This document shows, in pieces, positions 1 through 54,801 of a stretch of DNA of 54,801 nt. Source of the stretch: Candidatus Amesbacteria bacterium GW2011_GWA1_47_20. Its GTDB lineage: Bacteria > Patescibacteriota > Microgenomatia > CAZETR01 > Amesbacteraceae. The translations under genes were made by a program, and so were the position numbers. Location: positions 1 to 54,801 of the forward strand of contig LCOA01000002.1 of assembly GCA_001002405.1 (NCBI GenBank). The letters run 5' to 3'. The first letter of the stretch is position 1; every line of letters begins with the position of its first letter. The notes below the pieces were generated by a model, which searched no databases, was not told the DNA's origin, and saw nothing but the letters and a program-made list of their open reading frames with translations.

Positions 1-623
1 GGCAAGAAATGCTTGAAACGCCGGCCTTGCTGCCACCATTCAAAAAACAGGGCCGGGAGAAGAAAGATGCCGATGAAGCGGGTGTAACTGGCCAAGGCGC
101 CGAATATACCCGCCAGCAGCCAATGCCGAGTACGAGCGCTGTAGAAGGCGGCAACGGTTAAGAAAAAGAAGAGGCCTTCGGTGTAGATGGAAGTAAAGAA
201 AAAACTAACCGGGAACAGCAGCAGAGCCAGGATGGTCCATTTGACTACGTCCGATGAGTAATCCAGCCGGATGAGCTTAACAAATAAGTACAGACCGGCC
301 AAAAAGAATGCCGTTGAAACTAAAATGCCGGCAGTGACGGCATTATTGAGAAATGGCAGGGTCATCAATTTACGCATGATGGTCGGATAAAGAGGGAAAA
401 AGGCTTGCTGAGAGTAACCATAGCTACGGCGGGCGATGTAGGTGTAATGCATGCCGTCAAAGTTTTGGCGGGAATACAACCAGGGTTTCTCGACATAGCC
501 TTGGGTACCGCTGCCTAAGTATGTCTCGCGCAGAGGCAATGAGGAATATTGAGCGGCAATGGTAACAACGAGGATTGCGGCTTGCCAGAGGACAAAAATC
601 TTAAACAGGCGGGAAAAACTCAC
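1..623 (-). CDS. PIG-V/Gpi18-like (GT76-type) membrane mannosyltransferase, partial (C-terminus beyond window start)
   Basis: Not in the ORF track because it runs off the edge. The minus frame is open from GTG 623-621 to position 1. Translation VSFSRLFKIFVLWQAAILVV...QNFDGMHYTYIARRSYGYSQQAFFPLYP... is followed by several TM segments. FDGxHYxxIA...AFFPLYP resembles PIG-V-type enzymes. GTGA overlap with the upstream stop (620-623). Confidence 0.55.
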   Translation of the reverse strand, partial: MSFSRLFKIFVLWQAAILVVTIAAQYSSLPLRETYLGSGTQGYVEKPWLYSRQNFDGMHYTYIARRSYGYSQQAFFPLYPTIMRKLMTLPFLNNAVTAGILVSTAFFLAGLYLFVKLIRLDYSSDVVKWTILALLLFPVSFFFTSIYTEGLFFFLTVAAFYSARTRHWLLAGIFGALASYTRFIGIFLLPALFFEWWQQGRRFKHFL

Positions 624-1936
624 ACTATTAACTCCTTCCATCGTTCTAATAAGTAAAACGGAATAGAGCGCACTTCATATTGTAGCCCATCATGCCGGTA
701 CCGCTCTACTTGTAGCTGATCCCAAGACACCCGGATAGGCACTACCTGCGGATCGATTTTTAAAAGGCTAAAAAGAGACTTCATTTCACGAATCCCGCCA
801 GCCTTAACTTCTATGGCAATCAGTTTGTTGCGCAGTTGGACACAATAGTCTACTTCCGCACTTCCCTCGTCTTTATTTCTAGCCCAATAATAAACGTCTT
901 GCGGCCGGCTTGAGGAGCCGGCTACTAATGTCTGACCAACTACCTGTTCCATAATTTTTCCTTTATAGCCCCCGGTTAGCAATTCTTGATAGTTGTTATT
1001 AATTTGGTTAACTAATCCTACGTCTAGCCAGACCAGTTTTTTTGAACGTTTGTATTTACGGGCAAGCGGTAAAACGGTAGAGTTGATAGCTATTATTTGC
1101 CGCAAAAGCATTACTTGCTCCGCTTTCCGCACCGCCTCACCGATCTCGCGGCTGCGATACCCCGACTCCCCAAAATTGTGATAATTGAATAGTCCCCCCG
1201 CCAGGCGCGGCCCAATTTCTATAACCAATTCGAGATATTTGCGTTCTGCCCCCACCGCATACCTTCCAATATCTTCTGCGTAAGCTGTTTGCAGACGGGT
1301 AAGCACTTGTTGGGCTGCCAAGTAATCTTTGTTTGGCACCCAGCGCGCGACCACTTCCGGCATTCCTCCCACGGTTAAGTATTCTTTAAACCACTCTTGC
1401 GCTAAAACCGCGCCGGTCAAAGTTTCACCCCAACGGACTGTTTGCAATTCTTGGACAAGGTCAAGCTGGCCAACGGCCCGCAAAAACTCGAAAAAAGTCA
1501 ATGGATACAGGTAGCGGTAGTCTACCCGACCTACGGGGATCGTCCAATTATCGCCTAACTTGGCTTCGAGCAGCGAACCTGCGGTTATCAAATGAAGACC
1601 GGGTTTTTCCTCCGCAAAAAATCTTAAAAGTTCCAATACATTTTTGGATTCCTGAATTTCATCAATAAACAGCAACGTTTGGCTTTCGATGATATTCTGG
1701 CCCATAACCAGTTTGACCCGCTTGAGAAAATCGGCCACGCTGCTTGCGGCGTTGAAGACGTTGTACTGATCCTTTTTTTCTAAGTTAATCTCAACGCATT
1801 GGGGAAAGTTATCACTAGCCCACTGGCGGATTAAACTGGTTTTCCCCACCTGACGCGCTCCGCGTAAAATCAAGGGCTTGCGACCTGGCATTTGCTTCCA
1901 TTTAGATAACTCTTCTTCTAGCTTGCGTTTGAACAT
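620..1936 (-). CDS. AAA-family ATPase with DUF4143-like C-terminal domain (AAA_14/DUF4143 type)
   Basis: Walker A GARQVGKTS, Walker B LLFIDEIQ, length 438 aa and C-terminal region typical of DUF4143 ATPases. ATG at 1936. Confidence 0.8.
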   Translation of the reverse strand: MFKRKLEEELSKWKQMPGRKPLILRGARQVGKTSLIRQWASDNFPQCVEINLEKKDQYNVFNAASSVADFLKRVKLVMGQNIIESQTLLFIDEIQESKNVLELLRFFAEEKPGLHLITAGSLLEAKLGDNWTIPVGRVDYRYLYPLTFFEFLRAVGQLDLVQELQTVRWGETLTGAVLAQEWFKEYLTVGGMPEVVARWVPNKDYLAAQQVLTRLQTAYAEDIGRYAVGAERKYLELVIEIGPRLAGGLFNYHNFGESGYRSREIGEAVRKAEQVMLLRQIIAINSTVLPLARKYKRSKKLVWLDVGLVNQINNNYQELLTGGYKGKIMEQVVGQTLVAGSSSRPQDVYYWARNKDEGSAEVDYCVQLRNKLIAIEVKAGGIREMKSLFSLLKIDPQVVPIRVSWDQLQVERYRHDGLQYEVRSIPFYLLERWKELIV

Positions 1937-1981
1937 AGTACCAGTTTATTACATTTTAACAGCTTTTCAAGTACCAGTTTA
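1937..1981. repeat. 12-nt direct repeat AGTACCAGTTTA x2 (1937-1948 and 1970-1981)
   Basis: Exact copies 33 nt apart. One abuts the ATPase ATG and the other contains the GT4 stop codon. Confidence 0.8.
1943..1970 (-). promoter_or_regulatory. Possible internal promoter upstream of the AAA ATPase gene
   Basis: Minus strand: TTGAAA (1970-1965), N16, TAAACT (1948-1943), N6, ATG 1936. Confidence 0.3.
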
Positions 1982-2968
1982 GTACTTATTCAGCGCTTCC
2001 TGGTAAACTTGCAAAGTTTCGGCAGCTGCTTTGGCCCAAGAAAACTTGGTAGCTTGGGTCGGGCCATGGTTGGATTTGGCGTTCTTGATAGCTCTGGCCA
2101 TGTCTTTAATGTCGGTGGGGTCAAAGTAAGTAGCGGCATCGCCGGCGACTTCAGGAAGCGAGGAGGTGCGGCTACAAGCCACGGGGGTGGCACAGGCCAG
2201 AGCTTCCACCACCGGCAGGCCGAAACCATCGGCTAGGGACGGCTGGCAATAGACAGTGGCCAAATTGTAAATATCCACCAGTTCTGCATCCGCTACAAAT
2301 CCCAACCGCCGCACATTTTGCAACGACATACCCTGCAAATGCTTCAGCTCCGGGTGGGAGAGGTCCATTTTTTCGAGTTCCTTGGCCTGACGGCCAACCA
2401 TAACCAACGGCAGTTTGGCTAGCCGAGCGGCAGTGATTAAATTGGGAATGTTTTTGTTGTAGTTGATGTCACCAGGCAGGTGGTATTTGTTTTTGGGTTT
2501 GGAAACATGTTTGAATATGGGATCAGCGGCTTCATATATCAGTTTGAGCTTGGCGTGGGGGATACCCAGATACTTGTAGATAGTTTTAACGCAATGATAG
2601 GAAACGGTGATCACCCGATCGACGTTGGCCAAAGCTAGTTTCTGCAACTGCAGATTGAACCAGCCGCGGATCCCCGGAGGAAAATGATCAGGAAATTCTA
2701 ACGGCATCACATCGTGGATTGTGACTATTGTTTTGGCATTCTTGATAATAGGCAGGGTGTGTTTAAAAAGATCGAAGTAAGGATAATGGATAATTTCTAA
2801 TTGACCTAATTGATCTAATCGACCTAAAGAATCAACTTCCAATATTTCGACGCCAAAGTTCTTTGCTTGTTTTTTAAGCTCTGGCAAGAGACGGCGAGTG
2901 TAGAAACCTACTCCGCGGACAGCGTTGGCGTCATGAAGGGGAGTCGTAACAAAACCAATTTTTATCAT
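1979..2968 (-). CDS. GT4-family (Glycos_transf_1) glycosyltransferase
   Basis: C-terminal PSLADGFGLPVVEALACATPV (EX7E-type motif). Preferred start is ATG 2968, which forms an ATGA overlap with the upstream stop; the track start 2983 is TTG. Confidence 0.8.
   Translation of the reverse strand: MIKIGFVTTPLHDANAVRGVGFYTRRLLPELKKQAKNFGVEILEVDSLGRLDQLGQLEIIHYPYFDLFKHTLPIIKNAKTIVTIHDVMPLEFPDHFPPGIRGWFNLQLQKLALANVDRVITVSYHCVKTIYKYLGIPHAKLKLIYEAADPIFKHVSKPKNKYHLPGDINYNKNIPNLITAARLAKLPLVMVGRQAKELEKMDLSHPELKHLQGMSLQNVRRLGFVADAELVDIYNLATVYCQPSLADGFGLPVVEALACATPVACSRTSSLPEVAGDAATYFDPTDIKDMARAIKNAKSNHGPTQATKFSWAKAAAETLQVYQEALNKY
2792..2828. repeat. 37-nt element built on a 9-nt period (TAATTGACC-like x3), copy A, inside the GT4 gene
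   Basis: aatttctaattgacctaattgatctaatcgacctaaa is 35/37 identical to 34542-34578. Encodes SLGRLDQLGQLEI. Confidence 0.9.
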
Positions 2969-3735
2969 AATGATCTTTGCCAATATTTAATGTAAGCCAT
3001 GGCGAGAGTGAGGCCGGAAAAGAGGGCGAAGACAAAGCCGGGGTAGCCATCTACCAGCCCCAAGTGACGGAAGTAGATTTTCAAAAAAGTGAGCAGAGGG
3101 AGCAAAATAAGATAATTAAGAGCATTGAGCAAACTAAGCTTTTCGTGGCGGGCTTGCATTTGGGAGGCAGCGAAAGACGAGTAGCGGTTAACGCCGTCTA
3201 AATACTTGGCGAAACTGGTGTCGCGGTAGTGCAGTAAATCGTGCTTAAGATGGCCGACCGGCCCGGTCACCTGCGCCTGCTCGTGCACGTCGGCTGCGGG
3301 AAGACGGCCCATTCCTTTGCGGTACAGGCGGAGGGTAGGATCGGGGTATTGGCCGCCTTTGGTTAAAAAACGAGTAAGAAACCAGTTTTTTCGATTCACC
3401 CAGTAGCCATTGAGTGCTGGGCGCTGAACGCTGAGCGTTGAGCGAATTTCGCTCGAGAGTTCGGGAGACACGACTTCGTCGGCGTCCAACTGAAGTATCC
3501 AGTCCCCGTGGGCCGCGTCGATAGCTATATTTTTGTTGATATGAAAGTTAGCCGGGTTTTCGCGAATAATAACCTTGGCATTATGTTTTTTGGCAATTTG
3601 CACCGTCTGATCCGAAGACTTGCCATCCACAACTACAATTTCGTCAGCGATATCTTTTACCGCCTCTAGACACCGGCCAATATTGTCCTCCTCATTATGG
3701 GTGGCCAGGACGACAGAAAGTTTAGGGGTTTTCAT
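2965..3735 (-). CDS. GT2-family glycosyltransferase (WaaE/KdtX-like subtype)
   Basis: LSVVLATHNEEDNI, VVVDGKSSDQT and QLDADE motifs. Paralogous to 27849-28598 and 29437-30276. ATGA overlap at 3732-3735. Confidence 0.85.
   Translation of the reverse strand: MKTPKLSVVLATHNEEDNIGRCLEAVKDIADEIVVVDGKSSDQTVQIAKKHNAKVIIRENPANFHINKNIAIDAAHGDWILQLDADEVVSPELSSEIRSTLSVQRPALNGYWVNRKNWFLTRFLTKGGQYPDPTLRLYRKGMGRLPAADVHEQAQVTGPVGHLKHDLLHYRDTSFAKYLDGVNRYSSFAASQMQARHEKLSLLNALNYLILLPLLTFLKIYFRHLGLVDGYPGFVFALFSGLTLAMAYIKYWQRSL
3423..3443. repeat. Heptanucleotide tract (GCTGAAC GCTGAGC GTTGAGC) in a GT2 gene
   Basis: Read directly. Encodes STLSVQR. Confidence 0.75.
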
Positions 3736-5408
3736 ATGTTTTTAAATTTATTAATCCATCTATTACAAAATTGGTCTGTAGACATAATTTCCGGCTTATA
3801 ATCGCTGTGATAATGGAACCGCCGCCAGTATGATAAGTCTGACGATGAGCAAGTTTCATCATTATATATTTTCCAAAGTGTACCGGTATCCTTTTGATCC
3901 TGAATTACAAGCTTATTCCCGCTAGGGGGTTCACAATTAATTCCAAACTGCACTACCAATGTGCCGGTTGGTAGTTGCTGTGGACAAATTTGGGAAATAT
4001 GTATTCGGTCGTAATTGTACGGACCAGATAAACTTATCAGCCTAGGTTTGTCGCCTAAAGTGGACTGTGAGAAATACATAACTTGCTGTAATACTTGTAA
4101 GGGCTGCGCGGCAATTACCGTTACTTCTCCGGAGGTTTTGATCAAATAATTAGCCAGTATTCTTTCTCCCAGAAAACCGGTCTCGGCGGCAGTGACAGGA
4201 TATTGATAGAAGAAAAAGTGGAGGAAATTTAAACTTAGAATGAGATAGCCCACAATAACGACGGGCAATAATTTTTTGTGGCTGGTAAATTTAGTTATCC
4301 CGGCAGCGATTAACAAGAGTAATCCCGGTAAAAAGGGTGCTCCTCTGTACATATTTGCGGGCAGGGAGTTGTTGACTAGAGTTCCCACGGGTCCTAGCGT
4401 TATCAAAAGCGCGGCCAAACTAATCCCGGGCATACCCATACCTAATCCTAGAGCCGAAAAAAACAAATCTGGTAAATAAGCTGCGCCATGGAAGGTCAAC
4501 CTCTGATTTGAGGACGGATCGCCTGAAAACAATAAATAATCCGGAGACCAATAATTCCAATATTTTTGGAGAAGTAGACGTGTGAATTCTGCTGGCTTGT
4601 TGAGAAAAATAAAACTAAATGGGTTGGAGATAGATGTCCGGCGGGCCGTGTCAATCGTTGCCCCAATTTGAGACCAGGTGGAAAGCCTGATTTCTTGGCG
4701 ACGACGGGAAAAGGTGCTTCCGGGGATAGTAAAGGCGAAATATATATACCCTGCCACAAATAGTCCGAACACGAGCCAAAAAATTATGGCTACAGAAATT
4801 TTGAATTTCTTTCTGGTAAATCCAAGCCAGATGGGCAAAATAAGTCCCATGATAATAGTAAATGGTTTAGTACCGTAGTAAGCCAGAAAGGCCAAATCTA
4901 AAAAAATAGCCCCCAAAAATGCAGCCAGGGCAGTGTTTTTCCAGAAGATGTTAAGCGATAACGAAATCAACAACAAGGCTAGTGGTGCTTGAGTTAGAGA
5001 GCGAGAAAATATAATCGACCACGGTGAATACAAAAACAACGCGAGAAATACCAATGCCAATTTTTTGTTTGCGGTTAGACGGTAAACAAGGATGGTCCAT
5101 AATAAAATTGTTAGTAAGTTGATTATGACCATGGGCAGGCGGGCTATGTATACATTCACCGGCAATAATCTTTGAAAGGGTGATAAGAGCAAGGAGAGGA
5201 GCGTGTCATCACCAGTTTCTACTTGGTTTTTTATAAGTGAGATAGGAAATTTTTCTCCCAGGGTATCAGTACCAAAATAGGCGTAGGACCTGGCGATCAT
5301 GACGGCATCCATTTCGTCATGATTAAGTCCTGGAGGTACTTGGTCCAACCATATAAACCGGATTATTACGCCTGGCAGCAGAACTAAAAAGAGAAGAAAA
5401 TATTTCAT
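3732..5408 (-). CDS. Divergent PMT/ArnT-like GT-C membrane protein (AT-richer paralog)
   Basis: Polytopic, 558 aa. First loop PPGLNHDEMDAVMIARSYAYFGTDTLGEKFP aligns to the WDEAALGYNAYSLLLTGRDE loop of its neighbours, with GRDE replaced by GTDT. Confidence 0.55.
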   Translation of the reverse strand: MKYFLLFLVLLPGVIIRFIWLDQVPPGLNHDEMDAVMIARSYAYFGTDTLGEKFPISLIKNQVETGDDTLLSLLLSPFQRLLPVNVYIARLPMVIINLLTILLWTILVYRLTANKKLALVFLALFLYSPWSIIFSRSLTQAPLALLLISLSLNIFWKNTALAAFLGAIFLDLAFLAYYGTKPFTIIMGLILPIWLGFTRKKFKISVAIIFWLVFGLFVAGYIYFAFTIPGSTFSRRRQEIRLSTWSQIGATIDTARRTSISNPFSFIFLNKPAEFTRLLLQKYWNYWSPDYLLFSGDPSSNQRLTFHGAAYLPDLFFSALGLGMGMPGISLAALLITLGPVGTLVNNSLPANMYRGAPFLPGLLLLIAAGITKFTSHKKLLPVVIVGYLILSLNFLHFFFYQYPVTAAETGFLGERILANYLIKTSGEVTVIAAQPLQVLQQVMYFSQSTLGDKPRLISLSGPYNYDRIHISQICPQQLPTGTLVVQFGINCEPPSGNKLVIQDQKDTGTLWKIYNDETCSSSDLSYWRRFHYHSDYKPEIMSTDQFCNRWINKFKNI

Positions 5409-6977
5409 CTAGTTGCTGATTATTTTGAAAGCCGGGCTACTATTTGGAAAATTAATGGTTTTAACTATATTAACACCTACGTCGGGAATGTCTTCGGGAG
5501 CGGCTACGATGAGCGAGGAGTGAATGTCGCTGACTTTGGACCAGGGCGTATCAGCAAAATGGAATTTGGAGTAATCGCGAACAGTGGAGAAATTGTATTT
5601 GTCCCGGAAAGTGAGAGAGTGATGACCTTGGAACTGTTGGGGCGGGTATTTGGAATAAAAGAGGAAAAGAATGTAAGGCTGATCGTACTTGTCGGTAACT
5701 AAGATCTTTTCATACCTGTCCTGAACCGACCCCACGTAAGCTACCAACTCTTTGAAGCCGTACTCCCAGGCGTAAGGATAAGTTTGAGGATAGTGAACGT
5801 AATACTGGTGCAGATATCTAGTTACTTGCCATAAATACACAAATCCCAAGACACAAATTCCAAATAATTTCCAATGTTTTAAAGTTTCAAAAACACCAAC
5901 CGAAATAAGGATAGTTAAGGGAATAACCATGGCGTGAGCGCGCAGGGCGTGGGGGGTTTGAAAAGTGATGGCGGAAGCGAGAGGGGCTACTAATAACCAC
6001 AACCATACCAATTTGGTCTTTGGTCTTTGGTCTTTGGTCCTTAGTAGATAGGCCGCGCCGAGGGCTAGAAAGATAAAATCGGTGAAGTAGAGAAGGCCGG
6101 TTTCGGGAACGCGGTTGCGGGGAATGACGTCGCCGTTGACAAACAGGAAATTGCCGAAGAAATGGTCGGTGTAATTTTCTAGAAATTGAATGGTGTACAG
6201 AACAGGACGGTTGTGCAAAACACGGGATAAGGGCGTGCTCCACCCCGGATGCTGGCCGCGCAGCTCCTTGGCCCGATTGAGAGGACCCTCATCGGCGAGC
6301 AGGCCTACTCCGGAGAGACGGGAAGCGGCATTAGTAGTAACTAGGTTATAGATTAGAGGGATTAGGAGTAAGAAACCAATGACCGAAGCTGTAAAAATGC
6401 GTTTGGGGCGGTAGAAAAGAAATAGACCTAAACCCAGGAGAGGAACAGTGAGGCGAGCAGATTGATAAAAATACATAGACAGCGCAAAGCTCAAAACGCA
6501 AAGCTCAAAACGTTTCTTAAGGAAGAGCCAGACGCCGATAAGCATGAGAGTGGTGGCGACGTTGACCTCCCAGCCGCCGCGGGAGAAATGCAAGTGCCAG
6601 GGGCTGATGGCCAACAGCAGCGCCGCCAGTTGACCAGTTTGCCAGTTGATCAGTTCTTTGGTCAAAAGATATACAAAGAGGACGGCCAGGATGCCGAAGA
6701 GGGCGGAGGGGAGGCGGACGGCGAATTCGGTGAGACCGAATATTTTGATGAAGGGCATGAGCAAGTAGGCGTAACCCGCGGGTTTGAAATCGCCGAAAGA
6801 TTCCAGATTCACCGGCCAAGGATGACCGTGCTCATCCCGACCGGTCAGAAGTAACGAGTAAGCGTTGTAGCCCAGAGCGGCTTCGTCCGCGTTCAAGCCT
6901 GCCGGAAAATCGGCCAGCCGGTAAAGGCGCAAAAAGGCGGCTAAAATTAAGACGAAAATAAGAATTATTTTTTTCAT
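5409..6977 (-). CDS. GT39-like (PMT/ArnT-type, GT-C fold) membrane glycosyltransferase, paralog 1
   Basis: LNADEAALGYNAYSLLLTGRDEHGHPWPVNLESFGDFKPAGYAYL, then ISPWHLHFSRGGWEVN, about 11 TM segments and a C-terminal soluble domain. Confidence 0.8.
   Translation of the reverse strand: MKKIILIFVLILAAFLRLYRLADFPAGLNADEAALGYNAYSLLLTGRDEHGHPWPVNLESFGDFKPAGYAYLLMPFIKIFGLTEFAVRLPSALFGILAVLFVYLLTKELINWQTGQLAALLLAISPWHLHFSRGGWEVNVATTLMLIGVWLFLKKRFELCVLSFALSMYFYQSARLTVPLLGLGLFLFYRPKRIFTASVIGFLLLIPLIYNLVTTNAASRLSGVGLLADEGPLNRAKELRGQHPGWSTPLSRVLHNRPVLYTIQFLENYTDHFFGNFLFVNGDVIPRNRVPETGLLYFTDFIFLALGAAYLLRTKDQRPKTKLVWLWLLVAPLASAITFQTPHALRAHAMVIPLTILISVGVFETLKHWKLFGICVLGFVYLWQVTRYLHQYYVHYPQTYPYAWEYGFKELVAYVGSVQDRYEKILVTDKYDQPYILFLFYSKYPPQQFQGHHSLTFRDKYNFSTVRDYSKFHFADTPWSKVSDIHSSLIVAAPEDIPDVGVNIVKTINFPNSSPAFKIISN
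6013..6040. repeat. Heptanucleotide tandem repeat (TTGGTCT x3 plus TTGGTCC) in GT39-like paralog 1
   Basis: Read directly. Encodes TKDQRPKTK. Confidence 0.9.
6483..6512. repeat. Perfect 14-nt tandem duplication (CGCAAAGCTCAAAA x2) in GT39-like paralog 1
   Basis: Read directly. Encodes FELCVLSFAL. Confidence 0.9.
6626..6657. repeat. Octanucleotide tract (CCAGTTGA CCAGTTTG CCAGTTGA TCAGTTCT) in paralog 1
   Basis: Encodes INWQTGQL. A 27-nt core (6621-6647) is identical to 12628-12654. Confidence 0.85.
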
Positions 6978-8533
6978 GGCAGTCCCACCACCCGCAGGCC
7001 CGGTGCGCCATTGGGATATTTAATATCCCCGAGCATAATCAGATTGGGAATGGTGGCTAAATCAGACTCCGGCAGTTCATAGCGGTCACCGATCAAAATA
7101 GTGGAATTGAGGAGTCGGTCGTCGGGCAGAAAGAGTGGACGGAAAATAAATTTGCCGAAGCGATCTACGTGGCCCACGTCGCCGACGGGGCTAACAGCTA
7201 ACTGGCTAAATGGTTGATAATCCCGGGGGTCGATCTGCAAGTAAAAGAGAGTAAAAATATACGGCTGGCCAAGTTTGTCGGAAAAGATGACTTGCCGGTA
7301 TTGGTCTAGATGCTGTTTGACGATAGCCAGAACCGGTTTGTAAGGATATACCATGTCCACGGCGGTGAAATTGGAGGAATGAATATAGAATAAATCAAGA
7401 TAATAGACTAAGAAAAACAAGAGTATGAGAGTATAAGAGTATAAGAGGAGACGCCGACGAGACAATTGGGCTAGACCCATACCAGAAACAATGACTAGCG
7501 GCACGAGAAGCGGCAAGGAGCGGACGCCGGAAACGAGGTCGCGCGAAAGGGCGGAGGGCAAAGGAGCCAGGAGCAGCCAAGCAATGAGAAGTTTAGTTAG
7601 TGGGTTATTAGTTCGGAGTAAGACGACGAGTCCGATAAGAATTGTAAGGATTTCCGGGAGGTGGAAGTAGCCATAGTATGCAATTGAGTGGCGCAAATTC
7701 TGCCAGTCTCCGGCGAAGAATAAGAAATATGGGGAGAGGTGGTTTAGATATCTTTGAAGTACGCCCCTGCCCTGGTCTATTAGTTCTAAGTGAAAAAGAG
7801 AAAAGAGAAAAGGGTTACCATTGTCCTGACGTAGGATTTCAGCGACCGTGTCCGGACGGCGGGTGTAACTGAAGACGCTGAAGACTTTGAGCCGACCTGA
7901 TTGGGAAGCGAAACCCACCAGAATTGGAAGTATGAGTAAGAGTAAGAGGAAGAGGGGTTTGACCAGTAATTTTATGGCTGGGCGATAAATTAGCAAGAGA
8001 GTTAACATGAGAAGCGGAGTGAACATCTTGGCCCCCTGATAAGTCAGGAGCGTCAGGCCAAAGAAAAGGGCGGATGTCAGATAGCGGCGGCGGATGAACA
8101 ACAGTGTTGCCAAGGTCGTAAGGGTGAGTGCCACATTGGCCTCCCAGGCACCGCGGGAAAAATACAGCGACCAGGGGTTGATGGCCAGCAACCCGGCGGC
8201 AAAGACATTTCTGGTGAGCAAGTAAACTACGATAATAAGAAGTACCCCAAAAATGGCCGAGGGAAGACGAGTGGCGAATTCAGTTAAACCCAAAACGGAT
8301 ATTGAGGGGACAGCCAGGTAAGAATATAGAGCCGGCTTGTAATCGCCGAAGGATTTGAGAATCAAGGGCATGACTTGGGCGTATTCATCCCGGCCGGTCA
8401 AAAACAGCGAATAGGCGTTGTAGCCTAGAGCGGCCTCGTCCCAGGTAAAACCCAATGGCCGGGAGTCTAAGTGAAAAAGTCTTAGTCCAAGGCCAAGTAA
8501 AAGTATGAACGCAAGAATAATTCTATTTTTCAT
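6974..8533 (-). CDS. GT39-like GT-C membrane glycosyltransferase, paralog 2
   Basis: GFTWDEAALGYNAYSLFLTGRDEYAQVMPLILKSFGDYKPALYSYL. Start ATG 8533 (MKNRIILAF...) is preferred by analogy to the paralog N-termini; the track start is 8557. Confidence 0.8.
   Translation of the reverse strand: MKNRIILAFILLLGLGLRLFHLDSRPLGFTWDEAALGYNAYSLFLTGRDEYAQVMPLILKSFGDYKPALYSYLAVPSISVLGLTEFATRLPSAIFGVLLIIVVYLLTRNVFAAGLLAINPWSLYFSRGAWEANVALTLTTLATLLFIRRRYLTSALFFGLTLLTYQGAKMFTPLLMLTLLLIYRPAIKLLVKPLFLLLLLILPILVGFASQSGRLKVFSVFSYTRRPDTVAEILRQDNGNPFLFSLFHLELIDQGRGVLQRYLNHLSPYFLFFAGDWQNLRHSIAYYGYFHLPEILTILIGLVVLLRTNNPLTKLLIAWLLLAPLPSALSRDLVSGVRSLPLLVPLVIVSGMGLAQLSRRRLLLYSYTLILLFFLVYYLDLFYIHSSNFTAVDMVYPYKPVLAIVKQHLDQYRQVIFSDKLGQPYIFTLFYLQIDPRDYQPFSQLAVSPVGDVGHVDRFGKFIFRPLFLPDDRLLNSTILIGDRYELPESDLATIPNLIMLGDIKYPNGAPGLRVVGLP
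7421..7447. repeat. Octanucleotide tract (GAGTATGA GAGTATAA GAGTATAA GAG) in paralog 2
   Basis: Read directly. Encodes LLLYSYTLIL. Confidence 0.8.
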
Positions 8534-10001
8534 AAACAATAAAGGCCGGTTGACCATCGAGGAAATTAAATGTGGTTATCTCCCGGCCAGAAATTTTACT
8601 CTCGGGGCTGGTGACAACGAGCGTGTTTGGTTTAAACGTCAGTTGGCCAATTTCCCAATCGTTGACAAAAGTAAATTTATCCAGAGCGTTGACCCAGTAC
8701 CAGTTGGCGTGGTAATCCCATTGCTTGCGGAGTTGAAAATCGGCCGGGTTCCAGGGCCAGAAATAGGCCACAAATTCATGCGGTTCGCCATATTTTTTGG
8801 TAAAGATAATCTGATCGTAATCGGAATAGCGCTGTTTGATAAATTGAACTACTTTAGAGTAACCATATTGCCAAGACTGCGAATAGTTATTACGATAACT
8901 ATTCGCGGATACTAGATAGTAGATAGTAGATATTAGGAGACCCACGAAGAAAAGAGCCTTAACATTACGGCCGAAGCGGTCCAGACCATGAGCGATTAAG
9001 AGCATAGACAGAGGCAGCATAGGAATGGCCCGAAGGACATGAGGCGCATCTCGCGTCAAACTACCGGCAATCGGCGCAAGTAACAGCCATGCCCAGGAAA
9101 TTTTATTCAGCTTTAATAACCCTAGGTAAAAAAAGGGCAAACTGACCAAATAAAGCAGGCCGAAGTTTTGGATGCTGAACTGATAATGATCGCCGCCTTT
9201 GAGGAAGAGAAAGTTGGGAGAGAAGTAACTTAAGTAATTTTGACCGAAACGGTAGAGAAAATAAGTGGCCTTGTTGTACAGCAGCCGGCCCCCAGGACGG
9301 GATTGCAGTTGATCGATTTGGGCAATGGCACCGGAATCCAGGATGGTCAACCAGCTTAGTCTAGCTTGACCGGAAGGAGAGAGAAGTTGGATAACCATGG
9401 GGATAAATAAGAAAGCTGTTAGCAGATAGCTAATAGTCGTTAGCTTGGGACGATGGAGAAAAAGATAGGCGAGTAAAAACAACGGGCTGAAGACGCGGGC
9501 GGAATTGTAAGCCCAGACGGAAAGCCCCAGAAATAAGATGCCCAAATTTGTCTTGCGGACCAGCAAACAGCAAATGCCTATGGCAATAAATAATGCACCC
9601 ACATTGGCTTCCAGAGCAATACGGGATATCCACCAGGTCCAAGGGGAAATGGCGACCAAGACGGCTGAAGTGAGGCCAACGAAGGGAGAAGCCAGCCGCC
9701 AGCCCAAAAGATAGGTTATGATGATGAGTAACGTGCCGAAGACGATTGACGGCAGACGAACGAAAAAGGGAGAAATAGTGGCCAGGTAAACGTAGATGGG
9801 TAATTTGTAGTCTCCAAAGCTTCTGAAAATTGTGGGCAAGATCGTCCCCCACTCGTCCCGACCGGTCTGAAGAAGCGAATACGCGTTGTAACCCAAAGAA
9901 ACTTCGTCCCAATTGAGGCTGGGAGGAAGGAAGTTGCTGGCTACCAGCCGCAGAATCAGGCCGGCCGCCGCAATAAGTAAAAGCCACTTAACGTGAGACA
10001 T
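8523..10001 (-). CDS. GT39-like GT-C membrane glycosyltransferase, paralog 3
   Basis: SLNWDEVSLGYNAYSLLQTGRDEWGTILPTIFRSFGDYKLPIYVYL. ATG 10001. 46-nt overlap with the upstream gene end. Confidence 0.8.
   Translation of the reverse strand: MSHVKWLLLIAAAGLILRLVASNFLPPSLNWDEVSLGYNAYSLLQTGRDEWGTILPTIFRSFGDYKLPIYVYLATISPFFVRLPSIVFGTLLIIITYLLGWRLASPFVGLTSAVLVAISPWTWWISRIALEANVGALFIAIGICCLLVRKTNLGILFLGLSVWAYNSARVFSPLFLLAYLFLHRPKLTTISYLLTAFLFIPMVIQLLSPSGQARLSWLTILDSGAIAQIDQLQSRPGGRLLYNKATYFLYRFGQNYLSYFSPNFLFLKGGDHYQFSIQNFGLLYLVSLPFFYLGLLKLNKISWAWLLLAPIAGSLTRDAPHVLRAIPMLPLSMLLIAHGLDRFGRNVKALFFVGLLISTIYYLVSANSYRNNYSQSWQYGYSKVVQFIKQRYSDYDQIIFTKKYGEPHEFVAYFWPWNPADFQLRKQWDYHANWYWVNALDKFTFVNDWEIGQLTFKPNTLVVTSPESKISGREITTFNFLDGQPAFIVYEK
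8913..8936. repeat. Heptanucleotide tract (TAGATAG TAGATAG TAGATAT TAG) in paralog 3
   Basis: Read directly. Encodes LISTIYYLV. Confidence 0.85.
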
Positions 10002-11455
10002 GCCAAAGCCACCAGACTGGTAATGTTGCCGATGGTGCGGACGGGGGTATCGGTAAACTTCAGATTAATTTGGGTGGCTAGCGGCACGCGGGCAATGATT
10101 AGGCCCATGGGGCCGGAGGGAAACAGCTCGACTTCAGCTTTCCAGCCCGGAAAATAGACAATCGGATATTGAATTTTTCGGTAGGAGTCGGTAGTGAGAA
10201 GTACCTGTGGCCCGGTAGGCGCAAAAGACGTGGGTAACTCGGAGGCGGAACGCGGCCAAAAATCGTTTAGGGCAGAAGAGCGCTGTTCGTCCCAGAGCGG
10301 GCCGGAAAATTGCTCACGGTCTGTGATGCTGCGCCAGATGTCTGGCTTGAAAAAGCCAGCGTTAAGCAAGAGCAGAAGAGCAAGAGAGCAGGAGAGTATA
10401 AGTTTATGCGAAACCACTTTGACTATAGCACCGGAGGAGAGGGCCAGAAAGAAGGAGGCGGGGCCCAAAAAGCGCCAAGGAAACTGGACATAAGCCAAAG
10501 GAGGAAAAAGCTTCCAAATAAATTCCGACTTGCCGTGAGTGAGAAAAACGGCAAAGAAGCCAAAGAGGGTAAACACGAGGGACTTTTTGCGAAGAAGAAG
10601 AAATAAGGGAACGAGCCATTGCAGGTAGCCCACAGAAAAACTCATGGTGTCGTTGGGGCCCCAGACGGAGCCGCCGTAGCCCCAAAAGCGGGAAACAAAC
10701 AGCTGCTTGAGAGTGGTCCAATGCAATTGATATGAGTAATAGTCAGTGGTGGTGCGGTTTAAAGTGACCAGATGACTTTCGAAAATCACCGGGAGTAGAT
10801 AAAAAGCGCTTAATAGAAAAACTGCGGCCCCGGCACCCAACAGTTGAAAAACGGGGATGGGGAATTTTCTTAACGCCCAAAAACCTAGGAAAGGAGCGAT
10901 CATGAGAGCCGAGAGATTGTGGGTAATGACCAGAATAGTGGCCGCAATGATCAAACCCCATAGATCACGCAGGCGCCGTCGGTCTAAAAAATTATCCAGA
11001 AAAAGAAAGATGAAAGGAAAAAGAGCCAAAGCATACGCCTCATTGAGCGAGCCACGGACCCACACGTCTACCGCCCGGTAAGGGGCGTAGACATAAAACA
11101 TGGCTGCCACCAGACTCCCTGGGTTGCCCCAATACTTTTTGCCGAGCAAGTACATGCCCACTGCCGAAACTAGGAGCGTGAGAATGAAATTGGCTTTGAC
11201 GGAGTCGATAATTTGCAATCCAAAGATATGAAATGCCTGACCGATCCAGTAAGGAAACTGGCCGTAGAAGTTAAAGACCGGCTCGCCGTAGCCCATCCCG
11301 GCGTCCGGCGCCCAACGGCAAGGAAATGCCTGACACTTGCTAAATTCAAACTGACGGAAGACGTGGAAATCGTGCATCGTAAAAATGCCGGAGCGGAACA
11401 TGAGAGAAAATGAGGGGATTAAGAGGATTAAGCAGATTAAGAGAAATTTGTTCAT
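9956..11455 (-). CDS. PTPS-related/YfhO-like polytopic membrane protein (putative GT-C-like)
   Basis: N-terminus MHDFHVFRQFEFSKCQAFPCRWAPDAGMGYGEPVFNFYGQFPYW matches the signature I associate with PF10131-type membrane proteins. Paralog of 33530-35188. ATGA overlap at 11452-11455. Confidence 0.55.
   Translation of the reverse strand: MNKFLLICLILLIPSFSLMFRSGIFTMHDFHVFRQFEFSKCQAFPCRWAPDAGMGYGEPVFNFYGQFPYWIGQAFHIFGLQIIDSVKANFILTLLVSAVGMYLLGKKYWGNPGSLVAAMFYVYAPYRAVDVWVRGSLNEAYALALFPFIFLFLDNFLDRRRLRDLWGLIIAATILVITHNLSALMIAPFLGFWALRKFPIPVFQLLGAGAAVFLLSAFYLLPVIFESHLVTLNRTTTDYYSYQLHWTTLKQLFVSRFWGYGGSVWGPNDTMSFSVGYLQWLVPLFLLLRKKSLVFTLFGFFAVFLTHGKSEFIWKLFPPLAYVQFPWRFLGPASFFLALSSGAIVKVVSHKLILSCSLALLLLLNAGFFKPDIWRSITDREQFSGPLWDEQRSSALNDFWPRSASELPTSFAPTGPQVLLTTDSYRKIQYPIVYFPGWKAEVELFPSGPMGLIIARVPLATQINLKFTDTPVRTIGNITSLVALACLTLSGFYLLRRPA
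11417..11443. repeat. In-frame 9-nt tract (GATTAAGAG GATTAAGCA GATTAAGAG)
   Basis: Encodes LLI-CLI-LLI in the N-terminal TM segment of 9956-11455. Confidence 0.8.
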
Positions 11456-12993
11456 GGGAGTTTTTGGGCGACTTTGATGGCCGGCCGGGAAGAGGGGTAA
11501 TCGATGTGGAAATATTCAGGGAAATCGGGAGAGAAATCTTCGGGTTTACCGATGTACAAGGTGGGGATTGAAACAGAATCTTGGGGGTAAATTACTCCAA
11601 ATCGATATTTACCCAGATAATAGCCGTCAAACTGATCCAGGAATTTAACATTCCGGGGCCAGTTCTGGGAAGCTTTCTGGTACTCTTGTGGGTCGAACTT
11701 GGTATAAAAAGCCACAAAGATATGGGGTTCGGAAAGCGAGCGGCTGAAGCGGACGTCCGAAAACCTGTCCGAAAAAGCCTGCAATCGGGGCATGAGCTCG
11801 CGCCAACCGTAAGACATAGAAGGAGCAATGACATACGGCGAATGATAAAAGTAATCTTCGGCAAAAAATACAAAACTGATAACGTAGGCCCCGAACACCA
11901 GGACCAACCAGCGCCGGGGAAGATGAGTTATGGCGGTAGCCAGAAGAATGATGAGCCAGGGAAGCATGATGACCGCCCGGTTGGCAGCGGCTCCCGGGCC
12001 TTTGGCCAAAGCTGCGGGAAGAGGAGCCAATAGAAGAAGGGCTATGAGAAGCGGGGAAATTTTGGGGCGCCGAATAATTAAATAAGCAAGGAGCGGCAGT
12101 TCAATTAAATAAAGCACTCCCCTGCCCGGCGACATGCCGTAAAAAGGTTCACCAGCACCGGAAGTGAATAGGAAATTGGGGGAAAAATAAGAAATGTAGT
12201 TTTGAGCTAGGATCGAAAAAGAATAAACTAATTTATTAGAAAACACGCGGGCGAATACGTCCGGTAAACCCTGGGCCCGGGCTTCGAAACGGCGAGTGGC
12301 TACCCCTAGCCAATTGTCGGTGGGGCTAAAAATGCTGACGTCGGCCACCCGAGCGGAAACCAAGCCTATGAGCGAAACTACTAGAGGAATAATTAATACA
12401 GGCTTGAATTTGTCCCGGAAATAAACGAACAGAACCACAAGAATCAACGGCAGGATTAACCTGGCTGAGTGATACGAGTAAGCGGCGGCGGTCAGAAACA
12501 GCGCGGAAAGCATGGGATGACTGTCGAGAAAAAAATACAGGCCCAGAGGTAAAAGAAAAGTGGCCAGATTGGCTTCGAATGCCCCGCGAGACATTTGAAT
12601 ATGCCAGGGGTTGATGGCCATCAGCAACGCCGCCAGTTGACCAGTTTGCCAGTTAATCAGTTTTTTGGCCAGAAGATACACAGCCGCGATGGCCAGAATG
12701 CCGAAGATGGCATTAGGCAAGCGGACAGCAAATTCCGTCAGACCGAGAATTTTGACCGATGGGATGGCGAGGAAAGCATACAGAGGCAGTTTGTAATCTC
12801 CAAACGAGCGCAGGTTGGTGAAAAACAGCTGCCACCAGGGGGTGCCCCACTCGTCCCGGCCAGTCTGAAGCAGTGAGTAGGCGTTGTAGCCGAAAGCCGC
12901 TTCATCAGGTGTGAATCCGGCAGGCAAGCGAGCTAGCCAAAGCAAACGGGCAAGTGATCCGATAACCAGGGCCACAATCAGTAAATGGCGCAT
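11452..12993 (-). CDS. GT39-like GT-C membrane glycosyltransferase, paralog 4 (operon head)
   Basis: GFTPDEAAFGYNAYSLLQTGRDEWGTPWWQLFFTNLRSFGDYKLPLYAFL. First gene of the long minus-strand operon; a -10 box lies 8 nt upstream of the ATG. Confidence 0.8.
   Translation of the reverse strand: MRHLLIVALVIGSLARLLWLARLPAGFTPDEAAFGYNAYSLLQTGRDEWGTPWWQLFFTNLRSFGDYKLPLYAFLAIPSVKILGLTEFAVRLPNAIFGILAIAAVYLLAKKLINWQTGQLAALLMAINPWHIQMSRGAFEANLATFLLPLGLYFFLDSHPMLSALFLTAAAYSYHSARLILPLILVVLFVYFRDKFKPVLIIPLVVSLIGLVSARVADVSIFSPTDNWLGVATRRFEARAQGLPDVFARVFSNKLVYSFSILAQNYISYFSPNFLFTSGAGEPFYGMSPGRGVLYLIELPLLAYLIIRRPKISPLLIALLLLAPLPAALAKGPGAAANRAVIMLPWLIILLATAITHLPRRWLVLVFGAYVISFVFFAEDYFYHSPYVIAPSMSYGWRELMPRLQAFSDRFSDVRFSRSLSEPHIFVAFYTKFDPQEYQKASQNWPRNVKFLDQFDGYYLGKYRFGVIYPQDSVSIPTLYIGKPEDFSPDFPEYFHIDYPSSRPAIKVAQKLP
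12633..12664. repeat. Octanucleotide tract (CCAGTTGA CCAGTTTG CCAGTTAA TCAGTTTT) in paralog 4
   Basis: Same tract and same protein position as 6626-6657. Confidence 0.85.
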
Positions 12994-12998
12994 GCAGC

Positions 12999-13031
12999 TT
13001 GATTATACGGGGGTGGCCAGCGTAATATCAA
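12999..13031. promoter_or_regulatory. Compact bidirectional promoter, each -35 overlapping the other strand's -10
   Basis: Plus strand: TTGATT (12999-13004), N18, TAATAT (13023-13028), N6, ATG 13035. Minus strand: TTGATA (13031-13026), N18, TATAAT (13007-13002), N8, ATG 12993. No SD on either side. Confidence 0.5.
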
Positions 13032-13034
13032 TTG

Positions 13035-14255
13035 ATGTGGCCGGGGATTGTAGCGGCGGGAGTGCTGGTAGTTAAGTTAGGATTGATGTTGGGGAAACCA
13101 TTGGGAGTAAGCGTGGCAATGGCTGAGACTTTTGGAAATTTGGGGTGGGGTGAGATGCAAATCAGAGTGTGGGGGTGGCTGGTGCAGGTGGTGATTGTGA
13201 TATTACTGGCCAAAAAAACTAGATCCGGATGGGTGGCGTTAATCGCCGCGGCTAATCCTTGGCTGAACACTATTTCTATGTGGCACGTATGGGAAACGAC
13301 AGCGCTGGCCGGCGCAGTCGGAGTGTGGGCGGCTAAGCACACGTGGCAAAAAGCGATAGGTGCAGTGGTTGTCGTATTGGCCTTGGCGGCCACTTGGACA
13401 AATTTAAGCAAAATTTCATCCGACAATTTAGCGGCCAAATTAAATTGGAATTTTTTGGGTCAGCAGGTAGACGAAATCCAGAAAATCAATTTCCAAGCCA
13501 CTCAAAAAAACTATATGCTTCCGGCAATTGTGCGCAAGATCTTATATAACAAGCCAGGATTGGCCTTAAATACGATTGTTCAAAGAAGCGTAGCGCTGAT
13601 GGATTTTGAGCAATGGACAGCACCACAGGCGGCCTGGACAGCGACCGGATTAAGCGGCCTACCGCCCAAAGGGTTGCTGCCCTTAATTTACTATTGGGAT
13701 ATCCCCTTGTTGATTTTTACGATCGTAATTTTTGACAAGAAGAGGGTGAAGTGGTGGCTAGTCGGTGGGTGGCTGGGGGGCATTTTTTTGGACAAGAAGT
13801 TTTTTACAGTTGGAGGAGTGTTGTTTATCCCGGCAATTGTGGTGCTGGTAGCCGAAGCCGTGAAACGTTTGGATAAGCGTTTGGTATTGGTACTATATCT
13901 AGCGGGCACAGGGTTTTTCTTTAAAGAAATGTTCTTCAATCAATTGAAGTGGCAATATTCGGACGTATATCTGTACCGACAGACGGCCATGTGGTTAAAA
14001 AACAACTTAGCGGCTGACGCGCGGGCGGCAGTGACAAACAAATTTGGGCCGATGGACGTGATGCTGAAATTTTACAAAGTGCTGCCGAATTCCAATATCG
14101 AAGTGGGTGAATTTACTCCCAGCCCCGGAAAAGTCTATATTGGATTGCCCAAAGAAATGCGGGGTATTCCGGAAGACAAAATCGTCACAAGAATTGAAGC
14201 GGATGACGAGCTGGTTTATGGATACGGAAAGGGCTTATGGATCGCAAAGTACTAA
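13035..14255 (+). CDS. N-terminally truncated GT39-like paralog lacking the catalytic first loop
   Basis: Aligns to the paralogs from the AANPW..W(E) region onward (ALIAAANPWLNTISMWHVWETTALAGAVGVW vs ALLLAISPWHLHFSRGGWEVNVATTLMLIGVW; LYNKPGLALNTIV vs LHNRPVLYTIQFL). It has no WDE...GRDE...SFGDYKP segment. ATG 13035 lies 6 nt after a TAATAT box. Confidence 0.6.
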   Translation: MWPGIVAAGVLVVKLGLMLGKPLGVSVAMAETFGNLGWGEMQIRVWGWLVQVVIVILLAKKTRSGWVALIAAANPWLNTISMWHVWETTALAGAVGVWAAKHTWQKAIGAVVVVLALAATWTNLSKISSDNLAAKLNWNFLGQQVDEIQKINFQATQKNYMLPAIVRKILYNKPGLALNTIVQRSVALMDFEQWTAPQAAWTATGLSGLPPKGLLPLIYYWDIPLLIFTIVIFDKKRVKWWLVGGWLGGIFLDKKFFTVGGVLFIPAIVVLVAEAVKRLDKRLVLVLYLAGTGFFFKEMFFNQLKWQYSDVYLYRQTAMWLKNNLAADARAAVTNKFGPMDVMLKFYKVLPNSNIEVGEFTPSPGKVYIGLPKEMRGIPEDKIVTRIEADDELVYGYGKGLWIAKY

Positions 14256-15628
14256 TCATTACTATTTTGGTAGTGGGAGCAGCGCTGCGGCTGGCTTGGC
14301 TGGATAAATCACCGGGGTCGGTAAATTGGGACGAGGCGGCCTTGGGCTACAACGCGTATTCTTTGTGGAAAACGGGGGCGGACGAATACGGAACAAAATG
14401 GCCGCTGGCTTTGCGATCGTTTGATGACTACAAACCCCCGCTGTATGCCTATTTAACGGCACCTGTCGTAGGAATATTTGGACTCAACGAAATAACCACC
14501 CGGCTGATATCTGCCCTGGCCGGGGTAGCCAGTGTTGGATTAGTGTATGTGATAGCCAAAAAACTGGTGGGGGAAAAAGAGGGATTGGTAGCGGCAGGGT
14601 TAATGGCAATTGAGCCCTGGGCGATTTTTTACTCCCGGGGGGCATGGGAAGCAAACTTGTCTCTGGCCGTATTTTTGACCAGCGTGTGGCTGATATTGAC
14701 CCGGCGAAATCTGGCCGGAATGATAATAGCCGGGATAAATGTTTTTTCTTATCATTCAGCCAAAATTTATTTGTGGCCGCTTTTAGTTTGGGGCCGGAAA
14801 AAGATGGGGGTGGTAATAGCAGTGGCGTTATTCACCATTGCCATGAGCAGTGGAGGATGGGCCAGGTGGACGTCCGCCGGAGGGAACTGGTGGGAGGCGG
14901 GCCAGAAATATTTCTCGTATTTTTCCCCGGCTAATCTGTTTGTGCGGGGTACGCCAGAACTTAACCAGCGGGTGGACGGGTTTGGCCTATATTATGGATG
15001 GGAGATATTTGCCTGGGCTATCGGGCTAGTGTGGCTGGTTAGGAATTGGCGGGAGAATAAAATTTTGGCTATGTGGCTAATCCTGGCTCCCCTACCGGCA
15101 ATCATTACCAGGAGCTGGTTTAACCCGGTGCGGGTGCTGCCATTGTGGGTTGCTCATACCATACTAGTTGCCATCGGCCTGCGGCGACTGACTGGCTGGC
15201 TGAAGATAATTATTGTCCCCTGGGCCGTAATTAACCTGGCGTGGTTTGGGTTGGCAGTCTTGTGGCAAATGCCGTACAGCCGTTACGGCGACTGGCAATG
15301 GGGGTTTAAAGAAGTGGTGCAGATTATTTCACCGGTATTGGACAAATATGATCAGGTGGTGTGGGAAACCGGACAGGCTCAACCATACATCTTCGCTTTG
15401 TTCTACCTGAAATATCCGCCGGAAGAATATCAGAAGGCACCGCGCCAGGGTTATGACTTCGGTAAATTTGTATTCCGGAAAATTTATTGGCCGGACGATA
15501 GAAATTTGAAAAATACTTTGTTTATTGGAGGAGTGTATAGCTTGCCGGAAGAGGGGGCTATCGGGAGAACCTGGGATCCGCAAGGATACGAATCAGCCCG
15601 TATACAAGCAACCCCCACACAACCATAA
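14237..15628 (+). CDS. GT39-like GT-C membrane glycosyltransferase, paralog 5
   Basis: SVNWDEAALGYNAYSLWKTGADEYGTKWPLALRSFDDYKPPLYAYL. 19-nt overlap with the preceding truncated paralog. Confidence 0.8.
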   Translation: MDRKVLIITILVVGAALRLAWLDKSPGSVNWDEAALGYNAYSLWKTGADEYGTKWPLALRSFDDYKPPLYAYLTAPVVGIFGLNEITTRLISALAGVASVGLVYVIAKKLVGEKEGLVAAGLMAIEPWAIFYSRGAWEANLSLAVFLTSVWLILTRRNLAGMIIAGINVFSYHSAKIYLWPLLVWGRKKMGVVIAVALFTIAMSSGGWARWTSAGGNWWEAGQKYFSYFSPANLFVRGTPELNQRVDGFGLYYGWEIFAWAIGLVWLVRNWRENKILAMWLILAPLPAIITRSWFNPVRVLPLWVAHTILVAIGLRRLTGWLKIIIVPWAVINLAWFGLAVLWQMPYSRYGDWQWGFKEVVQIISPVLDKYDQVVWETGQAQPYIFALFYLKYPPEEYQKAPRQGYDFGKFVFRKIYWPDDRNLKNTLFIGGVYSLPEEGAIGRTWDPQGYESARIQATPTQP

Positions 15629-16085
15629 ACAGAGGATCGCGAGTGAGGGGGGCGAGATTGAGAGACAAGCCGGAAGTACGATAGTAAGCCCGAAAGCCAT
15701 TTTCAATTTTGACGGATGGCGAGGAGGATGTGGTGGTTAGAGTCAGGGGTTGATTGACGGAGTCGGAAATGGGAGCAAACTGCAGACGGATATCGGAAGG
15801 GTCGCCGATGTTACGACCGGAAAAATTTACTTGGCGCAAGACCTGGCCGGTTGCGGTGCTGATGGTAAATACAAAACCGGACGTATCGGATAAGTCCGGA
15901 TTCTTCATACGCAGGAGAATAATGTTTAAGCCGGAGTGAGTGGGAGTAAAAGTAAATGGCCGGGTTTCAGCCAGCGGCAAATAAGCACTGCCGGGAACTT
16001 CTGTGTCCAGCCGGTTGCGGCTGGCAAGCGAAGCCAGCAATGAACTTACGAGGACGATGAACGGTCCGAGAAGAATAAGGCGCAT
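15558..16085 (-). CDS. Hypothetical membrane-anchored protein with Ser/Thr-rich beta-type ectodomain
   Basis: 175-aa ORF with N- and C-terminal hydrophobic segments. I recognise no family. Its 3' end overlaps the convergent gene by 71 nt. Confidence 0.4.
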   Translation of the reverse strand: MRLILLGPFIVLVSSLLASLASRNRLDTEVPGSAYLPLAETRPFTFTPTHSGLNIILLRMKNPDLSDTSGFVFTISTATGQVLRQVNFSGRNIGDPSDIRLQFAPISDSVNQPLTLTTTSSSPSVKIENGFRAYYRTSGLSLNLAPLTRDPLFMVVWGLLVYGLIRILADPRFSR

Positions 16086-17212
16086 AGGCTAATCCACAGG
16101 CTGACTCCTACTAGAACGGAGTGGAACAGGCTTTGCAAAAGAGGATTGACGAAAGGCGGTAGAAAAAGAATTTGAGGATTAAGGGGACTAATTAGTCCCC
16201 AGGTGAGAAATTTGTCGGGAAAAAGAAGAATGGTACCCATGGCGGAGGTAAAAAAAACCGCCAGAGATAACCATTCAAAGCGCAAGATAATAAACGGCAG
16301 GGACCACAGCAGCCATTGGGGGTGGAAATGGGACAATACTACCGGCAGTAGAGATGCGGCCAGAAAATAACTGGGTAAGCGGTGAATTTGGCCGCGGTGC
16401 AAAACACCCGCAACCAGAAACAGCATGGTCATAATCACCGGCACCAAATATAAATTCTCGGCGTAGCCTAATGGCAGCGCCAACTGCAGCACCCTTTGGG
16501 TCAGACCGGAAGTCAACGTATCGGAGTAAAAGGCCGGGGTGGCGAGAAACGGGGCCACAAATAGCAGATACGGCGCAATGCCCGCGGCAAATATTAGGGC
16601 GGAGCGCTTGAGACTGGTGGTAGATAAGAGGGCCAGAAACGGCAAAAACAGCAAGGGGTAGGTTTTGAAGGCGGCTGCCAGTCCCAAAAGAAGAGCTGCT
16701 AAAAACGGTTTGGGCTTAGCTATTACCAGCGCCAGGACGGTAAGCATCACCGGAAGAATATCGATTTGGCCCATGAAGCCGACGGCGTAAATAGTAAGGG
16801 GATTGAAAAACCAGATCCAGGGAATTTCCTTGCGCGAAGAGATTTTGGACAGCGTCCAACCCGTGGCCAGCAGAGCTAGAATGAGAGGTGTTTTGATCAG
16901 AAACAGGTACCGGAAAATACCGGCTACATCCACGGCGTCGTTGCCCATAGCCAACCAGGAAGCAAAACCCGGACCGGCCAAAAAATTAATAACGGGGTAC
17001 AGCAAACCCAGAACAAAATAGGCCAAGGGCGGATAAACAAATGAGCCGGCAGGAATGGGGTGAGCAGCCGTATAGCTATAGATATTAAATACGCCTTGGG
17101 AGAGAAACCCCGCCAGAGAATAAATTATTTTGATATCCGGATGGAAGAAAAAGGGGGCGATGAAAAAATAAAAGACAGCCGCAACCAGAAGGGGGCGTTT
17201 AACGTTTCGCAT
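16046..17212 (-). CDS. Polytopic GT-C-like membrane protein (DUF2029/Gpi18-related type)
   Basis: Many TM segments, YPPLAYFVLGLL and AAAFKTYPLLFLPFL motifs. Paralog of 25625-26830. ATG 17212 (MRNVKRPLL) preferred over the track start 17248. Confidence 0.45.
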   Translation of the reverse strand: MRNVKRPLLVAAVFYFFIAPFFFHPDIKIIYSLAGFLSQGVFNIYSYTAAHPIPAGSFVYPPLAYFVLGLLYPVINFLAGPGFASWLAMGNDAVDVAGIFRYLFLIKTPLILALLATGWTLSKISSRKEIPWIWFFNPLTIYAVGFMGQIDILPVMLTVLALVIAKPKPFLAALLLGLAAAFKTYPLLFLPFLALLSTTSLKRSALIFAAGIAPYLLFVAPFLATPAFYSDTLTSGLTQRVLQLALPLGYAENLYLVPVIMTMLFLVAGVLHRGQIHRLPSYFLAASLLPVVLSHFHPQWLLWSLPFIILRFEWLSLAVFFTSAMGTILLFPDKFLTWGLISPLNPQILFLPPFVNPLLQSLFHSVLVGVSLWISLCALFFSDRSSSS

Positions 17213-18362
17213 ACCGCCATGATAACCAAATAAAGGAGGCCAGCGCAAGTAAAATGAGAAGTTGGATGTTGAGGGTTGAGGAGAGCCAGGTGACCAAGAT
17301 GGGCCAACGGGGGTACCACCAGTTGTGATATAAGTTGAGCCAGTGAAAAAGGGAGAGATAAATAAATGCCGGTAACAGGCGGCGGTCCCGGGCCAACCAG
17401 AAAACTAAAAAGACCAGAGCTGGCAACAGGTAGCGCTCGTGCATGCGGGTGAGGAAAAAGAAAGCGGACATGGTAATTAGAGCAGCGATGGGAAAAACAG
17501 AAAAGCGTTTACGGGTAAAAACGAAAAGCAGGAGGGCGGCAAAAAGCACATATCCCCAGAGGCGGTAATTGGCGTCGGGAATTTTGCCCAAACCCATGGT
17601 TAAGGCCCAGAAATTAAATGCGTGATCTACCACGTAATCCGAACCCGAACCGGTTTGGATGATGTGCCAGTACGTGGCCAGGGGCGGAGTGGCAAACGGT
17701 AAAAATGCCAGTAGAAACATAATCAACCCAACGGCCGCGGATTCGAGACTTTGAGCAATGCCGAAACGGCGGTAAAAAAATAGAACATACAAAGGAATAA
17801 AAATTATGGAAGACTGTTTAGTAAGCAGAGCCAGAGTAAAAGAAACGGCCGAAAGGAACGGGCGACGGGTGAGGAAAGCGGCTACCAGAAAAAATACCGG
17901 CACGGACTCGATTTGGCCCCAGGAGGCACTGTTGTAAAAAATAGCCGGATTAAAAAGAATCAGGGCGGCCAACCAGCGTTTTTTCGTAGCAGTATATACC
18001 AGCCAAGCAAGACCTATATCTGCGGTCATGGCCCAAATTTTGTGAAACGCCGGCTGGGTGTCTTGGTCTTGCAGCCACCAAATGATTTGCGAGGGGAAAA
18101 GGGGGTATTTAAGATTTAGGTTCCATGCCGTGCGAGATACAGTATCGAAAAGACCTTGGGACAGGGTGAAAAAAAACAAAGTAACCGGGGGATAAGTGGG
18201 AGTGAGAGTACCGTAGCGGGACATGAACTCCCGCTGATAGATCCCTGCCGGACCAAGAGAAAGAATGTCTCTACCCCAAGAAACATGGTTGTTGACATCA
18301 CCAGAGTAAATTTGGGTACTAAGGAATAATCTAAGAACCAGACCGAGGATAAAAAGTGTCAT
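17199..18362 (-). CDS. Polytopic GT-C-like membrane protein (Gpi18/ALG-like loop)
   Basis: SGDVNNHVSWGRDILSLGPAGIY...TYPPVTLFFF loop followed by many TM segments. ATG 18362 forms an ATGA overlap with the upstream stop; the track start 18458 adds a non-hydrophobic extension. Confidence 0.45.
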   Translation of the reverse strand: MTLFILGLVLRLFLSTQIYSGDVNNHVSWGRDILSLGPAGIYQREFMSRYGTLTPTYPPVTLFFFTLSQGLFDTVSRTAWNLNLKYPLFPSQIIWWLQDQDTQPAFHKIWAMTADIGLAWLVYTATKKRWLAALILFNPAIFYNSASWGQIESVPVFFLVAAFLTRRPFLSAVSFTLALLTKQSSIIFIPLYVLFFYRRFGIAQSLESAAVGLIMFLLAFLPFATPPLATYWHIIQTGSGSDYVVDHAFNFWALTMGLGKIPDANYRLWGYVLFAALLLFVFTRKRFSVFPIAALITMSAFFFLTRMHERYLLPALVFLVFWLARDRRLLPAFIYLSLFHWLNLYHNWWYPRWPILVTWLSSTLNIQLLILLALASFIWLSWRYAKR

Positions 18363-19960
18363 TTTCTGGCAACCAGATACAAAATAGGCTGGTTGTAGGC
18401 GTTGGTGCTGGTAAACAGGACTTGGATATTGTCGGGAGGAGTACGGCGCCAATCCCAATCGCCGGCCACATTGTCCCGCTGGGAAATAACATACAAACTG
18501 TTGGGAAGCAAAGATTCCATCCAGTTTGATTTATTGAAGTTGCCAAAGAAGTATTTACCGTCTAAAGAAAATCCGTCGTAATTGGGAACAATGTTGACCT
18601 GAGGCTGATCCAGGGTGAATTGGCGATGAAATTTGGCCGGTGAGTAACTCGTCCAAAACAGGAAGCGAATTAAAGACGGCTCATAAGTGTTGTTGATAAA
18701 GACGCGGGAGTAATTGGGGGCCAGACGAGCCAGCTCGGTCATAGCCTGCTGAAATCCCACATTCCACCACCGCCAGGAAGATTTGGCGTAATGGGCAACG
18801 TAGTAATGGGCCAGGTACACAAAATAAGAAATAAAGAATACAAGGAATAAGATATTAAGAACCCGAGGTAATTTGCGGGTAACTAATACTACGCCGGCAC
18901 CGGTAGCGACAGCTAAGGGTGGAAGCATTAAAAACAAGCGAGTGGCGTGGTAGCCCCCGTCGGAAGTAAGAGCGGCTGGGAGCGGGGCTAAAAACAACCA
19001 AGTCAACCACAACCATTGCTTACGGGAAGCCAGATACCACAGGCCGATTAGCACGAAAGGGAAAGAGATGGGTAAAAGCTCGCCGACGATCTGCATGCTC
19101 TGGCGGTAATCGGGGTCGCCGCGAATGAATAAAAAGTCAGTGGAAAACGGCCGGAGATAATTAGCTACGACAGCAGAAGCGTAAGTTTCGAGTTTGTTGT
19201 GCCATAAACGCCCGTCTTCGGCCTGGAGAAGGTTTAAGTTTTTGAAAATTTCCGGATTGGCAAAAATGCTTAATCCCCCGAAGCGGCCCCGGGCGGGACC
19301 AGAGATAATATTAAAAATTAAGGGAACAAGAAGTAAAGAAAAAAGAAGTAAGGAAATAAGTTTGGGGCGAACGCGGGTAAGAAAAATGAGTGTCACAAAC
19401 CATAAAGGAACAAAAAGGACGGCGGTGCTGTAGGTGTACATCGAAAGGGCAAAGGGCAAAGGACAAAGGGCAAAACGACGTTTGAGAAAGAGCAAAGTGC
19501 CAAGCATGACCAGGTCGAGCATGAAAACTACTTCGTAAGCGGCCCGCGAGTAGTAGATGTGCCAGGGAGTCACCGCCAAAACCAGAGAGCAGAAGAGCGA
19601 GAGAGTATAAGAGCGAGAGATATGATAAACGAGGAGAAATAAAATGAGCGACCCAAGAGTACCAAAAATAACTTCAGGCAAACGGACGCCCCAGACGGAA
19701 TTTCCCAGGGCGGCGATGGTAGGAACTGTGGCGTACATGAGAAGTGGGGCGCGCCATTCCGCCAGAGAATGAATGTAAGTAGGCAAGATCTGGCCATATA
19801 AGTCCCTTCCGGTTTGCAGAAGTGACCGGGCCTGGTATCCCACGTCAACCTCATCACCAAACAATTCCGGGGGGGCGATCTGCAGCAGCCCAACACGTAA
19901 ACCTAGGCTAAGTGCTAAAATGAGGCTTAGAATCCAACTCATGCTATCTGTCATTATCAT
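18359..19960 (-). CDS. GT39-like GT-C membrane glycosyltransferase, paralog 6 (operon head)
   Basis: PPELFGDEVDVGYQARSLLQTGRDLYGQILPTYIHSLAEWRAPLLMY plus VTPWHIYYSRAAYEV. Possible starts at 19960, 19954 or 19942 (MSWILSL...). Confidence 0.75.
   Translation of the reverse strand: MIMTDSMSWILSLILALSLGLRVGLLQIAPPELFGDEVDVGYQARSLLQTGRDLYGQILPTYIHSLAEWRAPLLMYATVPTIAALGNSVWGVRLPEVIFGTLGSLILFLLVYHISRSYTLSLFCSLVLAVTPWHIYYSRAAYEVVFMLDLVMLGTLLFLKRRFALCPLPFALSMYTYSTAVLFVPLWFVTLIFLTRVRPKLISLLLFSLLLVPLIFNIISGPARGRFGGLSIFANPEIFKNLNLLQAEDGRLWHNKLETYASAVVANYLRPFSTDFLFIRGDPDYRQSMQIVGELLPISFPFVLIGLWYLASRKQWLWLTWLFLAPLPAALTSDGGYHATRLFLMLPPLAVATGAGVVLVTRKLPRVLNILFLVFFISYFVYLAHYYVAHYAKSSWRWWNVGFQQAMTELARLAPNYSRVFINNTYEPSLIRFLFWTSYSPAKFHRQFTLDQPQVNIVPNYDGFSLDGKYFFGNFNKSNWMESLLPNSLYVISQRDNVAGDWDWRRTPPDNIQVLFTSTNAYNQPILYLVARK
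19444..19478. repeat. Heptanucleotide tract (AAAGGGC AAAGGGC AAAGGAC AAAGGGC AAAACGA) in paralog 6
   Basis: Encodes FALCPLPFAL. Same alignment position as the 14-nt duplication at 6483-6512. Confidence 0.85.
19928..19933 (+). promoter_or_regulatory. -10-like box for the GT2 gene at 19941
   Basis: TAGAAT, N7, ATG 19941. It lies inside the N-terminal codons of the divergent gene. Confidence 0.3.
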
Positions 19961-20822
19961 AAATCACGGAACACCGGATGTCACGCATAAATGTTTGCAG
20001 AACTTGTATAAATCCCGGGGCGTAGATTTTGAAACTATTCTGATCAACAACACACCTGAGGACAAAATAGCTTTCCCGAAAGTAATAATAATCAACAACA
20101 AAAAACGCCTGGGGTTCGGGGCCAATAATAACCAAGGAATGAAGATCGCTAAAGGCGACAAAATATTACTTCTGAATAGTGATTGCTTTGTGCGGCCGGA
20201 CACGCTGGCCAGGTGTGTCCGCTTGCCCTACGACGTGGTGGGCTGCCGATTGACGACGGCTGAAGGAGCGACATTGCCGTCTACCGGATACTTCCCCACT
20301 CTGCGCCGGGTAGCGCAAATGATAGTGTTTTTCGACAATCTGCCAATCGTGCGCAAAGTCATCGATACCATTCACATCCGGGATGTGTCCCGGTTAGACA
20401 AACCGCAGGAAGTGGACTGGGTCCAGGGAGCATTCATGCTCATATCACACCGGGTGTGTGAGAAAGTGGGGGGATTTAACGAAAATTTCCACATGTATGG
20501 CGAAGAAATCGAATGGCAATATCGTATAAAGCAGGCGGGATTTCATATCTGGTACTATCCCGAAACTTCGGCGGTGCATCTGGAACGGATGAGCATTAAA
20601 TCTCTGGGCCCGTCGTTTATTGGAGAGATGATGGGTTATTTATATTACTTTAAACTGCACCGACCAAAATGGGAGCAGGTACTTTTGCCATGGGTGTTGT
20701 TGTTTGGATGTGTGATACGAATTCCTGCGTGGGCAGTATGGAGAAAATGGGATCTGGTTCGAACTTACGTTAACGTTTTGCCCCAACTAGTTTCTGCAAT
20801 TTATGGCCGGATTAAAAAGTAA
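19941..20822 (+). CDS. GT2-family glycosyltransferase (rhamnosyltransferase-like subtype)
   Basis: LSVIIINHGTPDVT, LLLNSDCFV and DWVQGAFMLISHRVCEKVGGFNENFHMYGEEIEW. ATG 19941 preferred, since the track start 19920 lies inside a -10-like box. Confidence 0.8.
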   Translation: MLSVIIINHGTPDVTHKCLQNLYKSRGVDFETILINNTPEDKIAFPKVIIINNKKRLGFGANNNQGMKIAKGDKILLLNSDCFVRPDTLARCVRLPYDVVGCRLTTAEGATLPSTGYFPTLRRVAQMIVFFDNLPIVRKVIDTIHIRDVSRLDKPQEVDWVQGAFMLISHRVCEKVGGFNENFHMYGEEIEWQYRIKQAGFHIWYYPETSAVHLERMSIKSLGPSFIGEMMGYLYYFKLHRPKWEQVLLPWVLLFGCVIRIPAWAVWRKWDLVRTYVNVLPQLVSAIYGRIKK

Positions 20823-20845
20823 ATATTCCAAGTTTGGATCGATGG

Positions 20846-20870
20846 AATTCCCACCTTTCAGGTGGAAATT
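20846..20870. terminator. Weak hairpin between convergent genes (possible bidirectional terminator)
   Basis: AATT-c-CCACC / tttca / GGTGG-a-AATT: a 5-bp GC core plus a 4-bp AT extension with one mismatch. The right arm touches the stop codon at 20869-20871. Confidence 0.2.
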
Positions 20871-21420
20871 ACTTAGCCTTTTTTCGTAGTAGTAACCACT
20901 CCCCATAGTCCAATTCTTTAACGAATCGAGTCGGTGGTTTATATCGTGTTTGAAAATAAGCAAATGATTCCAAAGCGGATCCATGTCCTATTATAATCAC
21001 ATTCTTAGTTTGATTCCGAACTTTATTTAGATCCTCAAGAAAAGATTCCGCAACAAATTTGGGGGTAGACACTTCGTTGGGTAAATTATAACTTAGGTAA
21101 GAGTCAAAATATCTAGCTGTTACGTCCCTCTTACACGCCGAATTTGTGATCCATGAGTCTATATTCGATACTCTCATATTGGAAAATTTGGTAATTGATT
21201 TTAGGCCAAAAAATTGACGTGTCAACATAGCTGATTCAATCGTTCTGTTTGTATTGCTGGAAAATATCTCTAGGTTTTTTCTTATTCCAGGAACATTTTT
21301 AGAAATAATCTTACAGGTTTCAATTATCTGATTCCTCCCTTTTTCAGTTAACTTTCGATTAGGATTTGTTTTATCCCTTTCAGTTTTCCCATGCCTAATA
21401 AGAATAATTCTTTGAATCAT
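20869..21420 (-). CDS. Histidine phosphatase superfamily (phosphoglycerate-mutase-like) protein
   Basis: ILIRHGKTE (RHG motif) and a later IIIGHGSALE histidine. ATG 21420 preferred (track start 21438 is TTG). AT-rich. Confidence 0.75.
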   Translation of the reverse strand: MIQRIILIRHGKTERDKTNPNRKLTEKGRNQIIETCKIISKNVPGIRKNLEIFSSNTNRTIESAMLTRQFFGLKSITKFSNMRVSNIDSWITNSACKRDVTARYFDSYLSYNLPNEVSTPKFVAESFLEDLNKVRNQTKNVIIIGHGSALESFAYFQTRYKPPTRFVKELDYGEWLLLRKKAK

Positions 21421-21421
21421 A

Positions 21422-22822
21422 TTATTGGGTCGGCGCAAATCTAACCGGTATTTGAATGGCGTCCTTTTGCACGTGAACAGCTTTCGACTTTCTAGCCGTA
21501 ATTCCCACAGTTAATATCCCGCCATCGCCATACTGAGAATACAGCTCGACTCTAGTATACATTAACGAGTGGTTCAAATGGCCTGATTCGGTGTGCCAAA
21601 AAGGAAGGGGTGTTTGTTCTACTTTTAGTTGAAGAATATAGCTTGCTGGGGCTGTCATCAAGTCAGCAATCATAGTGCCTCTGCCGTCGTTTCCGTTGTT
21701 AGTCAATGAAACGCCTTTGGCTCCAGAACTGACTGTCTTTTTAATGACCCACTTATCCCCCTCCTTTTGCAATAAGCCAGCGACTTCATTCTTGTTGGCT
21801 TTTGTTACAAGTATTGTTGTGGGGAGATATTTCCTCAATGTCTGAATCGTTGACCACTTGAAATATTCTTGCAACCATTGATCAATCATGGGATCGTTTA
21901 GCCCATTACTTATAACCCCTAAAAGGGATTTATTGCATAAGAATCGATTTGGTGGTATTAAACAATAAACCGCTCCGTCCTTGTATAAGTCATATATGTT
22001 TTCCCCGCCAGCCCCCGCTGGTTTTACAAGATGGCCGTTTGGGTTAAGAGTGGGTATATTAACTAGCCATCGTGATTTTGATCTACCCACTTCTAATGGA
22101 TAGTTTTGTCCTGGATTTATTTTCAAGGATTCCTCAGTTGCCACTGTCAATTTTAGTCCGGCTTGTCTTGCTGCTGGTTGTAATAATTTTTCCATTTCTG
22201 CTAAGTAGAATCTTTCAGAATCACCCACTAATAAAAAGATTGTTTCGTCACCAACTGCTCCTTTAATTGCTTCAACAAAAGTTGTTCCAGGTATCTGGCC
22301 TATGATTTCTTTACTATTTAACAAAATGAATCCATCGTAATAGCCCATACCATGGGATTTGTCGCCTTCAATTTCAGCAATCTGGAAGTAGATTTGTCCT
22401 GCACTTTGGTCGGATTGCAACATCAAATCACATCTTGCAAATAATGGTAATTGATTGAACAACGCTTGGACACCCAATTCGTATTTGTTTATCCCCAAAC
22501 TCAAAGATTTCCAAATCATACCACCAGTGAGAGATCCCTTTAACGCATCGCTTTCTTTCAACGCGCTAAACATCTTTAAAGAGCCATGAAGAAAACCACC
22601 TGGTGCGTAAACTGCACTACTTATCTCTCTTAGTTCGTTTTCTTGTTCTCTATTAAAAAGTTTTACATTGGGAGACAATTCAAACCTGTATTTTTCCCTA
22701 TCTGATTCATTTGACCATAAAGACCCCTCCAATCTGGTCTTCTGGCTATTAATCAATTGGTTTAAAACAGGATTTTCTATTCCCATAAAAATCGCCCCTA
22801 TAAAAGGGGCGATTTGGGCCAA
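21422..22822 (-). CDS. ATP-grasp-like ligase of unknown substrate (glutathionylspermidine-synthase/circularly-permuted ATP-grasp-like)
   Basis: ARCDLML...IYFQIAEIEGDKSHGMGY (RxD...E.E pre-ATP-grasp-like), WVIKKTVSSGAKGVSL, YILQLKVEQTPLP and YTRVELY...GITARKS. The start is uncertain: TTG 22822 or ATG 22786. Confidence 0.45.
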   Translation of the reverse strand: MAQIAPFIGAIFMGIENPVLNQLINSQKTRLEGSLWSNESDREKYRFELSPNVKLFNREQENELREISSAVYAPGGFLHGSLKMFSALKESDALKGSLTGGMIWKSLSLGINKYELGVQALFNQLPLFARCDLMLQSDQSAGQIYFQIAEIEGDKSHGMGYYDGFILLNSKEIIGQIPGTTFVEAIKGAVGDETIFLLVGDSERFYLAEMEKLLQPAARQAGLKLTVATEESLKINPGQNYPLEVGRSKSRWLVNIPTLNPNGHLVKPAGAGGENIYDLYKDGAVYCLIPPNRFLCNKSLLGVISNGLNDPMIDQWLQEYFKWSTIQTLRKYLPTTILVTKANKNEVAGLLQKEGDKWVIKKTVSSGAKGVSLTNNGNDGRGTMIADLMTAPASYILQLKVEQTPLPFWHTESGHLNHSLMYTRVELYSQYGDGGILTVGITARKSKAVHVQKDAIQIPVRFAPTQ

Positions 22823-22996
22823 TCACTGTACCACCCTATTGCAGAAATCTACTAAAAATGAGGCGTATCAACCTTGACGTCCTCTTGAGATTTCTCTCGT
22901 TACAGCTATCATGGGCTTACCCATATTGCATTTGTGCAATCAGCTCGAAAGACGCGACTCTTTCTCAAACGCTTTTTAAATTGTAAACTTATAGTA

Positions 22997-23128
22997 CTAC
23001 TTCTTCTTTCTCCTGTCAAGTTTTTTTAAGTCCGATAAACGAATAGCAATATAAACTATCCCAAAAGCGATTATGGTCAGGGCAAAAGCAACGGCTGCCC
23101 GAACATTTATATCTAGTAAACTAGGCAC
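22997..23128 (-). CDS. Candidate unannotated 43-aa single-TM peptide
   Basis: GTG 23128 is preceded by AGGAGG (23141-23136) at 7-nt spacing. Translation (M)PSLLDINVRAAVAFALTIIAFGIVYIAIRLSDLKKLDRRKKK. Below the ORF-track size cutoff. Confidence 0.3.
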   Translation of the reverse strand: MPSLLDINVRAAVAFALTIIAFGIVYIAIRLSDLKKLDRRKKK

Positions 23129-23336
23129 TTTTACTCCTCCTGGCGTTCTTTCTTAAACGCAAAGCTAACACTAAACTTAATATACCTAAAACTATGTCAA
23201 TCGTCAATACTAACCAATTGGCCGGTAAACCTAACTGGAAAAAATTTGATACGATAAACACTGCCCCAAACCACCCAGCCGCCAAATTGACAAACAAGTC
23301 TGATAAAATTCCATACAGATCTTTTTGTACCGTCAT
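23121..23336 (-). CDS. Small two-TM membrane protein
   Basis: MTVQKDLYGILSDLFVNLAAGWFGAVFIVSNFF...LALRLRKNARRSKSA. ATG 23336 forms an ATGA overlap with the stop of the upstream GT2 reading frame; the track start is 23387. Confidence 0.4.
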   Translation of the reverse strand: MTVQKDLYGILSDLFVNLAAGWFGAVFIVSNFFQLGLPANWLVLTIDIVLGILSLVLALRLRKNARRSKSA

Positions 23337-24111
23337 ATTACACGAAATATTTTCGATATTTTTTGGCTGGTCCAGGTAATAAACCATAGTAAATAATGCT
23401 TGAGCGGGCCGTTATACCAGAGAGAGGCAGCGGCGTGATATTTTTGAGCGGCACCACCGGATTTGGCTGAACTTTGTCCATGTTCGTGGACAATGGTAAT
23501 CCCGGGGTGGAAAATTATTTTCATTCCTGCCTGACGGAGGCGGCGGCAATAATCCATATCTTCGTAGTAAATAAATACTTTCTCGGTAAATTTGCCTATC
23601 TTTACGATCGTACGTTTGGACAAGAACATACAGGCGCCAGAGATAGCGTTGACAGCAACGGGCTGGCTGCCCGTTGGGGTGTATTTTTGAGTCAGGCCTT
23701 TTTGGCCGAGCCAGTATTCGGCTCGGGAAAAACGGACCCCTGGGGAGTACCGTCAGGGTCAAGGAATTTGGGACCGAGGACGCCCACGTCGGAGTGAGAT
23801 TTGAGATATGCGATGGCTTTGGTAAAAAAATCTTTGGGTAGGAGGGTGTCGGGATTAAGAATCAAGATGTAATCCCCCGTCGCCCGCTCTAATCCCTGAT
23901 TCCACGCCCGGGGTACACCAACATTGGTTTTGTTTTGAATAAATTTGACTTTCTTTGGATGGATGGGGGTGGAAGAAGCATTGTCGATGACAATTATTTC
24001 CAGATTTGGATACTTGGTGGCTCGAATTGAGGCTAGGCACCGAGCCAACGAATCGGCTACGTTCCAATTGACAACAATTACACTAATTGAATTTGGCAAA
24101 GAGGTTTTCAT
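23333..24111 (-). pseudogene. GT2 glycosyltransferase interrupted by a single -1 frame change at an A5 run
   Basis: The N-terminal ORF 23692-24111 (SVIVVNWN, VIDNASS, ILNPDT) ends at TGA 23692-23694. The remainder (AVNAISGACMFLSKRT...YYEDMDYCRRLRQAGMKI) continues in the -1 frame. The frames meet at C-AAA-AAG (23704-23698). All expected motifs are present. Confidence 0.7.
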
Positions 24112-24913
24112 CTGTAACTTTTAAATAAGACCTTTCGGAGAGCCTGAATCTCACTATATTAGGCAAGTGCTCCAGGGCCATGAGGACAGGGCGGATAAAT
24201 CCTGGATGGAAGAAGATCCTGGCTAACAGTGCAGGTAGATGCTGGCTAAGACTAAATGTGAGACTTAAATAGTTAGGAGGAAGAGCTTTTTTGTAAGTAG
24301 ATTCAGGATGCGGGTGAGAAATTATTGCTTTGGGTTCCCAAATTATTAGGTACCCTCTTTTTTGAGCCCGGAAACCTATATCCAGATCCTCAAAGTATCC
24401 AGGCGTGAATAATGTGTCCAATCCCCCCAGTTCCTTCCAAATAGATTTGCGAAAGGCAGCACCTCCACCTGAACCCCAGAGAGAATAATGAATTTTGTTG
24501 TCTATCTCCCCGTTCGTGAATCCCAGAAATCCATTTTTAAAGCTGCCCTTAGCCCAAGATTGCGTTTGAGCGTTAAAGGTTACTGAAAACAGTTTTTTAT
24601 CTTTGAAATGGGGAAGCATGTTTTTTAAAAGGTCTGGGTGCGGGCTGGCGTCTTGATTCAAAAGGATGACGACGTCTCCCGTTGCCTGTCGAAAACCATC
24701 ATTAACAGTTTGAGGGAAGCGAGTATTGTGAAAATGACGAACTAGTTTAATTTGGGAATAATTTCGAGATAGAAAACTAACGGTATTGTCTGTAGATGCG
24801 TCGTCGACAATTATCACTTCATCAGCCTCTAGTTTCATGACCTGGGGAAGGTTTTTGGCTAATATCCTCTGCCCGTTGAAAGCGGGAATGACTACTGAAA
24901 CTTTAAAATCCAT
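24083..24913 (-). CDS. GT2-family glycosyltransferase
   Basis: VSVVIPAFNGQ, IIVDDASTDNT, LLNQDA and GYFEDLDIGFRAQKRGY. Confidence 0.8.
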   Translation of the reverse strand: MDFKVSVVIPAFNGQRILAKNLPQVMKLEADEVIIVDDASTDNTVSFLSRNYSQIKLVRHFHNTRFPQTVNDGFRQATGDVVILLNQDASPHPDLLKNMLPHFKDKKLFSVTFNAQTQSWAKGSFKNGFLGFTNGEIDNKIHYSLWGSGGGAAFRKSIWKELGGLDTLFTPGYFEDLDIGFRAQKRGYLIIWEPKAIISHPHPESTYKKALPPNYLSLTFSLSQHLPALLARIFFHPGFIRPVLMALEHLPNIVRFRLSERSYLKVTDENLFAKFN

Positions 24914-25641
24914 ATTGCTCTATAGGCAGGGGGGAAATTAATTTTAGACAGCAGAGGAGACACTAGGGGTAAGATTTTGTAGACGGAGGTCAACCAAGCG
25001 TTTTCACTAAATCCCAACATCAGCATGAATAACCACAAAAGGAAGTTGGTATTACCGAAACATGAAATAGATGCAGTTCGGCTATGTCGTAGTAAGGACT
25101 CATGAATATAAGAAGAAATGTTTTTATCTGAGGGTAACCCGTAGTGAGCATGCTCGTTTAAGTAGTTTGATTGTTGTTTGTGAGTAAAATTATAATAACG
25201 AAACAGAAGACGATCGCTCATAAATGCCGCTTTGCCTCGAGGGTAAGCTAGGTATATTTGGGACCGGGAGACCCTGACCATTTCGTCAATCATGTGTTTA
25301 CGTGTAGCTTCATCGACATGCTCTAAGGTGTCGACACAAATGACCACACTAAAAGACTTTGCGGGAAAGGGGAGTTTTTCGCCAGAAAATTTTATCATCT
25401 TCATATTTTTCTGACTGGCATTACCAAAATCTACGTCAACGCCAGTTACTTGGTAGCCTTTCCCCAAGTAAGGTAGAATGCCATACTCTCCAGAACCTAT
25501 CTCTAATATTGAGGGCTTGGACGAGAAAGTGTGTTTAATTTCTCGAGCGATGGGTAAGTAACGAAGAGCAACGGAAATATCCCACTTAGGATAAAGAGAC
25601 TGAGATTTTTGTAAAAGGATGGATTTAAGTTTTTTTAGCAT
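24892..25641 (-). CDS. Class I SAM-dependent methyltransferase
   Basis: Motif I ILEIGSGEYG, acidic residue in VTGVDVD, and FSVVICVDTLEHV (Methyltransf_11-like). Confidence 0.75.
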   Translation of the reverse strand: MLKKLKSILLQKSQSLYPKWDISVALRYLPIAREIKHTFSSKPSILEIGSGEYGILPYLGKGYQVTGVDVDFGNASQKNMKMIKFSGEKLPFPAKSFSVVICVDTLEHVDEATRKHMIDEMVRVSRSQIYLAYPRGKAAFMSDRLLFRYYNFTHKQQSNYLNEHAHYGLPSDKNISSYIHESLLRHSRTASISCFGNTNFLLWLFMLMLGFSENAWLTSVYKILPLVSPLLSKINFPPAYRAIWILKFQ

Positions 25642-26830
25642 GTGGTGGTAAAACGTTCGTGTATATCAAGTGGATAGAAGTTGCGGCAAAAACCGTACGG
25701 ATAAGTGAAACAACTTGGTCAACCGGCATAAGGGTAAATTTGGCAGCCAGATTGAAAGGACTGCCGAACAGACCAAAGAATAGAGTTTGCTCACCCAGCA
25801 GGACGATGGCCACATAGCAAAAGAGCAGGACGAGCGAGGGGAGGAAAAGCTTTTTGACGGTCAAAACCAGAATGAGCGAGGACACGATCCAGGTAAACCA
25901 TTGGACGTGATAATGCACTACGGAAAAAAAGAGGAGTAGGATGGAAGTCAGCCAGCCGGCCAGAGACATGGCTTTTGGTTTATAGAAGTTCCACCACAAC
26001 AGTAGTACCAGCCCTAGTAAAAAGATGGAGATGGATTGGCCGCCCGAGACGGGAATTTTGGCAAACCATAGTTTCTCCGTCTGATCGGCCAGCAGGGCAT
26101 ACTGTCTAAAAGCTGGAGAGGACAAATACGGGAAAATAATAATAAGGTAAGTGAGAAAGGCCAGGCCGATGTGTTTAAATTTGCCCCATAATCCCTGGCC
26201 CAAAAATGGAACCAAAAGCAGGGGGAAAGGCTTAAATCCTGCTGCCAGGCCGATACACACGGCTGCCCACAAAGACCGGCCGCGGGCAGCCAGCAGCAAA
26301 GCCAAGAGCAGAAATACAGCGATATAAATGTCAAACTGGGCCAGCATGTAGGAAGAATAAATAGTGACGGGGTTAAATATCCACAGGCTGGCAGCTAATA
26401 GCTTACGCTTGGAGTCCACCAGCTTGAAAATAATAAATAATCCGGCTGCGTCGGCCACCAAATACGGGAATTTCAGTAAATAAAGCAGCCAGGGCAGATG
26501 GGGATCGGGACGGACGTGATCGAAATACAAAATGAGAGTATTGAGAGTCTGCCAGGGATATAAAGGGCTCAAAAGCCACATAAACAGGGCGTGAGTCAAA
26601 TATGCCAGCGGCGGGTAAATGAACAGCCCGTCAGTCATAAAGACTTCTAAGATGCGGTCGGTTCTAGGCAGGCGGCTAATATAATCGTAAAAACCTAAGA
26701 GCTGGCCTTTTTGGGTGATTAAATACGCGGCCAGGTTGTAGGCCCGGAAATCGGCGTGCATGGTGATGGGAATCAGCACCAGGCGGATAATCAAGCCTAC
26801 TATGGCGAGAATTGCGATTTTTTTGGTCAT
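25625..26830 (-). CDS. Polytopic GT-C-like membrane protein (DUF2029/Gpi18-related type)
   Basis: HADFRAYNLAAYLI...FIYPPLAYLTHALF and AAGFKPFPLLLVPFL. Paralog of 16046-17212. ATGA overlap at 26827-26830. Confidence 0.45.
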   Translation of the reverse strand: MTKKIAILAIVGLIIRLVLIPITMHADFRAYNLAAYLITQKGQLLGFYDYISRLPRTDRILEVFMTDGLFIYPPLAYLTHALFMWLLSPLYPWQTLNTLILYFDHVRPDPHLPWLLYLLKFPYLVADAAGLFIIFKLVDSKRKLLAASLWIFNPVTIYSSYMLAQFDIYIAVFLLLALLLAARGRSLWAAVCIGLAAGFKPFPLLLVPFLGQGLWGKFKHIGLAFLTYLIIIFPYLSSPAFRQYALLADQTEKLWFAKIPVSGGQSISIFLLGLVLLLWWNFYKPKAMSLAGWLTSILLLFFSVVHYHVQWFTWIVSSLILVLTVKKLFLPSLVLLFCYVAIVLLGEQTLFFGLFGSPFNLAAKFTLMPVDQVVSLIRTVFAATSIHLIYTNVLPPHAKKT

Positions 26831-27852
26831 ATCAGCTTTGAAAATTGAGAGTTAAAAACTTGCGCTGAGAAAAGCCTACTCCTTTCCTGGGCTTGTTTGG
26901 CAATTCTTTGAAGTCTTTGTTCATCTTTTGACAAAGAGACAGTGTCCTTCACCAGTTGATTGATCGAATTCCATAGATACCCCGATTGCCCAGGAACGAC
27001 TGTCTCCAGATGGCCTCCGGAATTAGTGACCAGGGGGACTGTCCCGGCCGCCATAGCTTCCACAGTGGTGATACCGAAGTGCTCCATTCTTTCCGGGTGA
27101 GCGGCAGAACTTACCCCGAAACCTGTTGCCGACCAAAAAATTTTGGCTGAACCTAAAAGTTCTCTAATCTTTTCCAAAGAAGGGTTAGAAATAATTTTGA
27201 TAGGCAGCTTTTGAACTAAATCCCGATAGTTCTTCAAAAGATCTCGGTCTTTCGACCCACCTGCTAAAACTAACCGCCAATCTGGCAAGAGCGGGAGAAG
27301 TTGAGAAAACGCTTTGATTAATATATCTTGACGCTTGGAATGTAACCCGTGAGCTAATCTGCCAATGCCCACAATCATATTTTGTTTAGGTAAGGGTTTG
27401 AAAAGTTTGACGGCCACGGGAGGATAGACAACGTGTGAATCGATACCATAAACCCGGTCAATGACTGACTTAGTAAATAGCGAGTTGCAGACTACGGTGT
27501 AGAAGCGGATTTTAAAACGGTTGGCCAGCGTCCCACAGCCTTGCCAATGCGCCGGAATTTGCATATGAATGATTGTTTTTTTGGCAAATGATACAGGAAT
27601 GCTTCCATCACTAACCCAAAATATAAGTTCATAGTTCATAGTTGAGAGTTGATAGTTACCCGGGAAGGGAATGAATCGGGCAGAGTGCAATTTGACACCA
27701 AACCTATCTTTTATTTTGCGGGTGAAATCGGTGGGCCACCAAAAATCAACTTGATATCCCCGACTTTCAAGAAATTGCGCCACTGCCGCTGAATACCTTT
27801 CTCCACCTCCTAAAGTATCTAAATATGGATCATAAATGGCGGCCCGTTTCAT
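26827..27852 (-). CDS. GT4-family (Glycos_transf_1) glycosyltransferase
   Basis: EHFGITTVEAMAAGTVPLVTNSGG motif. ATGA overlap at 27849-27852. Confidence 0.8.
   Translation of the reverse strand: MKRAAIYDPYLDTLGGGERYSAAVAQFLESRGYQVDFWWPTDFTRKIKDRFGVKLHSARFIPFPGNYQLSTMNYELIFWVSDGSIPVSFAKKTIIHMQIPAHWQGCGTLANRFKIRFYTVVCNSLFTKSVIDRVYGIDSHVVYPPVAVKLFKPLPKQNMIVGIGRLAHGLHSKRQDILIKAFSQLLPLLPDWRLVLAGGSKDRDLLKNYRDLVQKLPIKIISNPSLEKIRELLGSAKIFWSATGFGVSSAAHPERMEHFGITTVEAMAAGTVPLVTNSGGHLETVVPGQSGYLWNSINQLVKDTVSLSKDEQRLQRIAKQAQERSRLFSAQVFNSQFSKLI
27626..27657. repeat. Heptanucleotide tract (AGTTCAT AGTTCAT AGTTGAG AGTTGAT AGTT) in a GT4 gene
   Basis: Encodes YQLSTMNYEL. Confidence 0.85.
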
Positions 27853-28598
27853 TTTTTAACCAATTGCATTTCCCACAGGCGGGCGTAGATAACGAAAGAA
27901 TTAAACACCTGAAATACTCCGTCAATGACACCTTCGACGCCATCGCGCCAGGCGAACAGCTTGACAAAGCGCAGCCAAAACTCGGTGAACATGACCCGGA
28001 CAAATCTCCACCAAGACATGCGGGGATGGCCGGTAGCCAAGCGCAACCGGGCTTCGTAGGTCGTAAAGTCTAAAGTTTTATTCAACATTGAAGTCAAATC
28101 CCGGTGGGAATAATGGACTAGTTCATGATTCATGGTTCGTAATTCACCTGAAAAAACCGGTTGTTCGTGAAGCTCGCCCACGTACCTCTGGAGGGCAGAT
28201 TTTTTAAACAGTCTAATGACCCTGTCGCCGCCCCAACCGCCGAAATGCATTTCCCGGCCCAAATATATATTTTTGCGGGGGATTTGATACACTTGAACGG
28301 AATCAGGAGAGGACATAATTTGTTCGATCTCTTTTTTGAGTAAAGGAGTTACTCGTTCATCGGCGTCTACATACAAAATCCAACTGCCACGGGCGGCTTT
28401 GAGTCCGAGATTTCGCCGGGTAGCATAACTATCCTCCCTACATGTCACAATTTTGGCTCGATGGGATTCGGCTATGTCAACGGTAGCGTCGGTGCTGCCG
28501 CTATCAACGACAACGATTTCGTCAGAAAAAGCCAGAGACAGGAGACATTCTCCAATCATGCTTTCTTCGTTTTTGGCAATGATGATGCTAGTTAACAT
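27849..28598 (-). CDS. GT2-family glycosyltransferase (WaaE/KdtX-like subtype)
   Basis: SIIIAKNEESMI, VVVDSGSTDAT and YVDADE. ATG 28598 preferred over the track start 28613. Confidence 0.85.
   Translation of the reverse strand: MLTSIIIAKNEESMIGECLLSLAFSDEIVVVDSGSTDATVDIAESHRAKIVTCREDSYATRRNLGLKAARGSWILYVDADERVTPLLKKEIEQIMSSPDSVQVYQIPRKNIYLGREMHFGGWGGDRVIRLFKKSALQRYVGELHEQPVFSGELRTMNHELVHYSHRDLTSMLNKTLDFTTYEARLRLATGHPRMSWWRFVRVMFTEFWLRFVKLFAWRDGVEGVIDGVFQVFNSFVIYARLWEMQLVKK
28121..28148. repeat. Degenerate heptanucleotide tract (GTTCATG ATTCATG GTTCGTA ATTCACC) in a GT2 gene
   Basis: Encodes GELRTMNHEL. The unit is related to that of 27626-27657. Confidence 0.7.
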
Positions 28599-29446
28599 AA
28601 CTACCCCGGCCAAACCGGCCTAAATAAAAATCAACCACTCCCTTTCTTTGCCAGGGACGGCCCGAGACCAGATGCTGAAGTGACTGACGAAAAAGGGCCA
28701 GTTTGGTGCGCGGCGGCGCCCAGCGCAGACCAAAAAGCAAGCGGTTGCGGGTGGTGTAATAGTCGGCCAGCGGTGAACCTATGCCAGAAGCCTGACCAAC
28801 TCGATGCCAGACAATACTTTCCGGTACATAATAGAGTTTCCAGCCCGCGCGGGAAGCCCTGACGCAGAGATCAGTTTCCTCGTAATACAAAAAATATTTA
28901 GGGTCAATCAGGCCAATTTGTTCCAGAACTTGCTTGGCCGATGTCTACTTCGTCAATACCTATATGTTGAGTAATGAGGTTAGCCCAATCGATCTTGCCT
29001 CCGGCATACCACAGCACGTGGCCCAGCTGGGACGGGGTATACCTGGTTTTGTGAAACTCGAAGCCTTTGGCAAAGTAACATTTGGAACCAAAAATGCCTC
29101 CCATAGGATGGTCGGAGGCGGCATCAGCCAACGCCTGCAGACTCCCGGGATGAACCTGGACGTCGGGGTTTACAATCCAGACAAAGTCCGAGCCGTGGTC
29201 CAAAGCGTACTGCAGGCCCACGTTATTGCCGCCGGCGTAGCCTAAATTTTGCCCCGTTTGGATAAGTTTGAATTTGGGGAACAGCTTTTTAATTAGCTTA
29301 ACCGAATTATCCGTAGAACCATTGTCTACTACCACGATTTCCACTTGATGAGGACGGGTGGCCAGACGACCAAGCGACCGCAGACAGGGAGCGATATATT
29401 TACCCGCGTTCCAATTAAGAACGACTACCGTAATTTTCATATCCAT
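28588..29446 (-). pseudogene. GT2 glycosyltransferase with internal deletion plus frameshift
   Basis: The N-terminal ORF 28904-29446 (VVVLNWN, VVDNGSTDNS, IVNPDV ... GIDEVDIGQ) stops at 28904. The C-terminal part (KQVLEQIGLIDPKYFLYYEETDLCVRASRAGWKL) is in another frame. The roughly 17-aa segment that normally lies between GQ and the VxExIG motif, including the SGA/GAC motif, is absent. Confidence 0.65.
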
Positions 29447-30276
29447 CGCCTAAGCCAAGTAGGTGAGTTCCACCAGCGATACTCACGGGCTTTACTTTTT
29501 AACTCATGTGTCAAATCGGCTTGACTGAATTTTGTCTCGGCGAAACCTTGGTGTTCCCAGGCTTTGAGGAAGCGTATGAATTCGGAAAACATTTGCAGAC
29601 CGGCTAAAGCCAGACCGTGCAGCCCCTGGGTGTATCCCCGGCGGGCGAAATATTGACTCAAAAACTCGGCTATGGGTTTAGTTACCAGGTCGGCCGGAGT
29701 AAATGAGGTAGGAATGGCAGCTTCAGAGTAACGATCTATGCGTTCTAGGTACTGACTGATGGAAGAATAGTTATGATGCACCAAACTGAATTCTTCTTTG
29801 GCAGGCAAATCTGCTCCCCGGCCTTGGGTAACAGGAATACTGTGAACGGTGTCTTCCCAGGTTACAGTTCCGCGGCGGAACAGGCGATAGACGTAGTCCG
29901 GCCACCAGTGGTCCGAAGTGATCCATTTGCCAAAAATGATATTTTTACGTGGCAGGCGGTAATAATCTACTGCAGAATCCTTGATCAGTTCTTTTATTTT
30001 TTTAGCCAGAGCTGGAGGAACTTCCTCGTCGGCATCCAGTAGAAGTATCCAGTCTCCGATAGCCTTGGAGATGGAGAAATTGCGTATGTGCTCGACGATG
30101 CCCGTGTGGGCATGGGGAAAAACCTTGGCCCCGAGCTTTTTGGCTGTTTCGGCTGTTTTGTCGGTAGTGGCTGCATCTACTACAACGACTATTTCATTCG
30201 CGAGGCGGGAAATGGAAGATATGGCGCGACCGATGTTCTTTTCTTCGTTCCAGGCCGTAATTACCACCGAGAGCAT
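29437..30276 (-). CDS. GT2-family glycosyltransferase (WaaE/KdtX-like subtype)
   Basis: LSVVITAWNEEKNI, VVVDAATTDKT and LLDADE. Confidence 0.85.
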   Translation of the reverse strand: MLSVVITAWNEEKNIGRAISSISRLANEIVVVVDAATTDKTAETAKKLGAKVFPHAHTGIVEHIRNFSISKAIGDWILLLDADEEVPPALAKKIKELIKDSAVDYYRLPRKNIIFGKWITSDHWWPDYVYRLFRRGTVTWEDTVHSIPVTQGRGADLPAKEEFSLVHHNYSSISQYLERIDRYSEAAIPTSFTPADLVTKPIAEFLSQYFARRGYTQGLHGLALAGLQMFSEFIRFLKAWEHQGFAETKFSQADLTHELKSKAREYRWWNSPTWLRRWI

Positions 30277-30280
30277 GCTT

Positions 30281-31846
30281 CTATTTTAGCAGAATAGGTC
30301 TAGCCCAGATAGCTACTTGGGAATTTTCAAATAGTTTGGTCATACCCAGATCTGTCTCGCTTAAGCGGGGGCGAACCGAGGCTACCTGGGGTAAATAGAG
30401 ATAGCGAATGTGGTTTGTGGAAAGAAACTGGGCGGCGGAGGTCACATTAGAAGTTGTGAACAGATCTAAGACTTGCTGCCGGCGAGCAGGCCAGGCAAAA
30501 CCGGTGATGTTTAAATTCACCTCGTCCTCCAGATACACCGGTTGACCGGAAAGAGCAGAGACATAAGCCGTAGATTCGTAGAGATACAACGGGCGCGGGG
30601 GCGGAGCGTAAGGATCGGGATTTACGACCGGCGTAAGTACGGTGCCGGCAGGCTGACGGCGCAGAAACTGCAGGGCTTCTAATTCTGAATTGGAAACCAT
30701 GGCTGGAGGTCGGGCAGGCAGATAGACGTCATGGAGAGTGATCAGGGTAGTGGGAAGAGTAAGGAGAACTATCAAAATTTGAAATTTAAAATTTGAAATT
30801 TTCAATACTTCACCGGCGAGGAGGCTGGCAAAGAAAAGCGGGTAGTAGAAGAATTGGATAGTGTTCCAGGGAGTGCCGGATTGCAAAAATAACATGGGTA
30901 AAATAAGGCCCGTTACCATGATGGTGGCGTAAAACAAATTCGACTTCCGCGCCAGAAAAATCAGCCGAGTGCCTAGATTTCCGAGGACAAAAATGGCCAG
31001 GGCCACGGCGTAAGCGAGTACGGCCTTGAACCAGACGCCTGCGGCCCGATAGTTGATCATGGCCTGGTAAAAGCGCGGCCAGTTCAGCCGGTCAGAAAGG
31101 GCCATCATGGTTTCCAAAAACCAGCCGGGTTGAAAAACTACCAGCGAGGCAGACTGGCGGTTGGTAAGAAGCGTCAGAACCGCAGCGATTGCTCCGGTGG
31201 GGATCAAAGTTTTAAAAAGTTGGCGCTGGCGCAGCGCGGCCACGGTCAGACCAACTATAACTAGAATGGCGGCATAAACTTTGATCTGGGCCAGTAAACC
31301 AAAAACCAATCCTGCCAGAAGGTAACGCCGGTTTTCCAAAAGAATCAGGCCCGCTAGCAAGACAACAAGGGACAGAGCGTAGGGAGGATTGATGAGGGTA
31401 GAGATGGATGCCTGGGACCAAAATGTGGATTCGCCCCGGCTCAAAATCCAGGCCCAGTTGCTGCCGAAATACACAAAGAAGACCGACCATAGATTGCGAG
31501 TCAGGCGATAGGTCAGGTAGCCGATAGCCAGAGCCAATAGAGGCGGGGCAATTTGAAAATACAGATTAACCACCGGGATATTGGTCAGGCGATGCAAGCT
31601 GGCCAGAAGTAAATCAAAACCCAAGTGATAATTTTTAATAGTCTCTCCGGCAAACATAGGCATGCTTAGGCTGCCGCGGGACAGGCTTTCGATAAGAGAC
31701 AAATGCCATATGCCATCGTGGCCATTTGCTCCCCAAAACCCCATGCCGAAGTCGTAAACCAGGCCGCTTTTAATCATAGTTTGGGACCAAATGATTGTCC
31801 CTAAAATAATCAATAACCAATGGCGATATTTAGCGACGAAAAGCAT
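30281..31846 (-). CDS. Polytopic membrane protein of unknown family (possible polymerase/ligase or GT-C-like)
   Basis: About 12 or more TM segments, an N-terminal loop FWGANGHDGIWHLSLIESL and a C-terminal soluble domain. ATG 31846 preferred over the track start 31903. Confidence 0.4.
   Translation of the reverse strand: MLFVAKYRHWLLIILGTIIWSQTMIKSGLVYDFGMGFWGANGHDGIWHLSLIESLSRGSLSMPMFAGETIKNYHLGFDLLLASLHRLTNIPVVNLYFQIAPPLLALAIGYLTYRLTRNLWSVFFVYFGSNWAWILSRGESTFWSQASISTLINPPYALSLVVLLAGLILLENRRYLLAGLVFGLLAQIKVYAAILVIVGLTVAALRQRQLFKTLIPTGAIAAVLTLLTNRQSASLVVFQPGWFLETMMALSDRLNWPRFYQAMINYRAAGVWFKAVLAYAVALAIFVLGNLGTRLIFLARKSNLFYATIMVTGLILPMLFLQSGTPWNTIQFFYYPLFFASLLAGEVLKISNFKFQILIVLLTLPTTLITLHDVYLPARPPAMVSNSELEALQFLRRQPAGTVLTPVVNPDPYAPPPRPLYLYESTAYVSALSGQPVYLEDEVNLNITGFAWPARRQQVLDLFTTSNVTSAAQFLSTNHIRYLYLPQVASVRPRLSETDLGMTKLFENSQVAIWARPILLK
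30283..30288 (-). promoter_or_regulatory. Possible internal -10-like box
   Basis: TAAAAT, N6 (agaagc), ATG 30276. It overlaps the stop region of the upstream gene and could be chance. Confidence 0.2.
30774..30801. repeat. Perfect AT-rich 14-nt tandem duplication (AAAATTTGAAATTT x2)
   Basis: Encodes KISNFKFQI inside the membrane protein gene 30281-31846. Confidence 0.9.
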
Positions 31847-33263
31847 GGAGAAGTTTACGGGCGTCGGTGAATAACGCTGGCCCGACGAGTAAATATACAA
31901 CAATTGCGTAAGCTGCTACCCCAAGCAGGATGTTTCCCACTAGCGCTACTAAGATCATAGCCACTGTCGCCAGCGCCGGCTTGACAAAGCTATTTATCAG
32001 ACTAAAGCCCGTTAAACGCTTGACGATAATGACGGGGATGATGGAGGTTAAGGCGATGAGAGCCGTGGCGTAAGCCACGCCGTTGTAGCCAAAGCGGTGG
32101 GCCAAAGACGGAACCAAGATCCAGGTGAGAGCGGTCCACATGAACATTAAATAAGTATTGGTTTTGACGCGGCCCAGGGCATTGAGAGTGTTCGTTAACG
32201 GAGTAGAAACGCTGGCCAGAGCAGAATTAAAACAATACAGCGTCAGAGCCAAGAGGGCCGGCTGCCATTTGGAGTAGCGGGGAATAAAAAGAACCAGTTG
32301 GGGAGCAAAGACGGCTAGACCGGCCACAATTGGGAAAGTGATAAGCGTAATGAAAAACAGAGTGCGTTCGATGGCCCGACGCAATTCTACGGGATTATCT
32401 TGAAGTCTGGCAAAACTGGGGAATGTGACCCTAGTAACATTATCCATAATAAAACGCAGGGGTTTTTGGGACCAAGTCTGGGCCCAACCAATAATACCTA
32501 CGCCATCGGCCCCTATAATTTTCCAAAGGATGATGTTGATGAAGCGGTCTTTGACGGTGGCCACCAGGGAATTTATCTGATACGGCAGGCCAAAAGAGAG
32601 AAGAGATTTGAGAGAAGAGATAGAGAAGGATAAACCAATTTTCCAGGGCGACAGCCAGTAAATCATAGCTGTGCCGACGACTCCTCGGAAAATGACGGCC
32701 CAGGCATAAGATATGACTCCCCCACCCTGCCAGGCCAAAAGGACGGCAATGCCGTAAAAGATAATGGTTTCCACGACTTCCACTGCAGCCAGCTCTTTAA
32801 ATTGCAATTTGCGTTCTAGAATGACTGATGGGATGGTTTTGAGGGAAGCTAAGAAAAAGGCTGCCAATAGACTGTAAAAAAGCCACGTACCATTGTTACT
32901 GATGTGGTAAAAACTAAATATCCAAGGAGAAACCCCCAGCGTTAACAATAACAGTAAGAGAACTATGATTTGCTGGATGGTGAATGTAGTACGCAGATCG
33001 GTGATAGTTACCTGATCTTTTTTCTGAATAAGTGAGGCGGCTAATCCAATGTCAGAAAAATAACCAAGTATGGAAACTAGATCGTTAACTGCAATAAACA
33101 GACCGATTTCCGGTCGACCCAAAAAAATGGACAGGGCCAGAAAACCGCCGGTAGCCACAAACTGTAACAAGAATGAACGGCTAATAAGCGTGACTATCCC
33201 CGAAACCGTGCGCGCCTTAACAGTGGTCAAATCTACATCCCCGAGCGTCATTTCTTCCGCCAT
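31830..33263 (-). CDS. Wzx-type oligosaccharide flippase (MOP superfamily, polysaccharide biosynthesis protein)
   Basis: 477 aa, about 12-14 TM segments, overall pattern typical of Polysacc_synt/Polysacc_synt_C flippases. Operon head with TAAAAT 6 nt upstream of the ATG. Confidence 0.7.
   Translation of the reverse strand: MAEEMTLGDVDLTTVKARTVSGIVTLISRSFLLQFVATGGFLALSIFLGRPEIGLFIAVNDLVSILGYFSDIGLAASLIQKKDQVTITDLRTTFTIQQIIVLLLLLLTLGVSPWIFSFYHISNNGTWLFYSLLAAFFLASLKTIPSVILERKLQFKELAAVEVVETIIFYGIAVLLAWQGGGVISYAWAVIFRGVVGTAMIYWLSPWKIGLSFSISSLKSLLSFGLPYQINSLVATVKDRFINIILWKIIGADGVGIIGWAQTWSQKPLRFIMDNVTRVTFPSFARLQDNPVELRRAIERTLFFITLITFPIVAGLAVFAPQLVLFIPRYSKWQPALLALTLYCFNSALASVSTPLTNTLNALGRVKTNTYLMFMWTALTWILVPSLAHRFGYNGVAYATALIALTSIIPVIIVKRLTGFSLINSFVKPALATVAMILVALVGNILLGVAAYAIVVYLLVGPALFTDARKLLHAFRR
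32596..32623. repeat. 14-nt tandem duplication (GAGAGAAGAGATTT GAGAGAAGAGATAG) in the flippase gene
   Basis: 12/14 identical. Encodes SISSLKSLLS. Confidence 0.8.
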
Positions 33264-33269
33264 GAAGTC

Positions 33270-33275
33270 ATTTTA
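33270..33275 (-). promoter_or_regulatory. -10-like box for the flippase-led operon
   Basis: TAAAAT, N6 (gacttc), then ATG 33263. The -35 is weak. Confidence 0.35.
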
Positions 33276-33338
33276 TCGAACTTGCTTAGAATTTCCTAAT
33301 TTGTAATGGTGGCCACACATCCCCACTCTACTATAGGT

Positions 33339-33366
33339 TTGACAAAATATTGACGGATGATATAAT
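33339..33366 (+). promoter_or_regulatory. Near-consensus sigma70-type promoter
   Basis: TTGACA (33339-33344), N16, TATAAT (33361-33366); ATG follows at 33374. Confidence 0.55.
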
Positions 33367-33373
33367 TTCGATT

Positions 33374-33571
33374 ATGAAAAATGAACTGGCTCAATTGTTG
33401 GCAGTATTGAACAAGGGGGTGATGACAGAAGATTTGAAAGAAGCCGTTGTTGGGGGAAGGATCAGTGAAGAAGCGGCTGCCAGACTTGCCCAGGCGGATC
33501 ATAGAGGTGGAAGTAGCTCAGTAGACGCCTTAAAGAGTAATGCTGCGGTGCCGTCTACCACGGAAGCCTAA
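33374..33571 (+). CDS. Candidate leaderless 65-aa helical protein (or a noncoding/antisense transcript)
   Basis: ATG 33374 lies 7 nt after a consensus TTGACA-N16-TATAAT promoter. Translation MKNELAQLLAVLNKGVMTEDLKEAVVGGRISEEAAARLAQADH... Its 3' end overlaps the convergent gene by 42 nt. Confidence 0.3.
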   Translation: MKNELAQLLAVLNKGVMTEDLKEAVVGGRISEEAAARLAQADHRGGSSSVDALKSNAAVPSTTEA

Positions 33572-35188
33572 AAAGAGTAATAAGCTCCAAGAAATTGTAG
33601 ATAATATGTTTCCAATGGTTCTGATGGGAGTATTGGTGAGACGAGCGGTGACGGTGTGTTTGCCGGGAGATAAATCGACTTGCATACGACCTAGGATCTT
33701 GTCACGAGAAGGGTCAATAGTTACTTCTTTACCATCTACCCAGATCTTCCAGCCAGGGAAATAGTAGGTCTGCAGTTCGGCTACGGCCGTAGGGGTCCAG
33801 GTGGTGATTAAGTATTCCTGACGATTGGATTTTTTGACTAGAGTTGAATAAATACCATCCCCCGCAACAAATTTTATGTCCTCTAAGGCCGGATCGGCTG
33901 GGGGTTGCGGAGCCCAGATGGGCAGATAATCAAAGATGCCGGAAGTAATTAACAGCTGCCAGGATTTGCCGGAAAACTTTTTGGTATCGGTCATGTCTGG
34001 GTACCATTGGCGGGGATGGAAGTAGTTCGAGTTAATTAAGATGACTAAGCAGACTAAGATGATTAAGGTTCTTTTAGAAATAATTAGGGCTATGGCCCCA
34101 GAAAGAAATGAGGCAGCAAAAATTGAGATGGTTAAGAACCGCCAAGGAAATTGCAGAAACTCAAGTGGAGGAAAAGCCTTCCATATGGGCGTGGCTTTGA
34201 AGTGGGACATAAACAAAAAACTCAAAGTGCCAAGTGCAAAAAACAAAACTAATGAGAAATGTTTTTTAAGATTTTTAGTGAATGGGAGAAGAACTAGGAT
34301 GATGGCAGGGATAATCCAGTGCAGGTAGCCCAGGGCGAAACTCATGGTATCTCCCCGACCGTAAACAGATTCTCCATAACCCCAATTGATACGCAAAAAT
34401 ATCTGGTTTAAATCAAGAAAGTGAGCTAAGTAGTTGAAGTAACCGGCGGTTAGAGTCCAGACGGAAACGAATTTGGTTTCGAAAAGGACGGGGAGAGTGA
34501 AGAAGGCGGCCAGGCCGAGAGCCCAGAGGGCGGAGAAGAATAAATTTCTAATTGACCTAATTGAACTAATTGACCTAAATTTAAATGTCCAGAAAAGACA
34601 CCAGATGACCAGGACCGGGGCGAAGATCATGAGAATGGGATTGTGGGATAGCATCAAACCGGCAACAGATATGGCTACGAGGGGAATGTATTTTGCCCCA
34701 TCGTGAATGAGTTTGTAGGAAAAATAGAAAATGGCTGGAAAGAGCGCTAGAGCCCAGAATTCATTCATGGCTCCCCTAACGTAAAAATCCACCGAGTGAT
34801 ACGGTGCGTAAGTGTAGAATGCGGCGGCTACCAGACCGCCCAGTCTACCCCAAAACTCTCTGCCCAAAAAATACATAGAAGCAGCCGCGGTGATAAAACC
34901 CAAGACACCTACGGATTTGACTACGTCGATATATTGAAAGCCCAGCCAGCGGAAAGGCTGGCCAATAAGATACGGCAGGGGTGGATAATAATTAAAAAGC
35001 GGGTAACCGTAACCATAACCTAAATCCAGACTCCAGCGGCAAGGAAACTGGAGGTCTACCAAACATTGATCCATCTTTTGCTGGCGGATGGACTGCATAT
35101 CATCATGCATAGAGAAATAACCCCTCTGCACCAGCGGAGCAAAGGCGGGGAGAATGAGAAGCAAGAGCAAGACCAAGTCCTTTTTCAT
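33530..35188 (-). CDS. PTPS-related/YfhO-like polytopic membrane protein (paralog of 9956-11455)
   Basis: MHDDMQSIRQQKMDQCLVDLQFPCRWSLDLGYGYGYPLFNYYPPLPYLIGQPF and the C-terminal YYFPGWKIWVDGKEV. ATGA overlap at 35185-35188. Confidence 0.55.
   Translation of the reverse strand: MKKDLVLLLLLILPAFAPLVQRGYFSMHDDMQSIRQQKMDQCLVDLQFPCRWSLDLGYGYGYPLFNYYPPLPYLIGQPFRWLGFQYIDVVKSVGVLGFITAAASMYFLGREFWGRLGGLVAAAFYTYAPYHSVDFYVRGAMNEFWALALFPAIFYFSYKLIHDGAKYIPLVAISVAGLMLSHNPILMIFAPVLVIWCLFWTFKFRSISSIRSIRNLFFSALWALGLAAFFTLPVLFETKFVSVWTLTAGYFNYLAHFLDLNQIFLRINWGYGESVYGRGDTMSFALGYLHWIIPAIILVLLPFTKNLKKHFSLVLFFALGTLSFLFMSHFKATPIWKAFPPLEFLQFPWRFLTISIFAASFLSGAIALIISKRTLIILVCLVILINSNYFHPRQWYPDMTDTKKFSGKSWQLLITSGIFDYLPIWAPQPPADPALEDIKFVAGDGIYSTLVKKSNRQEYLITTWTPTAVAELQTYYFPGWKIWVDGKEVTIDPSRDKILGRMQVDLSPGKHTVTARLTNTPIRTIGNILSTISWSLLLFLGFRGRRHRSITL
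34542..34578. repeat. 37-nt element, copy B, inside the PTPS-related membrane protein gene
   Basis: aatttctaattgacctaattgaactaattgacctaaa, same orientation as copy A. Encodes FRSISSIRSIRN in a different reading frame. Confidence 0.9.
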
Positions 35189-36663
35189 AGTTTTTTAACT
35201 TCAAAAAACAGTAGATATTCCTGGGTACCGTCGGGTTTGACGGCCTTGGGGTAGGAAGAAATCAGTTTCAGTCCTAATTGGTCCGGGTCGCCTTGGAAAC
35301 GGGTGGAGTTGATGACTAAAAATACTTGATTATCGGCTAAGGCAGATTTAAGTTTGTCGGGCACAGAATCAATCCACACTCCAACGCCAACGATTCTTAC
35401 TGTAGGGAGATCGTTTAAATACAGCTGGAGGGCGTCAAAGGGGGTACCAAAAAATCCTTCGCTGCCTACTAAAACTGGACCGGCGGCGGCGGACTGGCGC
35501 AGGCGCCGAGCTACGTCGCGTAGGCCGTATCCAGCTGTCCAGTCTTCCAAATATCCCGATCTCTCAATGCGCGGCAGCGGTAAAGATTCAGGACTAGTGA
35601 CGGCTAAATAATTTATGATCAGAGCCGGAACAATGATCAATCCTGCTGCAGCAACAGATAAAAAATGTTTCTGGGTGCGTTGACCGATATGTTCCAGCGC
35701 GTGAGCAATTAAAATAACGGCAAAGGGTACGGTAAACATCAGGTAACGGGCGGTGAATGCCCGAGCCACGGCAGATTGCACCAGAGTGGGGCCTAGCCAC
35801 CAAGCGACTAAAACTAGGCGGGCTTGCCAATGGGATTTGCTTCCAGCTAAAACACCGGAAACGGCGGCCAATAATCCTAAGGGGGTAAGAAAATACGCCA
35901 GGAAAAGAAGTGTGTCCTTGAGATGGGGTAAGAACGGATCGAGGGGATGAGCTAAGACTTCTGCTAAGGGGAATACGTAATCCGCGTTGCGCAGAGCGAT
36001 CATGTGGAATTCTGGTCCCAGGCGCAGAATGTTGTACATGCCAAAGGCAATGACATAAGTAGTGAGTAGATACAGCAAATGTTTTGGGTGGGGTTTAACG
36101 ATGAGGAAACTGAGAGGCAAGAGACCAAAGGCGAAAATGGCCGGAGATTTGGTCAGCCAGGCAAACCCTAGAGCAAAACCGGCAAACATGGCCAGATCTA
36201 ATCGCTTGTGCACAAAAGACAGATACGAAAAGACAAATGTCCACACCAAAAACATGGTCAATAAACTGTCTGTTAGGGCCATACGGTCAAAGAAAACAAA
36301 ATACGGAATAACCGCGGCCAACAAACCCGCTATAAGAGAAAGACGGAGATTAGAAAATAGAAAGTAGGAGACGAGAGCGATGCCGACGACGGAACCTAAA
36401 CCGGCTAGGGCCGAGAGAGCCCGGCCGGCTAGAAGCGGATCGGAGAAAAGTTTCAACAGAGGGATGGTGGCCCACATGAAGAGAGGTTGTTTACCATCGG
36501 AGAGAGGCAGGAAGCGTAAAGTAGACTCTGCCCGCATGACCTGGGACCAACGGACATAAATGGCCTCATCTGCAAAAATGGGGAAAGAGTTAAGATTCCA
36601 AAAACGAAGTGCTCCTGCTAGCAAAAGAATGATTAGACTAGTTATCCAGAAGTTTTTGCTCAT
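35185..36663 (-). CDS. ArnT/PMT_2-type GT-C membrane glycosyltransferase
   Basis: First-loop FADEAIYVRWSQVM (DExxY motif), GKQPLFMW, and about 11-12 TM segments. Confidence 0.75.
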   Translation of the reverse strand: MSKNFWITSLIILLLAGALRFWNLNSFPIFADEAIYVRWSQVMRAESTLRFLPLSDGKQPLFMWATIPLLKLFSDPLLAGRALSALAGLGSVVGIALVSYFLFSNLRLSLIAGLLAAVIPYFVFFDRMALTDSLLTMFLVWTFVFSYLSFVHKRLDLAMFAGFALGFAWLTKSPAIFAFGLLPLSFLIVKPHPKHLLYLLTTYVIAFGMYNILRLGPEFHMIALRNADYVFPLAEVLAHPLDPFLPHLKDTLLFLAYFLTPLGLLAAVSGVLAGSKSHWQARLVLVAWWLGPTLVQSAVARAFTARYLMFTVPFAVILIAHALEHIGQRTQKHFLSVAAAGLIIVPALIINYLAVTSPESLPLPRIERSGYLEDWTAGYGLRDVARRLRQSAAAGPVLVGSEGFFGTPFDALQLYLNDLPTVRIVGVGVWIDSVPDKLKSALADNQVFLVINSTRFQGDPDQLGLKLISSYPKAVKPDGTQEYLLFFEVKKL

Positions 36664-37363
36664 ACTTGTTAGTATACCTGATGCGCCACAGGTCGCGGAA
36701 CATATTGACCACGCCTTCCCAAAAACGCACGGAACTACCGGGAGCGTCGGCCCAAGTAACGGGCATTTCCAGGATTTTTAATCCTGCCCTCTCGGCCAGA
36801 TACAGAATCTCCACATCAAACATAAAGCGGTCGATCTGACTCCGAGCAAATAGCTGGCGGGCGATAGACCCGCGGAAAACTTTGAATCCGCATTGAGTGT
36901 CTTTAAAACGACGCAACCCGACTAAGATATATTTAATTTGATCGAAAATTATGGAAGCTAACTTGCGAAAAATTGGCGGTTTTTTGTTAATGTGAGATTT
37001 AGCTTGTCCCCGAGAGCCAATGACAATATCTACGCCATTTAGCTGTTTAAGTATCTTTGGCACTTCGGATAGGGGTGTGGAGAGATCGGCGTCCATAAAA
37101 AGTACCGGATCTCCCCGGGAAGCCAAAACTCCGGTGCGCACGGCGTAACCTTTGCCACGATTGGGGTGGTAACTGATTAAACGGGCGCGGGGTGTTTTGG
37201 CAATAACTCGAGTCACCGTCTGGACGGTGGCGTCACTTGAGCCATCATCCACAATGATCAATTCAAAATCGGGATAGTGGGTACGGAAAAACTTGAGAAC
37301 TGATCCCAGGAGCGGCCCCAAGCGCTTGGCCTCATTAAAGCTGGGTATGATTACGGAGAGCAT
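36638..37363 (-). CDS. Polyprenyl-phosphate glycosyltransferase (GT2, ALG5/DPM1/GtrB-like)
   Basis: LSVIIPSFNEAKRL, IIVDDGSSDAT, FMDADLSTPLSE and DTQCGFKVFRG. ATG 37363 preferred over the track start 37432. Confidence 0.8.
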   Translation of the reverse strand: MLSVIIPSFNEAKRLGPLLGSVLKFFRTHYPDFELIIVDDGSSDATVQTVTRVIAKTPRARLISYHPNRGKGYAVRTGVLASRGDPVLFMDADLSTPLSEVPKILKQLNGVDIVIGSRGQAKSHINKKPPIFRKLASIIFDQIKYILVGLRRFKDTQCGFKVFRGSIARQLFARSQIDRFMFDVEILYLAERAGLKILEMPVTWADAPGSSVRFWEGVVNMFRDLWRIRYTNKYEQKLLDN

Positions 37364-38084
37364 ATGCGTTGGTAAGGGCGCGCCAGCGGACAAGAAATAA
37401 TTCAGTAACTCCGGCAATGGCGTCGCGGACAAAACTCACCCGGCGGGTTTCCTGATGCCGCCAGGAAACAGGAACCTCCGTTATTTTGTAGCCCAGTTTG
37501 CGCCCGAGATACAACATCTCCAAATCAAAGCCAGGATTGACCGCGGGGCCAGACACAACACCGGGAACGTGGACCTTGTTCATGACGGCAAAAATTTTGC
37601 GGGCAGCGAGTTTGTTAAAAGCCTTAAAGCCGCATTGAGTGTCCCAAAATGGCAGACGGAGAATGAGAGTGCGCATAATAATCATCCCAAAAGCTAAAAT
37701 TTTTCTAAAAACCGGGGCGTTGGGACGACCGGAACGGGAACCGATGGCAATGTCTGTTCCAAATTTAAAAAGCGGAATAAATTTGTCCAGCTCGGAAATG
37801 GGCGTGGCCTGATCCATATCGGTAAAGAGAATAATATCCCCGGCGGCAGCCAGAGCACCGGTGATGACCGTGGCGGCTTTGCCCTGGTGAGGGTTGTCTA
37901 TAATTCTGATAGGGTATTTTTGCAATAAAGAGAGAGTGGCATCCGAGGAGCCGTCGTTGACGGCGATTATCTCCCAGGAATATTTCTGTTTTTTAAGATA
38001 TTCAAGAGCTACATCCAAAGATCCTCGCCGGAGGTTGTCTTCTTCGTCATAGGCCGGAATAATAACAGATAAATATGGTTTCAT
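37335..38084 (-). CDS. Polyprenyl-phosphate glycosyltransferase (GT2, ALG5/DPM1/GtrB-like), tandem paralog
   Basis: LSVIIPAYDEEDNL, AVNDGSSDAT, FTDMDQATPISE and DTQCGFKAFNK. ATGA overlap at 38081-38084. Confidence 0.8.
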   Translation of the reverse strand: MKPYLSVIIPAYDEEDNLRRGSLDVALEYLKKQKYSWEIIAVNDGSSDATLSLLQKYPIRIIDNPHQGKAATVITGALAAAGDIILFTDMDQATPISELDKFIPLFKFGTDIAIGSRSGRPNAPVFRKILAFGMIIMRTLILRLPFWDTQCGFKAFNKLAARKIFAVMNKVHVPGVVSGPAVNPGFDLEMLYLGRKLGYKITEVPVSWRHQETRRVSFVRDAIAGVTELFLVRWRALTNAYALRNHTQL

Positions 38085-39586
38085 TCGGTTTTAACCACTA
38101 AATAAGCGGGGACGCGATTGGCAAAGTATACCTTGTCTAGAATCTGATGGGAAGGGATGTCCACTTCCGGCAGGCTCCAAGTAGAACCAATAAGTAAATT
38201 CCCAAGAGTAGCTTTTTCTATTTTCCAATCAATGTGTCTAAACTCGAAATTTGCAAATCCCCGGGGCGTGATTGAATTCCAATAGTCCTGGGGGCGAATT
38301 CGGCCGTAGAACAGCAAATAAATGTCCGGAACTCCTTTGATGGTGGGGCCGTCTTTGCCAAAATCCGGGTCGATGACGATGGTGGAATATTTATCACGAT
38401 TCGCCAGGGCAACGCGGGCAATTTGAGCCGAGGGATCGAAACTGTAATCGGATTTTTGCATGACAGAATGCAGCAGATAATAATCCGCCACAAAGACAAA
38501 GTTGACCAGATAGGCCAAGAGAATCAGATGCTTGAATTTAGGCCAGGCCATTTGCAAACCCACAGCAATAATAATGACCAAGGGTAATACCAAAGCCAGA
38601 GAACGAATGGGGTGATAATCGTTAAGGGTGAGACTAGCTGGCAAAGGGGAGATAACAATCCACCACCACAACGCCTTCGGGAAAATCCGGCGACGAATGA
38701 CGGTTATCAGACCAACGACAAATAACGGCAACTCGATTAAATAGGCCACGCCGGCATCCACCAACTGATTTAAAGTTAAATCCAATCCCCGGAAAAATAA
38801 AAACGAGGGGTCGAAGTACTGCAAGTAGCGGTTGACCACCGACCAGACAACCAGCCAGGCGCGGGACAGATCTATGCGGCCCAGGCTTTGAGAAATGGCG
38901 GTATTGATTTCCACATCGCCCGTCACCAAAGTTTGGCCGATGCGGGATTGCCCGCCAACTAAAAGTAAGGGTACGAGTAAGAGGAGAACTAAGAACGAGG
39001 CTTTGGGCAGGGATTTTTTGTAAATGGCCCACAGACCCAAACCCAACAAGGGGGCTAAGAGTTTGGGCGTGTGATAGGTGTACATGGACAAGACCAAGAG
39101 GAAGGTCCCCAAAACCGGGCGGCGGAAATTTAAGAGAGAATAAAAAGCGGCCAGTAACAGCGTGAAAGCCACATTCACCTCATAACTGCCCCGGGTAAAA
39201 CGGATGTGCCACGGGGATATAGCTAGCAACAGTCCGGCCAGTAATGCCAGATCCCGACGGCGGGTAATGCGGTAAGTTACCAAGTAGGTTAAGAGAACGG
39301 CTAAGACGCTAAAGACGGCCGAGGGGAAACGCACGGAAAATTCGGTCAGGCCAAAAACGGCCACGCTGGGTACAGTCAGATACAGGTAGACGGGCGGCTT
39401 GAAATCTCCCAAAGATTGAAAAACCAAGGGCATAGTTTTTTGGTACTGGTCCCGACCAGAGAGCAAAAGGGCATAGGCGTTGTAACCGATAGACACTTCA
39501 TCTACGTTTAAAAACGGCGGGTAACTCCCCAGCAAGCCCAGACGAAGAACGGCGGCGATAATAATCAGGCTAATTAGTCGGTACAT
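38081..39586 (-). CDS. GT39-like GT-C membrane glycosyltransferase, paralog 7
   Basis: FLNVDEVSIGYNAYALLLSGRDQYQKTMPLVFQSLGDFKPPVYLYL and ISPWHIRFTRGSYEVN. ATG 39586 (MYRLISL...) preferred over the track start 39676. Confidence 0.8.
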   Translation of the reverse strand: MYRLISLIIIAAVLRLGLLGSYPPFLNVDEVSIGYNAYALLLSGRDQYQKTMPLVFQSLGDFKPPVYLYLTVPSVAVFGLTEFSVRFPSAVFSVLAVLLTYLVTYRITRRRDLALLAGLLLAISPWHIRFTRGSYEVNVAFTLLLAAFYSLLNFRRPVLGTFLLVLSMYTYHTPKLLAPLLGLGLWAIYKKSLPKASFLVLLLLVPLLLVGGQSRIGQTLVTGDVEINTAISQSLGRIDLSRAWLVVWSVVNRYLQYFDPSFLFFRGLDLTLNQLVDAGVAYLIELPLFVVGLITVIRRRIFPKALWWWIVISPLPASLTLNDYHPIRSLALVLPLVIIIAVGLQMAWPKFKHLILLAYLVNFVFVADYYLLHSVMQKSDYSFDPSAQIARVALANRDKYSTIVIDPDFGKDGPTIKGVPDIYLLFYGRIRPQDYWNSITPRGFANFEFRHIDWKIEKATLGNLLIGSTWSLPEVDIPSHQILDKVYFANRVPAYLVVKTE

Positions 39587-40796
39587 AGTAATGCAGACGG
39601 AATAATACAGGAGTACCAAATGGATCATAAACCACGGGCTCAAAGGTATCTTTGGGCTGAAGCGGGTGTTTGCCAAGCCATTTTGCGGAGACCAAAGAAA
39701 TGGGGCCGGGTGACTGAAGGCGAGGATCGTCGGGAGAGACGACTTCGATAAGGCCTATGCGGCGGATGAAATCCCGGAAATGATATGAATTTTTAGAAAG
39801 AGACGGAGGAACCGGACGCAGATGGAAGGCCAAATATGGCCCTGGGTCGGGATAGACGTCGTCGGCCAAAAGTACTGGGGAACTGGCTAGATTTATCACT
39901 TCTGAAAGTCCCCACCCGCGATCAACCCAGGTACGATGGGGTAAGAAATGGGTGGAGAAATAAGCCATGGGCAAAAGTAAGACCAGGCCCAAATAAACGG
40001 CGACGCGGGGAAGGTAACGGCCGGCCATAAGTATGAGCGACAGGTAAAACGGAAATGGCGTGATACCAAATCCGGCTAAGAGCAGAGACGCGATAGCCAG
40101 GACGGCAATGAGTTTAGACGGGCGGCGGAAAAGAAAAGGCAGGAGAATGATAAGCAAGGGGGGGATTTTCTGAGCCTTATCGCCAAAGCCAAAAAGAAAT
40201 GAGGGGTTGAGAGCCGAAAAAATATTTTGCAAGTAAACCAAAACAAAGTAAAGTTTGTTGTGCAATATTTTGGCTAAAAGTGGAAAGGCGGAGTGTTCCC
40301 CCCGGAGAGAATTGATGGTGGTAATTAAGCTTTGGGAGACAAAAGACGGCTTAAGAGCCAAAGCGGCGGCGATGGTTAAAATAACGGCCGGAATGATAAA
40401 CTTTTTTCTTTTGAGGGCGGCGATGAGTAGACTTAGAAACAAGACAACTAATTTGGCATCGTAATTACCAGGCCAAAGAAAGGCCGGGGTAGCCAAAAAA
40501 ACTAATCCTAATGTAGGCGAAGAAAAAGCAACCGCGAGAAGCATGGCAGGTAAAAGCCAGACGAGAAACTCAAAACCCAATACCCCAAATGGGACAAACA
40601 GGTAACTGGTAAGGGGAAATTGGTAACCGGCGGGACCATGGAAAAGATAGGGCAAGACGTTGCCTACTTCATCCCGGCCGAAACGCAGGAGCGTCCAGGC
40701 TCGGTAAGAATGCAAAAAATAATCGGTGGTTTGACCTATGTTTAGCAGGAGGTAAAGTTTAATTACAATTAGAATTAGGAGTGTCAATTTTTTCAT
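39570..40796 (-). CDS. Degenerate GT39-like paralog (first acidic motif eroded)
   Basis: GQTTDYFLHSYRAWTLLRFGRDEVGNVLPYLF aligns to WDEAALGYNAYSLLLTGRDE with WDE replaced by TDY. ATG 40796 forms an ATGA overlap with the upstream stop. Confidence 0.5.
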   Translation of the reverse strand: MKKLTLLILIVIKLYLLLNIGQTTDYFLHSYRAWTLLRFGRDEVGNVLPYLFHGPAGYQFPLTSYLFVPFGVLGFEFLVWLLPAMLLAVAFSSPTLGLVFLATPAFLWPGNYDAKLVVLFLSLLIAALKRKKFIIPAVILTIAAALALKPSFVSQSLITTINSLRGEHSAFPLLAKILHNKLYFVLVYLQNIFSALNPSFLFGFGDKAQKIPPLLIILLPFLFRRPSKLIAVLAIASLLLAGFGITPFPFYLSLILMAGRYLPRVAVYLGLVLLLPMAYFSTHFLPHRTWVDRGWGLSEVINLASSPVLLADDVYPDPGPYLAFHLRPVPPSLSKNSYHFRDFIRRIGLIEVVSPDDPRLQSPGPISLVSAKWLGKHPLQPKDTFEPVVYDPFGTPVLFRLHYYVPTN

Positions 40797-42181
40797 TTGG
40801 TGAAGCCAAACATGGGGTCGGTGAGGTTGGAATTGGCTCCGGAGCAAGACTGCTTTACTTGATCAGGAAAGTAGCGGTTTTGGTCGGGAAGAACTACTCC
40901 CAAACCCCCAAAGGTGGCATCCAGACGACCGGCCCGGGTATGGGGAAAAACTATGGTGTATACGGGGCTACCGCTATCTGGGTTGTTAACGTGCAAGTTT
41001 TTCAACCAGAAGAAATACCGGTAGCCTAGTTCACGGCCTGGGCTAGTCATATAAGAAATAGCGATACAGGGAAAATCTTGGCGCTTAGCATCTGCAACTA
41101 TATATGCAACTACATTTTTTCTTTCCACGTAGCCATTACCGTCGCCTTTAGAAGATAAGAAGAGGAATAAGTTTAACCCCAGAAAAGCGATAAGAAGTGT
41201 AGTAGTCCGTAAACGAGATAACCGAGTAACTATAAGTGCCATGGCAACTAACCAGATAATGTTTAGGCCATTTAGGTAATATTCGGAAAGGAGTATGGGG
41301 TGAAGAGTGAAAAAAAAGATATACAACAATATCCAACCGGCAAAAATTAAACGTCGCTGGTGAGTTAGCAAGGTGATTAGAAGAAGTATCGGCAGGAAGT
41401 AAATATATGGTTCGTGAGTATCAAAGCCAACGATGTTGTTAATGTTTTTTGAAGTGTAGTGAATAACTTTATGGAGCTTATCGAGGTAGTCCGGACGGAT
41501 AGAGGAAGAAGTAAAGCTGGAGATCAAAGACCTGGATTGGATGAAGTCGTGCTTGGTTTCAAACAAAATCAGAGGAGAAGTAGTAACAATAAAAATTAGG
41601 CCGGCGACAATCCAAGTTTTTAACGCGTGTTTGCGAAAGAAAACCAACGGGGCCAACAGACCCAGAGCCAGATGAATATGCCACACTAACCCAAAAAGAA
41701 AAGCACTCAAGTACAATCGGCCGGTCATGATAGCGTAATAAAACCAAATGGACCACAGCATGACCGGCGTAGTGGGCACGACTCCCCTATCGGTACTGGC
41801 TAACATGTACGACCCGGCGTAAAACAGAGTCGTTATGACGGCCATTTTCTGGCCATGAAGTTTGGTGATCACGTAATACAGACTAAAAAGCGAGGCCGCA
41901 CCGATGACTACTGAAAGCCCCAAGCCCCCCACGGGGTCCATGTTGGTTACGAAGTAAAAAGGAATTAAGGAGTAGTAAAAAAGCGGGCCGATGTAAATCC
42001 CTGGAGAAGAGGTGAGTTGACCAACTAGGCGTAAATGTTTGTCCACTACTACGTCTTTGATAATCCACGAGGCCAGGTCACCGTCGTGGCCGTAACCGTA
42101 ACGAGCTACCAGCTGATAGGTGCGCATGAACATCCCCAACACAAAAATCAAAATTATGAAGATGCGTGATTTACTGATCAT
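40793..42181 (-). CDS. GT-C-like membrane protein, second subfamily (DxGxD loop ... LIGP/VGQ ... GPxFYY)
   Basis: YGYGHDGDLASWIIKDVVVDKHLRLVGQLTSSPGIYIGPLFYYSLIP. Homologous to 42171-43565 and to the C-terminal half of 43562-45712. AT-richer than its neighbours. Confidence 0.5.
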   Translation of the reverse strand: MISKSRIFIILIFVLGMFMRTYQLVARYGYGHDGDLASWIIKDVVVDKHLRLVGQLTSSPGIYIGPLFYYSLIPFYFVTNMDPVGGLGLSVVIGAASLFSLYYVITKLHGQKMAVITTLFYAGSYMLASTDRGVVPTTPVMLWSIWFYYAIMTGRLYLSAFLFGLVWHIHLALGLLAPLVFFRKHALKTWIVAGLIFIVTTSPLILFETKHDFIQSRSLISSFTSSSIRPDYLDKLHKVIHYTSKNINNIVGFDTHEPYIYFLPILLLITLLTHQRRLIFAGWILLYIFFFTLHPILLSEYYLNGLNIIWLVAMALIVTRLSRLRTTTLLIAFLGLNLFLFLSSKGDGNGYVERKNVVAYIVADAKRQDFPCIAISYMTSPGRELGYRYFFWLKNLHVNNPDSGSPVYTIVFPHTRAGRLDATFGGLGVVLPDQNRYFPDQVKQSCSGANSNLTDPMFGFTK

Positions 42182-43565
42182 AGAGAAGGCGTGTGCGACG
42201 GCTGACTGTAAGTGGACCGAAAGTTAACGTAGTGTCGATTTTACCAATGCCATCCTGACGAGTTTGCCAAGCGGATAAAAATTGAGGGTGTTCACCATCC
42301 GGTTCATAAATAGTGTATAGCCGCGAAACTAATTGTGCAGAAGGTCGGGCCGATTTTCCCCGCCAGAGGAAGAGATAGTCATAGGCGTGGGGAATAACCG
42401 GGGGAACGTAGACATCGGTGTTAAACGACTGGCCGGCGGCATCCTGATAAATCCAATCCACAGCCTGGATTTGGGGCGTGAGAGTAATGTAGCCTGGAAG
42501 AGTCTGGCGGAAGTATGCCAGATGATACGACACGTTTTGGAAAATAAAAACCGCCAGAAAAATGGCTGCGGCCCAGCGGCCGGCGGATAGCCAAATGGCG
42601 GCGATTAAAAGCGTAAAAGCCGGATAGACGCCGGTAAAATAATAGTCCCAAATGTAATCGTGGTTGCCGTGATAAAAAAGCAGGAGAATCAAGGGGGTGA
42701 CCCACCAGACAATAAGAATGGTGGTAGGCAGTGGCGGCAGCTTGCGGCGAACAAGTAAAAAGAGAGCGGGTAGAGACACGGCAAAAATAGCCCAGGCCCG
42801 GTCGGTGGTGAAATACTTGTTGGTAAAAATGGTGTAGTAAAAATTGAGACGTTTGGTATATGCCCCCAGATTGGGCTGGAAACTTCTTTCACTGACCAGG
42901 AAACGTTTGAATGAGTTGAATAAAATGTTCTGATGGCGGAAATTGAAAACAATTTGGGGCATGAGCGTCAAGCCAAAAAGCAGCAGGGCGACCAGGGGAA
43001 TCTTTAACTTATGCAGAAAAGCGATAATTAGAATCGCAGGCAGGAAAAAGATCGCAGAGGCGGCTTCCAGCTGCAAAGACAGACCGGCACACAGACCCAC
43101 TAACCACCAGCGGCGCTTAAGAAGTGAGTCGAGAGTAAGCACGGCAAACAGAGGTAAGGGTGTAGGATTGGACAGCCAGCGCTGATAGCCGACAAACTGC
43201 TGGGACACTGCGGTAATAAAAGCCGCCACCAGGCCTACATTGGGTCCCAAGAATTCCTCACCGAGCTTGTATATATAGTAAATGGCCAGGACGTTTAAGA
43301 GAGCCAAGAAGACCGCCGGGTACACCGGATTGCCGCCACCTAAGATATAAGCCGGGGTGATGAGGTAATAATAAAATGGCCCTAGAAAAATGCCTTCGAT
43401 ACCGGTGGTGGGGCCAATGAGGGTGAGTTTGCCAGAGTGCCAAATGTCCCACACCACTTTGGCATCCCGACCCTGGTCAAACCAAAAACCCAAAAAATCC
43501 GCCACTCGGTAAGTGCGGAGAAAAAGAGCCAGGGCTAAGATTGCAATGAGTAAGATCTTTTTCAT
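42171..43565 (-). CDS. GT-C-like membrane protein, second subfamily
   Basis: GFWFDQGRDAKVVWDIWHSGKLTLIGPTTGIEGIFLGPFYYYLITP. ATG 43565 (MKKILLIAIL) forms an ATGA overlap with the upstream stop; the track start is 43622. Confidence 0.55.
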   Translation of the reverse strand: MKKILLIAILALALFLRTYRVADFLGFWFDQGRDAKVVWDIWHSGKLTLIGPTTGIEGIFLGPFYYYLITPAYILGGGNPVYPAVFLALLNVLAIYYIYKLGEEFLGPNVGLVAAFITAVSQQFVGYQRWLSNPTPLPLFAVLTLDSLLKRRWWLVGLCAGLSLQLEAASAIFFLPAILIIAFLHKLKIPLVALLLFGLTLMPQIVFNFRHQNILFNSFKRFLVSERSFQPNLGAYTKRLNFYYTIFTNKYFTTDRAWAIFAVSLPALFLLVRRKLPPLPTTILIVWWVTPLILLLFYHGNHDYIWDYYFTGVYPAFTLLIAAIWLSAGRWAAAIFLAVFIFQNVSYHLAYFRQTLPGYITLTPQIQAVDWIYQDAAGQSFNTDVYVPPVIPHAYDYLFLWRGKSARPSAQLVSRLYTIYEPDGEHPQFLSAWQTRQDGIGKIDTTLTFGPLTVSRRTRLLYDQ

Positions 43566-45712
43566 TTTCCAGAGGGATTGTGAATAAGGCGGAATACTTT
43601 TACTCCCCAGGGAAATTCCCATTGGCGGTCAATTTTGGCCCAGCCAAAAGCGGCCACCTCCCACAAAGGATTATTTATGGGCTCGCACACCGGATCTTCG
43701 CAAATAACAAACAGCTGATCTGCCAATTTTTGGTGAATGGTGAAATACGGGGTGCCATAAATATCTAAGAAATACCGGTAGCCCAGGTCGTAATTCGTTT
43801 TGGCCAGAAGGGCCAGGTTGAATGGCCGGGCGGCTGATTGATCGGTCACAAATCTGGCAATTTCCCGGGTGTGAGCCAGCTGATTGTTGGGCGGGTAGCG
43901 CAAGGGAGAATTCAGCAAGGCAGCCGCGATTAGCACTATCAGCACAATAGCCCCGGTTTTTTTAAATTTTTCTACAACAAAGCCCAAAAGTAAAAACGGA
44001 GCCGGAAACAAAAATCCATAGTAATGATCATAGATATGCTGCTTATACAGACCTAGCCCAATTAAACCTACCCCCATCCAGACGGTAGTGAACCAAAAAT
44101 CTTTGGAAGGGCGGTGTTTAATTAAATAAATTAATCCGCCGATCAATAAAATTCCCATGGCTACACCCAACGGCTTGGACTTGGCAGCAAGAAGAGAGGT
44201 GTTGATATCTACCCACAGCGGCCAAAGATTGGGTAAGGCTTTGTAGGCTTTGAGATTAACTGTGGTCTGTCGATCGGCGAAGAAGGTGGTGATGGCCCGG
44301 GCATTGATCCAGCCGTGACGCATGTCAAACCAGAGAAGAGGAGACATGAGCACTGCAAAAACCAAGACAGCGTAGAGCGTATAGCGTTTAGCGTCTAGAG
44401 GTTTACGCGCCAGGAACCAGAAAAGACCCACGACGGGGAAAAGGAGTAGGCCTAAGTAATGAGAGTTGAGAACGAAGGCCAAAGAGGCTGCGGAAATGAC
44501 TAGCCAGCGCCAGTAGCCTAAACGCCAGACTTTCCAAATGCCGTACATGGATAGAAGCGCAAAAAAGGGCATAATATTGGGATTCCAAGACGAACGAGAA
44601 TAGGTGATAACTGTGGGAGATAGAGAGTAGAGAGTAGAAATTAGGAGGGCCGGAACGCGGCCAAACCATTGGCGGCCGATCCACCACAAAAGGGCCACGG
44701 TGGCCACACCGAACACAGCCACCATAATTGCCGGGCCCACTGGCGAGAATTGAGATAAAGATAGAGGAATAAGAAGTAAGTAATAATATAAGGGACCAAG
44801 ATACATATTGCCGATGGATGTGCCCGGACCAATAAGGGTGAATTTGCGGCCCAAAAGCATATCCCGGACGACGGCCACATCCCGACCTTCATCGCCTAAG
44901 AAAGTCATATACTGATCGATTTTGTTCAGCCGGACAAAAACCGCTAACGCCAAAACCGCCACTATGGCCAAAGCTTCCCAACGGAAAATTGCCCGACCTT
45001 GTTCGACTAATATCTCCTGTTTTAATTGCCACCAATATATAGCCAGTTCGCGCCAGGCTTTAATCCAAACTTTGGGATTACCACCCGTGGCTGTCCCGGC
45101 GGTTCTGGGCAAATGAGTCACGGGCATTTCGGCAATCTTCATGCCCCGGGCTCGTATCCCCGCCAACAATTGAGTATCAATCATCGCCCCGTCGGAAGGA
45201 ATACTCACCCGGCGCAAAACGTCCCGCTTGAATACTTTGAATCCGCAATCAATATCGGAGGCCAGGTATCCGAACAGGGCCCGGATGCCCGTGTTCCATA
45301 ACCAGCGGACAAATTTACGATGCAAGGGATCGCTATCGTTGGCTCTGATTCCAGAAACCATGTCTGCCTTTTCGGTTTCCATCTTTCTTAAAAGATCCGA
45401 AACTTCGGAAATATCAAACTGATTGTCCGCGTGAGTCATGACAATTAATTCCTTGGTGGCGGCTTTGAATCCGGCTTTGAGGGAGCCACCGTAGCCGCGA
45501 TTGGGGCGGTTGGTGACGATTTTCAAATTGGGGATTTTTTTGACAAAGCTTCTGGCTATCTCACCAGTTCTGTCCGATGATCCGTCATCGACCAAAATTA
45601 TTTCGGCGTCTAATTTAAGTTTTTTGGTGACGGCGGATACCGAAGTCAGGCATTTGGCGACATTCTCTTGTTCATTGTAGGCGGGAATAACTATCGAGAC
45701 GCCTTTTGACAT
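43562..45712 (-). CDS. Fusion protein: N-terminal DPM1-like polyprenyl-phosphate glycosyltransferase (GT2) plus C-terminal GT-C-like membrane domain
   Basis: N-terminal part: VSIVIPAYNEQENV, ILVDDGSSDRT, THADNQFDISE and DIDCGFKVFKR. From about residue 250: FLGDEGRDVAVVRDMLLGRKFTLIGPGTSIGNMYLGPLYYYLLLIP plus about 12 TM segments. Operon head. Confidence 0.75.
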   Translation of the reverse strand: MSKGVSIVIPAYNEQENVAKCLTSVSAVTKKLKLDAEIILVDDGSSDRTGEIARSFVKKIPNLKIVTNRPNRGYGGSLKAGFKAATKELIVMTHADNQFDISEVSDLLRKMETEKADMVSGIRANDSDPLHRKFVRWLWNTGIRALFGYLASDIDCGFKVFKRDVLRRVSIPSDGAMIDTQLLAGIRARGMKIAEMPVTHLPRTAGTATGGNPKVWIKAWRELAIYWWQLKQEILVEQGRAIFRWEALAIVAVLALAVFVRLNKIDQYMTFLGDEGRDVAVVRDMLLGRKFTLIGPGTSIGNMYLGPLYYYLLLIPLSLSQFSPVGPAIMVAVFGVATVALLWWIGRQWFGRVPALLISTLYSLSPTVITYSRSSWNPNIMPFFALLSMYGIWKVWRLGYWRWLVISAASLAFVLNSHYLGLLLFPVVGLFWFLARKPLDAKRYTLYAVLVFAVLMSPLLWFDMRHGWINARAITTFFADRQTTVNLKAYKALPNLWPLWVDINTSLLAAKSKPLGVAMGILLIGGLIYLIKHRPSKDFWFTTVWMGVGLIGLGLYKQHIYDHYYGFLFPAPFLLLGFVVEKFKKTGAIVLIVLIAAALLNSPLRYPPNNQLAHTREIARFVTDQSAARPFNLALLAKTNYDLGYRYFLDIYGTPYFTIHQKLADQLFVICEDPVCEPINNPLWEVAAFGWAKIDRQWEFPWGVKVFRLIHNPSGK
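44617..44644. repeat. Heptanucleotide tract (GAGATAG AGAGTAG AGAGTAG AAATTAG) in the GT2-GT-C fusion gene
   Basis: Encodes LISTLYSLS. Resembles the tract plus TTAGGAG flank at 8913-8940. Confidence 0.8.
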
Positions 45713-45726
45713 GCTACAATTGTATC
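45713..45726. promoter_or_regulatory. 14-bp divergent intergenic region with palindromic overlapping -10 boxes
   Basis: GCTACAATTGTATC. Plus strand: TG-n-TACAAT (45715-45720), N6, ATG 45727. Minus strand: TACAAT (45724-45719), N6, ATG 45712. Confidence 0.5.
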
Positions 45727-46773
45727 ATGAAAATCAGCCGAGAATTGCTGATCTTGGCCACAGTTTCGGTAGTATCGACGTTGTCCTTGTGGATTCCGGT
45801 GGGAATGCAAAAGGTATATGAGAATTTTGATGGGCCGTACTATATCGTGATTGCCAAAAGCTGGTATGACAAAGTATTTATCCGCAACAATTTTTCCTTC
45901 CCCTTGCCTTTGGAATATTATCCGGCGCACTTCCCTTTGTATCCGGCTTTGATTTGGCTGTTTGGGGGAACGCCGACGGCGGCGGTAATAATAAACATAG
46001 TGGTATCGGCACTAACAGCTGTAGTAGTGTACAAAATATTTGCCGAATTCAAATGGGGAAATCCATTGATGGCCGGATTGGTGTGGCTGTTTGCCTGGCC
46101 GAGGATGTGGGTGACCAGATCAATTGTCAGCCCGGAAACACTATTTATCTTATTTGTAATGGTGGCGCTGTATGGATTTCATAAAAAATCATATTGGCTG
46201 GCGGCCATAACCGGGGCGCTGGCGGTGGTAACCAAAAGCCCGGGTATTTTGCTTTTTCCAGCTTTTCTCCTGGCGTCGAAAGGTGACAAAAAAATTTGGC
46301 CAACTCTGCTAATCCCAGCAGCGCTGATGGCAGTATTCGGGTTTTACTTCCTGCGCACCGGGGATTTTTGGGCATATTTTCATTCCGGAGATAATATTCA
46401 TTTACAAATTCTGCCATTTAGGGTTTTTGACAGCAACCAGGCATGGGTGGGACAGTGGTGGCTGGAGGATATTTTGTGGATTTACTTAATCGGGGGGATC
46501 GGGGTAGTTAGGGCTTTTAGAAAATCAGCTGTCTGGGGGTGGTGGGGGGCGATATTTTACGCGGTGATTTTATTTGTATCCCACCGGGATATTGCCAGAT
46601 ATTCACTGCCATTGGTACCAGTAGTTATTTTAGGCTTGGCAGATGTTTTAGAGAAGAAAGAGGTCAGATGGGTACTGCTGCTACTAATTATCCCTGTGTA
46701 TTTCTACAGTCTCAATTTCCTGGCTCACAACACGGCTGCTATTTCGGATTGGACGCCTTTTTTCTCCAAATGA
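45727..46773 (+). CDS. PIG-V/Gpi18-like membrane mannosyltransferase-like protein
   Basis: ENFDGPYYIVIAKSWYD...YYPAHFPLYPALI resembles the FDGxHY...FFPLYP signature of the partial gene at 1-623. Polytopic. ATG 45727 lies 6 nt after TACAAT; the track start 45706 is TTG. Confidence 0.5.
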   Translation: MKISRELLILATVSVVSTLSLWIPVGMQKVYENFDGPYYIVIAKSWYDKVFIRNNFSFPLPLEYYPAHFPLYPALIWLFGGTPTAAVIINIVVSALTAVVVYKIFAEFKWGNPLMAGLVWLFAWPRMWVTRSIVSPETLFILFVMVALYGFHKKSYWLAAITGALAVVTKSPGILLFPAFLLASKGDKKIWPTLLIPAALMAVFGFYFLRTGDFWAYFHSGDNIHLQILPFRVFDSNQAWVGQWWLEDILWIYLIGGIGVVRAFRKSAVWGWWGAIFYAVILFVSHRDIARYSLPLVPVVILGLADVLEKKEVRWVLLLLIIPVYFYSLNFLAHNTAAISDWTPFFSK

Positions 46774-47872
46774 CGAGGGTGTACATGAGGTAGTTGTAAG
46801 GCATAACTAAAAATCCGATTGTCAGGGGTAAAACGATCTGGCGGTATTGCGAACCAAGAAGATAATCTGTGGCTACTCCCACCCCTACTTGGATCAGCAA
46901 GCCCCCGGCCGAAGTAAGGTTGAATTGCAAAAACTTTGAGGCAATAGCCGCCAGACCATTGATCTGCTGATCCCTGAATGTCCAGAGATTGTTCCAGGTG
47001 AAATTGCTTAAGATAGCCAATTCAGTGGATAGACCCCAAGCCGCCCAGCCCGGCCAGCTTAACTTAGTAAATAGATACAAAGCGAAGGCATTGACTAAAT
47101 AGCCCAAGAAACCTACCAGGCCGAATTTGATAATTTTTTGCTTGTCTTTGATGCCCAAAATAATTGCCACCTTAAAGGTGGAAATCATTTCCTTGGGGTT
47201 AAATTTAGATTTTTCTTTGGCCCGAGAGGCGAATTCTAAAGGGACCTCGACGACCTTTTTAGCATTTTTAATACTTTGATAAAGCAAGTCTACTTTGTAA
47301 GCAAATCTAGTAGGCTCCATCAGGTGTTCCAGATCAATCTGGTCCAGAACTCCCTTAACCCGGGTAAGTCTGAAACCGGTAGTCAGATCGTGAATTTGTG
47401 GTTTGAGAAGGACCATCCGGATAAAGAGGTTCCCCAAGAAACTCACCGCTTTGCGGCTAAATTCCCATTCTTTGGGGATGGAACCACCCCTAATATACCG
47501 GCTGCCAATCACATAATCGGCTCCGTTTAAGAACGCGGCCACCATATCTTTGACGAATCTGGGTGGATGTTGAAAATCAGCATCCATTTCCATAACCGCA
47601 TCAGCACCAAGTTTGTTAACTGCATACTGCATGCCCCGGATATAGGCCCAGCCCAAGCCCTCTTTGGGTTTTTGCAGCAGGTGCAGATTTTTATATTCGG
47701 CCTGATATTTTTTAACGATGTTCCCCGTGCCATCCGGAGAAAAATCATCGACGACCAGAAGATGCATCTCGGTATTCTTGATTTGGGGAAATTCTTTGCC
47801 AAACAGCTCTTCAATCATCAGGCCGATATTCTCCGCTTCATTGTACGCGGGCATAATAATTACGACTTTCAT
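46739..47872 (-). CDS. Polyprenol/dolichol-phosphate mannosyltransferase-like GT2 fused to a C-terminal GtrA-like membrane domain
   Basis: [27 protein letters not shown] and [11 protein letters not shown], then [20 protein letters not shown]...[10 protein letters not shown] (GtrA-like, 4 TM). Confidence 0.8.
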
Positions 47873-47889
47873 ATATAATTGAGTATATC
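47873..47889. promoter_or_regulatory. 17-bp divergent intergenic region with two back-to-back -10-like boxes
   Basis: Plus strand: TATAAT (47874-47879), N10, ATG 47890 (trmD). Minus strand: TATACT (47887-47882), N9, ATG 47872. Confidence 0.35.
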
Positions 47890-48522
47890 ATGCTAAAAGT
47901 TGATATTTTGACGCTATTCCCAGAAATGTTTACAGGGCCATTTGATCATTCAATTGTTCGGCGGGCGACTGATAAGTCGCTAGTGGAAATAAAAATCCAC
48001 AACTTGAGGGATTGGGCGACAGATAAATATAAATCGGTAGATGATAAACCGTATGGGGGAGGACCGGGAATGGTCATACGCGTTGACGTCGTCAACGCAG
48101 CGGTCACAGCCCTCAGGTCTCAACGCACAAAAGTTATTTTGTTAGACGCCGGAGGAAAGAAATTTAACCAGAAAAAAGCAGCTGATTTATCACATGATGA
48201 GCACTTGATATTGATTTGCGGACACTATGAAGGCGTGGACCATAGAGTGCATGAACATATTGCAGATGAAGTAATTTCCATTGGTGACTATGTGTTATCC
48301 GGCGGGGAGGTTCCGGCGATGGTGGTGGTAGATACAATTGTGCGGTTGTTACCTGGGGCGTTGGGAAATGAGCAATCTTTGATTGAAGAATCACATAATG
48401 CGGGAGAAGCCGAATACCCTCAATATACCCGCCCCGAAGAATACAACGGCTGGAAGGTTCCTGAAATTCTTCTCTCTGGTGATCACGCCAAAATTAAGAA
48501 GTGGCGATCCCCTGCTCAATAA
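47890..48522 (+). CDS. trmD: tRNA (guanine37-N1)-methyltransferase
   Basis: [35 protein letters not shown] and [12 protein letters not shown]. Short C-terminal tail (210 aa). Confidence 0.9.
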
Positions 48523-49330
48523 GTTTATCTACTACTTGCTTCCAGGGTGAAAAATCAAAACTGGGTTTGAGTCCGCCAAATTTGGGGTAACGCTTGGGAT
48601 CAACCGACGACTTTTGCACGCCGGAAATATCTTTGCCTAATTTTTGCAAGAGATAGGTAATGATTTCATACGGGGTGGTCGTGTCCGGACAGCTCATGTG
48701 AAAGACGCCGGAGAGATTTTGATCAATGATTTTTTGCAGTGCCAGACAAGCCTCGTCAATATAGGTAAGAGAAATTTGCTGGTCGGTAAAAAGCGGATAA
48801 AGTTTGCCCTGATTAAACAGGTCTAGGGGTTTGCGCAGATAATCGAGCTTAGCTGGGTATTTGGCCCGGATGGGGGAGATAAGACGGACGACGGTTCCCC
48901 TGTCCCCCACAACTCTTTCTGCTTCGGCTTTGGAATAACCATACCAAGTTAGCAGTTGGCTGTTGGTCTCTGGCTGATGGTCTGCCGCGTAAGGACCGGG
49001 GTCGGCGGCAGATCCGGAAAAGACATAATTGGTGGAGATGTGAATTAAACGGGTATTAGCAAGAAGTGCAGCGACAAGATTTTTGGTTCCTTCCACATTT
49101 ATTTGCCAGCAGGGTCCGTTTTGGTCGCCACGTTGTTTTTCAGCTTCGGAGACGTTGGTGTAGGCGGCAAAGTTCAAAACAACATCCGGATTTTCCTTGG
49201 CCAGATATTCTCCGGGGTGAGCCAGGTCAAATTCACCCAGACCCGGAGTGAGAAGATCTTGGGGATGCGGGTACAGCTCTACAAATCTTGATCCCACTAG
49301 TCCGAAAGCTCCTGTAACTAGTGTTTTCAT
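48494..49330 (-). CDS. rmlD: dTDP-4-dehydrorhamnose reductase-like SDR
   Basis: [16 protein letters not shown] Rossmann motif, YGYSKAEAE (YxxxK), 278 aa, adjacent to rmlCBA. Confidence 0.7.
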
Positions 49331-49331
49331 A

Positions 49332-49895
49332 CTACATTATATCTGGTTCGACGAAATCGAAGGGTAGCTGTTTTGGATCAATTCTATGTTCTTCGGTTTC
49401 AGAGTCAGCTTTGAATACTTGATCCGCAAAATAAACCAAGGTCACCGGAAAGTTGTTGGGATTTATGAAACCGTGAGCCACCCCATGGGGAATATACAAC
49501 GCCTTATCTGGTGACAGTACTACTTTGGTTTTTTGACCATATGTTTCTGACCCTTCCCTTAGATCCACTAGACCTACTAACAAAATGGAGTTGGTCGTCC
49601 AAATTTCATTTTGACTGGGATGGATATGCCAAAACCTTTTGCCTCCTGCGGCGATATATGACATGTTGGATTGACGGATCTTAAAATTAATACCAAATTC
49701 GATTAATGCTTGAAAATGGAAACTTTCTGATAATCTAAAGTTTTCCTTAAACCACCCGCCCAAGTCGTCAGGGAAGACGTTGATTTTCATAAGCACTACG
49801 TCTTTCGGATGTGGTTCTTTACTGTAAGTCTGCTGAAGCAAATTAACCCCTTTTTCGGTTTTGATTTCCTTGACTGTTTTTTTTATAAATCCCAT
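49332..49895 (-). CDS. rmlC: dTDP-4-dehydrorhamnose 3,5-epimerase-like cupin
   Basis: RFWHIHPSQNEIW...LYIPHGVAHGFIN cupin pattern. Located between rmlB and rmlD. Confidence 0.65.
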   Translation of the reverse strand: MGFIKKTVKEIKTEKGVNLLQQTYSKEPHPKDVVLMKINVFPDDLGGWFKENFRLSESFHFQALIEFGINFKIRQSNMSYIAAGGKRFWHIHPSQNEIWTTNSILLVGLVDLREGSETYGQKTKVVLSPDKALYIPHGVAHGFINPNNFPVTLVYFADQVFKADSETEEHRIDPKQLPFDFVEPDIM

Positions 49896-49896
49896 G

Positions 49897-50916
49897 TTAT
49901 TTTTTATATATTGATTCAGCGCGCGCTTTTAGTGGTCTCCACCACCATTTGTTTTGCTGATACCATTCTACGGTTTTGGTTAACCAGATGTCAAAATCAT
50001 GCGTGGATCTCCAACCCAACTGGCGGCGGATTTTTGAACTGTCGAGTGCGTAACGCCTATCGTGACCTGGCCGATCAGGAACGTAAGAAATTAACGATTC
50101 TGGCTTATCCATAATTTTTAGTATTGTCTTAACAATATCGATGTTGTATTTCTCACAATTAACACCGACTAGATAAGTCTCTCCGGGTTGACCTTTTCTC
50201 AACACGATATCGATCGCCGAGCAGTGGTCGTCAACATGTATCCAATCTCTCACATTTTTGCCATCTCCGTATACAGGAAGAGGCTGATTGTCCATAGCGT
50301 TGGTAATTAGCCTGGGAATAAGCTTTTCTGGATCCTGATATGGGCCGTAGTTATTTGAGGTATTAGTGATGGTTATAGGAAGCCCAAAAGTGTGTAAATA
50401 CATTCTGACCACGAAATCGGCGGCTGCTTTGGAGACAGAGTATGGGCTTCTCGGATCGTAGTGGGAATTTTCACTAAATTTGTCACTCGTAGTCAATTTC
50501 AGTGTCCCAAAAACTTCATCTGTGGAAACGTGATGGAATCGCTTCACGTGGTGTTTAACTGCCTGACGGCAGAGAACAGTAGTTCCGACAATGTTTGTTT
50601 TGACGAAGATGTCTGGATCAATAATGGATCTGTCGACGTGGGATTCAGCTGCGAAGTTCACAACGGCATCTATGCCCCCCATGATCTTGTCGACCAGCTT
50701 TTCGTCACAGATATCTCCTTTAACAAAGTTGTAATTTTTCTTCCCAACGATATCTTTTAACGATGATGGGTGGCCAGCATAGGTAAGTTTGTCGAGATTG
50801 ACAATGTAATCTTTGGGGTATTTGTTAAACCAATACTTAATGAAATTCGAGCCGATAAATCCCGCTCCACCGGTAACTAGCAATTTCATATCTTGATACC
50901 TCTTTTCCGAGCCCAA
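49897..50916 (-). CDS. rmlB: dTDP-glucose 4,6-dehydratase
   Basis: KLLVTGGAGFIGSNF, HVSTDEVFG, YSVSKAAADF and RPGHDRRYALD. Confidence 0.9.
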   Translation of the reverse strand: MGSEKRYQDMKLLVTGGAGFIGSNFIKYWFNKYPKDYIVNLDKLTYAGHPSSLKDIVGKKNYNFVKGDICDEKLVDKIMGGIDAVVNFAAESHVDRSIIDPDIFVKTNIVGTTVLCRQAVKHHVKRFHHVSTDEVFGTLKLTTSDKFSENSHYDPRSPYSVSKAAADFVVRMYLHTFGLPITITNTSNNYGPYQDPEKLIPRLITNAMDNQPLPVYGDGKNVRDWIHVDDHCSAIDIVLRKGQPGETYLVGVNCEKYNIDIVKTILKIMDKPESLISYVPDRPGHDRRYALDSSKIRRQLGWRSTHDFDIWLTKTVEWYQQNKWWWRPLKARAESIYKK

Positions 50917-51611
50917 TAGAGATTGGCTGCGAGCAGGCTGTCAAATGTGCCTACATCATGCCAATAACCTTTTAGTTCGTGCCACTGCATAGTGCCCTCT
51001 TTAATGTAAAAATTTTGAACATCAGTGATCTCCAGCTGGCCACGTTTAGAAGGCTTAAGTTTTTTTGCCACTGCAAAACAGCGGCTATCAAAAATATATA
51101 GACCCGTGGAAGCATATGGAGAGGGGGGTTTGACTGGTTTCTCTACAACGCCTATGATTTTCTTAGCTTTACTAAAGATTGGAACGCCGAAGCGCTGGGG
51201 GTCAGGTACTTTTTTAAGAAACATTACCGCCCCTCTTTTAAATGAGGCAGCTTCCCGAGAAATATCGGCGTCTGTGGTGTTGTCCCCGAGAATGAGAGTC
51301 AGCGTATCCCCATCGACAAAGTCTTCGGCTACTTTTAACCCATCGGCTATCCCGCCAACCGGATTTTCCTGGTAACCATATTCTAAGTGGTCGAGGCCTA
51401 GCTCTTTGCCATTTTTAAGTATCTGCACAAATTGTCCGGAGTGGGGTCCGGAGACAATAACCATAACATTCTTAATGCCGGCTTTAATCAAAGTTCGCAA
51501 AGGATAGAAAATCATCGGCTCATCGTAAATGGGGAGAAGGTGTTTGTTGGTGACGTAAGTTAGGGGTTGAAGCCTGGTAGCTAAACCGCCGGCGAGAACG
51601 ACACCTTTCAT
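50886..51611 (-). CDS. rmlA: Glucose-1-phosphate thymidylyl/nucleotidyl-transferase (short form)
   Basis: MKGVVLAGGLATRLQPLTYVTNKHLLPIYDEPMIFYPL. Confidence 0.8.
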   Translation of the reverse strand: MKGVVLAGGLATRLQPLTYVTNKHLLPIYDEPMIFYPLRTLIKAGIKNVMVIVSGPHSGQFVQILKNGKELGLDHLEYGYQENPVGGIADGLKVAEDFVDGDTLTLILGDNTTDADISREAASFKRGAVMFLKKVPDPQRFGVPIFSKAKKIIGVVEKPVKPPSPYASTGLYIFDSRCFAVAKKLKPSKRGQLEITDVQNFYIKEGTMQWHELKGYWHDVGTFDSLLAANLYWARKRGIKI

Positions 51612-52174
51612 AGCAGAAGAGATTGTAGCATAAATGTGGCGAGCTTTTGGTGGGTGGTGCCGGCTTGAGTGATGAGGCTTTGATACAGAGATATTTTTTC
51701 TACAGTTAATGGAGTGAATTGGGGAGATTCAAAATCTGATATGAGATCCATAAAGCGCTTGGTGGAAACAGGGTCGGTGCGTCTGAGCTGGGCTATGGTG
51801 ATGTGGGGCAAAAACTTACGGGGCTGGGGGGTGATTGATTCAAGATTTACGATTAATGATTTATGAAGATCATTCAACTCTTCTGATTTGGCTAGAGACA
51901 AATACAGGATGGTGGGCTCGTGGCGACTGTAGAGAGTTTCTACATACAACGGTTGAAGAGTAAATTGGTAAGCGCTTTGAGTGGCTTGAGTGAGGGCTTT
52001 TTTAACTAATGGAACTTCGTCATCAGGAATCTGGCCTAAGAAGTTGAGAGTCATATGAGGACGTTTCTCCCACACCAGAGGAGCTTTAAGTTTCTCGAGT
52101 TGGGGTTGAAGAGTCACGATTTCTGAAACGGTGGTGTCTGGCAGATCGATGGCGGTAAACAGGCGATGTTTCAC
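51608..52174 (-). CDS. thpR: RNA 2',3'-cyclic phosphodiesterase (2H family, LigT/ThpR)
   Basis: Two HxT/S motifs (HMTLNFLG and HITIAQL). GTG 52174 forms a GTGA overlap with the upstream stop. The track ORF to 52366 overlaps the neighbouring gene in another frame. Confidence 0.8.
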   Translation of the reverse strand: MKHRLFTAIDLPDTTVSEIVTLQPQLEKLKAPLVWEKRPHMTLNFLGQIPDDEVPLVKKALTQATQSAYQFTLQPLYVETLYSRHEPTILYLSLAKSEELNDLHKSLIVNLESITPQPRKFLPHITIAQLRRTDPVSTKRFMDLISDFESPQFTPLTVEKISLYQSLITQAGTTHQKLATFMLQSLLL

Positions 52175-52440
52175 GCGCGCAGAATGAGCGAGGCAAAAAT
52201 AAGTACCGCAAAAATGGCTACAAGTAAATATTCGAAAACTATCTTGATATGCAAATCCCGATGATGGGCGTGGTGAACAACTCCCCAAACAACATAAGAG
52301 GCGGCCATGCTGACTAGAATTCCTAGCTGAAGAAAACGGTGATAGTCGAACCAGAAAATGCCCCACAGGCCCACAAGCATCACACAGAGAAGGACAAAAT
52401 AATGCAAAGGGTGATGGGCGAAATCGTGTTCGAATGTCAC
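52171..52440 (-). CDS. Small His-rich three-TM membrane protein
   Basis: (M)TFEHDFAHHPLHYFVLL...WGVVHHAHHRDLHIK... GTG 52440 forms a GTGA overlap with the upstream stop. Confidence 0.4.
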   Translation of the reverse strand: MTFEHDFAHHPLHYFVLLCVMLVGLWGIFWFDYHRFLQLGILVSMAASYVVWGVVHHAHHRDLHIKIVFEYLLVAIFAVLIFASLILRA

Positions 52441-53279
52441 AGTATTTGGCCTTTGGAAATAATGAAGGCGGCTATTAACAAGGCTAACATAAATAACAGA
52501 TGGGCAAAACTTTTGCTGGTCCAGCGGACAACTTTTTTCTGATAAACGGCAACCAGATCAATAACCAGTACGGTGACAAAAATGATAAGCAAGGTAAGGG
52601 AAACGGCCTTGGTTACGTCAAATGGAGAAACTTTGGGCGTGACGATGCCGACAGTTGACGTGGCCGCGGAAACGGGCTGGACAATGCGGGCGGCGGGAGC
52701 GATAGCCGGAGCAGCCGAGAGTTTGGTACCAAACAATTGCACTACCAAAGTAGTCTCCCGGCCCTCTAATGTGCCGTCGACCACGGCGATACCAATGTCC
52801 CGGTAATTACTGTTGAGGAGATTTTCGCGGTGGGTAGGTGAAGCCACCCAGGCGTCAACGATGGATTTGGCATCCGAAAAATCCCGGGCCAGGTTTTCTC
52901 CGGCGTAGCGGTAGGCATACCCGGCAGAGGTGACGAAATACCAAGGTTGAGTGCCAACGGGCGAGACATGGGCCCAGTAATTTCTGGCAAACATATCCGC
53001 GGCTTTTTGAGCGGCGGCTGTGGAAAGTTCGCTGTCTAATTTCACTTCCGACAAACCTGCAGCTGTCCGCTGAACATTGGTCAAGCGGACAATGTCCTCC
53101 GGAGAAATCTGGGAAGCGTAACCTAAGATCTGCGGGTAACCAGTGGCTAATTGACTGAGAAGTAGTTGGAATCCCAAAAAGAAGCCGATGGTAAGAACTA
53201 AAGATGAGGGGTGAAGAAACTTGGCCCGCTGATTATTGGATTCGTGGGGAAAGAAGAGGTGGCGCAGGAATTTCCACAT
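52437..53279 (-). CDS. CAP/SCP (YkwD-like) domain protein with N- and C-terminal TM segments
   Basis: NVQRTAAGLSEVKLDSELSTAAAQKAADMFARNYWAHV...GENLA...WVASPTHRENLLNSNYRDIGIAV. Confidence 0.75.
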   Translation of the reverse strand: MWKFLRHLFFPHESNNQRAKFLHPSSLVLTIGFFLGFQLLLSQLATGYPQILGYASQISPEDIVRLTNVQRTAAGLSEVKLDSELSTAAAQKAADMFARNYWAHVSPVGTQPWYFVTSAGYAYRYAGENLARDFSDAKSIVDAWVASPTHRENLLNSNYRDIGIAVVDGTLEGRETTLVVQLFGTKLSAAPAIAPAARIVQPVSAATSTVGIVTPKVSPFDVTKAVSLTLLIIFVTVLVIDLVAVYQKKVVRWTSKSFAHLLFMLALLIAAFIISKGQIL

Positions 53280-53289
53280 TTGGAAACTA

Positions 53290-54801
53290 TTATGGGCGAC
53301 GCCAGAGCAGAAGTCCAGAGATGATCAAGCCGAGTAAGGCCGTAGGGATGATGACCAGCCACCAGTTGAAATTGAAAGTAGAAGTGCCCCGGACTTGGGG
53401 AGTGGGGGTGGGCGTAGGAGTGGGAGTGGACAAAATCTCCTCTTCTGTTTCTTCAATCTCTTCGGTGGCTACCCCTAAGACGGCGGCGGGTGCTGGGGGA
53501 ACAGCCGGAGGAGTATTCACAGTGGGATTACCTCCTCCACCACCACCGCCGCCACCGGCACTGGCTTCACTGTATGTTCTGGTCATACCTTCGGCGCTAA
53601 TGACCACCGGAGTACCGGCGGAAACAATGCGCCAGTAGTAGCCCATATTGCTAGACAATCCACCTACCACAATTGCATGGGAAGTGCCGTAGTCCGGAAC
53701 GGAATGTTCGGTTCCGGTGCTACTTGCATATCCGTAATTTGGTGAAGCGGAAGGATCAACGCTGCCGTGACTAAGGGTGTCGTAAATTATGCGGCCATCA
53801 GTGGGCCGGTCGGTATTCCAGGTGATTTCAATGCGGGTAGTGTCTATGGTATGACCGTAGATATTGGAAATTACGGCGGCGACATAAATTGGCTCGTCAA
53901 TAGTGGTGACGTTGTCTGCATTATCGGTGACAATAACCCGCAAGATATATTTACCCAGAGCCAAGGACGTAGTGTTCCAGGAAGAACCGGCAATATCATG
54001 GAAACTTTCCTCGCCATCAGCGCGATATTGGAACTGGGTGGACTTGATGCCCGTCATGTTATCGTCTTTGGCGGCCACGGACAAAGCCGCGGTGCCAGAA
54101 ATGGTAGTGTTTGCGGCCGGAGTTGTCCAGGCCACCTCCGGATTTGCGCCATCAGATGTTTCCTCCCATGTAGTGTCAACTAATTCATTGCTGGCTGGCG
54201 ATTGATCATGAACGCTGGTTTCGCCACCGGTGCGTGAGTAAGAAACGTCAGGCATAGTACCCGTGTCGTTGACAGACTTTTCCGTAAGATGTAATAGGAT
54301 AGTGTCATCGTTTGCAGTGGCACCCGAATCCACGGAAGAAACGGTGTAATCGTCGGAGACTGTCCAGTGATCTGCTTCGTCTATAAGAAGCTCGTCGTCT
54401 ATAGGTTCTGAAAACCGGACTTCGATAGTATCCAGGCGACCGTTTGGATCTGTATCTCTGGTAACGGCAGAAATTATGGCAGGTTCGGCCAAGTCGGTAG
54501 TTGGCCAAGTATCGCCAACCAACTCGTTGCCGGCTAAATCGTAAGTGCTTCTCTCCCCATCACTTGAGGCATAGGTAACAGAAGGAGTATTGGCCGTATC
54601 GGGGGTGGGGCCCTCGCCAAAATTCAGAATTAAAATGCGGTCATTAACTCCGCTGCCACTAGTGATTTGTTCCGCTCCGGCTGGGTCAGCCACGTCCCAT
54701 CCGTCAGCTCCCGGCTCAAGTCGAGAATCGTCGATCGGCTCAGAGAAGGTCAATTTGACAGCATCGATGTGACCGTTGTGCTCGGAATCTTGAGTCTCGG
54801 C
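53290..54801 (-). CDS. Large repeat-containing surface protein with C-terminal TM anchor, partial (N-terminus beyond window end)
   Basis: The frame stays open to position 54801. At least three copies (one partial) of a roughly 105-aa repeat (xDxxNGxxDxxxxxFSEPIDD). Then Ig/FN3-like regions, a Gly8 run, a (PT)5 linker and a terminal WWLVIIPTALLGLIISGLLLWRRP. Confidence 0.6.
   Translation of the reverse strand, partial: AETQDSEHNGHIDAVKLTFSEPIDDSRLEPGADGWDVADPAGAEQITSGSGVNDRILILNFGEGPTPDTANTPSVTYASSDGERSTYDLAGNELVGDTWPTTDLAEPAIISAVTRDTDPNGRLDTIEVRFSEPIDDELLIDEADHWTVSDDYTVSSVDSGATANDDTILLHLTEKSVNDTGTMPDVSYSRTGGETSVHDQSPASNELVDTTWEETSDGANPEVAWTTPAANTTISGTAALSVAAKDDNMTGIKSTQFQYRADGEESFHDIAGSSWNTTSLALGKYILRVIVTDNADNVTTIDEPIYVAAVISNIYGHTIDTTRIEITWNTDRPTDGRIIYDTLSHGSVDPSASPNYGYASSTGTEHSVPDYGTSHAIVVGGLSSNMGYYWRIVSAGTPVVISAEGMTRTYSEASAGGGGGGGGGNPTVNTPPAVPPAPAAVLGVATEEIEETEEEILSTPTPTPTPTPQVRGTSTFNFNWWLVIIPTALLGLIISGLLLWRRP

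Follow-up and report, generated by a model that had tools for sequence, protein, structure and literature searches.

T-box riboswitches are reliable reporters of gene function, and their targets normally serve the supply or the charging of one amino acid. Canonical class I transcriptional leaders are found, for example, at Bacillus tyrS and glyQS. On the protein side, the E. coli enzymes YgiC and YjfC are peptide-spermidine ligases, and the fungal Cp1B is an E-64 amide ligase. Eukaryotic-type glutathione synthetase, the synthetase domain of GspS, YgiC/YjfC and Cp1B all belong to the ATP-dependent carboxylate-amine ligases (PMC12568646). For the RNA, a short Stem I is regarded as a feature of translational T-boxes, while transcriptional ones generally need a long Stem I (PMC7583486). 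Ultrashort Stem I T-boxes have been described for actinobacterial ileS leaders, at least in the account that PMC7583486 gives of Sherwood et al. 2015. Here we analysed a 54,801-nucleotide stretch of the genome of the ultrasmall CPR bacterium Candidatus Amesbacteria bacterium GW2011_GWA1_47_20 (LCOA01000002.1:1-54801, in the following the window) and found in its glycosyltransferase (GT) cluster an inserted 2.2-kb cassette (20809..22993, minus strand) that consists of a T-box leader, a ligase gene and a phosphatase gene.

The region upstream of the ligase gene, which an earlier note on this DNA had described as a 174-nt non-coding gap, measures 210 nt (22787-22996), because the ligase starts at ATG 22786, and it is filled by the leader. 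It is also not clearly the longest gap of the window, as had been thought, since elsewhere, with ORFs of 120 aa or more counted, gaps of about 266-290 nt occur. The search for structured RNA that the note had suggested indeed revealed a T-box riboswitch, the only one in the 692-kb genome, which cmscan aligns to model positions 1-219 of RF00230 (43 bits, E 2e-8). Its ultrashort Stem I (22943..22972, minus strand) rises from a K-turn-type base to the 6-nt terminal loop GUCGCG (22958-22953), in which the specifier CGC (Arg; 22956-22954, minus strand) is followed by a purine. In the cmscan alignment 74 Stem I positions of RF00230 are replaced by 6 nt, and the leader lacks the distal Stem I platform, in which interdigitated T-loops make contact with the tRNA elbow. 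The T-box core AGGGUGGUAC (22837-22828) and the antiterminator (22836-22806) together occupy 22806..22837 on the minus strand. The antiterminator, whose helix was recovered by cmscan and by the RNAalifold consensus, carries the 7-nt bulge UGGUACA, and the UGGU of this bulge (22833-22830) can pair with the ACCA-3' terminus of an A73 tRNA. The terminator/sequestrator hairpin (22787..22814, minus strand) is formed by AAUCGCCCC (22814-22806), a loop (22805-22799) and GGGGCGAUU (22798-22790), and is supported by the sequence, the terminator scan and the MFE fold (z = -3.1); its U-run extends to 22787 and directly adjoins the ATG of the ligase. Because the 5' arm of the terminator doubles as the 3' strand of the antiterminator, the two structures are mutually exclusive. 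Homologous leaders, all with equivalent terminator hairpins, are present in L003 (49.7 bits), L001 (36.7 bits), L007, L037, G006 and G008, and an alignment of five window-type leaders gave compensatory changes at 11 of the 43 consensus pairs. We regard regulation by this T-box leader as well supported.

The leader very probably senses tRNA-Arg. The motif U-CGC-R is invariant in nine leaders, with either G or A after the CGC, and the stem below is fully changed (e.g. GAAAGA/UCUUUC vs CCCG/CGGG). The genome encodes a matching tRNA-Arg(GCG) with A73 (C27:2090-2164), and in relatives the operon includes ArgRS. Read in another frame, the same Stem I loop would offer an Ala specifier (GCG/GCA), but in two leaders these codons are not followed by the expected purine, and they come without any Ala-related context. 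A Val specifier (GUC) was ruled out: L037 has CUC and G008 has CCC at that place.

With class I T-boxes (RF00230) the leader shares the K-turn base, a purine directly behind the specifier, Stem III, the antiterminator with its 7-nt bulge and the competing terminator. It differs from them in its score, which stays below the Rfam gathering score of 93 bits, in the missing Stem I positions and in its cargo, an uncharacterised ligase/phosphatase pair. Like the ultrashort actinobacterial ileS T-boxes, it combines a truncated Stem I, no elbow-binding platform and a specifier in a small terminal loop with a conserved T-box sequence and UGGN bulge. Unlike the ileS leaders, it has an Arg specifier (CGC), a CPR host and a non-aaRS cargo. 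Moreover, the leaders of the window, L001, L007 and L003 have a GC-rich hairpin followed by 5-7 U, which is the form of an intrinsic terminator. An ultrashort Stem I on such a terminator-type platform goes against the generalisation in PMC7583486 that transcriptional T-boxes need a long Stem I.

The ligase gene (21422..22786, minus strand) encodes a protein of 454 aa. The 466-aa ORF from TTG 22822 that had been read before had to be shortened: this TTG falls inside the riboswitch, and the 96%-identical protein P0001 and all homologues begin at ATG 22786. The motifs that had been named by eye are all present in the translation (RCDL, IAEIEGD, VIKKTVSSGAKGV and QLKVEQTPLP), and the RxD...ExE and KK...SSGxKGV motifs fit the proposed GspS-like pattern. 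Sequence searches in Pfam, NCBIfam and the PDB gave no match, and the family models PF03738, PF03917, PF14403 and PF04174 did not match the ligase either. PF14403 is weakly touched by 11 of the 69 relatives (best E 4.7e-5), and the 69-sequence profile gave only noise against the PDB. The AF2 model (pLDDT 83, pTM 0.85), when searched with Foldseek, matched 8fbz, 3kal, 2hgs, 9cjn, 7uk8, 3n6x and 2io8 with E 5e-15 to 1e-8. The search returned 52 PDB matches at E <= 1e-3, and all among the matches listed are ATP-grasp ligases; above RimK, the last one listed (E 4e-4), these are glutathione synthetase/effector, Cp1B, YgiC/YjfC, 3n6x, GspS and trypanothione synthetase. The proposed assignment to the GspS-like or circularly permuted ATP-grasp ligases was hence borne out by the structure search, while the sequence models of Pfam, NCBIfam and the PDB remained silent.

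Residues D120, E138, Y194, K286, P322, K349 and Q386 are invariant across the 69 homologues, and R118 and E140 are nearly so; D120, E138, K286, K349 and Q386 together with R118 and E140 are candidates for the ATP/Mg-binding residues of the superfamily (Lys pair, acidic ExE/ExN, RxD). The predicted structure gives good support for a circularly permuted ATP-grasp fold of the glutathione-synthetase/GspS/YgiC type, from which we infer that the chemistry is probably an ATP-dependent carboxylate-amine ligation. The fold is the same as in glutathione synthetase, GspS, YgiC and Cp1B (TM 0.45-0.56), but the sequence identity of these proteins to the window ligase is only 11-15%. A phosphatase partner and an aaRS-operon context are found for the window ligase family and for none of glutathione synthetase, GspS, YgiC/YjfC and Cp1B. 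The family, about 150 clusters, is nearly confined to CPR/Patescibacteria MAGs.

The phosphatase gene (20869..21420, minus strand) encodes a 183-aa histidine phosphatase of the His_Phos_1 family (PF00300; 28.4 bits, cut-off 21.7). Its ATG 21420 lies 1 nt past the ligase stop, and the 1-nt gap reported before is correct with this start; the resulting length of 183 aa equals that of the 93%-identical copy in L037. All 11 phosphatase partners compared share R9 and H10 of the RHG motif as well as R59 and H146, and these residues mark the protein as a PGM-type histidine phosphatase with an intact catalytic site. The ligase keeps its partner. In the neighbourhood survey that the earlier note had asked for, the gene immediately downstream of the ligase encodes a His_Phos_1 protein in 11 of the 12 near lineages, the exception being L003/L011/L043 with a GNAT gene in place of the phosphatase. 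In the distant loci a HAD-like protein of roughly 146 aa is found directly upstream of the ligase (12 of 12), and it looks like a non-orthologous replacement of the phosphatase. PGM-type phosphoserine phosphatases exist, and in related genomes further T-boxes control His_Phos_1 and then SerRS, or HAD and then SerRS (L033, L030), with the phosphatase located between T-box and aaRS. The logic of these SerRS operons is that the last step of serine supply is coupled to charging. The window phosphatase differs from the SerRS-linked one, to which it is 21% identical, in that it always comes with a ligase.

The family is syntenic with aaRS genes. ArgRS follows in the groups L001/L040/L057 and L003/L011/L043 and in L007, HisRS in L005, L006/L044, L038, L041, L059, L060 and L061. 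Indeed, in every other near relative whose downstream sequence is readable, the ligase has a regulatory leader on one side and ArgRS or HisRS on the other; in the window the Arg T-box has been retained, and no aaRS accompanies the pair. The proteins linked to T-box and ArgRS make up a single clade of the tree (87/85), and the window ligase belongs to a clade with 100/100 support, in which the other members are in argS operons wherever their downstream sequence can be read. Among the distant loci, ArgRS is downstream in L013 and L017 and MetRS upstream in L018, one homologue shows the arrangement T-box, tRNA-Tyr, ligase and YbaK-type editing domain, and others lie near tmRNA and tRNAs. In L001 and L003, a B3_4 domain is fused to ArgRS. 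The Rfam search found no T-box in the HisRS-linked loci L005 and L006 at E <= 1; HisRS-linked relatives have, instead of a T-box, a uORF with Trp-His and, behind it, alternative hairpins together with a terminator, so that control by the cognate amino acid recurs via a second mechanism. The distant-clade loci gave no known riboswitch at gathering score. We also searched for specificity-determining residues, and found just two alignment columns that separate all ArgRS-linked from all HisRS-linked ligases, which are uninformative.

The Arg T-box leader itself is portable, because in sister genomes it controls other, unrelated genes. In G006 these encode a HAD-like protein and a 450-aa protein of unknown fold, in G008 an alpha/beta hydrolase and a protein of 265 aa. 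The idea that the sister-genome cargo is an ATP-grasp enzyme was rejected, as it is not homologous (hhalign probability 1.4%), and its model (pLDDT 92) has no PDB neighbour.

The AT-rich block that had been noticed by eye is real and compositionally foreign. The 1-kb windows over 20501-23500 have a GC content of 0.38-0.40 vs 0.45-0.52 in the flanks, and the block 20809-22993 has 0.385, compared with an average of 0.469 +/- 0.036 for 2,185-bp windows of the whole genome. Only 2.4% of these windows are as low, which makes the block an outlier in the suggested sliding-window check; it is not an extreme one, because contig C1 contains a lower-GC region. Three genomes of the same genus, G006, G007 and G008, keep the same GT cluster with a collinear empty site. 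In G006 the flanks are joined directly (window 20811 | 23360), in G008 window 20809-22993 is missing, and in G007 the cassette is likewise missing, while L037 (90% nt identity) and L055 (100%) have it. The block thus shows both marks of a horizontal islet, an empty site in close relatives and a deviant composition, and it was inserted into the GT cluster as a cassette. The two enzyme genes are its only genes; mobility genes or terminal repeats were not found within 20809-22993, and the sole feature of the junction is the 7-nt microhomology GTAGTAC (23000-22994). A promoter-like sequence TTGACA-17-TACTAT (22991..23019, minus strand; promoter scan 10/12) spans this border. Its -35 element lies within ancestral DNA, namely the 3' end of a 43-codon ORF, and its -10 element straddles the junction at the microhomology. 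The empty site of G008 reads ...CTTGACAAGAAAAAGAAGAAGTAGTACC, and the leader locus of G006 has TTGACA-18-TACAAT together with GTAGTAC. The empty-site comparison is a natural experiment, in which a riboswitch-plus-cargo cassette was relocated by microhomology and took its -35 from the recipient gene.

The Arg-specifier T-box in the gap reframes the function of the pair. We propose that transcription starts at the TTGACA-17-TACTAT promoter (23019-22991) and runs into the leader, where the anticodon of uncharged tRNA-Arg(GCG) would pair with CGC in the ultrashort Stem I loop and its free ACCA end with the UGGU bulge. This pairing would stabilise the antiterminator (22836-22806) and block the terminator/sequestrator hairpin (22814-22790), and the ligase and phosphatase genes would be expressed by antitermination when Arg-tRNA is scarce. 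By analogy with its superfamily, the ligase would use ATP and an acyl-phosphate intermediate, and the phosphatase may strip the phosphate from the phosphorylated substrate or product of the ligase. The pair would descend from argS operons of the order T-box, ligase, phosphatase, ArgRS, and would here have become detached from ArgRS. Its likeliest job may be a two-step, ATP-driven salvage in which a scavenged, probably phosphorylated precursor is used to enlarge the pool of arginine available for charging; alternatively, it would support tRNA-Arg charging in some other manner. With moderate confidence, we thus see a self-contained cassette under tRNA-Arg charging control that most likely serves arginine supply or else another support of charging, and we infer the substrate and the physiological role of the pair only weakly. 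The organism has no recognisable arginine metabolism: ADI, ArgG and OTC were not found in the genome (92% complete), and a citrulline-to-arginine salvage was dismissed, as no ADI, OTC or ArgG would feed the route. To our knowledge, no arginine pathway combines an ATP-grasp ligase with a phosphatase, and we know of no pathway with a phosphorylated arginine precursor. A substitution for a missing RelA/SpoT alarmone system was also dropped, because a RelA_SpoT gene is present in the genome.

The pair may instead have one amino-acid-independent job linked to translation, on a tRNA end, an aaRS or translation factor, or a nucleotide-type metabolite; it would travel in any aaRS operon that it happens to enter, with the Arg T-box signalling a general need. 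We consider this possible, if rather unlikely. The two discriminating columns speak against a strict side-chain specificity and for such a generic job, as does the aaRS partner that alternates between ArgRS and HisRS, and the MetRS, tRNA-Tyr/YbaK, tmRNA and tRNA neighbourhoods of distant homologues and the B3_4 domain fused to ArgRS point in the same direction. However, the regulator is always cognate-specific (Arg T-box or His-codon uORF), the window pair retains it despite having no aaRS, characterised fold relatives of the GshB/GspS type ligate small-molecule or peptide carboxylates and not RNA, and the RelA/SpoT homologue is already there for general starvation signalling. A role unrelated to arginine or charging, such as a small-molecule ligation and dephosphorylation for, e.g., a product of the cell-envelope or compatible-solute type, would require that the pair merely hitch-hiked in aaRS operons and kept the leader. 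The unrelated cargo of the same leader in G006 and G008 and the present position within a GT cluster would fit, but we judge this improbable given that the aaRS adjacency of the near lineages recurs in the distant clade, that two independent mechanisms are both keyed to the cognate amino acid, that every T-box feature is intact after relocation and that the GT cluster exists cassette-free in three same-genus genomes.

The roles suggested in the earlier note, that a glycan or wall component is amidated or acylated, here for the GT cluster, or that a peptide-modifying, RiPP-like system acts on the two small TM peptides, are very improbable. The block is surrounded by GT genes and some ATP-grasp ligases do modify peptides; yet the cluster of G006, G007 and G008 does without the cassette, and the relatives of the ligase lie in ArgRS/HisRS operons, with none found in a GT cluster. 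The two TM ORFs (43 aa and 88 aa; 22997..23387, minus strand) exist as described, but they lie outside the inserted block, upstream of promoter and T-box, and belong to a different, independent indel, located where the split GT2 has its 3' end. L037, which has the cassette, is without window 23021-23351, the TM region is missing from G006 too, and it is present in the cassette-less G008. With no paralogue in the genome and no homologue in any fetched locus, they were rejected as cassette partners, and their absence from L037 and all other ligase loci agrees with the view that they are not graspetide precursors. Arginine supply or tRNA-charging homeostasis is therefore favoured over a glycan or peptide modification.

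The only T-box of this 0.7-Mb CPR genome controls an enzyme pair from a family without model, structure or literature, and about 150 uncharacterised protein clusters gain a testable hypothesis, arginine or tRNA-Arg charging. This bears on the open question of how minimal episymbionts handle amino-acid shortage. More tentatively, and with the chances somewhat against it, the pair could be the core of an undescribed pathway, common among CPR bacteria, that is triggered by the shortage of a specific charged tRNA, through an Arg T-box here and a His-codon leader in relatives, and either supplies the amino acid from a scavenged phosphorylated precursor via ATP-grasp chemistry, or bypasses or supports aminoacylation via an acyl-phosphate intermediate. 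If true, T-boxes would here regulate a new class of function, in organisms that are considered to have no amino-acid metabolism.

Both borders of the locus that had been described before are found in the sequence. Upstream, the decayed GT2 indeed consists of two separate ORFs (23692-24111 and 23333-23629), each with a match to GT2 Pfam models; the GT2 of L037 is uninterrupted and reaches the same LDRRKKK* end. At the convergent junction, the plus-strand GT2 stops at 20820-20822 and the minus-strand phosphatase at 20869-20871. The 46-nt spacer past the phosphatase stop contains the sequence CCACC-N5-GGTGG (20851..20865, minus strand), which has no U-run and was not called by the terminator scan, and which is possibly a weak end-of-operon hairpin.

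A permissive Rfam scan of positions 20500-24000 gave one strong match only, to the T-box family RF00230, at 22802-22978 on the minus strand (model positions 1-219, 43 bits, E 2e-7; E 2e-8 when 400 nt alone were scanned). The gap upstream of the ligase gene, which the earlier note took for a non-coding stretch worth a search for structured RNA, hence holds a riboswitch. Its score falls short of the Rfam gathering score of 93 because a 6-nt loop replaces 74 model positions of Stem I; all other hallmarks of a T-box are found. Besides two small hairpins and Stem III, the leader has a base of K-turn type (GCGUUUGA...GAGC), the T-box sequence AAUAGGGUGGUACAG and an antiterminator whose 7-nt bulge reads UGGUACA. 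Its competing hairpin, AAUCGCCCC-UUUUAUA-GGGGCGAUU, is followed by UUUUU and then AUG. The terminator hairpin is present in the MFE fold (z = -3.1) and is also reported by a simple signal scan, which places a promoter, TTGACA-17-TACTAT, at 23019-22991. RNAalifold on five leaders recovered the T-box architecture, with compensatory changes in 11 of 43 pairs. No second T-box was found elsewhere in the genome (692 kb, 37 contigs). According to a review (PMC7583486), transcriptional T-boxes generally require a long Stem I, and an ultrashort one typifies the translational class; the leader described here departs from this rule in combining an ultrashort Stem I with an intrinsic-terminator-like platform. 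At the related loci L001 and L007 the expression platform lies 20-60 nt 5' of the start codon, so that sequestration of the SD is unlikely in those two cases.

Homologous leaders precede the ligase gene in L037, L001/L039/L040, L003/L011/L043 and L007, and the same leader stands at another locus in two same-genus genomes. Among them the Stem I helix is wholly swapped (GAAAGA/UCUUUC, CCCG/CGGG, CGGA/UCCG, AGG/CCU, CUGG/CCAG), yet the loop U-CGC-R is kept in every leader despite the replacement of the stem, the base after CGC always being a purine. A valine specifier (GUC) is excluded, since the corresponding positions read CUC in L037 and CCC in the leader of G008, a same-genus genome. An alanine specifier (GCG/GCA) would break the purine rule, as the next base is U or C in two of the leaders. 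The genome encodes a tRNA-Arg(GCG) with discriminator A73, which fits both CGC and the UGGU bulge, and ArgRS is the gene downstream in relatives with a T-box leader. From these sequence comparisons we conclude with considerable confidence that the specifier reads arginine.

The two same-genus leaders, 82% (G006) and 77% (G008) identical in nucleotides to that of the cassette, precede other genes. In G006 (L051:4111-6000; G006:C3:47610-49500) these are a HAD-like gene and a gene for a 450-aa protein, from a family of 57 members without a Pfam domain. The AF2 model of this protein is confident (pLDDT 92, pTM 0.90) but found no structural neighbour in the PDB (best E 0.55), and its fold may be undescribed. 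In G008 (L052:721-2540; G008:C48) the loop reads CCCGCAA, and the cargo is a 265-aa protein without Pfam match and an alpha/beta hydrolase of 266 aa that weakly matches Peptidase_S9 and S33. The T-box(Arg) leader is conserved, its cargo variable.

ORF calling reproduced the gene map of the earlier note. A GT2 gene ends at 20822 (plus strand), followed by a 46-nt convergent spacer, the phosphatase ORF (20869-21438, minus strand), the ligase ORF as called (466 aa, 21422-22822, minus strand), the gap, two small TM ORFs (22997-23128 and 23121-23387) and a GT2 split into two pieces (23333-23629 and 23692-24111). The start of the ligase had to be corrected: every homologue, P0001 at 96% identity among them, begins with the methionine matching ATG 22786, and TTG 22822 falls within the riboswitch, so the enzyme has 454 aa (21422-22786) rather than 466. 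For the phosphatase, ATG 21420 is the most likely start; the protein then has 183 aa, like the L037 copy, and the 1-nt gap to the ligase that had been noted is kept. The AT-richness seen by eye also holds on calculation. GC is 0.38-0.40 over 20.5-23.5 kb against 0.45-0.52 on either side, and the cassette (20809-22993) has 0.385 compared with 0.469 +/- 0.036 for all genome windows of equal size, the 2.4th percentile; a region of still lower GC exists on contig C1.

Searches for the ligase found nothing in the three same-genus genomes covered (91-97% complete) and a single case among 24 same-family genomes. In G006 the flanks are joined (20811 to 23360), the block is also absent from G007, and in G008 exactly 20809-22993 is missing with the TM-ORF region still in place. 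The reverse is seen in L037, an independent assembly of 90% nucleotide identity, which has the cassette among the same GT genes but lacks 23021-23351. Its GT2 runs uninterrupted to the same LDRRKKK* end, and the last codons are common to the 43-aa ORF of the window. These 330 nt are a separate indel at the 3' end of the split GT2, present in the window and G008 and absent from L037 and G006, and hold the 88-aa TM ORF and the greater part of the 43-aa one. The TM ORFs have no paralogue anywhere that we could find and lie upstream of the cassette promoter. These comparisons show the block to be an insertion, with which the two small membrane peptides, although present as ORFs as the earlier note had it, have nothing to do. 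The right junction lies after GTAGTAC (23000-22994), a heptamer also found in the empty site of G008 and in the T-box(Arg) leader locus of G006 (TTGACA-18-TACAAT); the -35 element of the cassette promoter is recipient DNA.

Sequence searches of Pfam, NCBIfam and the PDB with the ligase gave no match. The best named relative, from an Amesbacteria MAG, is 56% identical, and the others are mostly from Patescibacteria. A word search among 5.8 billion proteins returned only 12 homologues, and a full HMMER pass 147 cluster representatives, 82 of them at E <= 1e-10. The AF2 model (13 input sequences; pLDDT 83, pTM 0.85) matched in Foldseek against the PDB glutathione synthetases from human, yeast, plant and trypanosome, the fungal E-64 ligase Cp1B, E. 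coli YgiC and YjfC, 3n6x (a putative GspS), GspS and trypanothione synthetase (E 5e-15 to 1e-8, TM 0.45-0.56 for the matches named). Cp1B and YgiC/YjfC are ATP-grasp carboxylate-amine ligases (PMC12568646). Model and structure search agree with the earlier call of a GspS-like or permuted ATP-grasp enzyme, and the predicted fold is that of carboxylate-amine ligases with a circularly permuted ATP-grasp. PF14403 (CP_ATPgrasp_2) is weakly matched by 11 of 69 relatives; D120, E138, Y194, K286, P322, K349 and Q386 are invariant in the 69 sequences.

The phosphatase scores above the PF00300 cut-off, and R9, H10 (RHG motif), R59 and H146 are invariant among 11 partners. The earlier note would have dropped its idea had homologues never co-occurred with a phosphatase, and this is clearly not the case: 11 of 12 near lineages have the phosphatase gene directly 3' of the ligase, and only L003/L011/L043 differs, with an upstream GNAT gene instead. 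At 12/12 loci of the distant clade (23-30% identity), the gene directly 5' of the ligase encodes a HAD-like protein (about 146 aa; PF13242; motif I D-x-N/M/L-x-T). A phosphatase-type partner in two unlike folds argues that phosphoryl hydrolysis would be an integral step of the pathway.

Apart from the window lineage, an aaRS gene follows at every near-clade locus with enough downstream sequence: ArgRS in the L001/L040/L057 and L003 groups and in L007, HisRS in L005, L006/L044, L038, L041, L059, L060 and L061. Among distant-clade loci, L013 and L017 have ArgRS downstream and L018 has MetRS upstream. The T-box/ArgRS-linked proteins form one clade of the ligase tree (87/85). Because the window ligase falls within a 100/100 clade in which every other member that is readable downstream belongs to an argS operon, the pair is an argS-operon module, now detached. 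The HisRS-linked loci gave no T-box. Their leaders run from a promoter through a 15-31-codon uORF with a Trp-His motif and alternative hairpins to a terminator and U-run beside the ligase start; listed examples are L005:5830-6003, L006:190-352, L038:3330-3482, L041:3830-4003, L059:3360-3503 and L058:960-1220, with the motifs SWHYH, LWHYF, RWYHR, LVHHA, VWHFY and RWHCY. Such an arrangement resembles leader-peptide attenuation that responds to one or two His codons. At a Shapirobacteria locus (L028:3873-7465) a full-length T-box (62 bits), with a specifier region GAAUUACC that could read UAC (Tyr) or UUA (Leu), precedes a gene for tRNA-Tyr(GUA), a distant ligase homologue (23% identity), a YbaK-type aminoacyl-tRNA editing protein and an NYN-domain protein.

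The regulatory logic firmly indicates that the cassette genes would be called for when tRNA-Arg is uncharged. No ADI, OTC or argininosuccinate synthetase was found in the 92% complete genome; RelA/SpoT is present. We favour an ATP-driven two-step route that would either sustain the pool of arginine available for charging or aid the charging reaction. In it the ligase would form an acyl-phosphate and an amide bond, and a substrate or product bearing a phosphate would be the target of the phosphatase. Other T-boxes of related genomes drive ordinary aaRS operons, in two of which, both from Microgenomates, a phosphatase stands between T-box and SerRS (His_Phos_1, 177 bits, L033:581-2695; HAD hydrolase, L030:2-1438). 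Probably a phosphoserine phosphatase is coupled there to seryl-tRNA synthetase, a precedent for amino-acid supply tied to charging. A generic translation-linked job for the pair stays a serious rival to this arginine-directed route, since only two alignment columns consistently tell Arg-linked ligases from His-linked ones and other translation genes neighbour the distant homologues. Our literature search brought up no paper that connects T-boxes with ATP-grasp enzymes in CPR.

Some HisRS-linked ligases (P0009, P0011, P0018; L006:350-900, L041:4001-4500) carry an N-terminal extension of about 150-170 aa with a helix-turn-helix-like segment and a basic linker, which might bind nucleic acid. The ArgRS 3' of the ligase in L001:7894-10191 and L003:7415-9880 has an N-terminal B3_4 domain, of the editing-domain family of PheRS beta, which is unusual on ArgRS. 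The ArgRS of the window's own genome appears as two overlapping ORFs (400 and 151 aa; G000:C32:6775-8363) at the extreme end of contig C32, so that any leader upstream of it falls outside the assembly. At 3 of 13 distant-clade loci a tmRNA gene lies 1-3 kb 5' of the HAD-ligase pair (L013:1915-2316, L017:3202-3600, L021:1259-1648), and tRNA genes are nearby in several further ones.

Follow-up and report, generated by a model that had tools for sequence, protein, structure and literature searches.

A GT2 domain of the polyprenyl-phosphate-glycosyltransferase type fused to a GT-C membrane module in Microgenomates

[quoted passage not shown] In the window considered here (the whole stretch of DNA that was analysed, 54,801 nt of Candidatus Amesbacteria bacterium GW2011_GWA1_47_20), an earlier note made from the sequence had pointed to one polypeptide that seemed to combine both activities, raising the questions of whether the fusion is genuine, what each module is and whether the second enzyme uses the product of the first. 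We consider it probable (roughly 0.6) that its gene product unites two enzymes of a lipid-carrier glycosylation pathway in one membrane protein, with the donor made inside, flipped and used outside.

The fused gene and its split relatives

43562..45712, minus strand: whole fused gene, 716 aa, a single ORF from an ATG start with Pfam GT2 and PMT_2 domains

The ORF listing gives zero internal stops over the 716 residues, which are arranged as a GT2 module, a linker, a GT-C module and a C-terminal domain predicted to lie outside; the full-length AF2 model has a pLDDT of 87.5 and a pTM of 0.74. The HMM scan that had been suggested detected Glycos_transf_2 in the N-terminal and PMT_2 in the C-terminal part. 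All motifs previously read from the translation were found, namely IPAYNE (residues 9-14), DDGSSD (42-47), ADNQ (95-98) and CGFK (156-159) in the GT2 part, and FLGDEGRD (271-278), LIGP (293-296) and GPLYYY (306-311) in the C-terminal part. The FLGDEGRD motif was specific enough to serve as the seed for genome scans.

The junction (residues 237-270, nt ~44900-45000), which spans the linker, the first membrane helix and the beginning of the first outer loop, had been singled out as the place where a chimeric assembly, or a sequencing error masking a stop or frameshift between two genes, might have created the fusion. In favour of an artefact, relatives carry split versions, in some cases with one in-frame stop. 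However, more than 90 of the 120 top-ranking homologues, clustered at 90% identity, are collinear over ~710-745 aa, carry both Pfam domains and are 42-85% identical to the fusion, and these distinct full-length proteins come from many independent assemblies (NCBI, JGI, ENA, Logan) with contigs of up to 1 Mb. An independent ENA assembly also contains the identical protein, the linker is conserved in sequence within fused clades, and in split loci an ATG follows 1-14 codons after the in-frame stop, as in ordinary adjacent genes. The chance of an artefact is thus negligible, and the single polypeptide stands.

Fused homologues occur in Ames-, Davies-, Beckwith- and Woesebacteria and in WWE3. The survey for fused and split genes that the earlier note had called for recovered both states among the 80 best species genomes: the fusion in 32, and the same modules as adjacent, usually overlapping, genes in 40. 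The break between the states sits exactly in the 10-20 residue linker, and a GT-C-domain tree implies at least 5 changes of state. Split-form GT2 genes encode ~233 aa with no membrane helix and finish ...LWWKLR*, and the GT-C genes of split loci begin 5-20 residues ahead of the first membrane helix. On this comparative evidence, the fusion is genuine and common in Microgenomates, the pair also exists as two adjacent genes in many relatives, and the fused and adjacent forms are two interchangeable states of one conserved pair. A tblastn search of 72,556 plasmids returned matches to the GT2 domain only, with none spanning at least 80% of the fused protein.

At 8-10 related loci both modules lie in the same frame with one stop between them. 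Programmed read-through of these stops was considered and rejected: they are TAA or TAG (TGA where the gap is longer), and the ATG within 1-14 codons after each marks the in-frame split loci as ordinary adjacent genes.

The two modules and the membrane span between them

45083..45712, minus strand: GT2 (GT-A fold) catalytic domain, residues 1-~210, polyprenyl-phosphate-glycosyltransferase-like, by PF00535, the ArnC match and Foldseek
45002..45076, minus strand: long helix, residues 213-237 (VWIKAWRELAIYWWQLKQEIL...), proposed IFH2-like membrane-interface helix, by DSSP on the model
44927..44983, minus strand: TM1 of the GT-C module, residues 244-262, the top hydropathy peak (2.26) and a helix in the model
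43913..44983, minus strand: polytopic GT-C membrane module, residues 244-600, by Pfam, model and Foldseek
44879..44902, minus strand: FLGDEGRD, residues 271-278, first outer loop, with acidic residues that are candidates for catalysis or metal binding, by invariance
43565..43882, minus strand: C-terminal alpha/beta domain, residues 611-716, by strands in the model and invariant columns

The N-terminal module matches PF00535 (Glycos_transf_2) at residues 6-168 (E 9e-33) and ArnC over residues 3-207 (E 7e-19). When the GT2 family profile was run against the PDB, the top three matches were ArnC (3e-29), PfDPMS (4e-25) and GtrB (4e-23), in keeping with the DPM1/GtrB-like assignment first made by eye, and Foldseek with the GT2 domain likewise found PfDPMS (5mlz, 5e-12), ArnC (9bhe, 9e-12) and GtrB (8e-9), with E-values ranging to 1e-7. 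In the profile alignments the similarity runs beyond the GT-A core and through the interface helices, covering residues 3-227 for ArnC and 3-260 for PfDPMS, whereas generic GT2s align only to ~115. In polyprenyl-phosphate glycosyltransferases the interface helices bind the lipid phosphate; the fusion model has helices at 130-147 and 213-237, the latter rich in W, K and R and terminating where the GT2 gene of split relatives stops.

The family-invariant GT2 residues are N13, E14, D43, D96, Q98, D153, G157, F158, K159, H200 and R203, of which E14, D96, Q98 and R203 are the motif counterparts of PfDPMS Glu12, Asp91, Gln93 and Arg202 (PMC5526996). The first Asp of the DXD-type motif is absent, the protein having HADNQ and the family consensus PADNQ where PfDPMS has DADLQ; the sugar contact Asp89 of PfDPMS (PMC5526996) is thus His in the fusion and Pro in the consensus. 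The NCBIfam equivalog scores all fall far below their cut-offs (ArnC 85 against 529, AglJ 68 against 325, PpgS 52 against 370), so that no sugar can be assigned from NCBIfam. Taken at the level of sequence, a specific resemblance to donor synthases of the DPMS/ArnC/GtrB type is supported, and the module most likely makes a polyprenyl-phosphate sugar on the inner face.

The second module has ~13 membrane helices, a number given by analogy with ArnT. The Pfam families PMT_2 (residues 307-461) and PMT both score above their cut-offs, with 36.8 bits against 26.1 and 24.4 bits against 22.7. A sequence-only PDB search with this part returned one marginal match, to Pmt2 (E 0.63), and a comparison of folds was therefore required. 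The AlphaFold model of the GT-C domain by itself (pLDDT 91.6, pTM 0.91) gave ArnT (5f15, E 2e-7, TMq 0.60) as the best Foldseek match, followed by ALG12, AglB, PglB, Pmt4, AftD, STT3, ALG9 and Emb; all 44 of the 44 best PDB matches are GT-C enzymes, as had been anticipated for this domain.

In its first outer loop, L272, G273, D274, E275, G276, R277 and D278 are invariant both in a set of 68 and in a set of 78 sequences. The acidic D274, E275 and D278 sit directly after TM1, and we take the acidic residues of GDEGRD to be comparable to the PMT 'DE' motif. Key positions of both sites (E14, D96, Q98, D153 and R203 together with D274, E275 and D278) are invariant down to 43% identity, indicating that both predicted active sites are under selection. 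In the C-terminal domain, C671, E672 and C676 are invariant and the model has strands at 631-636, 666-671, 692-699 and 705-711; given the odd number of helices and the architecture of ArnT and PglB, this domain is predicted to face outward. Models and hydropathy together suggest a topology with the N-terminus inside and the first loop outside, a single span separating the GT2 domain from the loop.

That span, TM1 (244-262), is by hydropathy and in the models the sole one on the way from the GT2 domain to the first outer loop; belonging as it does to the GT-C module, it leaves the GT2 module with no C-terminal membrane helices of its own. We accordingly propose that TM1 and the interface helix hold the GT2 domain at the membrane. 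PfDPMS deprived of its TM helices stays membrane-bound and active (PMC5526996), and the TM-less synthases GacI and WpsA depend on a membrane partner (10.1101/180810; PMC10821137). A GT-C enzyme can then serve as the anchor, a role held elsewhere by GacJ, WpsB or the synthase's own helices.

Anchoring could even be the main role of the GT-C module, which would then act as an anchor or activator in the manner of GacJ, WpsB or Ppm1-D1 and work on a different donor, the GT2 product being used by other GT-C paralogues. TM-less synthases do rely on unrelated membrane partners, some naturally fused to them (10.1101/180810; PMC10821137), Lnt-GT2 (Ppm1-type) fusions were among the matches of the GT2-relative search, and three further synthase-like GT2s lie nearby. 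However, more than 50 GT-C positions outside the acidic loop motif are invariant, as is the motif itself, suggesting that the module is a working enzyme and more than an anchor. Furthermore, PPGT-like GT2s also occur in fusions with other GT-C families, namely YfhO and, across an intervening GtrA-type domain, PMT_2, which argues for a functional pairing with GT-C proteins and not with any membrane protein. We regard a pure anchor as improbable.

Gene neighbourhood and proposed pathway

42171..43565, minus strand: GT-C paralogue 1, first downstream of the fusion, by BLASTP to the fused C-domain and PMT_2 (29.6 bits)
40793..42181, minus strand: GT-C paralogue 2, downstream, by BLASTP (E 5e-14, 26% identity over the N-terminal 223 aa)
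46739..47872, minus strand: classical DPMS-type synthase, a GT2 with its own 4-helix GtrA/DPMS membrane domain, by PF00535 and PF04138
37335-38084 and 36638-37432, minus strand: two short GT2 genes in the same chain, PfDPMS the best match (3e-16 and 1e-16)
45719..45727, minus strand: extended -10-like element TGaTACAAT, 6 nt 5' of the ATG, by reading of the sequence

Judged by gene spacing only, the fusion heads nine co-directional genes, from 45712 to 33530, that overlap or lie at most 4 nt apart and are followed by a 266-nt gap, which agrees with the 12-kb operon proposed earlier. The homology claimed for the fused C-terminal domain with both downstream genes was also recovered: the ORF of paralogue 1 (42171-43622) is 25% identical over 455 aa (E 6e-25), its likely ATG at 43565 overlapping the TGA of the fused gene as ATGA, and paralogue 2 is related as listed above, a Pfam scan of it giving no match. 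Related genomes conserve a core of GT2, three successive GT-C genes and then short GT2s, with no flippase within.

The element TGaTACAAT is proposed to be a promoter giving a leaderless or very-short-leader mRNA: 59 of 71 related loci have a TGnTAnnnT that ends 3-25 nt before the GT2 start, where ~3% were expected. Generic scans of 33-48 kb performed at chance level, both for promoters (20 found, 19.4 expected) and for terminators (23 found, 20.6 expected), and were left unused in favour of this family-specific test.

Pfam supports at least 13 GT-C-like genes in the window. Also present are a Wzx-like flippase (Polysacc_synt_3, 31830-33263, ~10 kb from the fusion), four donor-synthase-like GT2s, a methyltransferase, several soluble GT2 and GT4 genes, and dTDP-rhamnose genes. 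The last of these, at 48494-51611, lie 3-6 kb upstream of the fusion, with no tie to the fused GT2. The classical synthase matches PfDPMS 5mlz over residues 1-329 (E 1.4e-45) and is conserved in synteny; its C-terminal domain is the only occurrence of PF04138 near the fusion, where no stand-alone GtrA gene was found in a scan that was systematic for the larger ORFs. The short GT2s are donor-synthase-like without membrane helices, their next PDB matches being ArnC and GtrB, and equivalents are found in most related loci.

In the two-enzyme reading, the GT2 domain, kept at the membrane by the interface helix and by the TM1 that belongs to the GT-C module, would load polyprenyl phosphate on the cytoplasmic face with a sugar taken from a nucleotide sugar. 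The polyprenyl-phosphate sugar would then be flipped, possibly by the Wzx-like protein or by the neighbouring synthase through its GtrA/DPMS-type domain. On the outer face the fused GT-C, and possibly also the two paralogues translated next, would pass the sugar to an acceptor at the surface, be it a glycopolymer or a protein. The physical coupling of donor synthesis to donor use envisaged by the earlier note survives as a pairing; direct channelling drops out, because the product has to cross the membrane first. The gain from the fusion may lie in anchoring, co-localisation and a 1:1 stoichiometry. Because the cluster contains four synthase-like GT2s and many GT-Cs, it is ambiguous which donor goes to which user, and the fusion is best read as a sign of partnership, short of proof that the GT-C uses the product of its own GT2.

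The GT2 product might alternatively be a polyprenyl-monophosphate-sugar primer, as in the lactococcal pellicle polysaccharide pathway, to be extended by cytoplasmic GT2s and GT4s, flipped by the Wzx-like protein and polymerised or transferred en bloc by GT-Cs including the fused one. This would fit the TM-less Lactococcus WpsA, which with WpsB makes GlcNAc-P-C55 that is then elongated to the repeat unit (PMC10821137), as well as the soluble GT2/GT4, methyltransferase and Wzx-like genes of the window. However, the 266-nt gap separates the gene chain of the fusion from the Wzx-like gene and most of the soluble GTs, which belong to other gene blocks, the conserved core lacks a flippase across genomes, and many tandem GT-C paralogues suit extracytoplasmic assembly one sugar at a time better, making a primer role rather unlikely.

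A self-contained machine, with the GT-C module itself as the membrane route for the polyprenyl-phosphate sugar and no separate flippase, would explain the synthase's lost helices, its tie to the TM1 of the GT-C module and the apparent lack of an accompanying GtrA gene. The only hints of it are that no flippase gene was found next to the pair and that residues 248-437 weakly resemble TIGR03663, 'flippase activity-associated protein Agl23' (E 3e-10, well short of the cut-off), and we hold it to be very doubtful.

Relation to known systems and other fusions

The two-enzyme reading follows the logic of three-component systems (GtrA/GtrB/GtrC in phage-encoded O-antigen modification; CsbB/GtcA/YfhO and GtlA/GtlB in teichoic acids; ArnC/ArnE-F/ArnT), and the best matches of the two modules, ArnC/GtrB/DPMS and ArnT, are members of such systems. 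It differs in having synthase and transferase in one polypeptide (overlapping genes in relatives), in a synthase without the C-terminal membrane helices that GtrB and ArnC (2) and PfDPMS (4) own, and, compared with GtrA/GtrB/GtrC, in that no separate GtrA-type flippase gene was found beside it.

A TM-less short GT2 with a membrane partner is likewise seen in GacI/GacJ of Streptococcus, WpsA/WpsB of Lactococcus and PpgS/Rv3632 of Mycobacterium. GacI-type synthases are ~230 aa long with C-terminal amphipathic helices, and natural partner-synthase fusions are known (10.1101/180810; PMC10821137). There the GacJ/WpsB-type partner is a small 3-helix DUF2304 protein, placed N-terminally in the natural fusions, whereas here it is a full GT-C placed C-terminally; neither in the fused protein nor in the neighbouring genes did Pfam find a DUF2304-type domain. 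A WpsA-WpsB fusion engineered with the synthase first was inactive (PMC10821137).

Ppm1 of M. tuberculosis (see also PMC3485146) joins an Lnt-like D1 to a polyprenyl-phosphate mannose synthase D2. The present protein resembles it in combining a donor synthase with a polytopic membrane domain, fused in some species and split in others. In M. smegmatis the Ppm1 domains are two separate proteins. The membrane domain of Ppm1 is, however, N-acyltransferase-like and no donor consumer, and the domain order is opposite. The present fusion lacks a CN_hydrolase/Lnt domain, its membrane domain being PMT_2/GT-C, and CN_hydrolase-GT2 (Ppm1-type) proteins form a separate group among the GT2 relatives. Possible further leads are M. 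tuberculosis Rv3779 and Haloferax AglD, a GT2 that carries a long membrane tail.

Public data also hold uncharacterised fusions that share the logic of a synthase and a GT-C user in one chain: GT2-GtrA_DPMS_TM-PMT_2 (~890 aa, with the GtrA-like module between), GT2-PMT_2 (770 aa), GT2-PMT_2-PAP2 (932 aa) and YfhO-GT2 (~1040 aa). They are not orthologous to the present one, differing in domain order and extra modules, and their GT2 domains are only 31-40% identical to that of P0254, a divergent WWE3-clade fusion used as the query, and match only ~30% of its length. One cluster has a member named Desulfobacterales, so that such fusions are not confined to the candidate phyla radiation. We found no paper on any GT2-GT-C fusion, the YfhO-GT2 and PMT_2 types included, in literature whose coverage left most subscription journals outside.

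The GT2-GT-C fusion is thus a variant of a known pathway and no new one. In most genomes it is difficult to match a synthase to the GT-C that it feeds; a fusion alternating with adjacent genes pairs a single synthase with a single GT-C at the level of sequence. Its hosts are small-genome Microgenomates that are not culturable and whose surface chemistry is hardly explored, and much of the 55-kb stretch consists of GT-C genes. A compact, confidently modelled protein of 716 aa is a possible single-chain system in which to study how donor synthesis, flipping and transfer are organised.

Domain architecture of the fused protein

The earlier note had described one polypeptide joining a GT2 module to a GT-C-like membrane module, and we found a single uninterrupted ORF in which Glycos_transf_2 (residues 6-168, E 9e-33) is followed by PMT_2 (residues 307-461, 36.8 bits against a Pfam cut-off of 26.1), with PMT also above its threshold (24.4 bits, cut-off 22.7). 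Every sequence motif quoted for this protein was found in its place, and the proposed homology of the C-terminal part to both following genes was recovered (E 6e-25 over 455 aa and E 5e-14 over 223 aa). The observation of the fusion is thereby confirmed, and its interpretation is supported by the analyses below.

Fused gene, its parts and its downstream paralogues
43562-45712 (-): fused gene, GT2 + GT-C, ATG start, 716 aa
Residues 213-237: long W/K/R-rich helix directly after the GT2 core
Residues 244-262: TM1 of the GT-C fold, a single strongly hydrophobic span after a short linker
42171-43565 (-) and 40793-42181 (-): GT-C paralogues

The closest solved relatives of the N-terminal half by sequence are ArnC (E 7e-19, residues 3-207) and then Pyrococcus DPMS (PfDPMS). 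A family profile likewise ranked ArnC (3e-29), PfDPMS (4e-25) and GtrB (4e-23) on top, with alignments that reach residue 227-260, in the interface-helix region; alignments to ordinary GT2 enzymes end at about residue 115. The same three proteins were the top structural matches of the full-length AlphaFold model (pLDDT 87.5). E14, D96, Q98 and R203 are among the residues invariant in the family alignment, and by motif they would correspond to Glu12, Asp91, Gln93 and Arg202 of PfDPMS, residues with roles in metal and donor binding and in control of the A-loop (PMC5526996). The fused protein reads HADNQ, lacking the first Asp of the DADLQ motif, which is a sugar contact in PfDPMS (PMC5526996), and all NCBIfam equivalog scores fell far below threshold; hence no sugar can be named for it. 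Since the sole span at the junction is TM1 of the GT-C fold, the GT2 module itself lacks membrane helices, whereas GtrB and ArnC each have two and PfDPMS four. With one span separating the acidic loop from a GT2 domain of cytoplasmic type, the expected in/out arrangement would result.

By sequence alone, the evidence for the GT-C half stays at the Pfam level. The model of this domain by itself was confident (pLDDT 91.6, pTM 0.91), and all 44 of its 44 best PDB matches were GT-C enzymes, with ArnT first (E 2e-7, TMq 0.60), followed by ALG12, AglB, PglB, Pmt4, AftD, STT3, ALG9 and Emb, which bears out the proposed fold. Among PDB chains, none matched the two domains of the full-length model together. 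Directly after the first membrane helix lies GDEGRD, invariant in the family alignments, at what we take to be the position of the catalytic acidic residues of GT-C enzymes. Invariant too are C671 and C676, in a C-terminal alpha/beta domain (residues 611-716) that probably faces outward.

Fused and split forms among relatives

A chimeric assembly or a hidden stop could mimic such a fusion. However, more than 90 of the 120 best homologues, clustered at 90% identity, are full-length and collinear, about 710-745 aa long with both Pfam domains. The fused homologues share 42-85% identity with the window protein and derive from NCBI, JGI, ENA and Logan assemblies, on contigs of up to 1 Mb. As far as sequence data show, so many full-length homologues from several assembly sources exclude an artefact, to which we assign a negligible probability. 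The named fused homologues are Amesbacteria, Woesebacteria or Microgenomates; at 50% clustering there are about ten fused clusters, reaching Daviesbacteria, Beckwithbacteria and a WWE3/Katanobacteria clade.

Scanning a single genome for each species recovered a relative in at least 530 genomes. The survey of fused against split genes that the earlier note had proposed was made on the best 80 of these loci, using domain HMMs built from the family alignment, and both states were found (32 fused, 40 adjacent).

State of the two modules in the best 80 loci from at least 530 genomes with a relative
Fused: 32
Orthologous GT2 and GT-C adjacent in different frames, usually overlapping: 30
Adjacent genes in the same frame: 10
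Not classifiable: 8 (five truncated at a contig end, and three whose sole upstream GT2 scored more weakly)

The split form is exemplified by the syntenic Amesbacteria locus MEXP01000009, seen in three independent assemblies, in which a GT2 of 233 aa ending in ...LWKKLR* overlaps by 19 nt a 484-aa GT-C that starts just before TM1. Read-through at the same-frame loci was rejected, as a TAA or TAG stop is followed by an ATG within 1-14 codons, so that these are ordinary neighbours. A neighbour-joining tree of the GT-C domain, rough and without support values, implies at least five changes between the two states, and on it the split form appears ancestral. This alternation argues that the two modules are functionally linked, and that each works as a separate polypeptide.

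At three loci (L073 7956-10351, L075 7974-10140 and L055 2583-4974) a different GT2, more distantly related (domain score about 115-120 versus the usual 300 or so), stands in front of the orthologous GT-C, which suggests that another synthase has taken over the partner's place there. Separately, this Microgenomates-type locus occurs in MAGs titled 'uncultured Gammaproteobacteria bacterium' or 'Pseudomonadales' (L005-L007, L010, L011 and many others) and in one titled 'Clostridia bacterium'. The former records are TPA_asm, binchicken and SRP co-assemblies with conserved synteny at 40-62% identity, and all these titles look like placeholder or wrong taxonomy.

A search seeded with a divergent fused member from the WWE3 clade (protein cluster P0254) drew in further architectures.

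Other, uncharacterised fusion architectures recovered
GT2-GtrA_DPMS_TM-PMT_2, ~890 aa: clusters P0343, P0346, P0352, one with a Desulfobacterales-named member
YfhO-GT2, ~1040 aa: P0313, P0333
GT2-PMT_2-PAP2, 932 aa: P0320
GT2-PMT_2, 770 aa
GT4-PMT_2, 869 aa: P0279

The first holds an entire three-component system in one chain. The four architectures that contain a GT2 are unrelated to the window fusion but follow the same logic, and synthase-GT-C fusion is thus recurrent in public data, where such proteins are annotated generically, for instance as 'glycosyltransferase' or 'dolichol-phosphate mannosyltransferase'. In the literature covered, our search found no description of the window-type fusion or of other synthase-GT-C fusion architectures.

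Gene context and putative promoters

The claim that the fused gene heads an operon agrees with the gene layout: nine co-directional genes (45712-33530) overlap or lie at most 4 nt apart, followed by a 266-nt gap, and an extended -10-like element (TGaTACAAT) stops 6 nt short of the fusion's ATG. The next gene most likely starts at the ATG at 43565, overlapping the TGA of the fusion as ATGA. Of 71 related loci, 59 have a TGnTAnnnT that ends 3-25 nt before the GT2 start, in most cases 6-13 nt before it, where about 3% would be expected. The mRNA of the fused gene may be leaderless.

Further features of the window
45710-45729: ATG 45712 (-) of the fused gene and likely ATG 45727 (+) of a divergent membrane-protein gene, starts 14 nt apart
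33339-33366 (+): perfect sigma-70 consensus (TTGACA, 16 nt, TG-extended TATAAT) inside the 266-nt gap
3732-46773: unusually dense array of GT-C-type genes
46739-47872: classical DPMS-type enzyme with GtrA/DPMS membrane domain (PfDPMS E 1e-45)
23333-24111 (-): GT2 gene apparently broken into two ORFs
53290-54753 (-) and 52437-53279 (-): predicted surface proteins

Between the divergent starts lies a perfect 10-bp palindrome, TACAATTGTA, at 45715-45724, which gives both strands a TACAAT -10 hexamer at a distance of exactly 6 nt from the respective ATG; hence both genes may be leaderless and transcribed from overlapping face-to-face promoters. The sigma-70 consensus lies between two minus-strand genes and points antisense into gene 33530-35188.

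Surface-glycan genes dominate the window. The array comprises at least 13 ORFs with PMT_2, PTPS_related or GT87 matches in Pfam and, without a Pfam match, some 7 further polytopic ORFs of about 400-560 aa; its genes, mostly on the minus strand in overlapping chains, fill a large share of the 55-kb stretch in what is probably a small (CPR) genome. Donor-synthase-like GT2s number four: the fusion, 46739-47872 and two short ones at 36638-38084. There are also soluble GT2 and GT4 enzymes, a methyltransferase and a Wzx-like protein, and ORFs at 48494-51611 whose translations, read by eye, resemble the four dTDP-rhamnose (Rml) enzymes. The broken GT2, with its N-terminal half at 23692-24111 and its C-terminal half, bearing an EDMDYC motif, at 23333-23629, is a pseudogene with a frameshift or else the result of a sequencing error; it lies in the one part of the window where genes are loosely packed, 22.8-24.1 kb.

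Both predicted surface proteins carry a low-complexity linker beside a C-terminal membrane anchor, one with a Gly run and TPTPTPTPTP, the other with an Ala/Pro-rich stretch. In streptococci, Ser/Thr-rich disordered linkers of this type are reported to be targets of GT-C glycosylation (PMC12041528); these two proteins are candidate acceptors.

Proposed role of the fusion

We favor, with a probability of roughly 0.6, a mechanism in which the GT2 module would make a polyprenyl-phosphate sugar at the inner face, held at the membrane by the interface helix and TM1 of the GT-C; a further component would flip the lipid-linked sugar across the membrane, and the fused GT-C, perhaps together with its paralogues, would transfer it to a surface acceptor. 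A PfDPMS variant without its membrane domain is still membrane-bound and fully active (PMC5526996), while the TM-less synthases GacI and WpsA need membrane partners, to which some are naturally fused (10.1101/180810; PMC10821137). That the GT-C serves mainly as such an anchor, with other paralogues using the donor, seems to us quite improbable; a primer pathway of the lactococcal type is somewhat less so, though still unlikely.

The proposed donor-transfer mechanism works like the three-component systems GtrA/B/C, CsbB/GtcA/YfhO and ArnC/ArnT. It departs from them in that one chain contains both synthase and user, the synthase no longer has membrane helices of its own and no stand-alone GtrA-type gene was found next to the fusion. 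GacI/GacJ and Ppm1 likewise tie a synthase to a membrane partner, but in the fusion the partner is itself a GT-C enzyme. As the product first has to cross the bilayer, the fusion offers no direct substrate channelling; what it contributes is stoichiometry, proximity and an anchor. The pathway behind it is familiar, and proteins of this architecture are already common in databases. The fused gene cleanly pairs one synthase with a single GT-C, and its product is a compact experimental target in an uncultured lineage.

Follow-up and report, generated by a model that had tools for sequence, protein, structure and literature searches.

How are two divergent genes transcribed and translated when only 14 bp lie between their start codons? 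The question is raised by a locus in the genome of an uncultured groundwater bacterium, Candidatus Amesbacteria, within a stretch of 54,801 nucleotides that was analyzed as a whole and is called the window here. A preliminary description, made from the sequence alone, had proposed that two leaderless transcripts originate at overlapping, mutually exclusive -10 boxes. As far as sequence can speak to it, we find this proposal supported by the two start codons, by an invariant TGnTAnnnT pattern on both strands, by relatives with longer spacers, and by an enrichment of -10-like boxes located 6 to 7 nt before gene starts (N6-7, where N is the number of nucleotides between hexamer and start codon).

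Direct reading of the window sequence places the minus-strand start codon at 45710-45712 (CAT on the plus strand) and the plus-strand ATG at 45727-45729. The spacer between them, 45713-45726, is GCTACAATTGTATC, which leaves 14 bp between two oppositely oriented sugar-transferase genes, exactly as the preliminary description had stated for ATG 45712 on the minus strand and ATG 45727 on the plus strand. The hexamer TACAAT occupies 45715-20 on the plus strand, where TGTATC separates it from ATG 45727, and 45724-19 on the minus strand, where TGTAGC separates it from ATG 45712. Both hexamers have AT 45719-20 in common, within TACAATTGTA, and the earlier account of TACAAT-N6-ATG units that overlap in a palindrome is thus borne out on direct reading. 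That account had assigned a TG extension to the plus-strand box only. The plus-strand extension is indeed present (TGc), but the minus strand carries one as well (TGa), and either strand reads TGnTACAAT-N6-ATG. In each TG, the T pairs with the A of the opposite ATG, and the G is the outermost base of the spacer. Taken together, both start codons and the spacer form the 20-mer CATGCTACAATTGTATCATG, which is palindromic at 18/20 positions. Between -17 and +3, the two putative promoters differ at 2 positions in the window and at none in relatives L001-L003. The elements discussed below are as follows.

45710-45729, no single strand: candidate bidirectional core promoter, the 20-bp near-palindrome CATGCTACAATTGTATCATG; pattern CATGnTAnnATnnTAnCATG kept in 25 relatives' loci and the window.
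45715-45720, plus strand: putative -10 hexamer TACAAT, N6 to ATG 45727; T-12, A-11, A-8 and T-7 invariant in 13 distinct variants.
45712-45713, plus strand: putative TG extension (-15/-14); T 45712 is the last base of CAT, and G 45713 is the first spacer base and invariant.
45719-45724, minus strand: putative -10 hexamer TACAAT, N6 to ATG 45712, recognized from sequence and conservation.
45726-45727, minus strand: putative TG extension, the complement of C 45726 and A 45727; C 45726 invariant.
43562-45712, minus strand: gene for a 716-aa GT2 and GT-C (PMT_2) fusion, first of a co-directional array, recognized by profile matches.
45727-46773, plus strand: gene for a 348-aa polytopic membrane protein, GT-C-like, with a start position conserved in its family.
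47873-47889, no single strand: second compact divergent spacer, 17 bp, ATATAATTGAGTATATC, between a GT2-GtrA gene (minus strand, ATG 47872) and trmD (plus strand, ATG 47890); related context.

Of the features expected of a bidirectional promoter, overlapping -10 elements on opposite strands with symmetric key bases are present, and their core TAnnATnnTA is invariant in 13 variants of the spacer. As in extended -10 promoters, TGnTAnnnT occurs on both strands while the -35 element is weak or absent: we found only 0-2/6 matches to TTGACA at spacers of 16-18 bp on either strand, and the -35 region of both promoters is conserved no more than its coding sequence requires. A -10 box at N6 before the start codon, the position typical of leaderless genes, is likewise found on both strands. 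The motif GGAG and its variants are missing upstream of both start codons. The preliminary description had stated that there is no room for a Shine-Dalgarno sequence; the motif is indeed absent, but this counts for little as evidence, since genes in this window mostly lack such motifs.

We next consider the two genes themselves. The minus-strand product contains a GT2 domain at residues 6-168, aligned from profile position 1, and a PMT_2 domain at residues 307-461. Its GT2 part is nearest to polyprenyl-phosphate sugar synthases (of the ArnC, AglJ, and dolichyl-phosphate hexose transferase kinds), with all matches below family cut-offs. Further GT-C genes continue on the minus strand, and the first of these overlaps the fusion gene by ATGA at 43562-43565. 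For the plus-strand product, we obtained sub-threshold matches only, to PMT_2 and to the AZOBR_p60025 family, and some sources name its homologs “Gpi18-like mannosyltransferase”. A sequence search for solved structures related to this protein found none, so its functional assignment rests on the weak GT-C-like matches. The homologs carry the names Candidatus Amesbacteria, Microgenomates, or Patescibacteria. It is plausible that both products belong to a single pathway, in which a synthase of a lipid-linked sugar donor with GT-C partners would be joined by a further GT-C-like protein. The locus had been introduced as two divergent operons; this holds for the minus side, with its co-directional array, but not for the plus side, which is a single gene convergent with the minus-strand gene at 46739-47872 that overlaps its 3' end. 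The 3' ends of these convergent genes overlap by 35 bp (46739-46773), and no terminator-like site was found between them.

The surroundings of the pair have the character of a surface-glycan island, with at least 10 GT-C-like paralogs, several GT2 genes, a Wzx-like flippase (32000-33263), and rmlABCD (adjoining, at 48494-51611). GT-C-like genes for membrane glycosyltransferases of roughly 460-560 aa, paralogs of one another with PMT_2, PTPS_related, and GT87-like matches, form an unusually long series between 3732 and 45712, with GT2 genes interspersed. Two minus-strand GT2 genes are split, one into an N-terminal ORF at 23692-24111 and a C-terminal ORF at 23333-23629, the other into ORFs at 28904-29446 and 28588-28890; these genes (23333-24111 and 28588-29446) could be frameshifted pseudogenes or assembly errors. 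Scans of the whole window for tRNAs and Rfam families gave no matches.

Any argument about leaderless transcripts depends on whether the two ATGs are the true start codons, and the preliminary description had named starts lying farther downstream as an observation that would count against it. This is not what we found: the reading frame, the GT2 profile, and the family alignment support both ATGs. On the minus strand, no other start codon separates ATG 45712 from the stop upstream of it, and the next in-frame candidate is codon 40, which lies past the conserved ...VIPAYNE motif; the protein is thus predicted to begin with MSKGVSIV. The plus-strand ORF additionally contains TTG 45706 upstream and TTG 45745 and 45754 downstream, all in frame. 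The N-termini of homologs align with MKISRELL of the plus-strand protein; in nearly all Amesbacteria-like loci, the start codon stands 32-33 codons before NFDG; and in L010, L016, L017, and L070, the equivalent of this ATG is the sole start candidate of the ORF. Among close relatives, codons 2-6 show synonymous changes (AGC/AGT, CGA/AGA/AGG), while residues 2-6 are conserved as protein across the family, with a basic residue followed by D, N, or E. This combination implies that codons 2-6 are translated and that the start lies upstream of them. TTG 45706 was rejected as a start because it is found in one relative only (L003), and TTG 45745 and 45754 were rejected because many relatives have no start codon there. 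The downstream position is a start codon in the closest relatives only, where gene callers chose it (342-aa proteins), and the plus-strand proteins of these relatives (P0002 and P0004) are accordingly annotated 6 residues short. Sequence comparison thus supports ATG 45712 and ATG 45727 as the start codons, each with no conserved in-frame start upstream and no Shine-Dalgarno motif, as is expected of leaderless-type genes.

A short A/T-rich spacer might merely resemble two -10 boxes by chance. In favor of this reading, TANNNT-N6-ATG alone is not over-represented in the window (21 found versus 24.6 expected); it is not rare, and a hexamer followed by an ATG carries little weight unless other evidence is added. 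The non-random features of TANNNT-N6-ATG are its association with gene starts and its conservation. The window contains the generalized pattern of the whole element, CATGNTANNATNNTANCATG, a single time, and 100 shuffles never produced it; given the base composition, a random 14-bp spacer fits G.TA..AT..TA.C with P = about 1.8e-5. We consider chance to be extremely improbable, and the persistence of the predicted invariant and variable columns in 13 distinct variants, described below, effectively refutes it.

We compared 160 loci around homologs of the plus-strand gene, along with 3 loci obtained by exact protein look-up; related contigs originate from sites that include Hainich and Rifle. The divergent arrangement of a GT2 gene and a membrane-protein gene is kept in Amesbacteria, Woesebacteria, Collierbacteria, and other Microgenomates. 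A 14-bp spacer occurs in 26 instances (the window, 24 loci, and L163), which represent 13 distinct 20-mers, and the plus-strand products of these relatives are 52-87% identical to that of the window. In a stack of 18 distinct contexts, from which the column counts were made and whose pattern L163 also fits, the invariant spacer columns are exactly G.TA..AT..TA.C. The other six spacer columns all vary, with 2-4 different bases each, and most positions of the flanking first codons are variable in both genes. What stays fixed on each strand is therefore T-12, A-11, A-8/T-7, and the G of the TG (-15/-14). The chance that the 8 invariant columns would be the 8 predicted is 1 in 3003, a figure to be read with the reservation that the 13 variants come from related organisms and are not fully independent. 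G 45713 and C 45726 are invariant without being forced by the start codons, a pattern that fits selection for the TG extension.

In Amesbacteria-like loci with spacers of 25-84 bp, separate TAnnnT boxes stand at N6-N10 before each ATG or GTG. The box is kept before the minus-gene start in 17/17 distinct spacers and before the plus-gene start in 15/17, and the sequence between the separate boxes is unconserved. As most of these relatives keep a TAnnnT of their own near each start, the box tracks the start codon. When all distinct upstream sequences are taken together, both genes show a sharp TAnnnT peak at N6-N9, and a TGn extension accompanies 32/47 and 23/42 of the N6/7 boxes.

The Collierbacteria pair has yet another arrangement, a 25-26 bp spacer that holds the perfect palindrome AGTATATACT, consisting of two TATACT hexamers that share TA, with the minus-strand ATG 7 nt downstream and the plus-strand ATG 8-9 nt downstream. 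This geometry is that of the published 23-bp class of bidirectional promoters. The use of AGTATATACT in Collierbacteria-like loci in place of the 14-bp element indicates that one gene pair has several bidirectional-promoter geometries across lineages. We see the palindrome in Collierbacteria-like L029, L035, L045, L048, L051, L061, L063, L067, and others, about 20-30 bp upstream of the plus-gene start. Among short contigs (about 1.1-1.9 kb) that carry the plus-strand gene, L161 and L162 begin at an identical base, a few codons inside the gene. They are separate public records (one ENA and one JGI assembly), and their shared break lies just downstream of the expected palindromic promoter. We considered whether these ends could be transcript 5' ends and set the idea aside; they most likely reflect an assembly break, uninformative on start sites, and the shared breakpoint may have been caused by strain variation or by the inverted repeat.

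Given this conservation pattern, we asked whether the 14-bp element could be something other than a pair of promoters. One alternative is that both mRNAs carry leaders, being transcribed from unrecognized promoters inside the opposite gene, and that TA..AT..TA serves as an A/U-rich unstructured region for Shine-Dalgarno-independent initiation. Some leadered messages here, such as those of operon-internal genes, must rely on such initiation, given that genes of the window are generally without Shine-Dalgarno motifs. However, the bases that never change are, on either strand, exactly T-12, A-11, and A-8/T-7 plus the TG at -15/-14. Since the “n” positions accept G and C, A/U richness alone does not describe the constraint, and the invariant G 45713 and C 45726 fit a TG extension instead. 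Moreover, the box of longer-spacer relatives keeps its distance of 6-10 nt to each start, the stretch from one box to the other is unconserved, and we detected no conserved -35/-10 pair upstream in the neighboring coding regions. We regard this alternative as unlikely. A different proposal is that a dimeric transcription factor regulates the two genes together and that the near-palindrome serves mainly as its operator, with the -10-like hexamers being incidental to the half-sites. The 18/20 symmetry in the window speaks for it, as does the perfect palindrome in L001-L003, L081, and L082, and in the csoR-cueA divergent pair an operator does lie over overlapping -10 boxes. An operator would be expected to keep its dyad across relatives through conserved or co-varying half-sites, whereas here non-consensus positions change without compensation in the other half, leaving 16/20 symmetry in L004; variable bases break the dyad, for example, in CATGCTACAATAATAGCATG, and likewise in L004, L008, and L095. 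Because the varying bases do not preserve the palindrome, the pattern favors two -10 boxes over a dimer operator. The fixed bases are limited to those that dual -10 boxes require, the longer-spacer relatives carry two separate, non-palindromic boxes, and we found no regulator gene adjacent to the divergent pair. An operator as the chief function is in our judgment quite improbable, though a regulator recognizing TAnnATnnTA could exist, possibly alongside the promoters.

It could also be that the minus-strand promoter is as proposed but that the plus-strand gene uses another, composed of TTGACA at 45706-11 and GAAAAT at 45729-34 with a 17-bp spacer, and starts near 45741 to be translated from TTG 45745. 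A promoter scan gives this pair 10/12 matches, and TTG 45745 is ATG in L001-L003, the same start that underlies the shortened annotations of P0002 and P0004. Yet TTGACA 45706-11 is simply codons 1-3 of the minus-strand gene read on the other strand, and it is absent in L004, L008, L010, L014, and L017, which also have no downstream start codon at this position. The ATG at -32 codons is conserved everywhere, and residues 2-6 (K/R-rich, R/K-[DNE]) are conserved as protein, with synonymous changes. This combination is very unlikely to be the plus-strand promoter. As a -35 element for the plus-strand TACAAT, TTGACA 45706-11 was rejected, for it ends only 3 bp from that hexamer, and its pairing with GAAAAT in the plus-strand gene is not conserved. 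We also rejected a terminator or hairpin reading of the palindrome, which is followed by no T-run and at which the terminator scan found nothing.

We also asked whether -10 boxes beside start codons recur at other genes of this organism. For this comparison, gene starts in the window were chosen mechanically as the first ATG of each long ORF (n=45). TAnnnT at N6-7 precedes 9/45 gene-start ATGs versus 33/1436 other ATGs (odds ratio 10.6, p=2e-6), and the association persists without the two focal starts (odds ratio 8.3, p=1e-4). The other gene starts with a box at N6-7 are ATG 1936, 13035, 17212, 30276, 33263, 36663, and 53851. Shine-Dalgarno-like motifs, by comparison, are not enriched, occurring at 3/45 gene starts versus 10% of random positions. 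Translation initiation here thus seems largely independent of Shine-Dalgarno motifs, even for operon-internal genes; because such translation is normal in this genome, absence of the motif does not by itself imply a leaderless mRNA. Many adjacent genes in the window overlap by a few bases.

Other gene starts in the window and the lineage show related arrangements. In many Microgenomates, the start of trmD is preceded by a -10 box, mostly 6-10 nt upstream. In the window, the trmD start forms one side of the second compact divergent spacer, ATATAATTGAGTATATC, whose other side belongs to a GT2-GtrA gene with a polyprenyl-phosphate sugar synthase-like product. This spacer holds TATAAT on the plus strand (N10) and TGaTATACT on the minus strand (N9), and it is kept closely similar in L001, L003, L004, L010, L015, L016, and L086. 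Judged by the box positions, transcription would begin at a conserved A, and the leaders would be 2-3 nt long. Around 19920-19965, a plus-strand GT2 gene (ATG 19941, with TAGAAT at N7) appears to overlap a minus-strand gene for a 527-aa membrane protein at their 5' ends. The candidate ATGs of the latter are 19942, 19954, and 19960; if the first of these is used, the two start codons share CATG. A divergent GT-C-like pair at 12993-13035, with 41 bp between the ATGs, carries a separate -10-like box per strand, TATAAT at N8 (minus) and TAATAT at N6 (plus). Two further boxes precede minus-strand genes, TGcTAAAAT at N6 before ATG 30276 (30262-30276) and TATACT at N7 before ATG 36663 (36648-36663). 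Each lies within the co-directional gene upstream of it or directly at that gene's 3' end, which suggests that they may be internal promoters within gene arrays.

How might the 14-bp element work? The reading that we favor, and consider probable, is that of a symmetric bidirectional extended -10 promoter that would give rise to two leaderless mRNAs with starts 15 bp apart and would accept RNA polymerase in one orientation at a time. The 14 bp and the opening base of each adjoining start codon would make up a symmetric bidirectional core promoter composed of two TGnTACAAT elements and no -35 element. The preferred start, 7 nt after each hexamer, would be the A of the ATG (45727 on the plus strand and 45712 on the minus strand). 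In other words, with each hexamer ending 6 nt before its ATG, transcription is predicted to start at the A of that codon, and both mRNAs would then be leaderless. The promoters may be described as “crossed”, in that, of the two hexamers, the top-strand one is on the left, and upstream polymerase contacts would fall over the first codons of the other gene. Furthermore, the A:T pair at the +1 position of each transcript would double as T-15 of the opposite promoter.

This geometry has consequences for how polymerase could be shared. The footprint of RNA polymerase and the size of the transcription bubble permit only one orientation at such overlapping sites. Here, the open complex of either promoter would unwind about 45716-45723 and occupy a common stretch of roughly 75 bp; with bases and footprint in common, one polymerase would be accommodated in one orientation at once, and each initiation would serve one gene. 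The near identity of the two promoters from -17 to +3 further predicts similar intrinsic strength and hence a competitive, roughly balanced output. A much broader proposal can be formulated, which we think unlikely when taken as a whole: that leaderless extended -10 promoters are the default for first genes in Microgenomates, a part of the Candidate Phyla Radiation (CPR), that the 14-bp element is a hard-wired polymerase-sharing device which fixes the ratio of the sugar synthase/GT-C operon to its partner GT-C gene, with anticorrelated surface-glycan noise between cells, and that the 15-bp “crossed” geometry constitutes an undescribed, selectable class of bidirectional promoters.

If confirmed, the element would be about the smallest possible control region for two genes, as each constrained base of its 20 bp would be a start-codon base or a promoter base, and one base pair per side would do double duty as both. 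Promoter and translation-initiation rules in the Candidate Phyla Radiation are essentially uncharacterized, and our results suggest calling gene starts in Microgenomates by the position of the -10 box and not by Shine-Dalgarno motifs. The gene pair also offers a natural evolutionary series for the study of polymerase competition, from crossed boxes in a 14-bp spacer, through boxes sharing TA in a 25-26 bp spacer, to separate boxes 33-84 bp apart.

Both principles that are combined in this element have precedents. Bidirectional promoters with divergent starts 7-25 bp apart and shared symmetric -10 elements were described by Warman, Forrest, Wade & Grainger (bioRxiv 10.1101/2020.01.31.928960; follow-up PMC12825309). 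In that work, the favored start spacing in E. coli has a mode of 18 bp, with 29, 23, 12, 10, and 7 bp also favored, and one polymerase binding event excludes the other (bioRxiv 10.1101/2020.01.31.928960; PMC12825309). The Amesbacteria element resembles these promoters in the pseudo-symmetric -10 region on both strands, in predicted starts that fall within 7-25 bp, and in a +1 base pair that doubles as an upstream base of the opposite promoter. It departs from them in its predicted start spacing of 15 bp, which lies outside the preferred classes, and in the manner of overlap, as its hexamers share A-8/T-7 whereas theirs pair A-11 with T-7. In addition, both sides here are extended -10 elements without a -35, both transcripts are putatively leaderless, and the intergenic region is only 14 bp. 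Any comparison of start sites must consider that those of the Amesbacteria pair are deduced from -10 positions and that the published sampling did not extend to Microgenomates.

Leaderless genes in which TAnnnT lies 6-8 nt before the ATG or GTG of first genes are known in Actinobacteria and Deinococcus (PMC3898074, PMC4007540, PMC6028130), and the published computational criterion for bacterial leaderless genes, as in the “group C” genomes of GeneMarkS-2, is a Pribnow box lying 6-8 nt before first-gene starts (PMC6028130). The Amesbacteria pair shares with these genes the box near the start, the lack of a Shine-Dalgarno motif, and a start site, here a predicted one, at the first base of the first codon. 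It differs in belonging to another phylum and in having two such units fused back to back within 20 bp. Among the papers covered by our literature search, we found no report of leaderless genes in CPR/Patescibacteria, and a search on leaderless genes together with bidirectional promoters found no doubly leaderless bidirectional promoter in the papers examined. Neither principle is known to be documented in the Microgenomates lineage.

Among individual systems, the csoR-cueA divergon of Bradyrhizobium liaoningense, for which polymerase competition has been discussed, likewise has divergent genes with partially overlapping -10 elements; 5' RACE showed csoR to be leaderless and cueA to have a 42-nt leader (PMC5057107). 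There, however, only one transcript is leaderless, a CsoR operator lies over the boxes, and the intergenic region is longer. The C-protein and QseC/QseM switches also have divergent overlapping promoters (PMC8789080), but in these it is the -35 regions that overlap and dual regulator-bound operators that exert control, whereas no regulator or operator is evident here. Set against these systems, the Amesbacteria element appears to be a very compact, conserved version of the known bidirectional promoter, an extreme compaction of two known principles. If confirmed, it would bring the Candidate Phyla Radiation into the range of bidirectional promoters and add to their geometries one of 15 bp with extended -10 elements and two leaderless transcripts.
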